Shown piece after piece: positions 1 through 64,000 of a DNA stretch of 64,000 nt (positions are counted from its first letter, which is position 1; every line of letters begins with the position of its first letter). The position numbers were made by a program, and so were the translations under genes. The DNA is from an uncultured bacterium (GTDB lineage: Bacteria; Oederibacteriota; Oederibacteriia; Oederibacteriales; Oederibacteriaceae). The stretch spans positions 2,432,001-2,496,000 of the forward strand of contig OZ218778.1 in NCBI GenBank assembly GCA_965112635.1, given 5' to 3'. Below the pieces are notes generated by a model that had not been told where the DNA came from, made no database searches, and saw only the letters and a list, made by a program, of their open reading frames with translations.

Positions 1-313
1 CCTGCGGGCTCTCTTCGACGACCTGTTCGCTGCTCAAGTCCACGACGGAAGAAAGGAACCGGTCCAAGTCATTGGGGTCTGTTTTGGCGTGCCTGGGCTC
101 GATGACCGCCCATACGCCTTTTTCCTTTTTACAAACGATATGGGTGCCCGCCTTGTCCAGGCTGAAACGGTCCACCTGGTCCTTGGTCAGGTTGGTGATG
201 ACCTTGGTCGTTGTTTCCGCCGGGGGAGCTGGTTTTTTGCGCTCAAAAACAAAGTAATAACCTAAAAAAAGCGCGAAAACGGCCAGGATAATCAGGGTAT
301 TTTTGAATTTCAT
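1..313 (-). CDS. DUF4340-like protein associated with the Gld-like ABC system (partial, runs off the window start)
   Basis: ATG at 313, 7 bp downstream of the GldG-like gene. My translation reads MKFKNTLIILAVFALFLGYYFVFERKK...VWAVIEPRHAKTDPNDLDRFLSSV. The N-terminal TM anchor and position match the usual fourth gene of gldAFG-like operons. Confidence 0.7.
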   Translation of the reverse strand, partial: MKFKNTLIILAVFALFLGYYFVFERKKPAPPAETTTKVITNLTKDQVDRFSLDKAGTHIVCKKEKGVWAVIEPRHAKTDPNDLDRFLSSVVDLSSEQVVEESPQ

Positions 314-320
314 GCTGGGT

Positions 321-1910
321 TTACCTGAAAACAGAACGGCGCCGCCAGATGATGTAACCACCGGCGCCTAAGATCAACAGGGGGAGGACGATCACGGGGA
401 CCACGAAGATCAGCTTGCCCTGCCAGGGTTTGAGCAGGATCGGGACGAACTGCGACTCTTTGGCCGCGATGGCGATCAGATCCCCCTCCTCGGCCAGGAA
501 ATTGAGGGCGTTCATGTACAAGTCCCGGTTCCCCGAGATGTTGACATAGTTGTTCTGCACGAACGAAGAATTCCCGAATACCACGAGCGCGGCCTTTTGG
601 GGCTTTTTGTTGGCCGCGTCATTGGGGGTGGCGGCCTGGACATCCAGACTTACGGCCACGGCAATAGGCAGCGGCCCTTTTTTGTCTTCCTTGGTGTTAA
701 AGTTCCCGTTGCCTTTTTTGAGGGCCCCCAGGTCGGTCTTGGCCCAGCTCCCGGGGCTTGTTTTGGCCAGGACCTGGACCGTAGAACCCGCGGGCGTCTT
801 CGCGGCCTGGTCCACCGTGCAGGAATAGGGAAAGAGGGTCATGACCTTGAAATCTTTGGTGATGGGATGGTCTTCATACTGGGTGACCACAGGGACCAGG
901 ACATCAGCCCCAAAAAGGCGGCTAAGCGGGTCCACCAGGACGTTGTGCCCCACCTCGACCCCGTAATCCAAAAGCCATTTACGCAGCTCGCCGGTGCGGG
1001 TATCCGGGTCGATTTGCACCATCAGGTGTCCCCCGTTCTTGACAAAAGCGGTCAGCATGCTCAGCTCTTTGGCCAAAAAGTCGGTCTTGGGACCGCAGAC
1101 CACTAAGGTCGTGGCGTCGTTGGGAATGGTTTTTTCACGCGCCAGAAGCAGGGGCTTGACCACATACCCTTCGTCCTCCAGGGTCTTCCTGACTTGGCTC
1201 AAACCCTGCGGCCCATCCTGGCTGATGTCAGCCTCTCCGTGTCCCGTGGTGAAATATAAATTTTTGGTCCCTTCGCGGGTGACTTTGATGACGGAATTGG
1301 TGACCTGCTCCTCGGTAGTGCCGTTCAGTTTCTGCGTCTTGTTCTCGCATATGAAAACCACGGTGCCGTACTGGGTGACCTGGTAATTCTTGGCCAAAGC
1401 CGGGTTGCGGTCAGGGTCGACGAACTCGTAGCTGAACTTGGTGTTGACGCCGGAATACATTTTCAAAAGATCGGACATGTCCTTGTCGGTGTTCTTCTTG
1501 AAAAAACCGATCGCCCTGACCGGCGCTTTGAGGGCCTTGAGAACGCTGACAGACTGCGCCGAAAGGCTGAACCTTTTATTCTTGGTGAGGTCCCACTGGA
1601 AACTGTGATTGAGCCCTATGGCTTCCACGATCACTAGAATGCCCAGGATGACCAGGGCCTGAAGGCCTAGATTGGCGCCGGACTTGAAGGAACTCTGGGT
1701 GATCCATTTCCAGAACGCTTTGGCCCGGAACACCAGGGTAACGGCGAGAGCCAGCGCGCCCGTGACCAGGAATACCCACAGGACCCAGCTCATTTCTCCG
1801 GTGATGATGCGGCCTAGGGCTGTGGCCACCAGCAAAAAGAATCCGGCGCTGGCCAGGGCCTGGAAATACGGGGCCAGGACGCTTTCCATTTTTTTCATGG
1901 TTGTATTCAT
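321..1910 (-). CDS. GldG-like ABC transporter auxiliary/substrate-binding protein
   Basis: Motifs WDLTKNKRFSLS, VDPDRNP, YFTTGHGE and LVVFGNSSF, with N-terminal TMs and a C-terminal TM. Confidence 0.85.
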   Translation of the reverse strand: MNTTMKKMESVLAPYFQALASAGFFLLVATALGRIITGEMSWVLWVFLVTGALALAVTLVFRAKAFWKWITQSSFKSGANLGLQALVILGILVIVEAIGLNHSFQWDLTKNKRFSLSAQSVSVLKALKAPVRAIGFFKKNTDKDMSDLLKMYSGVNTKFSYEFVDPDRNPALAKNYQVTQYGTVVFICENKTQKLNGTTEEQVTNSVIKVTREGTKNLYFTTGHGEADISQDGPQGLSQVRKTLEDEGYVVKPLLLAREKTIPNDATTLVVCGPKTDFLAKELSMLTAFVKNGGHLMVQIDPDTRTGELRKWLLDYGVEVGHNVLVDPLSRLFGADVLVPVVTQYEDHPITKDFKVMTLFPYSCTVDQAAKTPAGSTVQVLAKTSPGSWAKTDLGALKKGNGNFNTKEDKKGPLPIAVAVSLDVQAATPNDAANKKPQKAALVVFGNSSFVQNNYVNISGNRDLYMNALNFLAEEGDLIAIAAKESQFVPILLKPWQGKLIFVVPVIVLPLLILGAGGYIIWRRRSVFR

Positions 1911-1914
1911 GGTT

Positions 1915-2691
1915 TTAACCTCTCCATTTCTTGGACGCCAGGGCCTGCAGGGTCAGGTACAGGCAGAAACCCGTGAACAGGAGAAAATACAGGATGTCGT
2001 GAGTATCAAAAACGCCTTTCATAAAGCTGTCGATATGGGGGAAAAAGGATATCTCGCCGATGACCTTGCCCAGTGCCGGCCCCGCTGAATTGGAGGCCCA
2101 GTTAAGGACCCAAAGCAGCAGCAGGCCGCCCAGGGTGACCACCGCGGAAACGATCTGGTGTTCGGTCAGGGCGGAGGCCAGCAGGCCGAAAGAGATAAAG
2201 GAAGCCCCCAAAAGGATCAATCCGGCATAGACGGTAATCACGGGTCCGATCTCCAGGGACCCGCTGATCACGACCAGGAGCGGATAGAGCAGGGTGACCC
2301 CCATGATACACAGGTAGATACCCAGGCAAGCCAAAAATTTGCCCAGGACGATCTCGCGGTCCTGAATAGGGTGCGTAAAAAGGACTTCGGCCGTTCCCGA
2401 CCGCTTTTCCTCCGAAAACAGGCGCATGGTCAGGAGGGGCACGATAAAGATCGCCACCAGGGAAATATTAAGGTAAAGCGGCCTCAGGATGCGCTCGGTG
2501 GGATTGAGGTCCGGCATGCTGCCGTATTGGCGCTGGCTCATCATCTGGAAACTGATCATGCTGTAGTAAGCGAAGATATTGTAAAAGAAGAAACCGGACA
2601 CGACCAAGTACATGGCCGCGGTGACGTAAGCAATGGGAGAATAAAGGTAGGAATTCATCTCTTTTTTGAACAGCACCAGCCAGCGTTTCAT
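1915..2691 (-). CDS. ABC-2 type permease (GldF-like)
   Basis: FKKEMNSYLYSPIAY and LTMRLFSEEKRSGTAEVLFTHP motifs; about 6 TM segments. Confidence 0.9.
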   Translation of the reverse strand: MKRWLVLFKKEMNSYLYSPIAYVTAAMYLVVSGFFFYNIFAYYSMISFQMMSQRQYGSMPDLNPTERILRPLYLNISLVAIFIVPLLTMRLFSEEKRSGTAEVLFTHPIQDREIVLGKFLACLGIYLCIMGVTLLYPLLVVISGSLEIGPVITVYAGLILLGASFISFGLLASALTEHQIVSAVVTLGGLLLLWVLNWASNSAGPALGKVIGEISFFPHIDSFMKGVFDTHDILYFLLFTGFCLYLTLQALASKKWRG

Positions 2692-3650
2692 TTTTTAGCC
2701 TTGCCTCCCCCCTCGTCCTCATCGGTCACGAGTTTGATAAAGATGTCCTCCAGGCTCATTTCCAGGGGCCTCATCTCCAAGAGCGTGTAACCCTTTTTCA
2801 CGATCCTCTCCGCCAGGTCGCCCCTGACATCCACGTCCACTTTGGACTCGACCATATACCTGGCCGCTTCGTCATCGGACGATTCCTGGGGCAGGACATC
2901 CAGCACGCCGTCCACCTGGGACAGGTTCTTGATGACCTCTTTTTGCGGCCCTTTGACCTGGATAAGGACTTTGGAGGATTTTTCCAGCTGTTTGGTCAGG
3001 TTGGCCGGGGTGTCCGAAGCCACGACCTTGCCCTCGTTGATGATGATGACGCGTTCGCAGGTCATGCTGACCTCGGGCAGGATGTGGGTGCTCAAAACAA
3101 TGGTATGCTCGCCGCCCAGGCCTTTGATGAGTTCCCTGATCTCGATGATCTGCTTGGGGTCCAGCCCCACGGTCGGCTCGTCCAGGATCAAAACCTCGGG
3201 GTCGGACACCAGGGCCTGCGCCAAACCCACCCTTTGCCGGTAACCTTTGGAAAGCCGGCCCAAAAGTTCCTTGGCTACATGGGTGATCCCGCATTCTTCC
3301 ATCACTTTGCCCACTTGTCTGGAGATGGCGGCGCCGGTCAGGCCTTTGAGGGCGGCGGAAAACTCGAGGAACTCTTTTGTCCGCATGTCGGGATACAGAG
3401 GAACGCTTTCCGGAAGGTATCCGATATGTTTCCTGACTGCCAGGGAATTTTTATTGACGTCGTGTCCGGCGACCCGGACGGTCCCTGAGGTGGCGGTCAG
3501 AAAACCCGTGATAATGCGCATGGTCGTGGTCTTGCCCGCCGCGTTGGGGCCGAGAAAACCAAGGATCTCCCCTTTTTTAACTTCAAAGGAAATGTCCTGC
3601 ACCGCGGTCTTGGTGCCGAAATTTTTTACCAGATGCTCGACTTCGATCAT
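2688..3650 (-). CDS. ABC transporter ATP-binding protein (GldA-like)
   Basis: Walker A GPNAAGKTT, signature LSKGYRQR, Walker B LILDEP. Start moved to ATG 3650, which follows an AGGAG RBS. Confidence 0.92.
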   Translation of the reverse strand: MIEVEHLVKNFGTKTAVQDISFEVKKGEILGFLGPNAAGKTTTMRIITGFLTATSGTVRVAGHDVNKNSLAVRKHIGYLPESVPLYPDMRTKEFLEFSAALKGLTGAAISRQVGKVMEECGITHVAKELLGRLSKGYRQRVGLAQALVSDPEVLILDEPTVGLDPKQIIEIRELIKGLGGEHTIVLSTHILPEVSMTCERVIIINEGKVVASDTPANLTKQLEKSSKVLIQVKGPQKEVIKNLSQVDGVLDVLPQESSDDEAARYMVESKVDVDVRGDLAERIVKKGYTLLEMRPLEMSLEDIFIKLVTDEDEGGGKAKK

Positions 3651-3678
3651 TTTCACTCCTGAATTGTTGTGGAAAAAA

Positions 3679-3707
3679 ATTCTAGTGAAAAACCATTTTA
3701 TTGTCAA
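3679..3707 (-). promoter_or_regulatory. sigma70-type promoter of the ABC operon
   Basis: Minus strand reads TTGACA-17 bp-TAGAAT, about 30 bp upstream of the start codon. Confidence 0.75.
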
Positions 3708-3847
3708 GTGTTCCCAAGGCCTTCTTTCGGACAAACCTGGCCCCGCGTCCCCCGGACAATTTTTAGCTTGTCAAGGACAACAGGCAAAAAATGAGGTAAT
3801 ATATTCCGATGTTAACGCCTAGCTGCCATTCTCATAAGGAGGAATAT

Positions 3848-4870
3848 ATGAAACTGAAATTTTTACTCGCCTTTATAGTCCTTTTTACCTCAAGCAGCGC
3901 CTTTGCTTCCTATCGGGAATTCAAGGTCCTTAAAGAGATCCGCGTGCCGGGCGACGGCGGCTGGGACTACCTCACCATGGACAACTCGGAGCGCCTGCTC
4001 TATGTTTCCCACGGGACCCAGGTGGATGTCGTCAATGTGGACCGCGCCAAGGTCGTGGGCTCCATCCCCAACACCCCGGGCGTGCATGGCGTTGCCCTGG
4101 CTAACCAGCTGAGCCGGGGATTCACCAGCAACGGCAGGGCTTCCACGGTCACCATGTTCTGGCTCAAGAACCGCAAGTTCATAAAAGAAGTCCCGGTCGG
4201 AGGCAATCCGGACGCTATCCTTTACGAACCCTACACCAACCAGGTATTTACCTTTAACGGCAGGAGCCAGACCGCCACGGTCCTGGAAGGGGCTACAGGC
4301 AAAGTAACGGCCACTCTGGACATGGGCGGTAAACCTGAATTCGCGGTCTCCGACAACAAGGGAACGGTCTGGGTCAATGTGGAAGACAAGAACGAGATCC
4401 TGCGCATTGACGCCATGAACCTGACCGTGACGGCCCAATGGACCCTGGCTCCCGAAGGCCAAAATCCGACCGGCCTGGCCATGGATGTCGTCCACCGCCG
4501 GCTCTTCTCGGTCTGCGGCAACAAGACCATGGTGGTCATGGACGCGGACCGCGGTAAGGTGATCTCCGACCTTCCCATCGGCGAACACCCGGACGCCTGC
4601 GCCTTTGATCCCAAGAACGAACTTATTTTCTGTTCTTGCGGCGACGGGACGCTCACGGTCATCCACGAGGACTCACCCGACACCTACACCGTCATGCAGA
4701 CCGTGGACACCCAAAAAGGCGCCAGGACCATGGCCCTTGACCTTAAAAGGCACCGCGTCTACCTGGCCGTGGCCGATTTCGGCCCAGTGCCGGAGGCCAC
4801 AGCGGACAAACCCCATCCCCGGCCAAGCATCCTTCCCGGGACCTTCAAGATACTCATAGTGGGACGGTAA
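3848..4870 (+). CDS. YncE-family secreted beta-propeller protein
   Basis: Signal peptide, GGWDYL, repeated blades and GARTMALD; AGGAGG RBS before ATG 3848. Confidence 0.85.
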   Translation: MKLKFLLAFIVLFTSSSAFASYREFKVLKEIRVPGDGGWDYLTMDNSERLLYVSHGTQVDVVNVDRAKVVGSIPNTPGVHGVALANQLSRGFTSNGRASTVTMFWLKNRKFIKEVPVGGNPDAILYEPYTNQVFTFNGRSQTATVLEGATGKVTATLDMGGKPEFAVSDNKGTVWVNVEDKNEILRIDAMNLTVTAQWTLAPEGQNPTGLAMDVVHRRLFSVCGNKTMVVMDADRGKVISDLPIGEHPDACAFDPKNELIFCSCGDGTLTVIHEDSPDTYTVMQTVDTQKGARTMALDLKRHRVYLAVADFGPVPEATADKPHPRPSILPGTFKILIVGR

Positions 4871-4875
4871 CCAAA

Positions 4876-5724
4876 GTGGTTCGGCAAAAGAAGTCCATCC
4901 AACCCATCCGCATCTGGACGGTTTTTGTCAGGGCGTTCAACCGGTTCAACAGCATCGATGGTTCGCACCGGGCCGCCGCCTTTGCTTATTTCGCCTTTTT
5001 CGCCCTGTTCCCCCTGGCCATCCTGTTCATCACCATTGCTTCGGATTTTATCAGCCAGGACTTCGCGGTCCAACAGGCCACCCATTATATCCAGAGCTAT
5101 TTGCCTTTGACCGACCGGACCCAGACATTTATGACCGGGGCCATCTCCGGGCTGACCCGGGCCAGGGCCAGGGCCGGCACCCTGGCTTTTCTTTCCCTTT
5201 TCTGGGTGGCGGTCGGTTTTATCACAACCCTGCTTTCGGCCGCTGACCGGGCCTGGAATATCCCCCAGTCCAGCTGGTGGAAATTGCCTCTCAAAGGGTT
5301 TATTTTACTGGTCTGCATGATGATCGCCCTGCTCCTCGGGATTTTCGTGCCTCTAATCAACCGCTTTTTGGTCAGAGGCCGCCTTTTATCCGAGCAGGGC
5401 TACATGCTGGTTTTTATCCTGCGCCACTTGGTCCTCCCGCTCGTGGTTTCCTTTTTCAGTCTGCTCATTTTTTATAAACTTGCCCCCCAGCGGCCCACTC
5501 GTTTTACTCATGTCTGGCTGGGAGCCCTGAGCGCCACCGTCCTGCTGGCTGTGGCGGAGAGCCTTTTCGTCAGCTATCTGACCAAATACGCCAGCCTCAA
5601 CGCGGTCTACGGCACTTTTGGCGGTATCATCGCCCTGCTCCTTTGGGTCTATATTTCCGGCGGCATCCTCATCTATGGCGCCTGCCTCTGCGCCTGCCAG
5701 GCAGAATTGGAAGAACAACGCTAA
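4876..5724 (+). CDS. YihY/virulence factor BrkB family membrane protein
   Basis: AAAFAYFAFFALFP and YGTFGGIIALLLWVYISGGILIYGA motifs. Confidence 0.9.
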   Translation: MVRQKKSIQPIRIWTVFVRAFNRFNSIDGSHRAAAFAYFAFFALFPLAILFITIASDFISQDFAVQQATHYIQSYLPLTDRTQTFMTGAISGLTRARARAGTLAFLSLFWVAVGFITTLLSAADRAWNIPQSSWWKLPLKGFILLVCMMIALLLGIFVPLINRFLVRGRLLSEQGYMLVFILRHLVLPLVVSFFSLLIFYKLAPQRPTRFTHVWLGALSATVLLAVAESLFVSYLTKYASLNAVYGTFGGIIALLLWVYISGGILIYGACLCACQAELEEQR

Positions 5725-5767
5725 GCCTTCAAGCTAAAGACTAATGAAAGGGTTATTTTAAACAACG

Positions 5768-6454
5768 ATGAATACTGGTTATCAAATAAAACGTAAATTT
5801 AACGAGGCTGCCAACAAATATGATGCGCAGCGCAAAATATTCATCCCATTTCTCCAAGACTATTATGAATCCGGGGTAAATTTTTTAGCATTGCAGGATT
5901 ATAAGAACATATTGGATTTGGGTGCTGGCACAGGCCTGCTGACCAAAATACTTTTCGATCGTTTTCCCAAGGCAAATTTTACTTTGGTGGATATTTCAGA
6001 AGAAATGCTGAATAGAGCTAAAAACAGGTTTGCCGGTCACTCTAATTTTCATTTTATTGTCGATGATTTTTCCCAAAAACTTCCCAACCAAAAATACGAC
6101 CTTATTGTTTCGGCACTATCTATTCATCACCTTAAAGCAGCCAATAAAATTAAATTATATGGGGCAATACTGAACATGCTGAAACCTAAGGGGTGTTTTT
6201 TGAACATTGATCAATACAATGCAAAAGATAAGGCTATCAACAAAAAATACGAAACATTGTGGATCAATAACATCAAAAATAATCTCCTGGCTATAAAGAA
6301 TCCTGGAGAGCTTATTAAATGGAAACAAAGAAGAACTCTGGATAAGGAAACAACCGTTGAAAAAGAAATGATGGAACTAAAAAGGACCGGATTCAAAAAA
6401 GTTGAATGTCTTTATAAGTATTGGAAATTCGCTGTGATCATAGGCAACAAATAA
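5768..6454 (+). CDS. Class I SAM-dependent methyltransferase (AT-rich)
   Basis: ILDLGAGTG, VDISEEML and SALSIHHL motifs. Confidence 0.9.
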   Translation: MNTGYQIKRKFNEAANKYDAQRKIFIPFLQDYYESGVNFLALQDYKNILDLGAGTGLLTKILFDRFPKANFTLVDISEEMLNRAKNRFAGHSNFHFIVDDFSQKLPNQKYDLIVSALSIHHLKAANKIKLYGAILNMLKPKGCFLNIDQYNAKDKAINKKYETLWINNIKNNLLAIKNPGELIKWKQRRTLDKETTVEKEMMELKRTGFKKVECLYKYWKFAVIIGNK

Positions 6455-6488
6455 GAGTTTACTGATCGAAATTTGCCAAGGAGATTGC

Positions 6489-7295
6489 ATGGGCCAGCCG
6501 GAAGAACCCAAATGGAATGCGGGAGATTATGCCAAAAATTCCTCGGCCCAGTTGGGCTGGGCCCGGGAGCTTATCGACAAACTTAAGCTCAAGGGAAATG
6601 AATCCATCGTGGACATCGGCAGCGGCGACGGCAAGGTCACGGCCATGCTGGCGCAGGCGGTCCCCGACGGCCTTGTGCTCGGCCTGGATGCCTCAGAGCA
6701 GATGGTCAGCCACGCCGCTGAACAGTTTCCCTCCAGCCAGTATTCCAACCTTTCCTTCACCCGCATGGACGCCCAGGATATCCGGCTGCCCCGGCAGTTC
6801 GACCTGGCCTTTTCCAGCGCCACCCTGCACTGGGTCAAAGACCAATTAAAGGTCCTGGCCGGTGTCAGGGACTGCCTCAAACCAGGCGGAAAACTCCTTT
6901 TCCAGATGGGCGGAGCCGGCAACGCCAAGGACATCATTGACACCATCGCCGGAGAGGTCATACAGCGTCCCCGCTGGAAACCCTACTTTAAAGACATGGT
7001 CTCCCCCTACTTTTTTTACGGCCCTGAAGAATACCGGAACTGGCTGGAACAAAGCGGTTTTAAACCGGTCCGCGTTGAACTGATAGGCAAAGATATGGAG
7101 CAAAACGGCGTGGAAGGATTGAAAGGCTGGCTCAGGACGACTTGGTTCCCTTACATTGACCGGGTGCCCGAGCACCTGCGTGATGCTTTTTTGAACGAGA
7201 TCGTTGGAGCCTATATCAGCGGTTTCCCGCTGGACGCCAAAGGGAACACCCATGTTCACATGGTCCGCTTGGAGGTTGAGGCCCTAGCGCCCTGA
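6489..7295 (+). CDS. Class I SAM-dependent methyltransferase (Tam-like)
   Basis: WNAGDY, IVDIGSGDG, FSSATLHWV and LKPGG motifs. Confidence 0.88.
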   Translation: MGQPEEPKWNAGDYAKNSSAQLGWARELIDKLKLKGNESIVDIGSGDGKVTAMLAQAVPDGLVLGLDASEQMVSHAAEQFPSSQYSNLSFTRMDAQDIRLPRQFDLAFSSATLHWVKDQLKVLAGVRDCLKPGGKLLFQMGGAGNAKDIIDTIAGEVIQRPRWKPYFKDMVSPYFFYGPEEYRNWLEQSGFKPVRVELIGKDMEQNGVEGLKGWLRTTWFPYIDRVPEHLRDAFLNEIVGAYISGFPLDAKGNTHVHMVRLEVEALAP

Positions 7296-7300
7296 GGGAT

Positions 7301-9070
7301 TCAGCAGGCGTCACAAGATATGACCCCGGCACTGGGTAGGTTGACCGTAAATATCCCCTTTTTGAATTCCCTTTTCTCCTCTTTTTGCAACCGGCCCTGG
7401 CAGTCAAATATTCGCATCTTACGCTGGCCCAAATCCTCCGCAAACTCCAGCACCAAATGGTCCTGGCCCGTAGCGTTGATGATCAGCAGTTTGACCGGGA
7501 TTTTTACTCCCAGATTGACGACAAGGCTTTCGCCATATACAGCGACCAGCCGTTTTTTGGCTGTGTCGGCTGTCACCATAGGATAGCCGACTTCTGGATG
7601 CAAAGGTTTGATGTTCCCATCCATCAGCACATCAACATTTTCCCGCCAAAAACTCAGGCACCACCGCACCATATTCAGATGGGCCGGGCTGAGTTTGTCT
7701 AACAGCATAGAAACCTGAGGCACGCCGAACATGGAGTTCAAAAACTGCAGGCTAGCCGCCTCTACCGGGTCGTCGTAATTCCACATCATCGGGTCAGCGT
7801 GCACGGCGGTCTTCCCTACGAGCAAACGGATATCCAGGGTCCGCTGGCGGTTCTGCAAAAGGTCGTAGGGGCAGTCCGCTGCCCGGAACATATTGCCGTA
7901 CTTTCTCATCACGGGGCCCACATATCCCTGCCTGAACTCGACCAAAAGCTCCGGATTGATGCGCTTCACCCGCTCCATTATTTCGGTCATCAGCCGGTCC
8001 GTGGCCTCAGTGACCGCCACAAAGTCCTGGCCTTTCTCGGATTTTTGCACATCTTCATAGCAGGTGGCAAAACTATCCACAAAATCCAGCTTTAGTCCGT
8101 CCAGTTTCCAATCCCTGACCGCATGCTCCAAAGTTCCGGCCAGATATTCCCTGACCTCGGGAAAACGGGGGTCCAGCACTATGGCGTCCCCATTATCCCG
8201 CAAAGCCATATTCTTGAAACGCTGGTAAGCTTTGGTCTTTTTGCCCATCAGGGATATGGAGAACCAGAGCAAATATTTCATTCCCAGCTGGTGGACTTTA
8301 GCCACATGAGCCGCCATGTCCGGGATGCGCTTACTGGAGACCTGCCAGTCGCCGGCAAAAGCATAGCCCCGCTGTTCATCCTCTGTTTCCCAGCCGTCAT
8401 CCATGGTCATGGAATGAAAACCCAGTTCCCTGGCCAAAGCGCACTGCTTTTCTATGCTCGCGGCCGACACAGCCTGGTGAAAACTGTACCAGGTTGAATA
8501 CATAGGCAGTTTGCCGTCAGAGGGCACCTTGCAGGGAGGATAAAGCCCCAGACCAGCCCACCACTCCTGCACTTCCCGCAATGCCTCATAATATGGTATA
8601 TCCCTCGTGTCCAACCGCAACCTGACCTCATAATGATCTATGGCCGGATGAAGTTTGGTAAAAAAGGTTAGCGCACAAATAAACGCGCCGGTCTCTTCAC
8701 GCAACCCGGCTTTCCTTTGTATATAGTGCAGGGCATCCGAACAGGCAAAAGTTAAACGGTTGGCTCCGGTTTGGCTGAATAAACAGCATACCGGCGAAGA
8801 ATCCGCGGCCTCGGACTCCAGGGGCTTATTCCAATCTGTGTAAAGAAAATTATGCACATTGCCCTGGGGCGCCCAAAAACACTGGATATCCTTGCCCGGG
8901 AAAACCCAGTTCAGGGATATAGGTTTAGGCACCTCCGGTTTCGGCGCGGTAAGGGTCAGCGTCACTACCTCCAACCCCGGCTGGACGGTTTTGGCCCTTA
9001 GCTCCGCCTTAAAACCCCCCAACTCCCCCTCTACCCTGACCTCGATATTTCCTGGTTTAATGCTGTTCAT
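7301..9070 (-). CDS. Glycoside hydrolase family 36 (alpha-galactosidase-like)
   Basis: YSTWY, MDDGW, nucleophile motif GLKLDF and FRAADCP. Confidence 0.85.
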   Translation of the reverse strand: MNSIKPGNIEVRVEGELGGFKAELRAKTVQPGLEVVTLTLTAPKPEVPKPISLNWVFPGKDIQCFWAPQGNVHNFLYTDWNKPLESEAADSSPVCCLFSQTGANRLTFACSDALHYIQRKAGLREETGAFICALTFFTKLHPAIDHYEVRLRLDTRDIPYYEALREVQEWWAGLGLYPPCKVPSDGKLPMYSTWYSFHQAVSAASIEKQCALARELGFHSMTMDDGWETEDEQRGYAFAGDWQVSSKRIPDMAAHVAKVHQLGMKYLLWFSISLMGKKTKAYQRFKNMALRDNGDAIVLDPRFPEVREYLAGTLEHAVRDWKLDGLKLDFVDSFATCYEDVQKSEKGQDFVAVTEATDRLMTEIMERVKRINPELLVEFRQGYVGPVMRKYGNMFRAADCPYDLLQNRQRTLDIRLLVGKTAVHADPMMWNYDDPVEAASLQFLNSMFGVPQVSMLLDKLSPAHLNMVRWCLSFWRENVDVLMDGNIKPLHPEVGYPMVTADTAKKRLVAVYGESLVVNLGVKIPVKLLIINATGQDHLVLEFAEDLGQRKMRIFDCQGRLQKEEKREFKKGIFTVNLPSAGVISCDAC

Positions 9071-9104
9071 TTATGACCTCCAATTTTATTTTCCCGTTTT
9101 TGGC

Positions 9105-9854
9105 TCACTTTTTATTCTGCAAATAATTTCCTTTGCCAAAGACCTTTCTTTCCCCAATTAATTTCCCCTTTTTATAGGTGCTTTCAATAAGCACATGACT
9201 TTTGCCAAAAGCCTTTCTTTGTTTAATTAATTCCCCATCTTTATAGGTATTTTCCGTAAGCACATTATTTTGTTTATCATAGGATATTGATACACGCTCT
9301 CTATTTTGTAAATCGGGAAGCAATATGAAATGAGTATTAAAAACTATAGCCGCTAAAAAAAGACACAACAAAATATTCACAACACCAATGATTTTTAAAA
9401 CCCATAAACCAAGGGCCTTGTGCCTATCATTTAGGCCATTTTGTATCCATCCCATCCTTGCCATACTTTTTTCTGAGATTAAAACTAGCCCAAATAAAAA
9501 AACTGATAAAGACAAAATGAAAGAGCCATAAATATGTATTGTACGCGAAAGGGAATCCAATTGATCAGCTTGGCCGTTCATAAATATTTTCAATAATACA
9601 GAGATCAAATCCAATAATCCAAAGATGGTCAAGCAGATACATACCAAAACAAACAGTCTACTGATCTTTTGATTCCTTTGTTTTCGCCTATTTATATATA
9701 CCAATAGAATGATGCCCAAAATAAATACAAAAAAATAAAATAACAACAAAGATAAATTAGAATCAATCGTTAAAAGAAGAACTATCAACGATATGAGCCA
9801 CACGGAGGTTACTCCCCTATGCTTTTCCCAAAGACCTTTCAAATTAAATCCCAT
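9105..9854 (-). CDS. AT-rich hypothetical membrane protein with two C-terminal MORN-like repeats
   Basis: About 5 TM segments followed by ENTYKDGELIKQRKAFGK and ESTYKKGKLIGERKVFGK; AGAGGT RBS. Confidence 0.7.
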   Translation of the reverse strand: MGFNLKGLWEKHRGVTSVWLISLIVLLLTIDSNLSLLLFYFFVFILGIILLVYINRRKQRNQKISRLFVLVCICLTIFGLLDLISVLLKIFMNGQADQLDSLSRTIHIYGSFILSLSVFLFGLVLISEKSMARMGWIQNGLNDRHKALGLWVLKIIGVVNILLCLFLAAIVFNTHFILLPDLQNRERVSISYDKQNNVLTENTYKDGELIKQRKAFGKSHVLIESTYKKGKLIGERKVFGKGNYLQNKK

Positions 9855-9909
9855 TTTTTACCACCTCTATTTTTGTGTTTTCCATCTCCCCTGCCTGCCC
9901 TATCAGATT

Positions 9910-10047
9910 GTCATTGCGGCTGAATAGTCTGAATGACTATTCAACGGGCAGTTACCGCAGATACTTATAAAGTAGTGCCCCGTCGGAGCGTAAGCGACGA
10001 AGCAATCTGATACTAACCATAGATTGCTTCGCTTTGCTCGCAATGAC
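9910..10047. repeat. REP-like palindromic element with nested hairpins
   Basis: Outer inverted repeat GTCATTGCG (9910) / CGCAATGAC (10039). Inner pairs CGAAGCAATCT / AGATTGCTTCG and TGAATAGTC / GACTATTCA. Confidence 0.7.
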
Positions 10048-10266
10048 TTCTTAAAAAAATGCCGCGCACCACTATGCGCGCCCCTATCGTCCGGCTCGTT
10101 TTACTGACACCTGTATTTTAGCAGAAACCTAGCGGGATACCTTGGAGGGCTATTCTTTGACTATTTGCGGGTTTGCGCAAACCTGCAAGTGAGAGAACTA
10201 GATAATTATGGATTATAGGGACTGAAGTAATGGAGGATTTAAAGCAGACGGGTTTTGCTTAGAAGT

Positions 10267-10515
10267 TCACTTGGAGTAGAAATGGGGTGCCAGTTCCTGC
10301 TCTGGGATAAAGCGGGAAGACTGGCGCAGAATGGCCTTTAATGTGCCTGTATCTAATTCTGTATGGTTGGGAATCGTCAGGGTTTGTTTCTCCCCCAATG
10401 AACCTGTTCGCCTCAGTTTGACATGGCTGCCTTTTTGGGCATGGATGGAGAAACCAAATTGGGAAAATATCTGTATGAGTTCTTTTCCGGAAAGTCTTTT
10501 GAGTTTAGGCGACAC
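10267..10515 (-). CDS. hicA: HicA-family toxin (mRNA interferase)
   Basis: SGKELIQIFSQFGF..QKGSHVKL..TIPNHTELDTGTLKAIL; catalytic GSH motif present. Confidence 0.9.
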   Translation of the reverse strand: MSPKLKRLSGKELIQIFSQFGFSIHAQKGSHVKLRRTGSLGEKQTLTIPNHTELDTGTLKAILRQSSRFIPEQELAPHFYSK

Positions 10516-10735
10516 TAGCGGCAGGTTCCAATTCCATGGTAACTAGCAGATTGGGATTATTGACCAGCCCCATCTCCTGAAGGTTTTCGCCCTCCAGATG
10601 AAGTGCAACGGCCTCCTGAAGATTACGGACCGTTTCATCGATCGTTTTCCCCTGGGTGACTACCGGGATTTCAAGGCATTCCCCCACATAAAATTTCTCA
10701 CCTTTAAAAACATAGGCTTTAATAGTGTGCTGCAT
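10505..10735 (-). CDS. hicB: HicB-family antitoxin (short form, no C-terminal DNA-binding domain)
   Basis: YVGECLEIPVVTQGKTIDETVRNLQEAVALHLE; overlaps hicA by 11 bp. Confidence 0.88.
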   Translation of the reverse strand: MQHTIKAYVFKGEKFYVGECLEIPVVTQGKTIDETVRNLQEAVALHLEGENLQEMGLVNNPNLLVTMELEPAASVA

Positions 10736-10805
10736 GATTCCTCCTGTTCCTAATTATACACGGATGAGAATCAAAGTAATACCATTTCCTAACTAATGAA
10801 AAGGC

Positions 10806-13040
<2,235 letters not shown>

Positions 13041-13049
13041 AGAGAGAGG

Positions 13050-13778
13050 TTACCGGGGCGGGCGAGGCGGGGTCAGGACGCACTGGGTGCAGCCCAGCGA
13101 ATCAAATCCCAAAATAACGGCTTTTTTCTTATGGGCGCTGAATTCCACAATACTGCCGGCCTCCAGCTTCCAGTGGTCCGGGTCGTTGTCCGCCAAGCCC
13201 AGGGCCGGGCCGCGGTCTATCTCCATCCGGATGGTATCGGTCTCGCGCAGGACCGCCCAGTGGATGGGGTTGGTGGAATTGACGATGGCCAGGCCCAGGC
13301 CCTGCCGGAAACTGCCCTGGGTCAGGGACCTGAAATAAGCCGTGGACCCGAAGGCCGAAGCCACCACCATGCCGTCCCCGATGATCTCCTCGGCCACATA
13401 CGGCTGGCCGTTGACGTAAAGCCGGAACCGCACGGCCGAAGCCGGCTTGGTGATGTGCACGCCCACTTCGTTCAGGCCGACCTTGCGTTTGCCGTGCCAG
13501 CGCATCTCCACCTTGGGAAAAAGTTGGCGCGGCAGCTTGCCCCTGACCAGGCGGCCCAGGATACTCTCTATGGTGTGCTCCGGGCACGGCAGGCAGTGGT
13601 CCTTGGAGCGAATGGGCACTTTAGGGATGCCGGGATATTTGCATTCAGCGCCGACCAAAGTGCCGTCCCCGCCGTAAGTGATGATGACCTGGGGATTGCT
13701 TTTGACTTCTTTTATCTTAAATTGGGAAAAATAGGCCCTGACTTTCTCTGCCTTTTTGCCCAGTAAAAGCGCACGCAT
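13050..13778 (-). CDS. nadK: NAD(+) kinase
   Basis: GGDGT, LNE and GDG..ASAFGSTAY motifs. Confidence 0.85.
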   Translation of the reverse strand: MRALLLGKKAEKVRAYFSQFKIKEVKSNPQVIITYGGDGTLVGAECKYPGIPKVPIRSKDHCLPCPEHTIESILGRLVRGKLPRQLFPKVEMRWHGKRKVGLNEVGVHITKPASAVRFRLYVNGQPYVAEEIIGDGMVVASAFGSTAYFRSLTQGSFRQGLGLAIVNSTNPIHWAVLRETDTIRMEIDRGPALGLADNDPDHWKLEAGSIVEFSAHKKKAVILGFDSLGCTQCVLTPPRPPR

Positions 13779-13795
13779 GTTATGTCTCCCCTGTT

Positions 13796-14125
13796 TTAGT
13801 AGTTCCTTCTGGCGGCAAAATTAAAAGAGTAAAAATACTTTTTCCATGACTGTTCCGTGGAGAAAAACTGGTTGCTTCCCGCGAAAAAATCGCACCAGGC
13901 CTCACGGACACGGGCTAATTCTTTTAACCGGCTCTTATTTCTGACATCTCCCATGGTCATATCCATGAGGTCCAGAGAACGCTCAAAAGCCCTTTGCCCG
14001 TAATCTTTGTTCTTATTCCGCCAGCCCAGCGACCGCTCCACTTCACTTCCCACATTCGCCATCTGCTCAACAAAAGAAAGCTGCTGCCATCGGTCCAGAA
14101 CCGCCTGTTGATCCTGCGAGCTCAT
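13796..14125 (-). CDS. Conserved hypothetical helical protein, translationally coupled to the DUF5674-like gene
   Basis: RWQQLSFVEQMANVGSEVER..ERSLDL..KELARVRE; ATGA overlap with the upstream gene. Confidence 0.75.
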   Translation of the reverse strand: MSSQDQQAVLDRWQQLSFVEQMANVGSEVERSLGWRNKNKDYGQRAFERSLDLMDMTMGDVRNKSRLKELARVREAWCDFFAGSNQFFSTEQSWKKYFYSFNFAARRNY

Positions 14126-14463
14126 CTACTGATCCTCTTGTCCACGATCTTTCTTATTTTACCCTGGATATTTATATCATCCACACCCCTGCTGCGATTG
14201 CCCTGGGACGGCCTCAAATTTATCATGGAATCAAACTCAACGAACGCGTCGCCCGGTTGTTCCGGGTACAGATTGACGCCCCAGAGGTCTTGCTGTTGCG
14301 ATCCATCCTGCAAAAGCAAGGCTTCCAGGTCGCTATGCAGCTCACCGTCCAAGGCTACAATCTCCCTTTCCACGTCCACGACCACTTTGACCAGGTCGCC
14401 AAACTTGGCCGACGCCATCTTTTTCAATTCATCCAAAGCCATTGTTTTATCTAATATCTTCAT
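14122..14463 (-). CDS. DUF5674-like protein
   Basis: VKVVVDVE..GELHSDLEALLLQDGSQQQDLWGVNLYP..EFDSMINLRPSQGN. Confidence 0.75.
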   Translation of the reverse strand: MKILDKTMALDELKKMASAKFGDLVKVVVDVEREIVALDGELHSDLEALLLQDGSQQQDLWGVNLYPEQPGDAFVEFDSMINLRPSQGNRSRGVDDINIQGKIRKIVDKRISR

Positions 14464-14523
14464 AATAGCCGCGCTCTTTTCTCGCCATGTAATATCTGCG
14501 GAACCATCTTACCATATTACAAA

Positions 14524-15168
14524 TTACGCAAAGCTTTTCCAGTTCATAAAATCTTTATCCCGGTACAGCTTATCCACATCCAGGGCGACACGGACCTCGC
14601 GGCTGCGCAAAAAACCCGCAATGGGTTTCAGCTGCATACCGACGGCCGCCAAAAAATCTCCCTTGAGGCTGGCGATGAACGGCCTACCCTGGCCCTGCAA
14701 TGAATAGGCTCCGGCCTTATCCAAGGGTTCTCCGCTGGCCACATACTGCCTGATGTCCTGTTCGCTCATCTTTTTGAACTCCATTTCAATTTTCTCGGTG
14801 TCCATGGTCGCGGCGCCGCTAATACTGTCCACAACGAACACCGCTGTCCAGATAAGGTGTTTCCTACCCCGCAGCTTGCCCAAAATGGCTACGGCATCCT
14901 CTTTATCCTTGGGCTTGCCCACGGCCTCGCCGTCCAGCTCGATCAGGGTATCGCTGGCAATGATGATGGCTCCGGGAAAATCTTTTTCCACCGAGCCGGC
15001 TTTGGCCAGGGCATAGTCCGCCACCATCTTGCTCACCCGTTGGCTGCTTGTGGCCGGCTCCTCGAACTTCGGGGCTACGACCTCAAAGGGTACGCCCAGC
15101 AGGGACAGGATCTCCCTGCGCCGGGGCGAGGTAGAAGCCAGGATGATCTTCCGGTCAGTTCCGTTCAT
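14524..15168 (-). CDS. maf: Maf-family nucleoside triphosphate pyrophosphatase
   Basis: ILASTSPRRREIL, ASDT, GKP and DKAGAY motifs. Confidence 0.93.
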   Translation of the reverse strand: MNGTDRKIILASTSPRRREILSLLGVPFEVVAPKFEEPATSSQRVSKMVADYALAKAGSVEKDFPGAIIIASDTLIELDGEAVGKPKDKEDAVAILGKLRGRKHLIWTAVFVVDSISGAATMDTEKIEMEFKKMSEQDIRQYVASGEPLDKAGAYSLQGQGRPFIASLKGDFLAAVGMQLKPIAGFLRSREVRVALDVDKLYRDKDFMNWKSFA

Positions 15169-16282
15169 AGAGGGTTTTGTCCTTGAGATAAGGTTTTAAC
15201 AAACCAGCGACTTCGCTACTGCTGTTGGTATGGACCAGCTGAGCCCGCAACTGGCTGGCGCCCTCAAACCCGGAACAATACCAGGCCAGGTGCTTGCGGA
15301 TAGCCGCGAACCTTTGCCTGCCCCTGAATTTTTCAAAAAGTTTTGCCTGCTCCAGGGCTGTTGTCAGCCTCTCGGCCGGGCTCACCCTGGTTTCTTTTAA
15401 GGTGCTAGTCCCCTTTTTACGGAAAGTTTTGAGGCCGCTGAAAACCCAGGGATTGCCCAAAGCAGCCCGGCCTATCATCACCCCGTCCACTCCGGTTTCC
15501 CGCACCCTTTGCCGCGCCTGTCCCAGGGAGTCGATATCGCCGTTACCGAGGATGAGCGTCCCTGACCCCCTGGCCATCCGGACCGCGTCCCCAATGGCTT
15601 GCCAGTCAGCGTCGCCCTTGTAGGCTTGGGCCAAAGTCCTTCCATGGATGGTGATGGCCTGGGGCTTCATCTCCAAAAGGAAAGGAAGCCATTCTTTAAT
15701 GGTGTTCTTTTGGACGCCCAGCCGTGTCTTGACAGAGACAGGGATAAGCCCGGGCTTGGCTTTTTTACGGCGGCTGGCCAGCCACTTTTCCTCGAACCAG
15801 CGTTTTACTTTGGGCTTTTGGTTGAACAGGTTAACTTCGCCGCTGCCTGCCCACTGCTCCACGCCCCTCTTGGTCATTCTGATGATGGCCTGGGCTCTTT
15901 CCGGCTCTTTGATGAGACTGGCGCCGCTTCCTTTGGAAGCAATGCCCCGGGCCGGGCAGCCCATGTTGATGTCCACCCCGTCGAACCCCATGGCGCAGAC
16001 CAGCTGGCTGGCCAGGAAAAAATCCTCGGGTTCATACCCGAAAAGCTGGGCAATGACCGGCCGTTCGCTCTCGTGATAGACCAGGCTTAAGAGTTCGCTT
16101 TCCACGGCATAAAGGATCCCCTTGACGCTGACGAACTCGGTCACCATAAAATCAGGCTTGGCGACGAGGGCCACGATCCTGCGGAAACTGGTGTCCGTGA
16201 TGCCGTCCATGGGCGCCAGTCCCACGAAGGGTTTGGGAAGGGTCTTCCAGAGGTCGGTTGGATTTATGCGGGGAGCGGTCAC
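15155..16282 (-). CDS. dus: tRNA-dihydrouridine synthase (DusB-like)
   Basis: LAPMDGITD, DINMGCP, VSVKTRLG, IHGRT, GNGDI and MIGRAALGNPW motifs. Confidence 0.92.
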   Translation of the reverse strand: MTAPRINPTDLWKTLPKPFVGLAPMDGITDTSFRRIVALVAKPDFMVTEFVSVKGILYAVESELLSLVYHESERPVIAQLFGYEPEDFFLASQLVCAMGFDGVDINMGCPARGIASKGSGASLIKEPERAQAIIRMTKRGVEQWAGSGEVNLFNQKPKVKRWFEEKWLASRRKKAKPGLIPVSVKTRLGVQKNTIKEWLPFLLEMKPQAITIHGRTLAQAYKGDADWQAIGDAVRMARGSGTLILGNGDIDSLGQARQRVRETGVDGVMIGRAALGNPWVFSGLKTFRKKGTSTLKETRVSPAERLTTALEQAKLFEKFRGRQRFAAIRKHLAWYCSGFEGASQLRAQLVHTNSSSEVAGLLKPYLKDKTLYERN

Positions 16283-19200
16283 CAGAGCTGTTTGCCGATG
16301 AGGTTTTCCACGGTGCCTTCCAGGTTTTCGTTCTTGGCCTTTTCCTCGATCTGCGCGAACACCGGGGGCAGGAAACCGGCCCTGATCTCATCCAGGAAAG
16401 CCTGGGCCCTGACCTTGGTCTCCTTGTAACTCTCCGGCCGTTTGATGGCAAAGTTGAGCATGGTCACGGCCGCCGGCGTGCTCCTCTCCTGCTGGAGCAG
16501 TCTGGCCATACCCACGCACGCTTCCAGGGTGGCGGGCAAAGACCTGGTGGACCAGGCCATTTTCAAGGCTTCGGGGTAGAATTTTTTGTACTCCAGAAAA
16601 TCCTCTTTGGCGTAGGCGATATCTCCCAAGCCGCACAGGCAGAACGCCTGCCCGGAGCTGTAATTGATCTTCTTGAAGGCGTCCTCGGCCTCGAGGATGA
16701 ACTGTTTGGCGACCGGCAGTTCCCCTTTATCCAGAGTCACGGCCGCCAGGTGCAGGAGGCACCAACCCAAAGACACCTTGTCCTCGGTCCCTTTCAGGAT
16801 GTTGAGACTTTCTTCCAAAAGTTTCTGACCCTCGTCCTTTTTACCCTCCAAAAAAGAGGAATAGCCGATATTATCAAGCACCCACCCCTCTTCCCAGGAA
16901 TGGTCGATGGTCCTGAAAGTGTCCAGGCTGTTGAGGCTGAGCTGTTTGGCCACGCTGTACTCGCCCATAAACCGGGCCAGCTCGCCCAGGGCGTTGAGGC
17001 ACCAGCCCAGGGCCCACTTGGAATTGCGCTTCTTGGCCATCTCCAAACTTTCCAGTAGGCGTTCCTTGGCGGTCGGGAAATCCCCCTTTTCCATGGCCAC
17101 CCGGCTGAGGTGGTTCAGGGCCCACATGGTCCCGTGGGCGTCGTTAGTGTCCTTGAATATTTCCAGGCTGTCGGTATACAGGCGGCTGGCCCTGGCCAGG
17201 TCCTGGTGCAGGGTGATGCCTCCCAAATGGATCTGCGACCAGGCCACGCCCTCCCGGTCGCCCATTTTCTTGAACAGCTCCAGGGCCTCCTCCACCAGGT
17301 TCTGGGCGCCAAGGCTGTTGCCGGTCAGGGTCTCTATCTTGGCCAGCTTGACCAGGGTCTGGGCCAGGTCGCCGTAATTCTTTCCCCGCCGGAAGATGGA
17401 CAGGCCTTCGTTGAGCACGGCTCTGGCTTTTTCCAGCCGCCCCAGGCTGACCAGGAAATTGCCCCGGCCGAAAAGGAGCCTGCCCAGGAACATAGCCTGC
17501 TCCTGGGAAGAGACGCCGGAGGCCCTGGAATGTTTGCGGATGCTTTCCGCGGCCAGGGCCATGGCCTCTTCGCCTTCGGCTTTGAGCGCCCTGCTTTCAA
17601 AATACTTAAAAACCTGCTGGAACATCTTGGACAGTTCTTCGCTTTTGCCTTTCTGGGAAGCCCACTGCCAGGCCTGGACCACATTAGCGGTTTCCTCGGC
17701 CGTCTCCTGGAAAAACTTGTCCTGCTTGGGCCGTTCGGCGTCCGGGACCAAACGGGAGGAGAACATGGCGTAATAGGCACAATGCCGGTCAAAGATATCC
17801 TCGCGTTCTCCCGGGTTTTCTTGCAGGTTTTCCGCGGCAAATCGCCGCAGCAGCTCCGGCATCTCATAACGGCCGGAATCGTCCCGGTATAGCCAGGACT
17901 TTTGCACGAACTGGTTGAGCAGTGGCAGAGTCGTCTGGCAGACGGTCTCGGCGGCCTCCCGGGAAAAACCGTTGCGGAACACGGACAGACGGAGGATATG
18001 CCTTTGCTGTTCCCTGTCCAGACGGTCCCAGGACTCCTCAAAAACGCTCCGCAGGTCCCGGTGCTGGCCGGAGACCGGCTGGCCGCCATAGGACAGGAAA
18101 TCAAAATGGCTTTCCATCTCATGGGCGATCTCCGAGCAGGTCATGGAACGCACCATGGAGGCGGCCATTTCCACCGCCAGGGGCATCCCCTGCACCATCC
18201 GGCATATCTTGGCCACGGCGGCCTGTTCTTTGGCGTTGGGGCTGAAATTGGGCTGGACCCGGCGGGCACATTCTTTAAAAAGGTTGACCGACTCGAAGTT
18301 GACCAGCTCCTGGGTCGTGTTGGGCTGAGGAAAATTCAGGCCGGCAAGCGTGATGAGCCACTCGCCCTGGGTGTTGACCTGCTCGCGGGTCGTGATGACC
18401 ACCTTGAGCTTTTGGGCCATCGCCAGCATATCCAGAATGAGCTTGGATTCCCCCAGGAGACGGTCGAAATGGTCCAGGATCAGGATCATCTCCTTTTCCC
18501 TCAGGTAGGCCAACAGCTGGTCTCTCAGGTTTTCCCAGCTTCTGGGCGCCATCTTGAGGGTGGAAACAATGGACGAAACAAGCTGTTCCCCGTTGCTGAC
18601 AGAGTCCAAAAGCACGTAATAGACGCCGTGGCCGTAATTTTCGATGCGCTCAGCCGCGGCCTGCAAGGCCAGCCTGGTCTTGCCCATGCCCCCGCTGCCC
18701 ACGAGGACCATCAGCCTGCAGCTGGGGTTGTCCAGAAGCTTCAGGGCGTTTTTCATATCCTGGTCCCTGCCGATGAATGGAGTGGTCTGGTAAGGAAGGT
18801 TTTGAGACCGTCCCGACAAAGAGCGCAGGGGCGGAAACTCTTTGTTCTTGAGGTCTGGATGGATAAGGCCGTAAATCTTTTGCGGTTCGCCAAGATCTTT
18901 GAGGAGATGCACGCCCAGGTCCTCGAACACGGCATTGGCCGGAGGCTGGATCTCCTTGACGATAAGCGGACTGACCAGAATCTGGCCGCCCCAGCCCACG
19001 CTTAAAAGCCTGGCGGTGCGGTTGACATCAGGGCCGAAATAGTCCTCGTCCCTGACCTCGGCGATGCCGCCGTGTATGGCCATGCGGATGCGGATGTCGC
19101 CGATTGGTCCCCACGGCTCCTTTTGGAATAGCTTTTGCACCTCAATGGCGCACTGCAGAAGGTCGCCTTTTTCGAACACGGCGAACACCCCGTCTCCGGT

Positions 19201-19344
19201 GTGCTTGATGATACGGCCTTTGAACTTGGCGATCTGCTCCTTTAAAATGGCGTCGTGCCGGAGCAGCACCTTGCTCATCTCGGCATTATGTTTTTCCCAC
19301 TTTTCCGTGGAACCTTCGATATCGGTGAACAAGAAATAAAGCAC
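16279..19344 (-). CDS. Class III nucleotide cyclase fused to a STAND-type P-loop NTPase and TPR repeats
   Basis: FTDIEGST, KHTGDG and DYFGPDVNRTARL; Walker A GSGGMGKT; GMPLAVEMAA; C-terminal helical repeats. Confidence 0.9.
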   Translation of the reverse strand: MLYFLFTDIEGSTEKWEKHNAEMSKVLLRHDAILKEQIAKFKGRIIKHTGDGVFAVFEKGDLLQCAIEVQKLFQKEPWGPIGDIRIRMAIHGGIAEVRDEDYFGPDVNRTARLLSVGWGGQILVSPLIVKEIQPPANAVFEDLGVHLLKDLGEPQKIYGLIHPDLKNKEFPPLRSLSGRSQNLPYQTTPFIGRDQDMKNALKLLDNPSCRLMVLVGSGGMGKTRLALQAAAERIENYGHGVYYVLLDSVSNGEQLVSSIVSTLKMAPRSWENLRDQLLAYLREKEMILILDHFDRLLGESKLILDMLAMAQKLKVVITTREQVNTQGEWLITLAGLNFPQPNTTQELVNFESVNLFKECARRVQPNFSPNAKEQAAVAKICRMVQGMPLAVEMAASMVRSMTCSEIAHEMESHFDFLSYGGQPVSGQHRDLRSVFEESWDRLDREQQRHILRLSVFRNGFSREAAETVCQTTLPLLNQFVQKSWLYRDDSGRYEMPELLRRFAAENLQENPGEREDIFDRHCAYYAMFSSRLVPDAERPKQDKFFQETAEETANVVQAWQWASQKGKSEELSKMFQQVFKYFESRALKAEGEEAMALAAESIRKHSRASGVSSQEQAMFLGRLLFGRGNFLVSLGRLEKARAVLNEGLSIFRRGKNYGDLAQTLVKLAKIETLTGNSLGAQNLVEEALELFKKMGDREGVAWSQIHLGGITLHQDLARASRLYTDSLEIFKDTNDAHGTMWALNHLSRVAMEKGDFPTAKERLLESLEMAKKRNSKWALGWCLNALGELARFMGEYSVAKQLSLNSLDTFRTIDHSWEEGWVLDNIGYSSFLEGKKDEGQKLLEESLNILKGTEDKVSLGWCLLHLAAVTLDKGELPVAKQFILEAEDAFKKINYSSGQAFCLCGLGDIAYAKEDFLEYKKFYPEALKMAWSTRSLPATLEACVGMARLLQQERSTPAAVTMLNFAIKRPESYKETKVRAQAFLDEIRAGFLPPVFAQIEEKAKNENLEGTVENLIGKQLW

Positions 19345-19405
19345 CCGTACTCCTTTTTCCGGACCAAGACTATCTTGAACCTATTATACTTGAAAAAGCA
19401 TTACT

Positions 19406-20209
19406 TCAAAGACTGGCGGCCCCTACAATTTTCTTGTGCTTGAATAAAACATACTCCTTATAACCGGCTTGCCTGGCCAGGTCGGCTCCGGCCTCAAAAC
19501 CCGCGGCCACTTCCTGGGGGGCATGCGCGTCCGAACCAAAGGTAATGGGGACCCCGGCCTCCCCGTAGATCTTCAGAGCCTCCAAAGAGGGGTAGATCTC
19601 CTGGACAGGCTTGCGCAACCCAGCTGTGTTGATCTCCACGACCACCCCCGACTTTTGGAAAGCTTCTGCGGTCCGTCGTATCTCCATGGTCAGGTCGGTC
19701 TTGGGCCGGTGCCCGAATTTTTTGGGCAGGTCCACGTGCCCCATGATCTGGAACAGGCCGGATTCCGCGCTTTTTCTCAGCAAACTATAGTAATCACGGT
19801 AAGTCTTTTCCACATCCACGCCGTTCCATTTTTCTGTGGCGTTAGGGTCGTCAAAAGCCCAGTCCCCGATAAAGTGCACGGACCCGATGATATAATCATA
19901 GGGATAGGCTTCCACAACAGCCCTGGTCTGTTTTTCATATCCAGGCAAGTAATCCGCTTCCAGGGCTATCCTGACCCGGGTCTTACCGGTAAAGCGGGCT
20001 CGGACCTCCTCGATCATCCTGTGGTATTCGGGCACCTGGGCCCTGCTCATGGTGATCGAAGGGTCATCGTGGGATAAAAGCGGGGCGTGGTCGGAAAAAC
20101 CAATCTCCTCCAGGCCGAGGCTGATGGCCCTTTCCACGAATTCGCTGGGCGCCCCGCCCGCGTGCCCGCTCAAGGGAGTGTGCATATGATAATCGCATAG
20201 GGGGTTCAT
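19406..20209 (-). CDS. Histidinol-phosphatase, HisJ family (PHP)
   Basis: DYHMHT, GFSDH, IIGSVH, EINTAGLRKP and GSDAH motifs; start set at ATG 20209. Confidence 0.88.
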   Translation of the reverse strand: MNPLCDYHMHTPLSGHAGGAPSEFVERAISLGLEEIGFSDHAPLLSHDDPSITMSRAQVPEYHRMIEEVRARFTGKTRVRIALEADYLPGYEKQTRAVVEAYPYDYIIGSVHFIGDWAFDDPNATEKWNGVDVEKTYRDYYSLLRKSAESGLFQIMGHVDLPKKFGHRPKTDLTMEIRRTAEAFQKSGVVVEINTAGLRKPVQEIYPSLEALKIYGEAGVPITFGSDAHAPQEVAAGFEAGADLARQAGYKEYVLFKHKKIVGAASL

Positions 20210-20331
20210 GGTGGCATTATAACCGCAACAGGAGAAAATTGGCAGTCTGGTCATGACCCACAAATACCTCGTCTTGCCTTAGCTTCAGCCTGTGTAATAT
20301 AATCCGACCATCCTGTTTCACGGAGCTGAAT

Positions 20332-21324
20332 ATGCCCAAAGGCTTATACCTCATGGACGAATACTCCTATACCCACGCCTATGGCCCAGAAGTGCGGCAA
20401 CAGATCGCCGAGTTGGTGGATATTTACGCCCCTCACCAGACCAGGGACACGCTCAAAAACAACCCAGCAATTTTAGCTCAAGCTGACATTATCTTCTCCG
20501 GCTGGGGCATGCCCTTGTTGGACCAGGCCTTTTTGGACGCCGCCCCCCGGCTCAAAGCTGTTTTTTACGCTGCCGGGTCCATCCGCTCCTTTATTACGGA
20601 TGAATGCTGGAAACGGGGCATTGTCATCACCACGGCCGCCGAAGCCAACGCCGTCCCTGTGGCCGAATACACTTTGGCCTGCATTACCTTTGGGCTGAAA
20701 AAAGCGTTTGGTTATGCCAGGTCGGTCCGGGAGGCAAAGACGTTCCCCGAAAGCGTCAATGTCCCCGGCGCTTTTGACAGTAAGGTGGGACTCGTTTCCC
20801 TGGGATTGATCGGGCGTTTGGTCGCGCAAAAACTGCAACAAATGGATGTGACGGTTTTGGCCTATGACCCCTTTGTATCCGCTCCAGCGGCGTCGCAGCT
20901 CGGGGTAAAACTGGTTTCCCTTACGGAGATCTTTTCGCAGTGCGACGTGGTCTCTTTGCACACACCCTGGCTCAAGCAGACCGAGAATATGGTCGGCGCC
21001 AGCCTGCTCTCCTCCATGAAACCTGGCGCTGCCTTTATCAACACGGCCCGGGGAGCCGTGGTCAATGAAAAAGAAATGATCGCGGTGCTGGCCAAGAGGC
21101 CCGACCTGCAGGCAATTTTGGATGTCACCCACCCTGAACCGCCGGAGGCGGACTCCCCCCTTTACGCTCTGCCCAATGTGTTTTTGACCCCCCATCTGGC
21201 CGGGTCTATGGGGCCCGAGATCATGCGCATGGGCCGTTACATGGTGGAAGAGTTGCGGCGTTACCTCAAAAGCGAGCCCTTGCGCTGGCAAGTGACCAGG
21301 GAAAAAGCGGAAATAAGCGCGTAG
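20332..21324 (+). CDS. D-isomer-specific 2-hydroxyacid dehydrogenase
   Basis: NAVPVAEY, GLVSLGLIG, SLHTP, INTARG, LDV and TPHLAG motifs. Confidence 0.92.
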   Translation: MPKGLYLMDEYSYTHAYGPEVRQQIAELVDIYAPHQTRDTLKNNPAILAQADIIFSGWGMPLLDQAFLDAAPRLKAVFYAAGSIRSFITDECWKRGIVITTAAEANAVPVAEYTLACITFGLKKAFGYARSVREAKTFPESVNVPGAFDSKVGLVSLGLIGRLVAQKLQQMDVTVLAYDPFVSAPAASQLGVKLVSLTEIFSQCDVVSLHTPWLKQTENMVGASLLSSMKPGAAFINTARGAVVNEKEMIAVLAKRPDLQAILDVTHPEPPEADSPLYALPNVFLTPHLAGSMGPEIMRMGRYMVEELRRYLKSEPLRWQVTREKAEISA

Positions 21325-21353
21325 CAAAGAAAGACCTTCTTGCCGCTGCCCAT

Positions 21354-22667
21354 TTAACTCCTGACCTCAACTTCGGCAATATCCTCGATCAATCCCTTTT
21401 TGATATACACATGGCGGACCAGCCTGCGGAACTCCGGCAGCCTGCTGTAAAACACCACGGCACCCAGCAAGCTGCACAGCCCAGCGCCCAGGATGGTGTG
21501 CGGCGTCCCTATTTTGCTGGCCACGCTGCCCATCATCAAGGCTCCGAATGGCCCGGAACCGATAAAAGCCATAGTATAAAAGCTCATGACCCGGCCCCGC
21601 TTGTCGTCATCGGCCAGCGTCTGGGTGAGAGTGTTGCAGCTGGCGATCTGGGTGATCATGCAGATACCGGCCAGGACCAGGAGGCCGGAGGAAAGCCATA
21701 AGTTCCGGGAGAATGAAAAAGCGATGACAAATATCCCAAAGCACGCCGAAGCTAAGGGTATGATCTTTTCCAGGCCAGCCGCGTTCTTGCGTGACGCCAG
21801 GAGAACGGCCCCGAGGAAGGCGCCTACGCCCGTAGAGCCGATAAGAAAACCATAAGTATGGGGCCCGCCCTGCAGGACATCTTTGGCCACCACCGGCATC
21901 AGCACCACGTAGGGCATTCCCATCATCCCTATAAAGAAGAGGTAGAGCAAGATATCCCTTAACGGCTTGAACCCCCTGACATAGTGGAACCCCTCGCTTA
22001 GTTCCTGCAAGACCCGTCCTCCCTTTTTGGCGATCTTTTGGGCTGGCACTTTCATGGCCCAAAAAGCCCAGATGACCGGGATAAAACTGATGCCGTTAAA
22101 GAGAAAGCAAAGCCCTTCTCCCAGCATCTTGATCACCATTCCAGCCAGGGAAGGGCCTATAAACCGGGCACTGTTGAACAGGGATGAGTTGAGGGCGATG
22201 GCATTGCCCAGATCCTCTTTTTTTTCGATCATCTCCACCACAAAGGACTGCCGGATGGGCACGTCAAAGCCGTTGGCCACACCCAACAGGATATTCAGTC
22301 CCATGATGAAAGGAAAAGAGGCCTTGCCTGAAAAAACCAGGTAGGTAAGAGCAAAAGCCTGCAGCATGGAAAGGGATTGGGTAAGGATAAGCAGCCGGCG
22401 TTTGCTGAACCGGTCGGCCAGAACCCCGGCAAAAGGCGCGATAAAAAGGATGGGGATCTGTCCGCCGAACTCCATCAGTCCTAAAAGGTAAGCCGAACCG
22501 GTCAGGCTGTAGACCAGCCATTGCATGGCGACCTTCTGCATCCAGGTCCCAATCAGGGAAATGCCCTGGCCTGTGAAGAATAATCGGTAGTTCCGCGAAC
22601 TGAAGGAACGAAGGACTTGCTTGATATTGGCCAAGCCTTTAAAGGGCCGCTGCGGATTTTCTGGCAC
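21354..22667 (-). CDS. MFS transporter
   Basis: NYRLFFTGQGISLIGTWMQ and GVLADRFSKRRLL motifs; about 12 TM segments. Confidence 0.92.
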   Translation of the reverse strand: MPENPQRPFKGLANIKQVLRSFSSRNYRLFFTGQGISLIGTWMQKVAMQWLVYSLTGSAYLLGLMEFGGQIPILFIAPFAGVLADRFSKRRLLILTQSLSMLQAFALTYLVFSGKASFPFIMGLNILLGVANGFDVPIRQSFVVEMIEKKEDLGNAIALNSSLFNSARFIGPSLAGMVIKMLGEGLCFLFNGISFIPVIWAFWAMKVPAQKIAKKGGRVLQELSEGFHYVRGFKPLRDILLYLFFIGMMGMPYVVLMPVVAKDVLQGGPHTYGFLIGSTGVGAFLGAVLLASRKNAAGLEKIIPLASACFGIFVIAFSFSRNLWLSSGLLVLAGICMITQIASCNTLTQTLADDDKRGRVMSFYTMAFIGSGPFGALMMGSVASKIGTPHTILGAGLCSLLGAVVFYSRLPEFRRLVRHVYIKKGLIEDIAEVEVRS

Positions 22668-22771
22668 TAGGTATCCTTTGACAAGCTTACGATTTTTTAT
22701 GGATATTATACCGGTTATTGATAAAATGTAACGGCTGTCACTATATTTGTGCTGATCAAGGAGGACTCTTG

Positions 22772-23380
22772 ATGAAAAAGTTTGCGGTGGTCTCCATGCT
22801 GTTGATCCTTCTTATCCCCAACTCAACCCTGGTTTGGGCCCAAGCGGACACGGGTCAAGAAGAAGCGCAATATCTCTCCGATGTCAGCTTGAATGCCCTG
22901 GGTATTTTTGGGCGGGCCTTGGATTTAGGCTACGAGATGCGGCTGGACAAGGGACACTCTGTGGCTTTTAGGATCATTGGGTGGAAAGAAACAAAGGACG
23001 ACTGGGACCTAGGATGGGGCGAACTCAATGTCGCTTACCATCTCTATCCCGGCGATAAAGCTATCCAGGGATTTTACTGGGGCCCCAAGCTGGGTATCGC
23101 GGGGACAAACGGGACTTACACGGCCGGCCCTGGCAACACGGGTAACGGCTCCGGAACTTTCCTGGTGCCGGAACTTGAACTCGGGCACCAATGGATCTAT
23201 AAAACCAACTATGCCAATTATGTTCTGGATTTTGGAGGCGGCGTAGGCGCTTATCTCGGCCAGGCTAAGGCCACGATCAACGGAACGGATTATACCGACT
23301 CGTTTTCCGGGATTAACCTGGATCTGCGTATAGCCGCGGGGATCGCCTTCACTTCCACCGTTGATTTCAGGGACAAATAG
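22772..23380 (+). CDS. Small outer-membrane beta-barrel (DUF3575-like)
   Basis: Signal peptide, alternating amphipathic strands (LGYEMRL, YHLYP, GFYWGPKLG, LGHQW); AGGAGG RBS before ATG 22772. Confidence 0.65.
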   Translation: MKKFAVVSMLLILLIPNSTLVWAQADTGQEEAQYLSDVSLNALGIFGRALDLGYEMRLDKGHSVAFRIIGWKETKDDWDLGWGELNVAYHLYPGDKAIQGFYWGPKLGIAGTNGTYTAGPGNTGNGSGTFLVPELELGHQWIYKTNYANYVLDFGGGVGAYLGQAKATINGTDYTDSFSGINLDLRIAAGIAFTSTVDFRDK

Positions 23381-23394
23381 AGAACAAAGATTGA

Positions 23395-23982
23395 TTACTT
23401 GCTGGCAGGACTGAACTCTTCGTCAATAAGCTGGCAAATGATGTGAATAGCGGTCATATACCCTTCCTGGATCCTGGCCGAACTTGTGGCGTTAATCCTC
23501 AGGCTCAACTTGGCCCCCCTGCTCAAAGCGCAAGGCTTGCCTCCGGTAAACCCGATGGTAAACGCCCCTTTTCTATTGGCCGCCTTTAAAGCCCTGATGA
23601 CATTAGGAGACCTGCCGCTGGTGCTGATGGCGATGACTGTGTCCCTTTTTTCCACCAACGCCTCGACCTGTCTGGAAAAGACCTGGTCATAGCCAAAATC
23701 ATTGCCGATGCAGGTCAGGAGCACGTCGTCCGCGTTCAAGGCCAGGGCGGGCAACGGCCTGCGCATCCTGTGGAACCTGCCGACAAGCTCCGTGGCCAGA
23801 TGTGACGCATCCCCGGCGCTTCCACCGTTCCCAAAGACCACCAGCTTCCCCCCGTTTTTAAGGCTCTTGATGACCTGGCGGGCGATCCGCTCGATAATGC
23901 CAATGCTGGTCCTGGCCATGTCTATTTTGATGGCCGCGCTCTCGTTCAATCCTTTGCGTATCGTTTCCTGAAAAGTTGCCAT
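23395..23982 (-). CDS. gmhA: SIS-domain phosphoheptose isomerase (GmhA-like)
   Basis: FGNGGSAGDASH, GNDFGYDQVFSRQVEA, ISTSGRS and RIQE motifs. Confidence 0.88.
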   Translation of the reverse strand: MATFQETIRKGLNESAAIKIDMARTSIGIIERIARQVIKSLKNGGKLVVFGNGGSAGDASHLATELVGRFHRMRRPLPALALNADDVLLTCIGNDFGYDQVFSRQVEALVEKRDTVIAISTSGRSPNVIRALKAANRKGAFTIGFTGGKPCALSRGAKLSLRINATSSARIQEGYMTAIHIICQLIDEEFSPASK

Positions 23983-24060
23983 CTCTCCCCTTCCTTGGTT
24001 TAAATAATGTTAGTTTAGGGAAACAAACCCAGGGTGTCAAATACTTCCCTGGTTTTCCGG

Positions 24061-25020
24061 CTAGACCTTGCCCGCTGTCATAGCCACGGCCAACGACGCG
24101 TAATCGCCGACCTGCTCTCCGAGCTTGGCGGAAACGATCTTGCAGGCCTTGAGGGACATGGGGATCGCGTCTTTTTTCAGCTCTGCTTCAGCTATGGGCC
24201 ACAACAGCTTTTTTTGCCGGATAAAAATGCTGCCGATCACTATTTTCTGCGGGTTGAGCATATTGACGATCACGGCCAGTCCCCGGCCCAGATATTTGGC
24301 GCATTCGGCGACCACCTCTTCGGCCAGCTCGTCCCCGGAGCGGACCGCCTCAAAAACAGCCTGGGCACTGAGGCTGTCAGGGGTTAAAACCGTCTTTTTG
24401 TCCGGGTTCTTTTGCAGGGCCAACTGGGCCAGCCGGCCAATGCCGCCGCCGCTGCAAAATCCTTCAAAGGAACCGGCCAGGTTATACCCGACCGGCCCGG
24501 ACTCCGCCAGCCTGACGGCCCCGACCTCGCCGGCCAAGTCATTGGTGCCCCGGTAAAGTTTTTTGTCCAGGATCAAACCGGCGCCCATGCCCGTGCCAAA
24601 GGTCAGGAACACCATGTTGCGGGAGCCCTTGCCGCTGCCCCACAACCACTCGGCCACAGCGCAGGCATTGGCATCGTTTTCCAGATAAACCGGCAGCCCG
24701 AATTTCCTTTTGAAATAGGAGACAATAGGGACGCGGTTCCATCCTGGCAGGTTGGGCGGGCCCAGCACCACGCCCTTTTTGCTTTCCAGCGGTCCCCCAC
24801 AGCTGATCCCCAGTCCAAGCAGACGGCTGTGGTTTATTTTAAGGTTGGCTAAAAGGTGTTTGGCCCTCGTGGCGTATAAAGCCAGGGTAGGACCCGGCCC
24901 CTGGGGTGTGGCGAAAGACTCTCTGATCATGATCTTGACCCCGTCTCCTGTCTTTTGGCCCAGGATGACCGCGCACTTGGTCCCGCCAATATCAAAACCT
25001 AGTAAAAAATCCTTGTTCAT
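24061..25020 (-). CDS. ROK-family sugar kinase
   Basis: DIGGTK, ENDANACA, TFGTGMGAG, AGEVG and GSFEGFCSG motifs. Confidence 0.9.
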   Translation of the reverse strand: MNKDFLLGFDIGGTKCAVILGQKTGDGVKIMIRESFATPQGPGPTLALYATRAKHLLANLKINHSRLLGLGISCGGPLESKKGVVLGPPNLPGWNRVPIVSYFKRKFGLPVYLENDANACAVAEWLWGSGKGSRNMVFLTFGTGMGAGLILDKKLYRGTNDLAGEVGAVRLAESGPVGYNLAGSFEGFCSGGGIGRLAQLALQKNPDKKTVLTPDSLSAQAVFEAVRSGDELAEEVVAECAKYLGRGLAVIVNMLNPQKIVIGSIFIRQKKLLWPIAEAELKKDAIPMSLKACKIVSAKLGEQVGDYASLAVAMTAGKV

Positions 25021-25076
25021 TTATAAATACCCCCAACTTTAAGTTTTTGGCAGGTTGCCATAAAAAATAAGCAGCC

Positions 25077-25805
25077 TTAATAAGAAGTATACGGCCTTCC
25101 CAAGGGATCCTTTTCGTTGCTGTTCAGGAAAATAAATCCGTTGGTGCTGTCATAAGCCCAGCCGTCCCCGGAACCAGCAGGAAGCTGACCCGCTTTTAGG
25201 GCGGAAACCTTATTGCTCCGTACCTCACCCTTGCCCTCGTGATAAATAAAGGCATCAGGGATACTGTCCAGATACGCCGACATCGGGCACTTTTCCCAAT
25301 GTTCCGGGCCCAGCGCTTTCGGCCAACGGCCCTGGTGGTCGCCATAATAAATAGCCAGGGTGGAGCGCAAAAGACCCGCGTTGTTCTGATTACGCCCTCT
25401 GTGTTCAATATAAGGCGACACTTTTGAGTCGTTATATAAAAGGCCGATAAGGCAGATAAAACAGGCCACCGCCCCTACTTCAAAGAACATTCTGAAACCC
25501 CGCTCCAGAACATTTTTTCCTTGAGCGGCCTGCCTTGTACCGGCTTTGGCCTTGACGGTCCTGATGACCAGCCTGGCCAGCAGGTAAAGAAGGATGAGCG
25601 TCACTAAAGCAGCGAGAATATAGATGGACAGCTCAAGATAGGCGTGTTTGGTCTCCGGCATGGAGAGCTCAACAGCCTCAGGAATCTTCACCGTGAGTAG
25701 CGCTACTTCTAGAATAGCGAAGTAAATAAAATACCCCGTAAAGACAATTGCCTTTATCCACTTCCAGACTTCCAGAAAAATATTTTTCCAGCCCTTCCCT
25801 TTCAT
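25077..25805 (-). CDS. Multi-TM membrane protein with a C-terminal GspG/pilin-like head (paralogue 1)
   Basis: 3 TMs then NAGLLRSTLAIYYGDHQGRWP..GDGWAYDSTNG..KDPLGRPYTSY; start set at ATG 25805. Confidence 0.7.
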   Translation of the reverse strand: MKGKGWKNIFLEVWKWIKAIVFTGYFIYFAILEVALLTVKIPEAVELSMPETKHAYLELSIYILAALVTLILLYLLARLVIRTVKAKAGTRQAAQGKNVLERGFRMFFEVGAVACFICLIGLLYNDSKVSPYIEHRGRNQNNAGLLRSTLAIYYGDHQGRWPKALGPEHWEKCPMSAYLDSIPDAFIYHEGKGEVRSNKVSALKAGQLPAGSGDGWAYDSTNGFIFLNSNEKDPLGRPYTSY

Positions 25806-25839
25806 ATCGCCGCCCTTTTCTTGCTGGATAATGTCAAAC

Positions 25840-26559
25840 TTAGTAGGTGGTATAGGAAACTCCCACGGTATCTTTTTCATTGCTGTTCACATAAAGCTGG
25901 CCGTTGGTGCTGTCATAAGCCCAGCCGTCTCCCGGGCCCGAGGGCACTTGGTCAGGCTTGAGGGTGACGACCGCGTTGCTGTCTTTTTCGCCTCTCCCTT
26001 CGTGCCAAACCATAGCATTAGGCAATGGTTCGATATAACTCGACATGTCACATTGATCCCAGTGGTCCGGGTCCAACTTGGCTGGCCATGCACCCTGGTG
26101 GTCACCATAATATATGGATAAAGCCGAGCGGATAGAGTCGGCATTGCCTTTGGTGCTGCCTTCATGGCCCCCCTTATATAACATTTTGGGGAACTTCGAG
26201 AATGAAACATATAAAAAAATGATGAAAATGACTATCCCGGCAGCTTCCAAAAATATCTTTAAATATTTACGCCGCTTGACCTTCGGGTCTACAGCTCCCG
26301 CCGGGACCTCCTCTGCCTTTTCCTTGAGAATCCGCACTATGGATCTTCCAATGTAATAGAGCAGCCAGCCAAGCAGTCCGGCCGCCGCCAAAAGTCCCAG
26401 GAGCATCCAAGCCGGATGCGCCACAGTAGGGTGCTTAAACTCCCCAGGGCTCATCATCAGAAGGCCAATTAAAGCGAACTCCTGGATGGTCAAACCCAAC
26501 AGCAGAATGACCAAAACAATTATTTTTAGCCATTTCCAGAAATAGAACAGAGCCTTCAT
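25840..26559 (-). CDS. Multi-TM membrane protein with a C-terminal GspG/pilin-like head (paralogue 2)
   Basis: 3 TMs then EGSTKGNADSIRSALSIYYGDHQGAWP..GDGWAYDSTNG..KDTVGVSYTTY; GGGAGG RBS before ATG 26559. Confidence 0.72.
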   Translation of the reverse strand: MKALFYFWKWLKIIVLVILLLGLTIQEFALIGLLMMSPGEFKHPTVAHPAWMLLGLLAAAGLLGWLLYYIGRSIVRILKEKAEEVPAGAVDPKVKRRKYLKIFLEAAGIVIFIIFLYVSFSKFPKMLYKGGHEGSTKGNADSIRSALSIYYGDHQGAWPAKLDPDHWDQCDMSSYIEPLPNAMVWHEGRGEKDSNAVVTLKPDQVPSGPGDGWAYDSTNGQLYVNSNEKDTVGVSYTTY

Positions 26560-26573
26560 CTTTAGCCTCCCTA

Positions 26574-27014
26574 CTATCGATAGAATACAAGCATGACTAC
26601 CCCGGTAACTGTCATAATAATACCAGCGGACCTCGCGATTTTGAACCAGCGGCTTTTCTTTTCGTAATGATAGGCTCCCCAAACCATTATCAATCCAGCC
26701 AATATCCACATCCCAGCGAGCTTCAACGAGCAATGCTGGTAACAGGTAAAGATGGTTTGGACCCTGGCCAATCCTATCAGGCAATAGACGGCCAGGATGC
26801 AGAGCAGGCTGCTCCGGAGGACATAAGCCGCCGAGGACCGCCTTATAAAAGGAACGAAATCCACCACGGCCAGTTGCAGGCCCATGGCCAAGGACGCTGC
26901 CGGCAATATCCAATGGTGGTGGATGCGGTTCAGGAATATCGATGAGACCGCGATAAACAAAAGCAGGTTAAAAATAATGGCTCCAGCTATGGACCAAAAC
27001 TTTATCCTGCTCAT
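26574..27014 (-). CDS. Hypothetical integral membrane protein
   Basis: 146 aa with about 5 hydrophobic segments; GGGGAG RBS; first gene of a co-oriented trio. Confidence 0.65.
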   Translation of the reverse strand: MSRIKFWSIAGAIIFNLLLFIAVSSIFLNRIHHHWILPAASLAMGLQLAVVDFVPFIRRSSAAYVLRSSLLCILAVYCLIGLARVQTIFTCYQHCSLKLAGMWILAGLIMVWGAYHYEKKSRWFKIARSAGIIMTVTGVVMLVFYR

Positions 27015-27144
27015 CTATACTCCCCGATACTAAAGATAAGTTTATTTTACTATCCTTGCCTCGACAAACTAACTCTTTTTACAAGGAATTATTTGTGAAA
27101 ATGCCCACTTCCTATATATAATCAAAGCCAGAAGGGAGACGAAC

Positions 27145-28518
27145 TTGCCCATCTTTACCCAGATCATAGAGCTTTTAAGGTCCGACCCTACTTTTGTCAT
27201 TTACATGCTGACCCTAGCGGTCCTCTTCCTGCTAGGGACCGTTTTCTTCATCTTTTATGTTTTTATACAACCTATCCGCCAACTGTTTGAAAGGGCTAAG
27301 GGCGTCCAAAAAAACCTTTCCGACACTGAAAAAAACCTCCAAACCCAGGACGAGATAAAATTCATCACGCAGACCTTCCATCTTTTGGAAGAGGACTTGA
27401 AAAAAAAGGACATAGAGTTACAGAAGCTTTATGAAAAAGAAAGGGAACGTGCCGAATCCCTGGAGACCTACACCCAGCACCTCCTGCAAAACCTCAACAG
27501 CGGGCTGCTGTTCTTTGACCCCCAGCACCGCCTCAAGCTTCTCAACCCTGCCGCAGCCACCCTGCTCAACCTGACCCAGAAAAAAACGAGAGGCATGACC
27601 TGCGAAAAGCTTTTTGGCCCATCCAGCCGCTGGGTAACCCTGTTAAAGCAAGCCCTGCAAGAACGCAAGCTCGTTTTCCAGGAGGAGTTCCTGCAGGAGA
27701 ACGCCTCCCGCGAACCCAGCTGGCTCAGGGCCAGCTCTTCCCTGGTCTATGACCGGGCCAAGAAGATCACGGGTTGCACTTTCCTTTTCAATGACGTGAC
27801 CGCCTTCAAAAAAATGTCCGAAGAAATTGAACGCCAGAAAAAACTCGCGGCAATGGGAGAGATGGTGGCCGGAGTCGCCCACGAGATCAGGAACCCGCTG
27901 GCCACCCTCAAAGGGTTCGCCACCATGCTCCGTAACAAACTAGAGCCCGGGGACACCCGTCACAAACTGGCGCAGGACATCATCCAGGAGACCGAGCTCC
28001 TCAATAAGATCGTCACGGACTTCCTGGACTTTGCCCGTCCAGAACAGACCAAAGCCTCCCCGGTGGACCTGGCCGCCACCCTCAAGGAAGTGTACGACTC
28101 GGTCCGCAAACAGAAGAAAAAAACAAAGATCACCTTTGCCTGCCAGATCGCCAAGAACCTTCCCCCGGTCATGGCGGATGGCGCCAGGCTGAGGCAGGTG
28201 TTCTATAATGTCTTGCTCAACGCAGTGGAATCCATGCCCGAAGGCGGCGCTTTTAAACTTCGCGCATTTTCTTCGGCTCCTGACAAGGCGGTGGTGGTCG
28301 AGGTCGAGGACCAGGGCAAGGGCATCCTGCCGGAGGATCTGGATAAAATTTTCAATCCCTTTTTCAGCACTAAACTGCAAGGCACAGGCCTTGGCCTCGC
28401 GATTGTCCATCGCATAATGACCCAGCACAATGGTAGGATAGAGGTGCAAAGCAAGGTTGGCAAAGGCTCTATTTTCAGGCTTATCTTCCCGGCCAAGGAG
28501 AACGCGAAAAATGCCTAG
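27145..28518 (+). CDS. PAS-domain sensor histidine kinase (PilS/AtoS-like)
   Basis: One TM, coiled coil and PAS domain; H-box AGVAHEIRNPL, N-box QVFYNVLLNA, DQGKGI, FNPFFSTK and GTGLGL. Confidence 0.92.
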   Translation: MPIFTQIIELLRSDPTFVIYMLTLAVLFLLGTVFFIFYVFIQPIRQLFERAKGVQKNLSDTEKNLQTQDEIKFITQTFHLLEEDLKKKDIELQKLYEKERERAESLETYTQHLLQNLNSGLLFFDPQHRLKLLNPAAATLLNLTQKKTRGMTCEKLFGPSSRWVTLLKQALQERKLVFQEEFLQENASREPSWLRASSSLVYDRAKKITGCTFLFNDVTAFKKMSEEIERQKKLAAMGEMVAGVAHEIRNPLATLKGFATMLRNKLEPGDTRHKLAQDIIQETELLNKIVTDFLDFARPEQTKASPVDLAATLKEVYDSVRKQKKKTKITFACQIAKNLPPVMADGARLRQVFYNVLLNAVESMPEGGAFKLRAFSSAPDKAVVVEVEDQGKGILPEDLDKIFNPFFSTKLQGTGLGLAIVHRIMTQHNGRIEVQSKVGKGSIFRLIFPAKENAKNA

Positions 28519-29842
28519 GATATTGGTGGTCGAGGACAAGGAAAGCATGCTCAAAATGCTGCGCCAGCTTCTGGAAGAAGCTGGCCATGAGGTGGAAACG
28601 GCCACCAGCGCCGAGCAGGCCATGGATAAGCTGGAAACCGGCTCTTTCCCCGTGGTCATCACGGACCTGAAATTACCTAAAAAAAGCGGCCTTGACGTCC
28701 TTAGTAGTGCCAAAAAACGCAACCCTCATACCCAGGTCATCCTCCTGAGCGCCTACGGGACCGTGGAGACCGCTGTTGAGGCCATGAAACACGGGGCTTT
28801 TGACTTCCTGTCCAAGCCCTTTGACAACGAGCACCTCCTGCTGTTGGTCCAACGGGCCATGGAGTTTTCCGTCTTGCAGCAGGAAAACATCGCCCTACGC
28901 CAAAGTTTTAAGGAGTCAGCCAGGGTTCCCGAGCTGGTTGGCCAAGCGCCAGTGTTCCTAAAAGCCATCGAGCTGGCCAAAAAAGTAGCACCCAGCGACA
29001 CCACAGTGCTCTTGACCGGCGAGAGCGGCACCGGCAAGGAGCTTTTTGCCAAGCTTATCCACTCCCTGGGCCCCACCGCGGAAGGGCCGTTCGTGGCCGT
29101 ATCCTGCGCTTCCCTGTCCGAGGGTGTCCTGGAAAGCGAGCTCTTTGGTCACGAAAAAGGCTCGTTCACTGGCGCAACCAACCGCCGTCAGGGTCGTTTT
29201 GAGCTGGCCAAAGGAGGGACTCTTTTCCTGGACGAGATCGGTGACGTAAACCCCAATGTCCAGGTCAAGCTGCTCCGGGTCATCCAGGAAAAAAAGTTTG
29301 AGAGGGTCGGAGGCACGGAAACCATCACGGCCCAATTCCGGCTCATCGCCGCGACCAACCACGACCTGCTGGCTTCCAGCCGCGATAAAAAATTCAGGGA
29401 AGACCTGTACTATCGACTGTCGGTTTTTCCCATCCACCTTCCCTTGCTCCGGAACCGCCAGGAAGACATCCCCCTCTTGGCTGAACACTTCTTGAAACTT
29501 TTCCGTTCCCACTCTCCCAAAAAGATCTCTGGATTCAGCAAAGACGCCCAGGCCCTCCTGCAAAAATACCCCTGGCCTGGAAATGTCCGGGAACTGCAAA
29601 ATGTCATTGAGCGGGCCATGATCCTGTGCCCCGGCACGACCCTGACCTCCGCTGACTTTTCTTTCCTGGAATCCCAGCCCGCGTCCCCAGCCAGGCTCAA
29701 AGATCTGGGCAAGAACGCCAAACTAGAGGCGGAAAAAAGCAAAATTCTGGACGTGCTCAGAGAAGTTGGGGGCAATAAATCCAAGGCAGCCAAAAAGCTG
29801 GGCATCAGCTACAAAACCCTTCTCAGCCGGTTAAAACCCTGA
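28511..29842 (+). CDS. sigma54-dependent response regulator (PilR/NtrC-like)
   Basis: REC domain, GESGTGKE, ESELFGHEKGSFTGA, FLDEIG, WPGNVRELQN and a Fis-type HTH; start set at ATG 28511. Confidence 0.94.
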   Translation: MPRILVVEDKESMLKMLRQLLEEAGHEVETATSAEQAMDKLETGSFPVVITDLKLPKKSGLDVLSSAKKRNPHTQVILLSAYGTVETAVEAMKHGAFDFLSKPFDNEHLLLLVQRAMEFSVLQQENIALRQSFKESARVPELVGQAPVFLKAIELAKKVAPSDTTVLLTGESGTGKELFAKLIHSLGPTAEGPFVAVSCASLSEGVLESELFGHEKGSFTGATNRRQGRFELAKGGTLFLDEIGDVNPNVQVKLLRVIQEKKFERVGGTETITAQFRLIAATNHDLLASSRDKKFREDLYYRLSVFPIHLPLLRNRQEDIPLLAEHFLKLFRSHSPKKISGFSKDAQALLQKYPWPGNVRELQNVIERAMILCPGTTLTSADFSFLESQPASPARLKDLGKNAKLEAEKSKILDVLREVGGNKSKAAKKLGISYKTLLSRLKP

Positions 29843-29968
29843 TCAACCTAATGGGGAATTTTTTACCCAAGTTGGATAAAAATGTACCCAAACCTGCCAA
29901 TATCCCTCCGGCCCCAAAAAATTCCTTTTAAAAGAGGCTTGTTTTATTGTGTTCCCGGTAAAGTGGAG

Positions 29969-29986
29969 TGGGCATGAAAAATGCTA
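29969..29986 (+). promoter_or_regulatory. sigma54 (-24/-12) promoter of the minor-pilin operon
   Basis: TGGGCATGAAAAATGCT gives exact GG-N10-GC spacing (GG 29971-72, GC 29983-84), about 50 bp before ATG 30033 and directly downstream of a sigma54 activator gene. Confidence 0.75.
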
Positions 29987-30032
29987 TATACTAAGGTAGA
30001 AGCGGTTCGAAAAACGGAAAAAAGGAACGCTT

Positions 30033-32726
30033 ATGAAACGACCTACCTATTTAAAACAGAAAGCGGGCGGCGAGCTTGGCCAAACCCTGGCTGAACTGCT
30101 GATAGGCATCACGATCTTTATGACCATGGCCGCCATGACCGCGGTGACCCTTCAAAAGGCCCTGGAGGGCAGTCTCCGCGGGAACAAGCGCATCATTGCC
30201 GACGAACTGGCCCACGAACGGGTGGAAGAATGGAAAGCCATTCCTTTTGACTCCATCGAGCCCCAGATGAACCTGCTGATATTCAACCCGCAATTCAGCT
30301 CCCTGACCGGCCTCATCACCAGCGTTACCATCACTCCGCTGGTGGTCAATGGACAGGATAATTTGAGGGAGTATTTTGGGAGCGGCTGGCTATCCTCGCC
30401 CACCCCGGTCCCTCCCTATGCCATGAGCGTCACCTACACCGCCACTTACCCGTCCATGCCCCTTTCGTGCCCGGCTGGTTATGCCGCGGCCAGCAACTTC
30501 CCCTCGCCTGCCCTGACCCCGGGCAGCAAGATCAACTACTGGTACAGCGGCCCCACAGCGACGGCCGGAACGCCGGGGACCATCTCTCTCACCGTCACGG
30601 GCCCTCCCGGCGGCTTTGAAGGGCTTCTTCAGGTCTACATGTTTGACGTGGAACGATACGACCGCCAGCAGGACCTTTACATCAATGACCTTTTGCAGCA
30701 ATCCTACCTGCCCTGGAACCTCTATTACTATCAGCCCAACACTGGGACCGCGGCCACCTTGCAGGGAGCGCTCTTTACCAAACTGCTTTCCGGCAACGAC
30801 ACGGTCAACGGCTCTTTCAACATCACCATCAAACAGACCGGCACCCCCAACTGGCTGGTCCAGACCATAGACGACGGCACCTATATGGCCAATCAGTGGC
30901 AGGGCACCGATGTTTCTTCGGGAACGGTCACCGTGACCAACGAAGGCCCGTTTACCGACAACAGCATCCAACCCCTCTACTTCGAAAACTTTGAAGGCAA
31001 CAGCTGGGCCTCGACCCAATTTTCAAAAGGAGTTAGCGGCTACATCACCCCAACCGCTATTTATGGGTCCTATTCGCTGGGAGGAGCGACGGGATCATCG
31101 AACAGTTCTTTCTTCCCCACAACCATCACCAGCACGGTGGGCACGGGCACCTGGTTCAATGCCAATACTTATTATTCTATTGACTTCGTCTACGAGTTTT
31201 ACGGCGGCACTTACAACGCCGGCGAAGCTCTATATTTCTACCTCTACAGCCCTACGGGCGGGTCAGCTTCCCGGGTGGGCACGACCGTGCTCAAACCCAA
31301 CACGGACAGCGAATCCCCCAAGCCGTCCATAAAAAACGTCACCCTGACTACTGGGCCCTATGGGGATTACCAGGCGTATTTCCTGTTGGTCACCAAAACA
31401 GCCCAGGTTTTGATAGACGACTTTTCCATCAGGCAGGCCACCTCAGCCAGCATCCAGCCCTCCTCCAATGGGACAGACGACATGATGAACAGAGTGGTCA
31501 TCGGCAAAAAATTAAAGCTGGATTACACGATCACCGGAGGCTACAAATACTGCTATGTTCGCATCGCCGACCCCTATTCCAGTCCTGTTATCATCCCTTA
31601 TGGCACCTTCCTGGAGTATGACATATATATCCCTTATAGTAACAGTGGGGGAACGGATAACGTCCAGTTTACCGGAGGCATAGACCTTTTTGACCTGAGC
31701 GGCGGCGGCAATAACCAGAGCAACGCTTTACGTGACGCCAGTCCTTACCTATGGGACCAGAATCACGTCCCTATCCACCCCTCTACGGACCTGGAAGGAT
31801 ACGCCAAAGGCAAATGGTACCACCGCATTATTCCCTTGACCGACGAATACGGCCCAGGCAATCCCACCCAGGATTTTACCGGCCAGAGTATAAGCTGGCT
31901 GTGCACGGCCGTGGATGGCAGCGTGGCCGGCACCAACGGCGGATACACTTCTTACTTCAAGGACATCAAGCTCACAGACGGCCAGGGAGGCGACATCGTC
32001 AACCTTTTCACTCCCCAGGGTTCGGGGCAGACTTCGGACGCCAATATCCCCGCCACTGGCAGCACTACGGCCGACAGCAACAGCCACGGCTGGTGGAAAG
32101 ACAACCCGCCGGACGCCATGGGCACCGTGACCCTGGTCGGCTCGCACCCCGCCTCAGCCAGCATGACCCTCACCTATGACACCAGCCAGGACTTTGGCAA
32201 TTTCTATGCTTGCGACGTATTTCTCCGGAAAGGCACCAATGTTACGCTGACCTTGAGCGGCAGCGGCAGCACCGCCACGGTCCCCACCTCGGGAACAGCC
32301 CTGCAGGACAGCTGGGTCACGGTCACCACCACGGCCACCACCGCTGATTTTGCGACCGGCGAAAACATCACCCTGACCTTCGGCAACCTAAGCGCCTCCA
32401 GTTGGAACCTCCAGAACTTCAACTTCTTCGTGGACCAGCTCAGGGTCGGCCGTAATCCCGGCAACCCGGGCAATCCCAACTGCGTTCTCTCCCTTATTGA
32501 CCTCTCCGTCATGGGCAATAGCAACGACCCCTACAGCTCCGCAGAGCCATTGGTCCCCTCGGATACGTACTGGAACGCCCTGGGCGGCACCCACCCGGGC
32601 TACCGCCTGAAAACCATGATCTCGGCCACAAACACGACTCCGCCCGGCTACAATGTAACCGTTGAGGTTTATGACGACAAAACCCAGGTCAAACTCGCTT
32701 CAGATACAGACTCTGTCTCCAGATAG
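30033..32726 (+). CDS. Giant PilV/GspI-like type IV minor pilin (897 aa) with a large beta-rich insertion
   Basis: Class III signal G/QTLAELLIGITIFMTMAAMTAV with E at +5, helix A..LA.ERVEEWKAIPFDSI, and C-terminal strands YNVTVEVY. Confidence 0.75.
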   Translation: MKRPTYLKQKAGGELGQTLAELLIGITIFMTMAAMTAVTLQKALEGSLRGNKRIIADELAHERVEEWKAIPFDSIEPQMNLLIFNPQFSSLTGLITSVTITPLVVNGQDNLREYFGSGWLSSPTPVPPYAMSVTYTATYPSMPLSCPAGYAAASNFPSPALTPGSKINYWYSGPTATAGTPGTISLTVTGPPGGFEGLLQVYMFDVERYDRQQDLYINDLLQQSYLPWNLYYYQPNTGTAATLQGALFTKLLSGNDTVNGSFNITIKQTGTPNWLVQTIDDGTYMANQWQGTDVSSGTVTVTNEGPFTDNSIQPLYFENFEGNSWASTQFSKGVSGYITPTAIYGSYSLGGATGSSNSSFFPTTITSTVGTGTWFNANTYYSIDFVYEFYGGTYNAGEALYFYLYSPTGGSASRVGTTVLKPNTDSESPKPSIKNVTLTTGPYGDYQAYFLLVTKTAQVLIDDFSIRQATSASIQPSSNGTDDMMNRVVIGKKLKLDYTITGGYKYCYVRIADPYSSPVIIPYGTFLEYDIYIPYSNSGGTDNVQFTGGIDLFDLSGGGNNQSNALRDASPYLWDQNHVPIHPSTDLEGYAKGKWYHRIIPLTDEYGPGNPTQDFTGQSISWLCTAVDGSVAGTNGGYTSYFKDIKLTDGQGGDIVNLFTPQGSGQTSDANIPATGSTTADSNSHGWWKDNPPDAMGTVTLVGSHPASASMTLTYDTSQDFGNFYACDVFLRKGTNVTLTLSGSGSTATVPTSGTALQDSWVTVTTTATTADFATGENITLTFGNLSASSWNLQNFNFFVDQLRVGRNPGNPGNPNCVLSLIDLSVMGNSNDPYSSAEPLVPSDTYWNALGGTHPGYRLKTMISATNTTPPGYNVTVEVYDDKTQVKLASDTDSVSR

Positions 32727-32734
32727 GACATGAT

Positions 32735-33451
32735 ATGAACAAATCGGGCAAGTTCATTTCAAGCAGGTTCCGGAGAGGCTGGAGCCAAAAAGGATACACT
32801 TTAACCGAAGTGGTCATGGCGGCCGCGATCATGGGCATGGCCATGGGCGGAGTTTACATGTTCCTCCGTTTTGTTTTCGTGGCTTTTGACAAGGGGCAAA
32901 GCGACATGCTGGCCAATGAGGTGGCTGAGGTCAGCATGTCGGAAATGACCCGGATGATCCGGCAGGCCACCAGCATCACCTTCCCGGCCCCCTCTTTTGC
33001 GCCCACCGCCTTACCCACCCCGGCTCCCGGGCCGCATTATCAGGAGATTTGTTTTAAGGTGCCCAGCCTGACGATCCCCCAGGACTCTGCTTACGACGAC
33101 CAGATCATCTACCGCCTGGTCAAAGTAAGCAGCGGCCGCTACCTGCTCTACCAGTACATCGATCCTTCTCCCGTGACTGCCACCCCCATTCCCATCACCA
33201 ACCAGATGGACCAGTTCCGCAAGCTTTGGACCACCAATCCCTACAACGCCATCAACAGCACCCAAACGGACATCCTCAACGCGTACAACAACCCCAATGT
33301 TTCCTTTGACGACATCACATTTCTTTACGATCCGCCGACCACGGGATCCCCTTTGGTCGGCATCGCCCTGAGCGTTTCAGTCAAAGGTTTTGGGGGGATC
33401 AAGCATCATGCTTTTTTACAAACAGCGGTCGTTCCGTTGCACCTAAAGTGA
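32735..33451 (+). CDS. PilW/GspJ-like type IV minor pilin
   Basis: Class III signal QKG/YTLTEVVMAAAIMGMAM; MTRMIRQA; QIIYRL; terminal LQTAVVPLH. Confidence 0.8.
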   Translation: MNKSGKFISSRFRRGWSQKGYTLTEVVMAAAIMGMAMGGVYMFLRFVFVAFDKGQSDMLANEVAEVSMSEMTRMIRQATSITFPAPSFAPTALPTPAPGPHYQEICFKVPSLTIPQDSAYDDQIIYRLVKVSSGRYLLYQYIDPSPVTATPIPITNQMDQFRKLWTTNPYNAINSTQTDILNAYNNPNVSFDDITFLYDPPTTGSPLVGIALSVSVKGFGGIKHHAFLQTAVVPLHLK

Positions 33452-33484
33452 CCCCGGAACCGGCCAGTCCAAAAGGAGGCAGCT

Positions 33485-36400
33485 ATGAAAAATTTCGGAC
33501 GAAAAAATAAGATCCGGATGGGCTCGTCTTTTCGCCGTCTCCTTGCCTATATCCGGAGTGAAAAAGGCCAGGGGTTCCTGGGCTTTATCTTCGTCGTGGC
33601 CCTTTTGGTGCTGATCGTGACCACCTCCCTGCTCAACCTGGTGGGAGTGCACCTCAGCTTCACCACTCACCAGCGGGCCATGAAACAGGCCATCGGCATG
33701 GCCAACAGCGGCGTGGACCAGGCTCTCGCGGACATCCGCACCAACGTGTACGGTCTTCCGGCCTACCCAAGCACCATCAGCAGAGCCTACGCTTCCAACC
33801 TGACCGTGACCGTGAGCCAGCTGGTCACCGGCTCGCCGGCGGTCCCGCAAACCGATTTTGAGGGGAACAATCTATACCAGATAGACTCCTACTCTTTTGG
33901 CGTGACCACGCTCGCCGCCGTGGGCAACACCCAGATAGGCCGTCACACCAGGTCCACGATCGCCCTGGTGAATCCCCTGACCTTTAACCGGCTGGTCAAC
34001 TCCAACGAGACCATCGGGATTTCAGGGGGGGGGACCACTATTTTTGACGGATTCCTGCATGTCAACGGCGTCCTCACCTTTAGCGGCGGCACCATCTATT
34101 GCAACGCCAAATACCTGAACCAGAACGACCCCACCTCCCTCAATCCCAACTACTATTCCGACTACGGCGTGGGCGCCGCTCAAACCATCGTTATAGACCC
34201 GTCAACAAGTCCGGCAACAAAGGTTTATTCCCAGGACTTCAATGACATTTTCGGCATGAATTTGACCGCTTGTTCCAGCTCCAGCCCCAGTTTCAACATC
34301 ATGTCCAATATTGCCTATCCCTTTGGCACCAAATACCACAACGGCGCTTCTTCGCCTCCTGATGGGGCCTGGATGGACGGCAGCCGCGGCAGCAGCTTTG
34401 TGACCTTCTCTGTCCTCAATTACGCCTACTATTCGGGCCTGACCACCATTGCCCTGGACCAGGCCAGCCTGCCGGCCTATGTCAACCAGATAGATTCCAG
34501 GAACGACGGGAATATTGATTCTGTGGATATCAATTTGTCCCTGCTCGGCACAGGCGCTCAGGGAGACATCACCGCCGGGCACTTCAGCTCTTATATGAAC
34601 CAAACCAACTATCCCAACGGCATGCTGGTCATGGTCATCGGCCAGGCCGCGGTCCATGGCAAGATACCTTGGCTGAGCGGACTCAATAACAAAAAAATAA
34701 CCATCCTGGCCACCAAGGGCATCAACATCCTCGGGGACACCCTTTATTCCGGGGATAACTACACCACCATCGGGACCAGCGAAAACAGCACGACCCTGGA
34801 GGATGGCACAGGGCCTGCCAGCAACTGGTCGCCGTCCACCATGAACACTTTCCAAAGCAGCATGTCTCCGCCCAGCACCCTGCCCACCCCCAATTTCAGC
34901 AATCCTAGCGGCGATGCGGTCCGTAACACTACGGGTTATTCCCTGAAATTGCTCGGTCATATCCTGGCCGGCAGCGGCACCGTCAACTGTTTCATCCCGA
35001 TTAAAAATTATCCCATTCCCCCGGTCATCCCCTCGCCCTCGCAGGCCGGGAACAAGATCTTCCTGTCCTATGACGTGCAGCAGCCCATGCATGTATACCA
35101 GTCCAATCCCTGCGCCGATTACCCCCACTTTAACACCAACCAAAACTATATCGGCGCCGTGGTGTTGACCGGCGGGACCGTGGGCACCACCCGCGGCATC
35201 GGCCTGACCGACCTACAAGGGGGCATCACCGCCGACCCCAACGCCCAAGTGACCGGCTCTGCCTGGGCCACCTGGTACCACCGGGATATTGACATCACCA
35301 GCCTGGCCGGCAAAACTTTCCAAAATGTCACGCTGGGCTATGAAATGCCCAATCCCTCCAATTCCAGCGCCTCTGACTTTGAACTGTGCTATGCCAATAT
35401 CAGGATCACGGAACTATACGGGAGCTCCGCCTTCCCCAATGTCATCCGGCTGGACCTTTTTTCCGACGACAATATAGGCACTTCCACCATTACTACTTTT
35501 GACCAGACCACTTATGTGCCCACCAGCACTCCCTTTATCCCCACTAACACTTTCACGACAACAAGGACTTTTACCAACACCCCTACGGGCAGCAAAACTC
35601 CCACTAACACACAGACCGCTACCAATACCCCTACCTGCAGCGGAGGACATACCTGTACCTTTACCCAAACCTTTACCAACACGGGCACCAACACCAGTAC
35701 CGGCACTCCCACCAGCACGCCAACTTCCGTGGCCCTGTATGCCGTGCCCACACCCAACCAGACTCCGGGAAACAATATCGTGGCCCTGTCCACCGACATC
35801 CTGGAACAAGACGGCAGCTGGGTAGGTCCCATGGGCGCCTATAACGCCTATTTTGACGAGACCTTCAATTTCACCTCTGCCCGTGAGGAGACCTACGTGG
35901 ACAATAACTGCCTGCTAGCCCACATCCTCATGTCCCACGATGACACGGACTGTAGCAATACGACTTTGTGCGGAGGGAACACCAACGGGACGCATATTTT
36001 TGATTACGAGGATCCTTATCTGCAGATGGTCATCCCCCAGAGGGACTACTATGGGGGCACCCACTATGTGACAGAAAAATTTGGTCTGCCCACTAGCTGG
36101 CCGAGTTCGATCGGGCACGTGGGCTACAACGCGGACACCAGCTCCAACTTCGGGTGGACCACCCTGAGTTATCCTTTAAGCGACGCTACTCTGGACAACC
36201 TGATCAGCTGGGGTAATATCCAGGTCGGTTTTGAAGCGACCAATCTGGAAAAATTCCACTGGAAAAACTTCTATGTGAGCCAGATCCAGCTGGTCCCGGG
36301 CTCCTACCCGCCCTATCGCCAGGCCCTTACCCCGACGATCGTGGGTTCTTTCACCTATTCCCAGCCGTTCACCAATCCTTCCAACGACTGCCTTTTGCTT

Positions 36401-36727
36401 TTGTCCGGAGGCAACATCACCCTGACCACGGACCGTCGCAATGACGCGCGCTACTACCAAAATCCTTACGACTGCAAGGTGGACGCTTACCTTTACACTT
36501 CGGCCACAGGCTCTTACTTCACCACGATCGGTTCCTACAGCGGGATCCCCCAGTTGACCGTTTACGGAGGCCTGGGCGAGCAATATCAGACCATGGGAAC
36601 ATCCTCTCCGCAGGCCATCTTTAATAAGATCCGCTGGGTCTATGACCGGGGCCTGGTCAACAACGCCCCGCCTAATTTGGTCCCCAAAGGGATCATTGTG
36701 TACTCCTACCAGGAACTTTTACAGTAG
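33485..36727 (+). CDS. Giant PilX/GspK-like minor pilin (1080 aa) with inserted domains and a Thr-rich linker
   Basis: EKG/QGFLGFIFVVALLVLIV without E5, as in PilX; QAIGMANSGVDQA; YQIDSY; LHVNG; terminal YDRGLVNNAPP. Confidence 0.75.
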   Translation: MKNFGRKNKIRMGSSFRRLLAYIRSEKGQGFLGFIFVVALLVLIVTTSLLNLVGVHLSFTTHQRAMKQAIGMANSGVDQALADIRTNVYGLPAYPSTISRAYASNLTVTVSQLVTGSPAVPQTDFEGNNLYQIDSYSFGVTTLAAVGNTQIGRHTRSTIALVNPLTFNRLVNSNETIGISGGGTTIFDGFLHVNGVLTFSGGTIYCNAKYLNQNDPTSLNPNYYSDYGVGAAQTIVIDPSTSPATKVYSQDFNDIFGMNLTACSSSSPSFNIMSNIAYPFGTKYHNGASSPPDGAWMDGSRGSSFVTFSVLNYAYYSGLTTIALDQASLPAYVNQIDSRNDGNIDSVDINLSLLGTGAQGDITAGHFSSYMNQTNYPNGMLVMVIGQAAVHGKIPWLSGLNNKKITILATKGINILGDTLYSGDNYTTIGTSENSTTLEDGTGPASNWSPSTMNTFQSSMSPPSTLPTPNFSNPSGDAVRNTTGYSLKLLGHILAGSGTVNCFIPIKNYPIPPVIPSPSQAGNKIFLSYDVQQPMHVYQSNPCADYPHFNTNQNYIGAVVLTGGTVGTTRGIGLTDLQGGITADPNAQVTGSAWATWYHRDIDITSLAGKTFQNVTLGYEMPNPSNSSASDFELCYANIRITELYGSSAFPNVIRLDLFSDDNIGTSTITTFDQTTYVPTSTPFIPTNTFTTTRTFTNTPTGSKTPTNTQTATNTPTCSGGHTCTFTQTFTNTGTNTSTGTPTSTPTSVALYAVPTPNQTPGNNIVALSTDILEQDGSWVGPMGAYNAYFDETFNFTSAREETYVDNNCLLAHILMSHDDTDCSNTTLCGGNTNGTHIFDYEDPYLQMVIPQRDYYGGTHYVTEKFGLPTSWPSSIGHVGYNADTSSNFGWTTLSYPLSDATLDNLISWGNIQVGFEATNLEKFHWKNFYVSQIQLVPGSYPPYRQALTPTIVGSFTYSQPFTNPSNDCLLLLSGGNITLTTDRRNDARYYQNPYDCKVDAYLYTSATGSYFTTIGSYSGIPQLTVYGGLGEQYQTMGTSSPQAIFNKIRWVYDRGLVNNAPPNLVPKGIIVYSYQELLQ

Positions 36728-36746
36728 GGGTTTCCTGGAAATTCCT

Positions 36747-36780
36747 GCTCCAGGAGGGATTCACTGCCTCCTCCTGGAGC
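36747..36780 (+). terminator. Hairpin downstream of the pilin operon
   Basis: 11-bp stem GCTCCAGGAGG / CCTCCTGGAGC; weak U-tail. Confidence 0.5.
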
Positions 36781-36900
36781 TTCAGAAAAAACATTTCTGG
36801 CCGGGAACTTACCGGGATTTGAAGTGTCTAATTTGGAGAATGGAGCAGGATTGAGTTATAATAGCGTATTATTAATTAAAATCCCTTACATTCCAGAGCG

Positions 36901-39900
36901 GTGAGAAAAAGCATGCGGAAGTTCTTATTTATAATAGCTCTAGCGATTTTTATTGCTTGGCTGGTTTATTTACCAGCGCAAGCCTCCACCACGACGGTGT
37001 ATCTGCAAAGGGCCAACGCCGGCGTGCCCACCACCAATGCCGTTCCGGGCGTCCTGACCACCACAGCTGGGGCTGTCACGGTTTATGACAATTTTCCTGC
37101 CGCCAATTTTCCCAGCATCTACACCTATGACTACTTTAACTATTTTTATGGCGATGGCAGCGGGCTCGGCCCCCCTCCTGCCGCCAATGTGATCAGCTAT
37201 GTGATGGGCGGGTTCACGGGTTCCCTCGATGGCTCCAAACAACCTTCTGACCTGAATCTCTATCTGTATTGGGAAAATATGACTGGCGGGAGCCTTTGGG
37301 CCGAGATGGAGGTCCAAGTCATTTTCCTGTTCAACGGGACTGCCGGCGGACCAACCCTGACCCTGACCTATGATCGCCATGACTGGCCCAGCGTCTCAGG
37401 GTACAGCGCGGGAAACCCGGTCAAATATAACCAGAGCAGCCCCCGCGTGGAATCTGCCAACGGTTATGTCAACGGCCAATCCATGATCAACGGCAAGGTG
37501 CTCCTCAACCTTTTCAATACAGGCGGGGACGAGCAGGGCCGTATCAAAGTGGACGCCCCTCTGGTCGGCACTCCCAGTTACATCGTCATCCCCTACGGCG
37601 CCAGCAGCAGCGAGGTTTCCACGGCCATCAGCCCTAATGTCGCGCCTCTCAACTCCCCAGCGGTCTTGACCTACTCTATCTTGAACAACCCCGGCGGGCT
37701 GGGATCTGTCGCCGCGGTCAACATCACGGTGCCTGGAGGGATCACCCTGCCCGGCGGTAACTTCTATAGTATTAATTCGGCCAACAGCGTCAAAGGCACC
37801 GCCAGCATCCTGCAGGCCGCCGACAGCTCTCATGACGGTGTTGTCCAGGTCGTGTATGACGGGGTCAATAACCTGTCAGTCACTGCCCAGGACACTGTGA
37901 CCATTTCCGTAAACACCCCGACCAGCCTTTTCATACCTCCGGACGCCTCCTGGAGGTCAATCTTTAAGTATTCGGGAGGTCTTTTCACCGATACTTCGGA
38001 GGTGTATCCGGGATCTACGGATGTCAGAGTGGTTGGGCTCTCCTCGGCGACGGACAGCATCACCACATCATTCTCACCGCCCTATGACCACAAGATCACC
38101 ACGGGGTCCTTGGGTCAGACCCTGACCTACACCATCACCAACAGCCCCAGCTCGCCGGAAATGCTGGCTAGCGCCATAGTCACCATTCCGGGCGGGGTAG
38201 CCGGAGAATTCTTCTCAGGCATCACCATCACAGGCACAAGCGCCAACGTATCCGTGACCTCCATGATCTATCCCTCGGCTTCCTTACCAGGGTCTATTTC
38301 CCTGCTCTTTCCCGGAGGCCTGACCGCTACGGCCGGCAGCAGCAGTGCTACGGTCAGCCTGCTTGTCTCCGGTCCGACCGGCGTGACGACCACGACCTGG
38401 ACCACCCTGTTCAGCACTGTAGCCTACCAGTACCTTACGGCAACCGGAGGCACCAACGAACAGATCAACGCGGTCACTCCTCCCACGGCTACAGCCAGCA
38501 TCAGCCCCACGCAGCTGGATATCGGCCAGAACAGCATCAAATTGATCTATTCCATCGATATGGTCTCGGCGCCTAAGGCTGTCACCCAGGTCGCCGTGAC
38601 CGTGCCCAGCAGCTTTACGGTGACCGGCGTGACCAGCCATTTGGCCACCCTGGTCACCACCCCCGTAGCCAGCGGCGGCACCATCACCCTGGGTTATGCT
38701 GGCCTGACCGCCGGCCAGTGGGATTACCTCACCATCACGGCCAACACCGGCAGCTCCTACTCTGTGGATAACTGGTCAGCGGTCATGGCCAACCCTGACC
38801 TGGTCCAGGTCCCCTTGGGCGGTTCCACGAGCACCTGGACCTTCCAGCTTCCTCCGGAGGGTTTCGTTTCGCCCAGCACCATGGTCCCCGGCCAGGCCGC
38901 CAGCCCCTACCTCTTCCAAATGATCAACGGGGGCACCTCCGGCCAGGACGACGCCTATATGAAAACCGTCATCACCATCCCGGCAGCCATAAGCGTCACG
39001 GGCGTGACCGGCCCTACCGGCACCAAGACCTGGATTAGCTCTTGGACGCCGGGCTACAACACCATCACCCTGACCGCCAATACGGGGCAGGGGTTGGATA
39101 CCCCGGATTTCGAGGACATCACCATCACGGCCTCCACCAGCATTTCCGGACAGATGTATTGCGGCTTTTCCGCTGTGGGAGCCTACGGAGGGACCTCAAC
39201 CGCGGTCGCGACCTTTGGCCACAGCTTGACCGTGACTTCGCTGACCCTTTCGGCCCTGGGCATCATCACCCCGCGCGTGGTGGATGTGGGCCAGACCAGG
39301 ACATTTGTCTACACTTTTACGAACACAGGGGGCGGCGCCCCGCTAGGCGATGACATCCAGAGCGCGCAGTTCACTTTCCCGGCCGGCTGGGCCATTGTCA
39401 GCGCTTCCGGCGTCACGGTTTCTCCCGCGACCGGCGTGAAAACATGGAACGCGCCGGTTGTCGTCGGCCTGACCGTAACCATGACCGCCCAAGGCTCGGC
39501 CAACTACCTGGGTAACGCCGAATCCGTAAGCGTCAGCGTCGTGGTCACCGCGCCTTTGGCAGCGGCAACGCCGGTCGCCATCTCCGCCAACCTCACGGGC
39601 AGGGTCATACCCAGCGCCACCCCCGTGGAAGCGGTTCCCGGGAACGGCGACATGAAAGTCAAAGCGGCCGCAGTCAGCAGCCAGGGGTTTATCACGCCCA
39701 ACACGGCCCTGGTGTCGCAGTCCCGCAGCTTCCTGCTCACTTTCAGTGATACGGGCAGCGGCACCACGGGCGACAACCTGACCTCGTTCCTCATCAGCCT
39801 GCCTCCCAATTACACCATCACAGCTGTGAACCCCGTGCTGGCTTCCGCTGACTCGTGGACTATCGCCTCTAACAGCTCTTCGGTGACCCTGACCGCCACG

Positions 39901-42408
39901 GGAAACGGCATACCCCCCAACGGCTATGTTTATGTGACCATCACGGCCACGACCCCGGCAGCCAGTTCCAGCGGTCTTTACACCAGTTGGGGAGTACGGA
40001 CCACGGGCCAAGCCGGCGCGACCAATGCCGTCACTGGCTGGCAGCCCAATGACCTGGGAGTACGCGTCAGTCCGTTTGGTTCTCAGGGATGGGTCATTCC
40101 GCCGGCCGTGGATATCAACCAGACCCAGTATTTTACGGCCACCTTTAGCAATACCGGGGGTGCCAACGCCGACAATATCAACTCATACATATTCAGCGTC
40201 CCGGCCGGATTTACCATCATGGGCGCGGTCAATATGACCGCCACTTCGACTTCAGGGCCCTGGAGCAGTTATTACAACGGCAGCGGCCAGGATATTACCC
40301 TGACCGCCATCGGCGCTCCCTCTATACCTAACATGGGATCGGTAAGTCTGGGGATCACCCTGACCGCCCAGGCTACGGCGGCTCCCTTCAACTGGACAGC
40401 CCTGGCCGTAAGCGCCTTTAGCGCGGATGGGTCCACTCCGGTCAGCGGTCTAGGTGCGGTCGGTATCGAAAACCTGAGCGCGATCGCCTCTGTTGCTCCG
40501 CAAAATCTGGGTTTGAATTTATACAGCGTTCTCGCCTATACCATCACCAATACCGGCGGTGCAGGCGGAGACACTATTAACAACGTATTCATCAGCCTGC
40601 CTCCTGGTTACCCAGCTTCGGGGATGCAGGTAACTAATATCACAGACAGCCGCAGCGGGACTTCCTGGTTGGGTCCGGTTGGCGGTTTCAGCAGCTTGAC
40701 GGTTTCGGCCTCAGCGCCCGCTTCAGCCCTGAGCAACGGGGACATCCTGACTGTCTATCTCGGAGTAACCGCTTCGGCCGCGTCAGCAGCGCCAGCCCTG
40801 TGGCCGGTCAATGTGACCGGCTCCCTAGGCGGCACGGTTGCGGCCAATCCGCTTTCTCCCGGCAGCATGTCCGTAGGGGTATTTGACCCGCCGCTGGTAG
40901 AGGCGGTCCTGACCGTGCCCGGCGGAGGCAACACTATCTTATGCAATCAGACAGGGACGCAACTTGACTACCAAATAAGGAACATGTCAGACACAGCTAA
41001 AACCACCGAACCGCTGCAAAGCGTTGTGATTAATGTTCCCTCTAATTTTACTAATATTTCAGCGGTAAGTTTGACCGGATCAGCCAGCGTGAACGGGAAT
41101 GTGCTGACCATTACCTATGGTCCCGGTGCCCTCACCCCCACCGGCACGGACCTGGTCTCTATTTATAGCGATATCGGGACGGTTGTCAGCAGTACCAACT
41201 ACTACTTCAGCGTGACCGCCACGACCACGGCTTACGGCCTTTCTGATAACGAGATGCCTTTGTTCGGCAGTTTGACCATTACGGCCCTGACCGCGGCCCA
41301 AGCACCGACCAGGGCACTGGCCCTTGTCCTGCCCAACGCGGTGGGAGTATCCAGAACAGCGACCTTTGCCTATGCTTTGAACAACCTTGGATTACCCGGC
41401 CCTTCTGGCGTCTCCATCACCGCGGCCCATATATTTGTACCCCACGACTACCAATTCCAAGCTACCAATATCGCCGCTTTCCCCGTCACTACCGCCGCCA
41501 TCTCGGTCCCCAGTAACGGGGACAACGGCAAGACCAAACGGGTGGATATCACTTTTGCCAACGGCGGATTACCCATATCCCAGACCTGTATCTTTACCTT
41601 TACCAACATCACCACTCCGGCTACGGCCCAGTCACTGACCTGGACCGCGACCGTGGATACCGGCACGGTCTCCGGCATCAACTCCTCGCCGGCTTCAGCC
41701 GACGCCCTCACGGTCTATGTGGTCGGGCCTCCGCAGTTCACGGCCAAAATACTGCAGACCGTCAATGCGACCTTGAACTCAACGGCCACGATCCTCTATC
41801 AGGTCAAAAACCCGGCCGCCAGCCGCGACACCCTGACCGGGGTCAATATAGCCATCCCCTCGGGCTGGACGGCCCTGTCCGCCCGGACCGACAGCGGCAC
41901 GGTCACTGTCCCTGGCGGAGGCGGCAGCGTCATCATCGGCGGCTTGACCGTGACCAGCACCCTTACCCAGGATGCCTACGTCAACGTCACCATCCAGGCC
42001 ACCTCTCCGGCTTCTGGCACGGTCTTTACCTTTAACGCGAGGGTCAACACCGGTCTCTACCCCGCTGCCAACACGCTCATCATCAACGCTGGAAGTTCTG
42101 ACGTCCAGATCACCCTGACCACCCCGGTCGCCAGCATGGCGGTCAACAAAAATTTCATCAATCCCCTGCATGGAGACCTGGCCACGGTGACCTACTCGGT
42201 AGCGGCCGACGCTGATGTCTACGTCTGTCTCTACAGTGTGCACGGCGACCTGGTTAAAGTATTGGACAAGGGGCATAAGGCAATGGGCACCTACATGGTC
42301 ACCTGGGACGGGAAAGCCAGCGGTAGCAACGTGGCCAGCGGCGTGTATATCATCTTTGTCCAGGTCGGGTCGTTCAAAGACAACCGCAAGCTGATCGTGA
42401 TCAAGTAA
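36901..42408 (+). CDS. Large secreted Ig-like repeat protein with a C-terminal FlgD-Ig/T9SS-type sorting domain
   Basis: Signal peptide; about 11 degenerate repeats of roughly 125-140 aa; C-terminus NFINP..VCLYSVHGDLVKVL..WDGK..VASGVYIIFV..RKLIVIK. Confidence 0.8.
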   Translation: MRKSMRKFLFIIALAIFIAWLVYLPAQASTTTVYLQRANAGVPTTNAVPGVLTTTAGAVTVYDNFPAANFPSIYTYDYFNYFYGDGSGLGPPPAANVISYVMGGFTGSLDGSKQPSDLNLYLYWENMTGGSLWAEMEVQVIFLFNGTAGGPTLTLTYDRHDWPSVSGYSAGNPVKYNQSSPRVESANGYVNGQSMINGKVLLNLFNTGGDEQGRIKVDAPLVGTPSYIVIPYGASSSEVSTAISPNVAPLNSPAVLTYSILNNPGGLGSVAAVNITVPGGITLPGGNFYSINSANSVKGTASILQAADSSHDGVVQVVYDGVNNLSVTAQDTVTISVNTPTSLFIPPDASWRSIFKYSGGLFTDTSEVYPGSTDVRVVGLSSATDSITTSFSPPYDHKITTGSLGQTLTYTITNSPSSPEMLASAIVTIPGGVAGEFFSGITITGTSANVSVTSMIYPSASLPGSISLLFPGGLTATAGSSSATVSLLVSGPTGVTTTTWTTLFSTVAYQYLTATGGTNEQINAVTPPTATASISPTQLDIGQNSIKLIYSIDMVSAPKAVTQVAVTVPSSFTVTGVTSHLATLVTTPVASGGTITLGYAGLTAGQWDYLTITANTGSSYSVDNWSAVMANPDLVQVPLGGSTSTWTFQLPPEGFVSPSTMVPGQAASPYLFQMINGGTSGQDDAYMKTVITIPAAISVTGVTGPTGTKTWISSWTPGYNTITLTANTGQGLDTPDFEDITITASTSISGQMYCGFSAVGAYGGTSTAVATFGHSLTVTSLTLSALGIITPRVVDVGQTRTFVYTFTNTGGGAPLGDDIQSAQFTFPAGWAIVSASGVTVSPATGVKTWNAPVVVGLTVTMTAQGSANYLGNAESVSVSVVVTAPLAAATPVAISANLTGRVIPSATPVEAVPGNGDMKVKAAAVSSQGFITPNTALVSQSRSFLLTFSDTGSGTTGDNLTSFLISLPPNYTITAVNPVLASADSWTIASNSSSVTLTATGNGIPPNGYVYVTITATTPAASSSGLYTSWGVRTTGQAGATNAVTGWQPNDLGVRVSPFGSQGWVIPPAVDINQTQYFTATFSNTGGANADNINSYIFSVPAGFTIMGAVNMTATSTSGPWSSYYNGSGQDITLTAIGAPSIPNMGSVSLGITLTAQATAAPFNWTALAVSAFSADGSTPVSGLGAVGIENLSAIASVAPQNLGLNLYSVLAYTITNTGGAGGDTINNVFISLPPGYPASGMQVTNITDSRSGTSWLGPVGGFSSLTVSASAPASALSNGDILTVYLGVTASAASAAPALWPVNVTGSLGGTVAANPLSPGSMSVGVFDPPLVEAVLTVPGGGNTILCNQTGTQLDYQIRNMSDTAKTTEPLQSVVINVPSNFTNISAVSLTGSASVNGNVLTITYGPGALTPTGTDLVSIYSDIGTVVSSTNYYFSVTATTTAYGLSDNEMPLFGSLTITALTAAQAPTRALALVLPNAVGVSRTATFAYALNNLGLPGPSGVSITAAHIFVPHDYQFQATNIAAFPVTTAAISVPSNGDNGKTKRVDITFANGGLPISQTCIFTFTNITTPATAQSLTWTATVDTGTVSGINSSPASADALTVYVVGPPQFTAKILQTVNATLNSTATILYQVKNPAASRDTLTGVNIAIPSGWTALSARTDSGTVTVPGGGGSVIIGGLTVTSTLTQDAYVNVTIQATSPASGTVFTFNARVNTGLYPAANTLIINAGSSDVQITLTTPVASMAVNKNFINPLHGDLATVTYSVAADADVYVCLYSVHGDLVKVLDKGHKAMGTYMVTWDGKASGSNVASGVYIIFVQVGSFKDNRKLIVIK

Positions 42409-42445
42409 GCCATATCTTACGGAACTGGAGAAGGGCTGCTCACAG

Positions 42446-44320
42446 ATGACTTTTAGGAAAGCATTGGCGCTCACGGCTTATGCCGTTTTTTTATTCCCCT
42501 CTTTGATCGGGGCAAGCGGCGGACCGACTTCAGGCGCGGATTTTCTGAGCATGGATGAAGGTGGCCGGGCCATCGGCATGGCAGGCGCCTACACGGCCAT
42601 CGCCACGGATTCTTTGGCTACCTACTGGAACCCGGCCGGCCTGGCCCAGATCCCCTGGTATGAAGTGACCCTCCAGCACAACCAGTGGATCCAAGATTTG
42701 AGTTATGAGTATGTGTCCTTTGGCATGCCCCTGTGGCGCTACGGCGGCCTGGGCATCAGCGCCACCATGCTGTATATGCCCAGCTTTAACAACGACCCGG
42801 CCAACCTCACGGACGCCAATGCCCAGGATATCGCGGGTTCCTTGAGCTACGGCCAGAGGATATTTAACCCCATTGAGTTCGGCTTTACCGCCAAATATAT
42901 CCAGCGCACCCTCTTGAATTACACCGCCACGGCCTATGCCGGCGATGTGGGCTTGCATGCCGACCTGTTCGACAATTTCCAGTTCGGCGCCGCGGTGCAG
43001 AATATCGGCACCCCGGTCACCTTTATCAGCGAAGCCGACCCCCTGCCTCTCACCTACCGGGCCGGCCTGGCTTTTTACCTGGTTTCCGAAGACAACGACC
43101 TGACCATTGACGTGGACGGCGTGGAACCTGCCAACACCAATACCTTTTACGGCAGTGTGGGCGGCGAATTGACCCTTTACAACCAGATGGCCCTGCGCGG
43201 CGGCTATCATTTTAACCGGGATATCAACACCTACGCCGTGGGCGTGGGCCTCAAAGAACCAACCCTGATCTTGGATGTATTTTATGACCCCCTGGTCAAT
43301 CTGGGAGACAGTTATGGCGCCAGTCTGACCATCCGTTTTGGCGAGGGCGTGGAGTACATGAAAAAAGGCCTCCTGCTCCCTCCCAGCGGCCTGGTGGCCG
43401 AGGCCGGCAAGGAAAAACTCTTTCTCCATTGGGACCAGGCCAAATACCGCGAGTTCTGGGGATACAACGTTTACTATGCCGTGGCTTTTGGCAAAACTTT
43501 CCACAGGATCAACAAAGTCCGCCTGATGGACAATGACCTCATCATCAAAAAAGTCCCGGCAGAGGAAAAGTTCATCTACGCGGTCTCGGTCCTGATCGGT
43601 GAGAATGGCGAGAATGAAAGCGACCTGTCCATGCCTGTCCGGGTCATCGCCGAAAAGCTCCCTCCTGCCAAACCCACGGAAGTCTCAGTGGTTCCCATGG
43701 ATGGCGGCGCCAGGATCCAGTGGAAACCCAGCCAGGAGCCGGGCGTGACCGGCTACAATGTTTATGTGAAACGCATGCTCGGCGAAACACCCCAAAAACT
43801 CAACATTGACATGCTCCGCGACCACTTCTTCATCGCGCAGGGACTCAAGAACGATACCCCTTATTATTTCAGCGTCACCACGGTAAACGGCAACCACAAG
43901 CCTCCCCTGGAAAGCGATTTCTCCGAGGATGTATCCGCGGTTCCCGCTTCCATTTACGCCACCAAGACCAGCACGCCCACGATCACCAGGACTTCCACCC
44001 CTACCCTGACCCCCACTCCAGAACCGCCCAAGGTCAGCGCTCCTCAGGGGCTTGATATCACGCAGGACAAAACAGCCATTATCCTGAGCTGGAATGGAAA
44101 TCCGCCTACTGACGCCATCCTCGGATACTTTGTCTACTACAGCAACAAACCGGACTCCAATTTCTACCGCATCAACTCCTCGCCTCTCAACCAGGTCAGC
44201 TTGCGTCTCAAAAAGGGCCACCTCCAACAGGGGAAAACCTATTATTATGCCATTACGGCCGTGGGCCTGGACGGCAGGGAGAGCAACAAATCAGCAATAG
44301 TAGGCGTAGTGATCAGATAG
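42446..44320 (+). CDS. PorV/PorQ (UPF0164)-family beta-barrel fused to three fibronectin type III domains
   Basis: ADFLSMDEGGRAIGMAGAYTAIA.D..ATYWNPAGLA; barrel ends at YGASLTIRFG; then three W..GYNVY..Y.V..V....ES units. Confidence 0.82.
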   Translation: MTFRKALALTAYAVFLFPSLIGASGGPTSGADFLSMDEGGRAIGMAGAYTAIATDSLATYWNPAGLAQIPWYEVTLQHNQWIQDLSYEYVSFGMPLWRYGGLGISATMLYMPSFNNDPANLTDANAQDIAGSLSYGQRIFNPIEFGFTAKYIQRTLLNYTATAYAGDVGLHADLFDNFQFGAAVQNIGTPVTFISEADPLPLTYRAGLAFYLVSEDNDLTIDVDGVEPANTNTFYGSVGGELTLYNQMALRGGYHFNRDINTYAVGVGLKEPTLILDVFYDPLVNLGDSYGASLTIRFGEGVEYMKKGLLLPPSGLVAEAGKEKLFLHWDQAKYREFWGYNVYYAVAFGKTFHRINKVRLMDNDLIIKKVPAEEKFIYAVSVLIGENGENESDLSMPVRVIAEKLPPAKPTEVSVVPMDGGARIQWKPSQEPGVTGYNVYVKRMLGETPQKLNIDMLRDHFFIAQGLKNDTPYYFSVTTVNGNHKPPLESDFSEDVSAVPASIYATKTSTPTITRTSTPTLTPTPEPPKVSAPQGLDITQDKTAIILSWNGNPPTDAILGYFVYYSNKPDSNFYRINSSPLNQVSLRLKKGHLQQGKTYYYAITAVGLDGRESNKSAIVGVVIR

Positions 44321-44420
44321 AACTAACATACTGGCCTTTCATTCTTTTTCCTTTTGAACCCCATAAAATCCTCCTATAATGGTCTTGCGCAATACCCATT
44401 TGGAGGGAAATGTCAAAGTA

Positions 44421-45287
44421 ATGAAAAGAATACTGCTCGTTTTATTTTATTTTTCTATCCTTGCCCTGGGTGGATGTGGCGAAAAGATCCCCCCGCTAGG
44501 GACCTTTGCCTATGTACAGGGTGTTGTTCTTATCCAGCGCCAAAATTCCTCGCTCTTCCAGCCTGTCAAAACCGGCGACCCAGTCTATGATTCCGAGACC
44601 GTTAAAACAGCTCTGCATTCTGCCGCTGGGCTCTTCTTTGCCGGCGGAGTAAAGGTCAGCCTTGGGGAGAATACCCAGATGTTGGCCCCTGGCTTCGAAA
44701 GGAACGAAACCCGCCCCACCCTGGTCAAAGTCCTGCATCTCCTGACCGGAAAACTGTGGGCCAAGCTGACCCATCGGCCCGAGCCCTTTGAGATCAGGAC
44801 TAGAGATGGCATCATCGCGGTGAAAGGCACGGTGTTCCAGGCCGAAACCGCGCCGGCCGGCAAGACCACGCTCACGGTCTTTGAGGGTTTGGTGGAATTC
44901 GGTAATAATGCCGGCAAGGTCGCAGTGCCGGCCGGCCGCCAGAGTTCAGCGACGGCCTCCTCGGCCCCCCAACCTCCGGTAAAAGTGGACCTGAACAAAG
45001 TCGGGATTCCCGCCGGGCCGCCTGAGTTTTACCTAGAACCCCAGACTCCTACTCTGGCCCTTTCTCCGACCCCTGCCCCCAAAGCGGGCTTCATGCCGAC
45101 TAAGAAAACGGCTGAAAAAGCAGCGCCTCAGGGGAGTCCCCAGAAAGCCACGGTTGAAATAACCGCGACGCCTGTTGAAGGTACGAAAAATTCACAGAAA
45201 GATGTCCTCAACCAGTTGGACCAAGTCAGGCAGAATGCCCGTCAACATCTTCAGAATTATAAGGAGAGCCAGACCCCCCAACCCTGA
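44421..45287 (+). CDS. FecR-domain lipoprotein
   Basis: Lipobox LALGGC; VQGVV..GDPVY..VKT..LGENT; IAVKGTVF; VFEGLVEF; start set at ATG 44421. Confidence 0.82.
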   Translation: MKRILLVLFYFSILALGGCGEKIPPLGTFAYVQGVVLIQRQNSSLFQPVKTGDPVYDSETVKTALHSAAGLFFAGGVKVSLGENTQMLAPGFERNETRPTLVKVLHLLTGKLWAKLTHRPEPFEIRTRDGIIAVKGTVFQAETAPAGKTTLTVFEGLVEFGNNAGKVAVPAGRQSSATASSAPQPPVKVDLNKVGIPAGPPEFYLEPQTPTLALSPTPAPKAGFMPTKKTAEKAAPQGSPQKATVEITATPVEGTKNSQKDVLNQLDQVRQNARQHLQNYKESQTPQP

Positions 45288-45370
45288 GTGAGCATGTCCT
45301 AGTAACGCACATAATAGGTGAAAAATAGGAAGCTAGCTTTAGGAACCATTGGGAAGGAATCGATTAGGGC

Positions 45371-45619
45371 TTAATGACAACCGCAAGAGCCGCAGGAACC
45401 GCCGGAGCAGGAACCGCAGCCAGAAGAAGAAGATCTGGACCCGCTGCCGCCGGATGAGGAAGAGGGGCCGATAAACGCCATGCTGGTGAATATCTGGGCC
45501 ACATCTTTGCTGCCGCATTGGGAACAGGTCACATCCAGCCCTTTATCTTTTTCAGCAAAAGAAGCGCTGACCTCGGTAACCTGGGAACATTTTTTACATG
45601 CGTATTCATAAACTGCCAT
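45371..45619 (-). CDS. FmdB-family zinc-ribbon protein
   Basis: MAVYEYACKKC..CSQCGS and a C-terminal CGSCSGGSCGSC. Confidence 0.88.
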   Translation of the reverse strand: MAVYEYACKKCSQVTEVSASFAEKDKGLDVTCSQCGSKDVAQIFTSMAFIGPSSSSGGSGSRSSSSGCGSCSGGSCGSCGCH

Positions 45620-45646
45620 AATTTAACCAACCTCTAACGGGGTATT

Positions 45647-48600
45647 TTACTGTTTGATTTGTCCTTGCTCTTCAGTCAGCCTTTTTTGTTCCAGGGCCTC
45701 AGCCAGCCTGTCCTCATGGGCATGCCGGCTTTCCAAAGGCGCCACCACGCTGTAGAAACAGGGCACTACAAACAAAGTAAAAAAAGTGGAAACCAGCACC
45801 CCTCCGATAATGACCGTGGCCATGGGGATCTGGGTTTCGCATCCATCACCGCGCGACATTGCCGCAGGCACAGCCGCTGCAATGACAGCCACGGAAGTCA
45901 TCAGGATGGGCCTGAAACGGATGGGGCACGCTTCCAACAAAGCATCATGGGGATTTAATTTTTTCTTCTGCCTGACCTCGTTGGTAAAATCCACCAGCAT
46001 GATGGAGTTCTTTTTCACAATACCCATGAGCAGGATAAGGCCGATCAGGCTATAGATATTTAGGGACAGTTGGTCGGGAGATAGTCCCAAGGGATGCGAA
46101 AGCCACAAAGCCAGAAAAGCCCCGGAAAGGCTGAACGGGAGCGCCATCAGCACGGTAAAGGGGTCCACAAAACTGTTGAACTGGCTCGCCAGCACCATGT
46201 AGGCGCATATCACACCCAGGAGCAGGGCGAAAATGAGATTATTAAAAGAATCCTTGAACGCCGTGGAACCCGAGCTCAAAGCGATGTAATATCCTTTGGG
46301 CAGGATCTTTTTAGCAAGCTCCTGTGTCTTAGCCAGAGCGTCGGGCTGGGACTTGCCGCTGGTTACATTGGCATAAATGGTGACAGTGCGCTGGCGCTTT
46401 TGCCGGTTGATCTGCTGCAAGGCGTCGCGTTTGGTCAGGGTTACTACATCCGACAAGGGCACCACCTCACCCCGGTTGTTCCTAACCAAAAGGTCATTGA
46501 TCTGTTCCTGTTTGGTGCGCTGGTCCGGGACAAGCCTGACCCGGATGTCATCCTCATGCCCGGAACGCGGATACTGGCCTACCTTTTCGCCACCCACCAT
46601 GGCATTGACCACCTGGGCAATGGTAGACACACTGACTCCGTGCTGTGCGGCTTTATACCGGTCCGGCACTACATCCACTTCCGGCATGCCGGAAAGGTAA
46701 TCCGTATCCACATCGGTCATCATTCCGCTGTCCGACATGGCCTGTTTCAGCTGAACACTGTACTGGGCCAGCTTGTCCCAATCATCCCCTCGCACCGCGA
46801 TCTCGATGGGGAAACCCCGTCCTGTGGAAAATCCGCGTTGGGAAAGGTCCAGGATAAAAGCCTGAAAATCAGGGATCTTATTGAGGGCCTTTCGGCAGAT
46901 CTGCATTTGTTCCTGCTGGCTCAGCTGGTGGTGCAAAACCGGGTCCACCGGACGCTGACCCTTGGGTTTCATGGTCACGAAGACAAAACCTTGGTTCAAT
47001 TGCCCGCCCGTATTGCCCCCTATGGAAACGTAATATCCCTCCAGAGCTTTTTGGGTGGAAAAAAATTTCTCCATTTCTTTACATTTGGCATCCGTATAAT
47101 CCAGGGAAGCCCACACCGGAGTTTTAATGGTAAGAATAAAAACAGCCTGGTCTTGAGGCGGAATAAGTTCTTTTCTTAGAAATACGGCCACGGTCATGGA
47201 ACCCAAAGCAATGAGCAAAGCCGCGATGAGCGTCGTCCAGCGGTAATTCAGGACCCTCTGCAGCCCTTTTCTGTAAGCCCCTGCCGTAGCACGAAACGCC
47301 TGGTCCACAAAATGGCCGAATCTGGACGTCCTTGCCCCGGAGGACACAAAGGAGGAGCAACGCATAGGGGTGAGGGTCAGTGCTTCCAAAAGCGATAAAA
47401 GTACCGCGGCCACCACGGTGACGCCGAACTGGTAAAAATATTTTCCTATGATCCCCTGCATAAAAGCCACGGGCAGGAAAATGGCCACAATGGCCAGGGA
47501 CGTAGCCATAGCCGCAAAAGTGATCTGGCGTGCTCCGTCCATAGCCGCAAGCACTTTACTCTTGCCCATTTCCTGGTGCCGAATGATATTTTCCAGGACC
47601 ATGATGGCATCATCCACGACAATTCCCACGGAAAGGCTCAAACCCAGCAAGGTGAAGGTATTAAGTGTAAAACCAGAAAAATACAGAATGGTAAAAGCAC
47701 CGATGATGGAAGTGGGTATAGCCAAAAGAATGTTCAAAGTGGCGGTCCAGGATCCCAGGAAAATCCAGCACACAAAAGCTGTGGCCAGTCCGGCCAGGAT
47801 TAGGTTCTTGTTCAGGTCATGCACCGAATTCTGAATGAATTTGGTGCTGTCAAATCTGATCGACAACCTCATCCCCGCAGGAACGGTCTTGTTCAGTTCG
47901 ACCAGCTTCTTTTTGACGGCCTGGGCCACAGCCACGGCATTGGTTCCCCGCTGCTTAACAATCCCCATACCAATTGCCGGGGCACCGTTGGAACGGCTGA
48001 GACTCAGCCTGTCGGCCAGTCCTTCTTCCACGGTGGCCACTTTTCTAAGAGGGATGGGGTGATAGTTCGGTCCGCCTCCGCGGAGATTGATATACATGTC
48101 CCCAAATTCCTTAACGCTCTCTGTTTGTCCCATGGTGCGCACATTGGAATCTTTCACGAGGGTTTCCAGTAGGCCGCTGGGCAACTCCACATGTTCGCTC
48201 TGGATGGTATTGATAACATCCGGAGCCGTTAATTCATATTGTTTAAGTTTTTTGCCATCCATCCACACGCGTAGATTGGGGTCAAGATACCCGCCCAGCC
48301 TGACTTGGCCTACACCATCCACGCTGGCGAACTGGTCCTGCAGCACGTCATGCTCATAGATCATCATGTCGCGCAAACTGACCTTGGGGTCTGTGGCGCC
48401 CAGAGCAACCCAGACAATGGGCTGGTCGTCAGGATTGGTCTTGTTGTATTGGGGAGGATCCATTTGCGTGGGCAGCTGTCTTTGCACGCCGACCACGGCA
48501 TTTTGAACATCGGCCAAAGCTGAGTCGATATTGCGGCTCAAACTGAAAGTAACCGTGATCGTGGCTAATCCTTCCCTGCTCTGGGAAGTGATGTCCTGGA

Positions 48601-48829
48601 CACCTTCCACCTGCAGAACAGCTCCTTCAATAGGGTCCACCACATCGGTTTCCATGGTTTCCGGCGCCGCCCCCTCGTCTGTCAGGGTAATGTTGACGAC
48701 CGGGAAGTCCACGTCCGGCAGCTGGCTGATTCCCATGCGGTTGAAAGAAATGGCCCCAAAAATGATCAGGCCCCCCATGAGCATCCAGGCAAAAACCGGG
48801 TTCTTTATGGAAACATCTGAAAGCGTCAT
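45647..48829 (-). CDS. RND efflux permease (AcrB/AcrD/AcrF family)
   Basis: PDVDFP, GIVVDDAIMVLENI, LTLTPM, GIVKKNSIMLVDF and RFRPILMTS motifs. Confidence 0.95.
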   Translation of the reverse strand: MTLSDVSIKNPVFAWMLMGGLIIFGAISFNRMGISQLPDVDFPVVNITLTDEGAAPETMETDVVDPIEGAVLQVEGVQDITSQSREGLATITVTFSLSRNIDSALADVQNAVVGVQRQLPTQMDPPQYNKTNPDDQPIVWVALGATDPKVSLRDMMIYEHDVLQDQFASVDGVGQVRLGGYLDPNLRVWMDGKKLKQYELTAPDVINTIQSEHVELPSGLLETLVKDSNVRTMGQTESVKEFGDMYINLRGGGPNYHPIPLRKVATVEEGLADRLSLSRSNGAPAIGMGIVKQRGTNAVAVAQAVKKKLVELNKTVPAGMRLSIRFDSTKFIQNSVHDLNKNLILAGLATAFVCWIFLGSWTATLNILLAIPTSIIGAFTILYFSGFTLNTFTLLGLSLSVGIVVDDAIMVLENIIRHQEMGKSKVLAAMDGARQITFAAMATSLAIVAIFLPVAFMQGIIGKYFYQFGVTVVAAVLLSLLEALTLTPMRCSSFVSSGARTSRFGHFVDQAFRATAGAYRKGLQRVLNYRWTTLIAALLIALGSMTVAVFLRKELIPPQDQAVFILTIKTPVWASLDYTDAKCKEMEKFFSTQKALEGYYVSIGGNTGGQLNQGFVFVTMKPKGQRPVDPVLHHQLSQQEQMQICRKALNKIPDFQAFILDLSQRGFSTGRGFPIEIAVRGDDWDKLAQYSVQLKQAMSDSGMMTDVDTDYLSGMPEVDVVPDRYKAAQHGVSVSTIAQVVNAMVGGEKVGQYPRSGHEDDIRVRLVPDQRTKQEQINDLLVRNNRGEVVPLSDVVTLTKRDALQQINRQKRQRTVTIYANVTSGKSQPDALAKTQELAKKILPKGYYIALSSGSTAFKDSFNNLIFALLLGVICAYMVLASQFNSFVDPFTVLMALPFSLSGAFLALWLSHPLGLSPDQLSLNIYSLIGLILLMGIVKKNSIMLVDFTNEVRQKKKLNPHDALLEACPIRFRPILMTSVAVIAAAVPAAMSRGDGCETQIPMATVIIGGVLVSTFFTLFVVPCFYSVVAPLESRHAHEDRLAEALEQKRLTEEQGQIKQ

Positions 48830-50106
48830 TTCCTATTCTCCTCTATCCAATCCAGCCGGCCCGCGGTATCTGCCTGCAAACGGTTGTAGTCGATCTTGGC
48901 CGAGTAACGGATCTTTTCCAGGGCTCTCTGGGCATCCACAAAAGAAGTCAGGGCTACCAGCACATCCAGGTTGGTCACTAGGCCGTTATTATAATCTTTT
49001 AGATTGGCCTTATAATTCTTCTCGTTAATTTCAACGGAATTTTGATACATCGTTAATTGGGACAAATCGGATTTCAAATTTTTATAATCTGTGCGTATAT
49101 TCTCAATAGCCATCCTCTCCACGCTGCTCAGGGCCTGCTCGCTCTGTCTTTCCTGGGAATCCGCTATTTTATCGTTGGCGGAAAGGACCCATCCGGTGAA
49201 GATCGGCAGGGTCACCACGATCTCGGCATCCCAGGCCACGTTTTGCAGCAGTCCGGGACGCTGGGGATAATAGTCCGCGATGGCATCTGCGGAAGGCAAA
49301 TGCGCTCCATTGGTAACTGTGATATTGTTTTTGGCCGCTTCTAGGTTTTTCTTGGCCGTAAGTACATCCGGTCTGTTATCCAACTTGGCTAAATAGGCTT
49401 CCAGAGGATCGGTCAAACTCGGCACCTCATCCATATCATTGAGCTGGATGTTTTCATCCAGACCGGTCAGGAAGGCCAGCACTTCTTTAGCTACCTCCAC
49501 CTGGTTGGACACCTGTTCCCTATTAGCCAGAAGGCTAGCCTGGGAAGCCTGTATTGTGAGGACTTCCGTGAGCCTGGAACGGCCTATCTCTACCCTGTCC
49601 TGTAGGTCTTTGATCCTTTTCTGGTACAGATCAAGCTCGCTATCCACGACCGTGAGATCCTTTTGCACCGATAAGAGTGCATAGAAACCTTGCGCTACAT
49701 CGCTATAAAGTTGCAACCCTGCCCACTCATAGGCTTGCTTTTGAGCTGTGATGAGTTTCCCGGTCTGGTCCAACGCCGCGTACTCTCTAAAGCCCCTGAA
49801 TAATGGTTGATCTGCTGTCACCTTGAGGGTGTTTTGCCATGCAGGTTGCGAGGCGCCGATAACGCTGGTTATCTGACTGGGATCCTGTACAAAACCAAGA
49901 TAAGAGGCATAGACATTGGGCATGATACTGCCCCAAGCCTGACTAAAATGTTCCTCAGCCTGGACCACGAACTCCTGCTGTGTGGCCAAAACCTCGCTCC
50001 TCTTCAAAGCTGCCTTAAAGCAGTCCTGCAGGGTCAGGGGCGCTGCGGCTGAAACCTGATAAGCGATCAACAAAGAAAAAAGGACCGATAACTTCGTCGA
50101 CTTCAT
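48826..50106 (-). CDS. TolC-family outer-membrane efflux protein
   Basis: LTLQDCFKAAL, QPLFRG, RPDV, LPIFTG and YNNGLVTNLDVL motifs; start set at ATG 50106. Confidence 0.9.
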   Translation of the reverse strand: MKSTKLSVLFSLLIAYQVSAAAPLTLQDCFKAALKRSEVLATQQEFVVQAEEHFSQAWGSIMPNVYASYLGFVQDPSQITSVIGASQPAWQNTLKVTADQPLFRGFREYAALDQTGKLITAQKQAYEWAGLQLYSDVAQGFYALLSVQKDLTVVDSELDLYQKRIKDLQDRVEIGRSRLTEVLTIQASQASLLANREQVSNQVEVAKEVLAFLTGLDENIQLNDMDEVPSLTDPLEAYLAKLDNRPDVLTAKKNLEAAKNNITVTNGAHLPSADAIADYYPQRPGLLQNVAWDAEIVVTLPIFTGWVLSANDKIADSQERQSEQALSSVERMAIENIRTDYKNLKSDLSQLTMYQNSVEINEKNYKANLKDYNNGLVTNLDVLVALTSFVDAQRALEKIRYSAKIDYNRLQADTAGRLDWIEENRK

Positions 50107-50298
50107 TATATATAGCTCCCTATAAAAGCCTGATAATTGCAAAACACTTTTTTGCCATACCTGCCCTCTATTGGCAATAGGAATTTTTTGAAAAAATCTG
50201 ACCCTATGATATTAACCGAGCACCCTATCAAAGGCTTCTCATTTTTGTACCAATTTGTACCAATATGTATCCTGCTTGTGGAATAGCGACACCAAAAC

Positions 50299-50354
50299 TT
50301 GACAAAAACATACTACCACATTATTATGGATACATCTATAATAGATATGTCCAT
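50299..50354 (+). promoter_or_regulatory. sigma70 promoter with an overlapping palindromic MarR-type operator
   Basis: TTGACA (50299)-17 bp-TATTAT (50322); near-perfect palindrome ATGGATACATCTATAATAGATATGTCCAT at 50326-50354. Confidence 0.8.
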
Positions 50355-50374
50355 TAAAATGGGATTGGATATTT

Positions 50375-50812
50375 ATGAAAACTGACGACATTCTAAAAAA
50401 AATTGTTTTTGTCCGAAGGGCAGCCTACCGGTTGTCCTCCCACCGTCTCAAGGCTCTGGAACTGAACCCCATCCAGGGCGGCTTTATCCGGCATCTCGCC
50501 CGGGAAGGCAAGCTGTCCCAAGCCGAGATATCCCGTTTGAGCGGATGCGACCCCGCGGCCACGGGTAAAACCATTGATTGTCTTATCAAACACAGATGGA
50601 TAGTCAAACATGACCATCCGACGGACCGTCGCCGCTCGGTAATTACCCTGAGTCCCAAAGGCAAAAAGGCGGACGCTAAAGTTATCAAGCATTTTGCCAG
50701 CGCTTCCAAGGAGATCCTTTCTCCTCTCAGCCAGAGCGAGGTCAAAGTTTTTTCAGCTTTACTGGACAAGATCATCCATAAACTTACAGCCAAACAGTCA
50801 ACTAATCCTTGA
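50375..50812 (+). CDS. MarR-family transcriptional regulator
   Basis: LSQAEISRL and DRRRSVITLSPKGK motifs. Confidence 0.92.
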   Translation: MKTDDILKKIVFVRRAAYRLSSHRLKALELNPIQGGFIRHLAREGKLSQAEISRLSGCDPAATGKTIDCLIKHRWIVKHDHPTDRRRSVITLSPKGKKADAKVIKHFASASKEILSPLSQSEVKVFSALLDKIIHKLTAKQSTNP

Positions 50813-50824
50813 AAGGAGCCATTA

Positions 50825-51703
50825 ATGCCTGGTGAAAATGCTCAGAATACATACCCTTCTGCAATACCCAATAATAATGGTAATAAACCTGACCCCTGGT
50901 GGAAACATCCCCGAGCCCGCTTGGCTGCCTGGATCACTCTAGGTGTCCTTTTTCTTTGTTTTTTGGTCTGGCTTTTCTTTTTCTTTCCTTATGTTTCTAC
51001 CAATGACGCCCGCATCGCCGCGACCATCATCCGGCTTGCTCCGGAAGCCCCGGCCGGCGGCCGTGTCTTGAAGATCAACGTGGATGAAGGCGACACGGTC
51101 CAAAAAGGCCAGGTCCTCCTGGAAATCGACCCGCGCGCGGCCCAGGCCCAGCTCCAACGGGCCCAGGCTCAGGCGGTTTTGACTGCAGCCAACCTTCGCC
51201 GGACCCAGCAGCTGGCCAATGAGAAAGGCGTCCCCCCCCGCGACCTGGATGTGGCCCGTGCCGCGGCCCAGACCGCCGAGGCCGACCTGAAGTTAGCCGA
51301 GTTGGCCCTGGAACGATGCAACCTCAAAAGTCCGGTCAATGGCATCGTGATCCAAAGGACCTCCGAGGTCGGTAATATTCTTGAACCCAACCAGACCGCC
51401 CTGACCCTGGCCGATATCGATACTGCCTGGGTTTCCTGCAATATTGAGGAGGGTTATGCGGGACGAGTCAAGCCGGACCAGCCGGTCAAGATTTCTGTGG
51501 ACGAAGGCGGCCGGATGACCGGGACTGTGGAAGAGACCGATGCCGCCTCCGCCGCCCAGTTCGCCCTCATTCCCGCGGAAAACCCTTCCGGGAACTATAT
51601 CAAGCTGGTCCAACGCATCCCGGTCAAGATCAAGCTCGACTCCCATCCCGACCTTAAGCTCAGGGTTGGGGAGTCGGTCGAGGTCAAGATTAAGGTTCAT
51701 TAA
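50825..51703 (+). CDS. HlyD/EmrA-family membrane fusion protein
   Basis: STNDA, VDEGDTVQKGQVL, FALIPAENPSGNYIKLVQRIPVKI motifs. Confidence 0.92.
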   Translation: MPGENAQNTYPSAIPNNNGNKPDPWWKHPRARLAAWITLGVLFLCFLVWLFFFFPYVSTNDARIAATIIRLAPEAPAGGRVLKINVDEGDTVQKGQVLLEIDPRAAQAQLQRAQAQAVLTAANLRRTQQLANEKGVPPRDLDVARAAAQTAEADLKLAELALERCNLKSPVNGIVIQRTSEVGNILEPNQTALTLADIDTAWVSCNIEEGYAGRVKPDQPVKISVDEGGRMTGTVEETDAASAAQFALIPAENPSGNYIKLVQRIPVKIKLDSHPDLKLRVGESVEVKIKVH

Positions 51704-51727
51704 GCCAACCCAGAAGGAAACACAAAA

Positions 51728-53290
51728 ATGCCCCCAGAACAGGTTTACGACAAAAAATATCAGTGGGAAGTTTTGATCGTGGTCATGATCGGCATGTTCA
51801 TGGCCGTACTGGACTCCAGCATCGTCAATGTTTCCCTGCCCACCATGATGGCGGACCTGGGCGTGAATGTGGACGATATTGAATGGGTGGTCACAGGTTA
51901 TATGTTGGCTTTTGCCGCGCTCATGCCCTTGACCGGATGGTTCCGCGACCACATAGGTCATAAAAAATTATATTTGGGCGCTCTGGGTTTGTTCACCCTG
52001 GGTTCGGCTCTTTGCGGCCTGGCCTGGAATCTGCCCTCTTTGATCATCGCCCGCATCATTCAGGCCTTGGGAGGAGGCGCTATGGGGCCCACCAGTATGG
52101 CCATGGTCTCCGAGGTGTTCCCTCCCCAGGAAAGGGGCAAGGCCATCGGCATCTGGGGTATCGGCATCATCATGGGTCCGGCCATCGGCCCAACTCTGGG
52201 CGGGTTTTTGACCAAATATTACGGATGGCGGTCCATTTTCACCGTCAATATACCCGTCGGCATCATCGGATTTATCCTGGCTATGGCCCTGCTAAAACAG
52301 GACACGCCTCCCCACTCCCAAAAACGGGATTTTGACCTGGCCGGCTTTGTGGCCCTGACCACTTTCCTGGTGGCTTTTTTACTTGGCATATCCAAGGGAG
52401 AAAGAGAGGGTTGGGGTTCGACCTATATTATCACTTGCTGGTTCCTGTCCATCCTAGGCCTGGCCGGATTCCTGGTCACCGAAAGCCTGGTGACTGATGG
52501 GATCGTTGACACGAAACTGTTCCGCATCCCCGTTTTTTCGTCCTGCATCATCGTCGGCGCCGTGCGGTCGGTGGCCCTTTTCGGAGGCATCTTCCTTCTC
52601 CCTTTATTCTTGCAAAATATAATGGGTTACGAACCCATTGACAGCGGATTGATCCTCCTGCCCAGCTCCCTGGTCGTGGCCGTAGTCATGCCTTTAGCCG
52701 GACGTCTGGGCGATAAAATAGGACCTCGCTTGCCCAGTATTTTCGGCCTCATGCTTTGCGCCTACTCCTTTTATTTATACAGGACCATCGATGTCAACAC
52801 CGGCTTATGGGGAATCATCTACCCTACCCTGATCAGGTCTGTGGGCATGCCTTTGCTGATGTCCCCCATCATGGCCGCTGCGGTGAATTCTGTTCCAAAA
52901 AACAAGGTCGCTATGGCCTCTTCCATGCTCAACATCACCCAGCAGGTGGGTGGTGCTATCGGCATAGCGGTTTTGACCACGATCCTGAGTCATCGGACCG
53001 TTTTTCATACCGGAGCCATGGGGTCCCTGGTCGACAGAGGGTCTCCAGCCATGCACCAAGCCATGGTCAATGTCTCGTCCCGGGCGCACGAGCTTGGTTT
53101 CAGCATGGCTAATTCCATCCGGATCGCATCCATGGCCGTTGGCGGGTATGTACACAAGATGGCTTTCGTGGGAGGCTTTGAAGATACTTTTATTTTTGCC
53201 GCCTTTGCGGTGGGCATTGGGATGTTGGCTTCCTTTCTTTTACCTAACAAACCGGTGGGACACGTACCCCAGGGAGCGCAGGCAGATTAA
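51728..53290 (+). CDS. DHA2 (EmrB/QacA) MFS efflux permease
   Basis: MAVLDSSIVNVSLP, WVVTGYML, GPAIGPTLGG and WRSIFTVNIPVG motifs. Confidence 0.94.
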   Translation: MPPEQVYDKKYQWEVLIVVMIGMFMAVLDSSIVNVSLPTMMADLGVNVDDIEWVVTGYMLAFAALMPLTGWFRDHIGHKKLYLGALGLFTLGSALCGLAWNLPSLIIARIIQALGGGAMGPTSMAMVSEVFPPQERGKAIGIWGIGIIMGPAIGPTLGGFLTKYYGWRSIFTVNIPVGIIGFILAMALLKQDTPPHSQKRDFDLAGFVALTTFLVAFLLGISKGEREGWGSTYIITCWFLSILGLAGFLVTESLVTDGIVDTKLFRIPVFSSCIIVGAVRSVALFGGIFLLPLFLQNIMGYEPIDSGLILLPSSLVVAVVMPLAGRLGDKIGPRLPSIFGLMLCAYSFYLYRTIDVNTGLWGIIYPTLIRSVGMPLLMSPIMAAAVNSVPKNKVAMASSMLNITQQVGGAIGIAVLTTILSHRTVFHTGAMGSLVDRGSPAMHQAMVNVSSRAHELGFSMANSIRIASMAVGGYVHKMAFVGGFEDTFIFAAFAVGIGMLASFLLPNKPVGHVPQGAQAD

Positions 53291-53312
53291 TTTTTTAGGA
53301 GGTTTATAAAAA

Positions 53313-54617
53313 ATGAATACCCGTTTAAAAGTATTTATACTTATTCTGGCTGTCCTTTCCAGCAGGGTTTGGGCTCTGACTACGGAACAGGCAGTTAAGA
53401 TCGCCCTGGAAAACAACCCGGATATCCAGCGCTTGCAGGCCGCCGCGGAAGCGGCTTCCTGGAAAAGGCTGGCAACCTTTTCACCCAATTTGCCACATCT
53501 CACGCTGAGGGGCAGCAATATCTCGGACGCCAACTATCCACTGGAAGGTCTTCATTTGGGACCCCTAGCCTATGTTCTGCCCGGAGCCTATCCCACCACG
53601 ACCGGGGACATGGACCTGACCTGGACGGTCTTTGACGGCCTGAGCACTTTTAATGCCTGGCGGGGCAGCGATCTGGAATACGAGGCCGCGGAACTTGATT
53701 ATTCGTCTGCCACCTTCCGCTTGGAACGCCAGGTTAAAACCTGCTTTTACCAGGCTCTGGCGGCCAAGGAATTGGAAGAAGTAGCCCAGCGTAATGTGGA
53801 CACTCTGCAATCCCACCTGGACCTGGCCAAGGCCAATGAGGACAGCGGTGTGGCCACCTCGTTCGATGTCCTGCGCATCGAAGCGCAGATGGAAGAAGCC
53901 CGGGCGGAAAAGGACATTGCCACGGACAACACTATGCTGGCCCGCCGGACTTTAAATCAGACCATGGGGATCACGGAAGACACCAGTCCTTTGGAAGGCG
54001 AACTTCCCTTGCCCCCGGACCACCCCAGGGATTATCTGGCCAAGACCAGTGACGGACCGCGTGATGACATCAAAGCCAGCCTTAAGAGGAAGGAATCCGC
54101 GGACGCCCAAAACCTGGCCCTGGCTGGGTCTTTGCTCATGCCCAAAGTTTCCCTGTTCCTTGACGAAGAATATTACAAATACACCCAGGTTTTTGATCCT
54201 GCCGTCATTCCCCTGGACTGGCAGCGTTCTTATAACTGGGGATTAAGTTTGAACTGGGATATCTTTGACGGCGGCTTGACCCTTGCCCGTCAACAGGAAG
54301 TTGCCGCCCGGGTCAAGCAGGCCGAACAGGCCTCCCGGTCTCTCCAGCTCCACGCCGCGGATGACGTGGAACTTTGGAAACGCCAGCTCGTCAACAGTAC
54401 TACCCTGTACCTTGCCCGCCAGCGGGCCCTGGCCAAGTCCGAGGAAAGCGTACGTCTGGCCACCCTCGGCCTCAAAGCCGGCACCCGGACCCACACCGAA
54501 GTCCTGGACGCCGAACTGGACCTTTTCAGCACCCGCGCCAATATCATCAAAGCCCAGCTGGACGCGGCCACAGCCCTGCTCAACCTGGAAATCGCCCTCG
54601 GCAAAAGCCTGCAATAA
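53313..54617 (+). CDS. TolC-family outer-membrane efflux protein
   Basis: ALENNP, WTVFDG, WDIFDGG and AGTRTHTEVLDAE motifs. Confidence 0.9.
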   Translation: MNTRLKVFILILAVLSSRVWALTTEQAVKIALENNPDIQRLQAAAEAASWKRLATFSPNLPHLTLRGSNISDANYPLEGLHLGPLAYVLPGAYPTTTGDMDLTWTVFDGLSTFNAWRGSDLEYEAAELDYSSATFRLERQVKTCFYQALAAKELEEVAQRNVDTLQSHLDLAKANEDSGVATSFDVLRIEAQMEEARAEKDIATDNTMLARRTLNQTMGITEDTSPLEGELPLPPDHPRDYLAKTSDGPRDDIKASLKRKESADAQNLALAGSLLMPKVSLFLDEEYYKYTQVFDPAVIPLDWQRSYNWGLSLNWDIFDGGLTLARQQEVAARVKQAEQASRSLQLHAADDVELWKRQLVNSTTLYLARQRALAKSEESVRLATLGLKAGTRTHTEVLDAELDLFSTRANIIKAQLDAATALLNLEIALGKSLQ

Positions 54618-54690
54618 GGATTTTCTTGCGGTCTAAAAGGGATAGCCTATAATTATCCTTAGAAATTAACCCCTTCTATAAGGAGCGTCC

Positions 54691-56214
54691 ATGCTAAAAA
54701 ACTATTTTCTTTCTCTTTTACCAATACTCATCCTGTGTTTTGCCACGGGCTGTAAAGCTTCAGCCCAGGAGGTCCAGAGGAAACCGGCCAATGCTGGGGC
54801 TTTTTACCCGGCTACCAAAGACGAGATCAAACAGAACCTCACCCAGTTTTTGGCTGCCGCTAAAAACCCTTTATCATATATTCCCCGGGCGATCATCGCC
54901 CCGCATGCCGGATACCAGTACAGCGGGCCGACCGCTGCTTTTTCTTATAAAACCATCGAAGGGAAAGGAGATTCCATCCACCGCGTCATTCTACTGGCTC
55001 CCGCCCATTATGCAGGTTATCGCGGAGTGGTGGTCAACGAACGCATCTACAATACACCGCTGGGCCGCTATGCCTCGGATAAAGAAGCCATCCAGAAACT
55101 TAAAGAGCAGGATTTTCCCCATGTGTCCAATGAAACAGAAGAGACCAGGGAGCACGCGGATGAAGTTCAGATCCCCTTTTTGCAAACCGTGCTTCCCCAA
55201 GCCAAATTGGTACCTATGATCGTGGGCCAGCTGGATGAAAACGACCTGGAAAAAACAGCCCGCGCCATCAGCGCTATCATCGATGAACACACCCTGCTGG
55301 TAGTGAGTTCCGATTTCACTCACTATGGCACTCGGTTCGATTACACTCCCAAATTCAAAACCTCCGTGCCTGATGGTATCCACCAGTTGGATAAAAAAGC
55401 TGCCAACCTCATTGCCCAGGGAAATTTCCTTGGGTTTGCCCAATTTTTAGAGCAAACTCAAGATACCATCTGCGGCCAATACCCCATCCTGGTCCTTTTA
55501 AAGATCTTTGAGATCAATAACTGGCAGGCTCAGGGCCAATTGCTCCACTACACGACCAGCGGCGACCAGTTTAACGACTTTTCCAACAGCGTCAGTTATG
55601 TTTCCCTGGCCCTCGGCATGCTGGGTGAAAAACCCCAGGCTGCCAAGGTCGCCGGGGCTCTGACCTCCGAGGAAAAAAAGACTTTGCTGGCCTTGTCGCG
55701 CCTGGTCCTGCAGAAATTCGTCAAAGAGGGCACGGATGATTTTACCGCTGACCTCAAAAAGCTCACTGTGACCGACACCCTTCGCGCCAAATCCGGGGTC
55801 TTTGTCACCCTGACCTTGGGAGGCAACCTGCGCGGATGCATCGGCTATATCATCCCCATGACCTCGTTGGTAGAGGGCGTCATCGAGAACACCATCAACG
55901 CTTCCGCTCACGATCCCCGTTTCAGGCCGGTCACCCCTGCAGAACTCAAAAGTATCCACATAGAGATATCGGCCATGTCTCCCCTGATCCCGGTCAAAAG
56001 TCTGGACGAGATACAGGTCGGCCGTGACGGGCTGGTCCTCAAAAACGGCGGATATTCCGGGGTCTTCCTGCCACAGGTTCCCGTGGAACAGGGCTGGGAC
56101 AAGCAGACCTATCTGGAGGAGCTGGGGCACAAAGCCGGGCTGGACAGCTCTGCTTATAAGGATAAAAACACCGTGCTCCAGCGCTTCACCGCCCAGGTGT
56201 TCGGAGAGCATTAA
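54691..56214 (+). CDS. AmmeMemoRadiSam protein B (MEMO1) - protein A (AMMECR1) fusion with an N-terminal signal peptide
   Basis: RKPANAGAFYP, APHAGYQYSG, EHADEVQIPFLQ, SSDFTHYG and TICG; then GVFVTL, LRGCIG, DPRF, GVFLPQV and KAGL. Confidence 0.92.
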   Translation: MLKNYFLSLLPILILCFATGCKASAQEVQRKPANAGAFYPATKDEIKQNLTQFLAAAKNPLSYIPRAIIAPHAGYQYSGPTAAFSYKTIEGKGDSIHRVILLAPAHYAGYRGVVVNERIYNTPLGRYASDKEAIQKLKEQDFPHVSNETEETREHADEVQIPFLQTVLPQAKLVPMIVGQLDENDLEKTARAISAIIDEHTLLVVSSDFTHYGTRFDYTPKFKTSVPDGIHQLDKKAANLIAQGNFLGFAQFLEQTQDTICGQYPILVLLKIFEINNWQAQGQLLHYTTSGDQFNDFSNSVSYVSLALGMLGEKPQAAKVAGALTSEEKKTLLALSRLVLQKFVKEGTDDFTADLKKLTVTDTLRAKSGVFVTLTLGGNLRGCIGYIIPMTSLVEGVIENTINASAHDPRFRPVTPAELKSIHIEISAMSPLIPVKSLDEIQVGRDGLVLKNGGYSGVFLPQVPVEQGWDKQTYLEELGHKAGLDSSAYKDKNTVLQRFTAQVFGEH

Positions 56215-56237
56215 GGCTTTATCATCAATTCGATTCA

Positions 56238-56268
56238 GTCATCCCCGCAGTCTTTTAGCGGGAATCCA
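56238..56268. repeat. Single REP/dRS3-like hairpin
   Basis: GTCATCCCCGCAGTCTTTTAGCGGGAATCCA, right after the last GC-rich host gene. Confidence 0.5.
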
Positions 56269-56298
56269 TTAATTTCTATGAATCCCTTTGTAAAACAC

Positions 56299-56652
56299 TT
56301 GTCATAAATCCCCTTGTCAAATAAGGCCAAAAAGTAGTTGTCATAAATAGTTGTCATAAATTCAGGTGGTTGTCATAACGGTTGTCATAAAACCCCTTGT
56401 CAAATAAGCACAAAAAGTTGTTGTCATAAACGCTTGTCATAAGTTCATTCCCAAAATACGTCTCACCTTTGCGTCTCAGCCAGCAAAGCTGGCTGAGATT
56501 TTATGTCACACTTTTATGTCACACTTTTTTTGGCGTGATTTTTGCCTTATTATATATGGACGTTTATACACGAACTCCAAAAGAAGGGTATTATTTTATG
56601 TCACAGTTCGGGGCCAACTAGGGTGTTGAAACTTTCACCACTTTTGCGTCTC
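56299..56652. repeat. Non-coding array of paired short direct repeats at the island border
   Basis: TTGTCATAA at 56299, 56338, 56351, 56370, 56382, 56421 and 56434 (83-bp higher-order duplication); CGTCTCA pair; TTTTATGTCACA at 56499, 56512 and about 56595. Confidence 0.85.
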
Positions 56653-56935
56653 TTTCGGGTTAGCTGGCCTCCCAGATTTTACATAATTTATGTAAATTGT
56701 CGCTCTGCCACCCCACCAAGGTGTGTTCTTAGCCTTATAAAATAAGGGGTTTTGGCATTTCCGCTAAAATACCATTGTAAAACAAGGGATTTGTCCGGCT
56801 TGGAATCTCAGGGTGGGTTGAATTAAGGAAGGCACCAAAAAAATCCACGGTTTATAGCATTAATCAAATGCGGGAGAATAAAGGATAGTTGCGGAAAGAG
56901 GCTGGGGCAGGGAGAAGGTTAGCCGCGACCCCGGG

Positions 56936-57619
56936 TCACGTTTTGGGCTTGTTTTTTTCCATTAATGAAATTGGTTTTGTGTATAAAGCATAGTCACATC
57001 CAGTCCGTACCGCCTGCTCCTTCATCCAATTTACCCCTGTTGGGCCAAGATCAACTTCCACAGGGCAGTTACTACGCGCTGCTCCCTCGTAAAATTCGTG
57101 ACACCATAAATCTACGAATTCCCGGCCTTGTTCTTTGGCCTGTTGGCTTAATTTTGCCTTGCCTGTTTGCGTATGACCATCAATAGCCTCCGACGGTATC
57201 GGGACGACCTTTCCCGCCTTCCAGTCAGTGTCCACACAAGCGGCCAAATCATCGGCCTGTCTGTTTTTGGGAGAGCGGCACATCAGGATAATGGCAAGGG
57301 CAGCGATATTTTTCTCAGGCAGGAGAATGATGGACTCGCCTGTCTTGTCATCCTTCTCTTTTTTCCGCAAGCTCTCCCACATCTGCGCCAGAGCATTGAC
57401 CTGAACCATTACGTTCGGGTTGGCAAGCCCTATATCCTCCACGGCGCAAATGCAGAGTCTCTTCCAGGCGTAGAGGTCATAACCGCTTTCCGCCAAATCC
57501 CAGAAAAAAAACAGGGATTCGTATTCCTTACCCCTTCTTATTGATTTCTGCAAAGCCGAGACAGTTTCATCAAACCTGTTGCCAGACTTTAAATTTGAAC
57601 TTTTTACGCTCGATTCCAT
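56936..57619 (-). CDS. Stand-alone RarA/MgsA C-terminal-domain-like protein (no AAA module)
   Basis: SALQKSIRRG, WKRLCICAVEDIGLANP, MCRSPKNR and AIDGHT; no Walker A; GAGGAGG RBS before ATG 57619. Confidence 0.75.
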   Translation of the reverse strand: MESSVKSSNLKSGNRFDETVSALQKSIRRGKEYESLFFFWDLAESGYDLYAWKRLCICAVEDIGLANPNVMVQVNALAQMWESLRKKEKDDKTGESIILLPEKNIAALAIILMCRSPKNRQADDLAACVDTDWKAGKVVPIPSEAIDGHTQTGKAKLSQQAKEQGREFVDLWCHEFYEGAARSNCPVEVDLGPTGVNWMKEQAVRTGCDYALYTKPISLMEKNKPKT

Positions 57620-57651
57620 AAAAACCTCCTCTTTAAATAGAATACCGAAGA

Positions 57652-59103
57652 TCATTCCCTGCTTAACTTCTGCAATTCCTCATATATCACCACCATAGCC
57701 ATAACATCATCCTTGTTGTAATTCAGGATTTTGTTTTTCAAGGATACATCATGTGACTTGAGCCATTCTTCATACCACGCCTCACAGTTCAAGCCCCCCG
57801 CATCCTCGGCCTGCCAGCGGAAACCAAAAACCGGGGCAACTTCCTTGATGGAATAGCTCCTCACGGGAAAGGCGAAGCTCTGTTTGGCCCATTCTTTTTG
57901 GTCGGCAAGGCCGTCTTTCAGCCGGAGGTAGCCTAGTTCGTTGCCCCCGTACTGCTTCCAGCATTTCTCCACAAATTCATTTTCAAAAGTTGTCCAGGTA
58001 TAGACTACGCAGTCTTTGTATCCAGCCATAAAATCGAGGAAATCATGCCAGGCCTGCTTTTCATCCGCAGGGGTTTCGGCAAAGAAAAACTTAGAGGTTT
58101 TGGTGCCGTTCTGATCCAGGATGATCAGGCCATGCAAGATAACGCTGTCCCCCAGGGTTTCGATATCGTAAAAGATAACCGGCTTGCCGATCGGAAATTT
58201 AGGTTTCTGGATCATGAGCGGCTTGCCTGCAACCCTGGCCCTGGCATGGAGCCACAGTTTTTCAAGAGGTGAATCGCTAATTTTAGTTTTTCCTTTTAGA
58301 TCATCCCATTTCATCCCGGCAAGCTGTCGGACGGTCTTGATTCCTATGGCATACAACTTTTCGACAGTAGATTTGCCCCCGTTGGGGAGCCGGGAAAGAT
58401 GATCCATATCCTCCCTGGTCTGGTTGCAATGCTTGAGCCAGGAACAGTTTACACAAATCCTGCACCAGATGGGATCGGTCGATATCTTGGCGGCCAGGAT
58501 ATCCTGCAGCAAGTCCCGGGTTTGCTGAAAGTAGTCCAATTTTTCAGCCGGGTTGAAGTAATGGGTTTTGCCGGTATTTAGCCAGATGCCTGCCTGCTCA
58601 GGGAAGGTTCCGATAACTTTTGCCAGCAGGACGCTATAGGCTGTGGCTTGGAGCATATCGGTATTAGAGGGTTCTTTATGACTTTTGATTTCAATAGGCA
58701 CATAGGCATAATCACCTAGGTTGGAGTGGCCGGGGACCTTTTTGAGCACATCCGCGATACCTGCCAAAGACGGAGCCATCAGCACGGCTCCGTGGATATA
58801 GGAATATCCTTCTTTCATAAGTCCAAGTGTAGCTTTGAAACCAGCGGATAAGTTTTTCTCGTCCCATTCCGGCTCAACGATGTCTGGTATGGTAGAGACG
58901 AGCTGTTTCTCCCAGGCCCACCCCGCTTCTTTTCTGCGTTTCTCGCCAGCGGAATCAGGAATCTTCTGTTTTGGATTGCCAAACTTTTCCAGGTAGGCAA
59001 GATGCGGACATATACTGGCTTGCACAAGGCGTGAGGGTGAAAGTCGTTCTGAGGCTATTTCCTGATCTTTTGGCCTAATATCTTCATCCATTAATAGATC
59101 CAT
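57652..59103 (-). CDS. TM0106-family RecB-like nuclease (PD-(D/E)xK + HhH + RNase H-like domains)
   Basis: GIADVLK..YVPIEIKS; Cys set CPH..CRICVNCSWLKHC; HhH LPNGGKSTVEKLYAIGI; FYDIET..SYSIKEVA..YNKDDV. Confidence 0.88.
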   Translation of the reverse strand: MDLLMDEDIRPKDQEIASERLSPSRLVQASICPHLAYLEKFGNPKQKIPDSAGEKRRKEAGWAWEKQLVSTIPDIVEPEWDEKNLSAGFKATLGLMKEGYSYIHGAVLMAPSLAGIADVLKKVPGHSNLGDYAYVPIEIKSHKEPSNTDMLQATAYSVLLAKVIGTFPEQAGIWLNTGKTHYFNPAEKLDYFQQTRDLLQDILAAKISTDPIWCRICVNCSWLKHCNQTREDMDHLSRLPNGGKSTVEKLYAIGIKTVRQLAGMKWDDLKGKTKISDSPLEKLWLHARARVAGKPLMIQKPKFPIGKPVIFYDIETLGDSVILHGLIILDQNGTKTSKFFFAETPADEKQAWHDFLDFMAGYKDCVVYTWTTFENEFVEKCWKQYGGNELGYLRLKDGLADQKEWAKQSFAFPVRSYSIKEVAPVFGFRWQAEDAGGLNCEAWYEEWLKSHDVSLKNKILNYNKDDVMAMVVIYEELQKLSRE

Positions 59104-59136
59104 TCGTTGTATTAAATGCTAATAGTTCTAAAAATA

Positions 59137-61542
59137 TTATTGAGATATTTCCATAGCACTTTTAATTGCCCTTATTAATCCATCGATTTCGAGAGCCCAC
59201 TCATTTAAAGAAAATACTGGATAGGTTCTTTTAATGTCTGGAGGCATACGTAACCCGGTACTTTTCTCTAGCTCTTCTTTAAACCTGTCTCGGTAATGTT
59301 CCATTTCTTTGGTCAGACCTAGCCCGCCGAAGTTGATGCTCAGTTGTCCATTGGAGCGTAAAGTGTACAAAGAGCTAGGGGATATTTGTTTGAAAACAGG
59401 GCTGAAAGAACCTCTGGTTACACCTGTACCCCAATTGATATGGGACGCATTTTGATCGGAAAACTCATAAAGCATTTTAAATACATTCTGCTCGGTTGGA
59501 GAATATTGTTTTTTGATCTCCCCAAAGAACATATCCTCGTCCCATTTTTGTCTTAGTGAAGACTGGAATTTATTTTCAGAAGACACCAATGTTTTTCCCA
59601 ACCTATTGGCCGGCTGGATACCACAAGGTTTACAGGGGAAATCCGATAGCTCATTGATCCAGTCAAGGAACGCATTCGCAATCAATAGTTGTCTAGCGTT
59701 AATAAACGTTTCATAGGCATTTTCTGGATCTTTATTATTATTTTTATCTGGTTTAGTTAGGGCGTCATAAGTCGATAGAACCAATTTATATTTACCTTTA
59801 TTTTTATCTTTATCTTCTTCCAGCAAAAAATGCTTTATTAAATTTTCAGGATCCTCCTGATCAAGCTCTAATGCTTTTTCAGCAACGCCATCAAAACAAT
59901 TTAATAAACTGGAAATATAGGTAATGTTCCCTATATTGTTCACTTTGTCTGTACTCAATCTTGTTCTTTCGGTAATTTTAAAAATATTTTTGAGTTTAGA
60001 ATAAGGAATAATATGCTGCTTTTGAGGCTCTTCTTTTGTGCATAGATTAGCCTCGGGTTTTTGAAATTTATCAGGTTTATAAACATGATTTAATTTATAT
60101 GAAAAATCTTTGGCTCCTCTATGACGTAAAAGCCAATACAACAACAAGATCGATCTATCATTTAAGGACATGGGATTTTTTAGGTTATCAATAAATTTCT
60201 CCTCAAGGATCTTTGTGTCTTCTTTTAGTTTATCAAGCGCACTTTCCAGCGTATTGGCCTTATTAACCGAATCAATAAATTTCATTATTTTTTGGTTAGA
60301 CCTGTAAACCAGCGCCAACTGAAAATAGATGGCAGTAATATTCTTTTCTACGTCTTGATCGAACCAATCATCAGGTCCAGGAGGATCTGGATAAAATTTG
60401 ATCAGGATCTGGAAAATAGGAAGTAAAGAGTTGGTTTCTGGCAAGAAGCGAAGATCGTCACATTTCAGAATCCTCTCCAATAGGGTGCGGGTATGCACAA
60501 GTATATTTTCTGTTATCTCCCACATTTTATTGAAAAACAGTACTTTTGCTTCTGGATCTAGTTTTTCCACCGTCCTAAGAAAAGTATCGCTCTCTAAGAT
60601 GGCGAATGAAAAGCCACTTGAACCTAGAGACAGATCAAAGTGATAACTGCAGACCTGGACAAAAGTTCTTATAAATAGCTTAAAACCGAAATGTTGTTCT
60701 TTGATTCTTTGGAAAATGGAATCTCGATGCAATTCTTTTGTTATTTCTGGACCGTGAAATTTATTGAAAATCCTTTCGATCTGCTTGGGGGTATCAGGAA
60801 ACAAGGAAACTAGCGTTGCATAAGCGATCTCTTCCGCATCCACCCGTTTGCCACCGCTATTGATGCGGTTATAAAGCTCTATGACCTCCGCAAATGACTT
60901 ATTCTTTTCCAACATAACCACAAACACAGGGCGAGCTAACATCTGGTCTATACTAGCCCTGATCTCATCACGAAGCTTGTTGAACATCTCCCCAATATTT
61001 CTAGGGTCCAAGGGCTGTATCAGTTTTTTGATCCGATCTTCATTGCTGTCAATAAACCTTAGAAGCTTAAGCGGGATAAAATTATTATCAAAATATGTTT
61101 TTTTCTTAACTTCCTGTTGACCCGAAGGATCAAATAGGGGGTCGCGGATCTTGATGAACAATGAAAACTCTCTATTTGTTTCTGCATAATATTTATTAAG
61201 GGACGTTATTTTCCTGAGGTTCAAACACCATACCCTGGGGTCTTCTTCTTGTGCCTCTTCCTCACTAGCGTCATCATCATTGATAAATACACTATGCAGA
61301 CTACGAAGTCTTTGCTGGCCATCTATGATCAAATATTTGAACGGTTGATCGGATAAAGGAACTCCCTGGCTTAGGTTATCTGGTTTCCACAACACAATGC
61401 TTCCTATGGGGGTGTCATAATAAAGAGACTCTAAAAGCATTGAAACAGAATCGTCATTCCAAACGAGCCCTCTTTGAAAATGCGGAATGCCGAGTTCGTT
61501 ATACTTTTCAAGTAGTTTTTTAACCGTCACTTCTTTTTCCAA
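59137..61542 (-). CDS. GmrSD-like DUF262 protein with an HNH-like (DUF1524) region and an extra C-terminal domain
   Basis: IPHFQRGLVW, PIGSIVLW, IIDGQQRL and YNRINSGG; later QHIIP..NNIGNITYI; C-terminal WDEDMFF..WGTG..GSF; TTG start after GGGAG. Confidence 0.82.
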   Translation of the reverse strand: MEKEVTVKKLLEKYNELGIPHFQRGLVWNDDSVSMLLESLYYDTPIGSIVLWKPDNLSQGVPLSDQPFKYLIIDGQQRLRSLHSVFINDDDASEEEAQEEDPRVWCLNLRKITSLNKYYAETNREFSLFIKIRDPLFDPSGQQEVKKKTYFDNNFIPLKLLRFIDSNEDRIKKLIQPLDPRNIGEMFNKLRDEIRASIDQMLARPVFVVMLEKNKSFAEVIELYNRINSGGKRVDAEEIAYATLVSLFPDTPKQIERIFNKFHGPEITKELHRDSIFQRIKEQHFGFKLFIRTFVQVCSYHFDLSLGSSGFSFAILESDTFLRTVEKLDPEAKVLFFNKMWEITENILVHTRTLLERILKCDDLRFLPETNSLLPIFQILIKFYPDPPGPDDWFDQDVEKNITAIYFQLALVYRSNQKIMKFIDSVNKANTLESALDKLKEDTKILEEKFIDNLKNPMSLNDRSILLLYWLLRHRGAKDFSYKLNHVYKPDKFQKPEANLCTKEEPQKQHIIPYSKLKNIFKITERTRLSTDKVNNIGNITYISSLLNCFDGVAEKALELDQEDPENLIKHFLLEEDKDKNKGKYKLVLSTYDALTKPDKNNNKDPENAYETFINARQLLIANAFLDWINELSDFPCKPCGIQPANRLGKTLVSSENKFQSSLRQKWDEDMFFGEIKKQYSPTEQNVFKMLYEFSDQNASHINWGTGVTRGSFSPVFKQISPSSLYTLRSNGQLSINFGGLGLTKEMEHYRDRFKEELEKSTGLRMPPDIKRTYPVFSLNEWALEIDGLIRAIKSAMEISQ

Positions 61543-61579
61543 AACGTTCTCCCGCCTTTAAAATTCAATTTTGATGTAA

Positions 61580-61783
61580 TTACAATTGCCGCTTCAAATT
61601 ATCAACTTGCCGCTCTAATTGTTTTATCTGATCATCTTCGTTTTTTATCCGCGAGTCAAAATCGCGCATTTTGGATTCTTTGTCCCGGTTTATACCCTCA
61701 ATGGTTCTCTGACGATTTTGAATCTGTATCGAAAAATTCTGAATTTGGCGGGAAATTTCCTCAGTTTTATGTGGATCATTCAT
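61580..61783 (-). CDS. Small coiled-coil hypothetical protein
   Basis: 67 aa, heptad-rich; strong GAGGAGGTG RBS. Confidence 0.65.
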   Translation of the reverse strand: MNDPHKTEEISRQIQNFSIQIQNRQRTIEGINRDKESKMRDFDSRIKNEDDQIKQLERQVDNLKRQL

Positions 61784-61863
61784 GATCTAAATCACCTCCT
61801 CTCTCATTAATTTAGGTTCTAAAATCATCATCATACTAATCTATATTTCAACTGACTACCTAC

Positions 61864-62325
61864 TCAATCCTTAAACAAAATAGCTGGCCACATCGTATCC
61901 ATAACAGGCTTTTCCACCTTCCTGGACATATCTTCAAGCTCAGAAACACCCTTCATTATGCCTGCTCGCCCAAAAGAATCATCCGCAAAGGCCTTTGCAC
62001 CACACCGCCGACAGGATAACAACCATGGGAAACCTTCTTTTTTTATGCAATCTACATCTAAGTAATCTAAGAACTCTAAGAATATACCGACATTTTCCTG
62101 CGGTAATGGTTCTTTACCTGGCCATACCGAATTAGGTATTAACTTTTTCTGCTCCAGCAGTCTCCTAGCTATAAAGCGGTCTTCCTGGTCGCCTTCCTTT
62201 ATCCTGCGGGTCTCATCATATTCTCCCGCGATATAAAACTCTGTAAAATTACCGCAGGTTGGGCATCGTCCCTTCGCTTCAGCAAACAGATTTGTAATTT
62301 CTATATCTGTATTGTCCATATACAT
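61864..62325 (-). CDS. Hypothetical protein with two CxxC motifs (putative Zn-binding)
   Basis: CPTC and CRRC; AGGAGG RBS; 9 bp downstream of the AAA ATPase gene. Confidence 0.7.
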   Translation of the reverse strand: MYMDNTDIEITNLFAEAKGRCPTCGNFTEFYIAGEYDETRRIKEGDQEDRFIARRLLEQKKLIPNSVWPGKEPLPQENVGIFLEFLDYLDVDCIKKEGFPWLLSCRRCGAKAFADDSFGRAGIMKGVSELEDMSRKVEKPVMDTMWPAILFKD

Positions 62326-62334
62326 AGTAACCTC

Positions 62335-63591
62335 CTATGCTTCCACCCGGACTTTTCCCTGTGCTTCCGAGAATCCGATAGCTTTATGCTGAGCTTCCAC
62401 AAAATCCAGAGCATGCGCCGCGTGGCTCTCGCGGATGATAAGCTTGCCGTCAGAGACAGCAGGCTCCTGTCTGCCGGACGAGATCATACAGCGATAGGCT
62501 ACTTCTTTGACTTGAGCGCAGGAATAATCCTTGGTCTTACGCACAAAGTAATCTACGGACAACGGCGCTTCCAGAACCGCGTCTTTCAGCATCCGGATTA
62601 AGAGTTCTTTCCGCGCATCCTCGGTAGGGTTGTCAAAATGAATTTTGATGTCAAACCTTCCAGGACGCGCCGCCAGCGCCTTATCCAACAAAGTCACGTC
62701 GTTGGTTGTGGCCATAGTAACCACTCCGTCGTTCACCTCCAGCCCATCCATCTGATTGAGCAACTCTCCCAGCATCCCCCCCTCATCGTAACGACGGTCT
62801 CCTGAGAAAAGGTCTATATCCTCAAAAAGGATCAGGGCAGGCACCATATCACGGGCAAAATCGTAGATATCGCTTATGTTGTTACGTCCGTATCCCATAT
62901 TCTGACCCGCAGTCAGCCAGATAACATTGAGGCCGGACAAACTGGCAATGATCTTGGCCGCCAGGGTTTTGCCGTTGCCCGGCGCTCCGTAAAGAAGCAG
63001 TCCCCTTTTGTAGGGAATACCGTGTTTGACAAAAAAATCCCTCTGACCTTTAAAATTAACCACATTCTCCAGCAGCATGTTTTTCACCGGTTCCGGCAGG
63101 ATAATGTCATTCCAGGTGTATTCTTTTTCCAGTTCAAAAATGGTCCCGTCATCCTTGAAAATACATCCCTTGAAAGATTTGGCCTTTTTCTCCAACTCTC
63201 CTAGAAAAGTCTGGCCCCACTTAAGGTTCTTTTCGGCGAACATAACCACAAAGGAACTCCTAATGAACTCTTTATTGAACACAGGCTCCACCACAAACTT
63301 TTCACCAGCCGGTCCTTCCAAAAAATAGCAGCCCGTGCCTTTTTCCTCGGTTTTGTCGGACCGGACCACCTCACTAAAAGGCAGAATTTTTGGCTCGTTC
63401 GATGAACGGTACTTTTCTTTAAAAAGCATATTGAAAGCGCGGTAAACAGCCCCATTCATGAAGTGCGGGAATGTTTTTTTGATACAGTTGATGCGTTGGT
63501 CTTCCAGCCCCAAAAATTTATTGAGCGCCTCCCTCCTGTCTCGTTCCATTTTTCTTTCATGCAAAACCACTGTTGTTTTATCCATAACCAT
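62335..63591 (-). CDS. Single-domain AAA+ ATPase (FtsH/Cdc48-like clade, no protease domain)
   Basis: KRGLLLYGAPGNGKT, ILFEDID, LLNQMDG and TTNDVTLLDKALAARPGRFD motifs. Confidence 0.9.
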   Translation of the reverse strand: MVMDKTTVVLHERKMERDRREALNKFLGLEDQRINCIKKTFPHFMNGAVYRAFNMLFKEKYRSSNEPKILPFSEVVRSDKTEEKGTGCYFLEGPAGEKFVVEPVFNKEFIRSSFVVMFAEKNLKWGQTFLGELEKKAKSFKGCIFKDDGTIFELEKEYTWNDIILPEPVKNMLLENVVNFKGQRDFFVKHGIPYKRGLLLYGAPGNGKTLAAKIIASLSGLNVIWLTAGQNMGYGRNNISDIYDFARDMVPALILFEDIDLFSGDRRYDEGGMLGELLNQMDGLEVNDGVVTMATTNDVTLLDKALAARPGRFDIKIHFDNPTEDARKELLIRMLKDAVLEAPLSVDYFVRKTKDYSCAQVKEVAYRCMISSGRQEPAVSDGKLIIRESHAAHALDFVEAQHKAIGFSEAQGKVRVEA

Positions 63592-63686
63592 CCTCCCTAC
63601 TTTCTAATCCCAATCCCCGCCTAAAATCATATCCCAATTCTGCTCTCCCCCATCCCCCCTGTCAAACATTTCCGGATTTTATCTAT

Positions 63687-63781
63687 TTCGGCGTTACGGC
63701 GATCGCCGAATGGCCGAAGGGTTGAAGAACCTAAATGGTTCTTCAACGGGTCTCTACAAGAATCCTTATAAAAAGAGACCC
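63687..63781. other. Three consecutive hairpins in the ArsR-AAA intergenic region
   Basis: TTCGGCG / CGCCGAA; GTTGAAGAACC / GGTTCTTCAAC; GGGTCTCT / AGAGACCC. Confidence 0.6.
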
Positions 63782-63790
63782 AGGATTATA

Positions 63791-64000
63791 TTAATAATTT
63801 GAGGCGGGTTTACCTGATTGCTCCACATATTTCTTGAGTGTTTCAATGATAGCTCTGGCCTCTTTCCTGTATTTGACCCGGTACATGATTTGATTGCCTC
63901 TGGCCTCAAAACGGACCAGGTCCGCAAGCCTCATGTTTTTCAAATGTCCTGAAATAGTAGAAACCGTCCTATGGGTTTTCTTGGCTAACTCAGAGGGTGC
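63791..64000 (-). CDS. ArsR/SmtB-like winged-helix regulator (partial, start lies beyond the window)
   Basis: My translation: APSELAKKTHRTVSTISGHLKNMRLADLVRFEARGNQIMYRVKYRKEARAIIETLKKY..*; absent from the ORF track. Confidence 0.75.
   Translation of the reverse strand, partial: APSELAKKTHRTVSTISGHLKNMRLADLVRFEARGNQIMYRVKYRKEARAIIETLKKYVEQSGKPASNY

Follow-up and report, generated by a model that had tools for sequence, protein, structure and literature searches.

A minor pilin trio with two giant, passenger-bearing subunits as a candidate pilus-tip complex in an uncultured bacterium

Minor pilins determine the starting point of a pilus and the target to which it adheres. ComZ and PilA2 are the tip pilins of the competence pilus of Thermus thermophilus (PDB 6QVI, 6QVF; accessible part of PMC6561018). 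Cyanobacterial PilX, encoded together with PilV and PilW, has been proposed to replace PilY1 as both cap and adhesin (PMC13759059). The modular pilins, with PilB and PilC of Streptococcus sanguinis as described cases, number more than 1,200 and show 264 architectures; Raynaud et al. 2021 mention GspK and ComZ as related (accessible part of PMC8179133). Here we analyse a minor pilin locus in a stretch of 64,000 nucleotides (the window) from an uncultured, Firestonebacteria-type bacterium of the Oederibacteriota.

A minor pilin trio in V-W-X order

The locus consists of three intact, open, co-directional ORFs at 30033-32726, 32735-33451 and 33485-36727, which encode proteins of 897, 238 and 1080 aa, as the original prediction of a PilV/PilW/PilX-ordered trio had stated. 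Other genomes have homologues of all three with the gene order unchanged, hence the genes are real and not chance ORFs. The proteins are a GspI/PilV-like pilin, a pilin in the PilW position and a PilX/GspK/ComZ-like protein without Glu5, respectively. The family is sparse, with five core homologues among 1.84 billion representatives; its relatives in Candidatus Firestonebacteria encode the same cassette at about 470, 212 and 530 aa, and the V-like proteins measure 462–477, 726, at least 594 and 897 aa.

Class III-type N-termini, also predicted originally, are recognizable in all three proteins to different degrees. The 238-aa PilW/GspJ-position pilin (32735..33451, + strand; KG/YTLTE) passes the Pfam N_methyl model with 24.6 bits (cut-off 21.2), scores 21.4 with TIGR02532 and is 26% identical to its 212-aa relative over 220 aa. 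In the 897-aa protein the motif LG/QTLAE, with G16, E21 and Gln at +1, was assigned by eye, the N_methyl score of 16.2 bits lying below the cut-off; its homologues of 470–726 aa pass with 22–29 bits. The N-terminus of the 1080-aa protein is hydrophobic and lacks Glu5, the residue absent from PilX/GspK cap subunits. The genome contains six PF07963 matches, four in pilins of about 141–143 aa and the others in the 897-aa and 238-aa proteins.

The GspI/PilV-like protein (30033..32726, +) has a leader ending at Gly16, a helix at aa 19–69 and three closing beta-strands at aa 857–896 (32601–32720), and a multi-domain region of about 785 aa occupies the position of the alpha-beta loop. The motifs WKAIPFDSI (aa 67, 30231–30257), GYRLKTMI (aa 856, 32598) and YNVTVEVY (aa 873) were found where they had been placed before. 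The model of this protein matches XcpV (5bw0_B; Z 7.3, rmsd 2.4 Å, 80 of 89 residues, model range 46..896) and GspI (3ci0_I; Z 6.5, 72 of 83 residues), with scores in the middling range of the search tool and amid many beta-sandwich rows. BLASTP against a relative from locus L029 aligned the flanks at aa 10–292 (E 1e-17) and 752–897 (E 4e-4), and the segment between them, aa 293–751 (30909..32285, +), is a lineage-specific expansion in place of about 83 aa in the 470-aa relatives (alignment A6).

The model of the 1080-aa protein (33485..36727, +) predicts a nested architecture, in which an insert of about 535 aa lies within a beta-solenoid and the solenoid within a pilin fold. The pilin part comprises aa ~29–162 and the last strand at aa 1069–1078, and the solenoid aa ~163–425 and 962–1060. 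The top structural match is ComZ (6qvi_A; Z 15.4, rmsd 10.6, 340 residues aligned, 59..1080); others are ice-binding solenoids (Z 11.8–12.9, 162..1060), the small pilin PilA (7o5y_B; Z 10.5, rmsd 2.8, 106 residues aligned, 57..1080) and GspK (Z 8.6). The pLDDT is 60–90 in aa 30–425 and 962–1080, and below 50 across the whole insert (aa 426–961; 34760..36367, +). The motifs KGINILGDTLYSG (aa 411, 34715–34753), DCLLLLSGGNITL (aa 968, 36386) and YDRGLVNNAPP (aa 1053) likewise lie at their predicted positions. The gap of about 540 aa, however, had wrongly been taken as the break of the pilin fold; it is the insert in the solenoid. This insert is flanked by a duplicated junction, FSNPSGDAV at 34895–34921 and FTNPSNDCL at 36368–36394, both copies of which align to one segment of a relative. 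The insertion site is a variable hot spot: alignment A4 contains 15 sequences of 525–1080 aa, and homologues of 620–907 aa differ there.

Whole-protein models of both giants are poor (mean pLDDT 51; pTM 0.51 and 0.36), and in these low-confidence models a long N-terminal helix packs on an antiparallel beta-sheet. In both, the C-terminal strands complete the pilin fold hundreds of residues past the N-terminal helix, in agreement with the split fold originally proposed. Homologues were expected to be alike in their flanks and to differ between them, which is borne out too, as the 470- and 530-aa relatives match the N- and C-terminal flanks only. Because the family baseline is already 470 and 530 aa, the part peculiar to the genome of the window amounts to only about 460 and 535 aa.

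The ComZ match brings up the possibility that the trio is the tip of a competence pilus like ComZ–PilA2, with the solenoid subunit as DNA receptor and the inserts as decoration. ComZ is a DNA-binding protein, its partner is a GspI-like pilin with a subdomain at the same place in the alpha-beta loop (accessible part of PMC6561018), and ComEC is encoded in the genome. We regard this reading as quite improbable: ComEC is nearly universal (found in 10 of 14 control genomes), extra domains of this kind occur in giant adhesins, and sequence homology to ComZ was not detected, since a profile of six relatives of 525–545 aa, searched against all PDB sequences, retrieved no ComZ, GspK or other pilin at E ≤10. 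The likeness to ComZ is one of fold and architecture only. As the trio is the sole detectable minor-pilin set of the genome, any further function of a pilus has to rest on it as well.

Passenger regions and the WYHR domain

The inserts are rich in Thr, Gly and aromatic residues, as first noted from the sequence: that of the 897-aa protein contains 12% Thr, 11.5% Gly and 13% aromatic residues, and that of the 1080-aa protein 15.5% Thr, rising to 37% in a linker at aa 656–760 (35450..35764, +). Thr-rich stretches gave low-complexity matches in the homologue search. The linker is followed by a distal domain, aa 761–961 (35765..36367, +), which has no match in 98 other genomes of the phylum and no usable neighbour in the protein atlas.

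The two giants share a domain, here called 'WYHR', that occurs exactly twice in the genome, once in each giant pilin gene. Copy 1 lies at about aa 499–652 of the 897-aa pilin (31527..31988, +; own-genome profile search, E 5.4e-15), and copy 2 in the cap-pilin insert (34961..35425, +; E 2.7e-65, partly by construction). A profile of copy 1 and six fragments of giant proteins aligned with the copy 2 region in hhalign with a probability of 94.3% (E 1e-7). Copy 1 matches giant proteins in six other genomes. Of 98 further genomes of the phylum, 17 have matches to copy 2, in giant proteins that bear Big_1; elsewhere in the phylum the domain occurs in giant adhesins. A Pfam search returned no match for it.

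The lectin cargo suggested originally does not stand as worded, a lectin function of the inserts being only weakly indicated. Pfam contains no matching carbohydrate-binding module for the passenger regions. Structural rows for CBM35/36/61/15/22 (Z 6.4–8.9) come from a low-confidence model, and the atlas neighbours CBM27 and CBM_4_9, at 0.90–0.92, fall in the range sometimes reached by shuffled proteins.

Machinery, neighbourhood and the proposed tip complex

The pilus machinery expected elsewhere in the genome is present. A prepilin peptidase (Peptidase_A24, 1 match), PilB/PilT-type ATPases (T2SSE, 11), secretins (3) and PilC (T2SSF, 4 at two places) were found, with one strong PilM match beside the peptidase gene. 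At 1.98–1.99 Mb there is a second machinery cluster, which comprises genes for a secretin, ATPases, T2SSF and a pilin. The PilY1 propeller PF05567 had no match in the genome, but the search matched none of 14 control genomes either and so is no evidence of absence.

Upstream of the trio lie genes for a PAS-HisKA-HATPase sensor kinase, PilS-like by position (27145..28518, +; HATPase_c 7e-26, HisKA 7.5e-17, PAS_4 5e-10), and a sigma-54-dependent response regulator, PilR-like by position (28457..29842, +; Sigma54_activat 1e-66, Response_reg 1e-29, HTH_8). A homologous regulator gene lies 5' of the cassette in genome G067, as seen at locus L050, where a 449-aa sigma-54-type regulator is encoded 5' of the V-like gene. 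A candidate sigma-54-like -24/-12 element, GGCATGAAAAATGCT (29971..29985, +), precedes the first gene by 48 nt; the window contains five such motifs against 6.1 expected, which is not significant. rpoN is present in the genome, and transcription of the trio probably depends on the adjacent kinase and sigma-54 activator.

The position of pilY1 in classical operons is held here by the gene of an 1835-aa secreted repeat protein with a FlgD-Ig/type IX-style C-terminal domain (36901..42408, +), whose C-terminal ~110 aa are 29–31% identical to those of the giants 3' of the cassette in G067 and L063. Its partner is a PorV/PorQ-family outer-membrane barrel with Fn3 domains (42446..44320, +; NF033709 137.8 bits, cut-off 90). 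Over 610 aa the barrel protein is 29% identical to its positional counterpart in G067. Three lineages, represented by the window, by G067 and by metagenome locus L063, have the order V-W-X, giant protein, PorV-like barrel.

We consider it reasonably likely that the trio forms a complex that primes a type IV filament and makes up its tip; the filament is most likely the type IVa pilus with its machine encoded about 2.1 Mb away. By analogy with the GspIJK, ComZ–PilA2 and PilVWX models, the 1080-aa subunit lacking Glu5 would be inserted first and cap the filament, the 238-aa and 897-aa subunits would bundle below it through their N-terminal helices, and the major pilin would polymerise beneath. 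Because the extreme C-terminus completes the fold in both large subunits, all residues in between would project from the tip. The cap would present a ComZ-type beta-solenoid, one loop of which carries a WYHR domain, a Thr-rich stalk and the orphan distal domain; the alpha-beta loop of the PilV-type subunit would hold a series of beta-sandwich domains, among them the second WYHR domain. These passengers may be the adhesive or ligand-binding parts, and if they are adhesive, the tip complex would be its own adhesin and a PilY1-type protein needless. Against this tip complex stand the poor whole-protein models, the middling pilin matches and subthreshold methylation motif of the 897-aa protein, and the failure to find a fourth subunit or sequence similarity to ComZ or GspK. 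Its assembly would also require domains of about 785 and 900 residues to get through the secretin, and the trio could instead serve the second machinery cluster.

In a partner test the 212-aa and 530-aa (W–X) proteins of a relative reached an ipSAE of 0.40 against 0.00 for the best of three controls. Of 157 solved complexes 116 reached this mark, as did 2 of 215 mismatched pairs; with values of ≤0.60 only 18 of the 157 did so, along with both mismatches. At least 84% of contacts agreed between runs, and the partner pLDDT was at least 81. As GspJ–GspK is a solved complex, the pass may come from likeness to it.

There are archaeal sugar-binding proteins with class III signals, and the pilin-type N-termini of the trio might likewise serve as membrane anchor or export signal only, for display without a filament. 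The size of the passenger regions and the subthreshold methylation motif of the 897-aa protein fit such a role, and the passage of bulky tips through the secretin is a supposition. Nevertheless, conserved C-terminal strands close the pilin fold, the three-gene order with its Glu5-less cap subunit is strict, and the W–X partner test lends weak support to pairing; the genome would also keep machinery and major pilins yet no minor pilins. We therefore hold simple anchoring to be very improbable.

The neighbourhood bears on a further, fairly unlikely explanation, that the trio forms a GspI/J/K-type tip on the pseudopilus of a type II secretion system, acting in the periplasm to expel the 1835-aa protein, which the PorV-like barrel would then hold at the surface. 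The presence of three subunits in I-J-K order, the ranking of XcpV and GspI first among the small pilins matched by the 897-aa protein, the GspK match of the 1080-aa protein, the gene order kept in three lineages and the second machinery cluster agree with it. However, Thr-rich stalks and adhesin domains of giant surface proteins are ill-suited to a periplasmic piston, and six other genomes have the 470/212/530 cassette with neither the giant gene nor a PorV-like neighbour. Such pairs are also very common (37 PorV-family matches in this genome), so the neighbourhood may be coincidental. The resemblance to pseudopilins is shared by the minor pilins of Thermus type IV pili (accessible part of PMC6561018).

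For the pilus-tip reading, the conserved order of sigma-54 regulator, V, W, X, type IX-tailed giant and PorV-like barrel, together with the presence in both tip pilins of the WYHR module, which other Firestonebacteria have on their giant adhesins, suggests a tip that presents the ligand-binding module of the body's adhesins. Pilus tip and surface adhesin system might then form one functional unit, in which a retracting pilus hands the captured substrate or surface to the PorV-anchored adhesin, or the 1835-aa giant acts as a non-pilin, PilY1-like tip partner docked via the passengers. This extension is speculative and in our view improbable; if true, it would provide the first tip complex with two subunits bivalent for one module, and type IV pili would for the first time be linked to PorV-type surface display.

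Comparison with described tip pilins

GspK has an insert of about 100-odd residues that folds as a helical domain, and GspI has about 120 aa. The trio resembles GspI-GspJ-GspK and XcpV-W-X (PDB 3CI0, 5VTM, 5BW0) in its three subunits, their order and a third subunit without Glu5 bearing a domain inserted in the pilin sheet; unlike there, the inserts are a solenoid and beta-rich domains, extend over hundreds of residues and occur in two subunits.

In ComZ a solenoid is likewise inserted in the pilin fold, a tip location has been proposed, and the gene lies beside that of a GspI-like pilin with an extra subdomain between helix and sheet (accessible part of PMC6561018). The solenoid of the window, in contrast, bears a further three-part insert of about 535 aa, and the subdomain of the GspI-like partner has reached about 785 aa, compared with about 370 aa in the baseline family. 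Cyanobacterial PilX, especially PilX-EPS (Synechocystis PilA12, 799 aa), also has a pilin fold broken by a beta-solenoid and lineage-specific extra domains; its sets include a FimT subunit and small PilV proteins of 158–181 aa (PMC13759059), whereas the window trio has a giant PilV-type protein and no fourth subunit (FimU/GspH-type) was found for it. The two come from different phyla and are compared by architecture. Modular pilins similarly carry adhesive modules at the filament tip, commonly lectin or carbohydrate-binding cargo, but those that define the group have a complete N-terminal pilin module to which the cargo is joined by a short linker (accessible part of PMC8179133), while in both giants the passenger precedes the closing strands.

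For the PilX-like protein, the architecture had thus largely been described (PMC13759059 and the accessible parts of PMC6561018 and PMC8179133). A giant GspI/PilV-type subunit does not appear in the ComZ, cyanobacterial PilX and modular-pilin descriptions, as far as the accessible parts of these sources go. Because such adhesins lack domain signatures and have hardly any detectable relatives, domain-database surveys will miss them. The locus extends the ComZ and cyanobacterial PilX design to a candidate phylum without cultured members, and takes the strategy of insertion into the fold to an extreme, with two of three tip subunits carrying passengers several times the size of the pilin and a recurrent hot spot. 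Its kind is already known from ComZ (2019), the modular pilins (2021) and cyanobacterial PilX (2026); the new parts are the giant PilV-type subunit and the module that it shares with the cap.

The minor-pilin cassette and its surroundings

The giant PilV/PilW/PilX-ordered trio of the original prediction was confirmed: three co-directional open reading frames on the plus strand encode proteins of 897 aa (V, 30033-32726), 238 aa (W, 32735-33451), and 1080 aa (X, 33485-36727), and every motif quoted for them was located as described. The 238-aa protein passes both Pfam N_methyl and TIGR02532, whereas the 897-aa protein (LG/QTLAE, with Glu at +5) scores 16.2 bits with N_methyl, under the cut-off for this methylation motif, though its homologues pass it. 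In the 1080-aa protein the N-terminus is hydrophobic and lacks Glu5. Across the complete 2.88-Mb genome, PF07963 is matched in six places, namely four pilins of ~141-143 aa and two of the cassette genes, and a motif scan agrees; the cassette is the genome's only detectable minor-pilin set. Pilus machinery was indeed found elsewhere in the genome, in a type IVa-style cluster at 346-356 kb (secretin, PilM, peptidase, PilC, and a PilT-sized ATPase) and a second cluster at 1.98-1.99 Mb. A genome search for PilY1, one without a working positive control, gave no match. Literature searching on pili in Firestonebacteria led only to work on Patescibacteria, judging by title and abstract start. Two DNA runs gave short contigs (~3x), several of them identical to the window, also inside the insert, with no joints.

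On the 5' side, Pfam assigns a PAS histidine kinase and a sigma-54 activator as neighbours. A sigma-54-like element (29971-29985, 48 nt 5' of the 897-aa gene) is a candidate promoter, to be taken as a lead only, and such motifs are not enriched in the window (5 against 6.1 expected by count). The sigma-54 gene itself (Sigma54_DBD; G000:C1:1483980-1484457, outside the window in the same genome) gives matches in two overlapping reading frames, the first of which contains one TGA; the cause could be a frameshift, an error of sequencing, or recoding at this site.

The 3' neighbour is a 1835-aa secreted repeat protein with a FlgD-Ig-type tail, followed by a PorV/PorQ-family barrel (NF033709) fused to Fn3 domains (42446-44320). 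Regulator, V, W, X, giant protein, and PorV-like barrel stand in this order also in another genome (G067) and at a metagenome locus (L063), where the giants share only a ~110-aa tail with the 1835-aa protein, and six genomes with a shorter, 470/212/530-aa cassette are without these two neighbours. As NF033709 has 37 matches in the window's genome, 31 of them above the cut-off, pairs of a giant and a barrel are common here and the recurring linkage to the cassette may be coincidental. PorV-like barrels are thus hugely expanded in this genome without a clear type IX translocon; SprA_N has one sub-threshold match of 21 bits. Farther 3', the minus strand (45647-50142) encodes an ordinary RND efflux permease (NF033617, 885 bits) and a TolC-family channel.

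Relatives and the nested insert of the 1080-aa protein

Word-indexed searches at near lengths returned the queries only, their length limits shutting out the 470- and 530-aa relatives, and a shorter-length search with the 897-aa protein gave no match among 8000 candidates. The whole-genome search found a core match to the 1080-aa protein in 6 of 40 other phylum genomes (E 3e-21 to 8e-34), five of which also matched the N-terminus of the 897-aa protein; the remaining matches were confined to the Thr-rich stretch of the 1080-aa protein. With a profile built from the relatives, the family was detected in 11 of 99 phylum genomes, a count that takes in the window's genome, at 8 loci of a species-representative collection, all titled Candidatus Firestonebacteria, and at 14 metagenome loci. 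A search of 1.84 billion representative proteins yielded 10 at E <= 0.001: the query itself, five core matches (530-907 aa), and four on the Thr-rich region only. The relatives' cassette encodes, in order, a GFTLVE-type pilin of ~470 aa, a 212-aa pilin, and a 530-aa PilX-like protein, so the family was large from the outset. At one relative's locus (L036:776-4933), a second three-gene cassette lies just 5' of the 477/211/525 set and encodes a 637-aa pilin (three CarboxypepD_reg domains and LTD), a 166-aa pilin, and a 409-aa PilX-like protein; putative alternative tip sets exist within the phylum.

The 530-aa relative is matched by two separate parts of the 1080-aa protein, aa 16-479 (E 7e-38) and 963-1078 (E 6e-9). 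The nine-residue junctions FSNPSGDAV (34895-34921) and FTNPSNDCL (36368-36394) both align to one segment of this relative, which indicates that the junction is duplicated. Bounding the insert as it does, this duplication looks like a trace left by the insert's origin. When 15 sequences are aligned, the forms of 525-545 aa have ~20 residues at the site between ILGDxLYSGDxY and NPxNDAIAL, proteins measuring 757, 830, or 907 aa have long blocks there, and the window's protein has ~535 residues; homologues with common flanks and variable inserts are therefore present in this family. The alignments of both giant-pilin families take in bridging sequences, which place the C-termini. A PilX-PilY1 fusion was considered for the 1080-aa protein and rejected, because its C-terminus is homologous to that of the 530-aa relatives.

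From shallow alignments, AlphaFold2 modelled the whole proteins poorly (mean pLDDT 51 in each giant), though the cores are usable; for the 1080-aa protein, pLDDT is mostly 60-90 over aa 30-425 and 962-1080 and below 50 in the insert. Among 48,161 chains, the top fold match of this model is Thermus ComZ (Z 15.4, rmsd 10.6, 340 aligned, model 59..1080), which is also first by Foldseek (E 1.3e-3). Ice-binding-type solenoids rank second (Z 11.8-12.9, model 162..1060), followed by small pilins over 57..1080: S. sanguinis PilA (Z 10.5), GspK (8.6), and XcpX (6.6). Since the ComZ and small-pilin alignments reach residue 1080, the last strand is predicted to close the pilin fold, as had been proposed, with a solenoid inserted as in ComZ. 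The gap of ~540 aa, previously taken as the break in the pilin fold, is by these matches a second insert, nested inside the solenoid.

The 897-aa pilin and the passenger domains

The 897-aa protein is likewise split, with aa 10-292 (E 1e-17) and 752-897 (E 4e-4) matching the 470-aa relative. Other V-like proteins measure 726 aa (G067) and at least 594 aa (L063), their middles made of different beta-rich, Thr/Pro-linked domains, so that common flanks with variable inserts are seen in this family too. The confident parts of the model, a helix (aa 19-69) and three C-terminal strands (857-896), superpose on XcpV at rmsd 2.4 over 80 of 89 residues (Z 7.3) and on GspI over 72 of 83 (Z 6.5), values in the tool's middling range amid many jelly-roll rows. 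Foldseek against PDB returned weak, mixed rows only, and a repeat structural comparison with VIA generic jelly-roll rows only. We consider it likely that helix and strands form an XcpV/GspI-type pilin fold, with ~785 residues at the alpha-beta-loop position between helix and sheet.

No Pfam or NCBIfam model matches the passenger regions of either giant. Residues 424-801 of the 897-aa protein match domains within 1238-3876 aa proteins of six other genomes, and aa 480-660 of the 1080-aa protein, the first part of its insert, match 570-4260 aa proteins (open-frame lengths) in 17 of 98 other phylum genomes, in many cases at the same positions. By hhalign, a profile made from the first of these match sets hits the second with 94.3% probability (E 1e-7). 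The domain thus compared, beta-rich and without a Pfam model, is here called WYHR after a conserved motif. An own-genome profile search found exactly two copies, one per giant pilin (31527-31988 and 34961-35425) and none elsewhere in the genome. Direct BLASTP of copy against copy is not significant (best E 0.17); their kinship is visible only via intermediate sequences. Carriers elsewhere in the phylum are adhesin-like giants, with Thr-rich stretches and Big_1 in those examined (locus L069; two of seven fragments in Pfam).

In the 1080-aa protein, WYHR is followed by a Thr-rich stalk (aa 656-760, 37% Thr) and a distal domain (aa 761-961) with no match in 98 other phylum genomes. The protein atlas returned no usable match for this insert; fold matches and atlas neighbours offer weak leads to a possible jelly-roll or CBM-like nature of the passengers. 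TRF detected no repeat array beyond a short one of 25 nt (32318-32342, score 43). A recent foreign origin of the inserts is unsupported, GC being 0.51-0.62 throughout. Nothing on point about minor pilins with carbohydrate-binding modules was found by title or abstract start.

A putative tip complex and known designs

The trio is best read as a priming and tip complex in which the cap and GspI-type subunits would bear their own putative adhesive modules, assembled in an order modelled on GspIJK, ComZ-PilA2, and PilVWX. The 212- and 530-aa proteins of a relative scored 0.40 (ipSAE) against 0.00 in three controls, which weakly supports their pairing; unless a pairing was already likely, a pass this weak is wrong more often than not, and a similar complex has been solved before. 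The original interpretation is supported in part: its split folds, like the module common to both giants, are shown by our sequence and model results; the design itself is already in print, and the ~540-aa gap is the nested solenoid insert. Published cases are ComZ (PMC6561018), modular pilins, a paper on which treats GspK and ComZ as related (PMC8179133), and a cyanobacterial PilX that combines a solenoid with grafted, lineage-specific domains and has been proposed as a stand-in for PilY1 (PMC13759059). Three things are new here: a GspI/PilV-type subunit of giant size, an insert nested at a recurrent hot spot, and a single adhesin-type module, absent from Pfam, that both tip subunits carry and that occurs at no other place in the genome. 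Thermus PilA2, the partner of ComZ, is described as carrying a small subdomain at the alpha-beta-loop position (PMC6561018), where the 897-aa protein would instead accommodate its far longer passenger.
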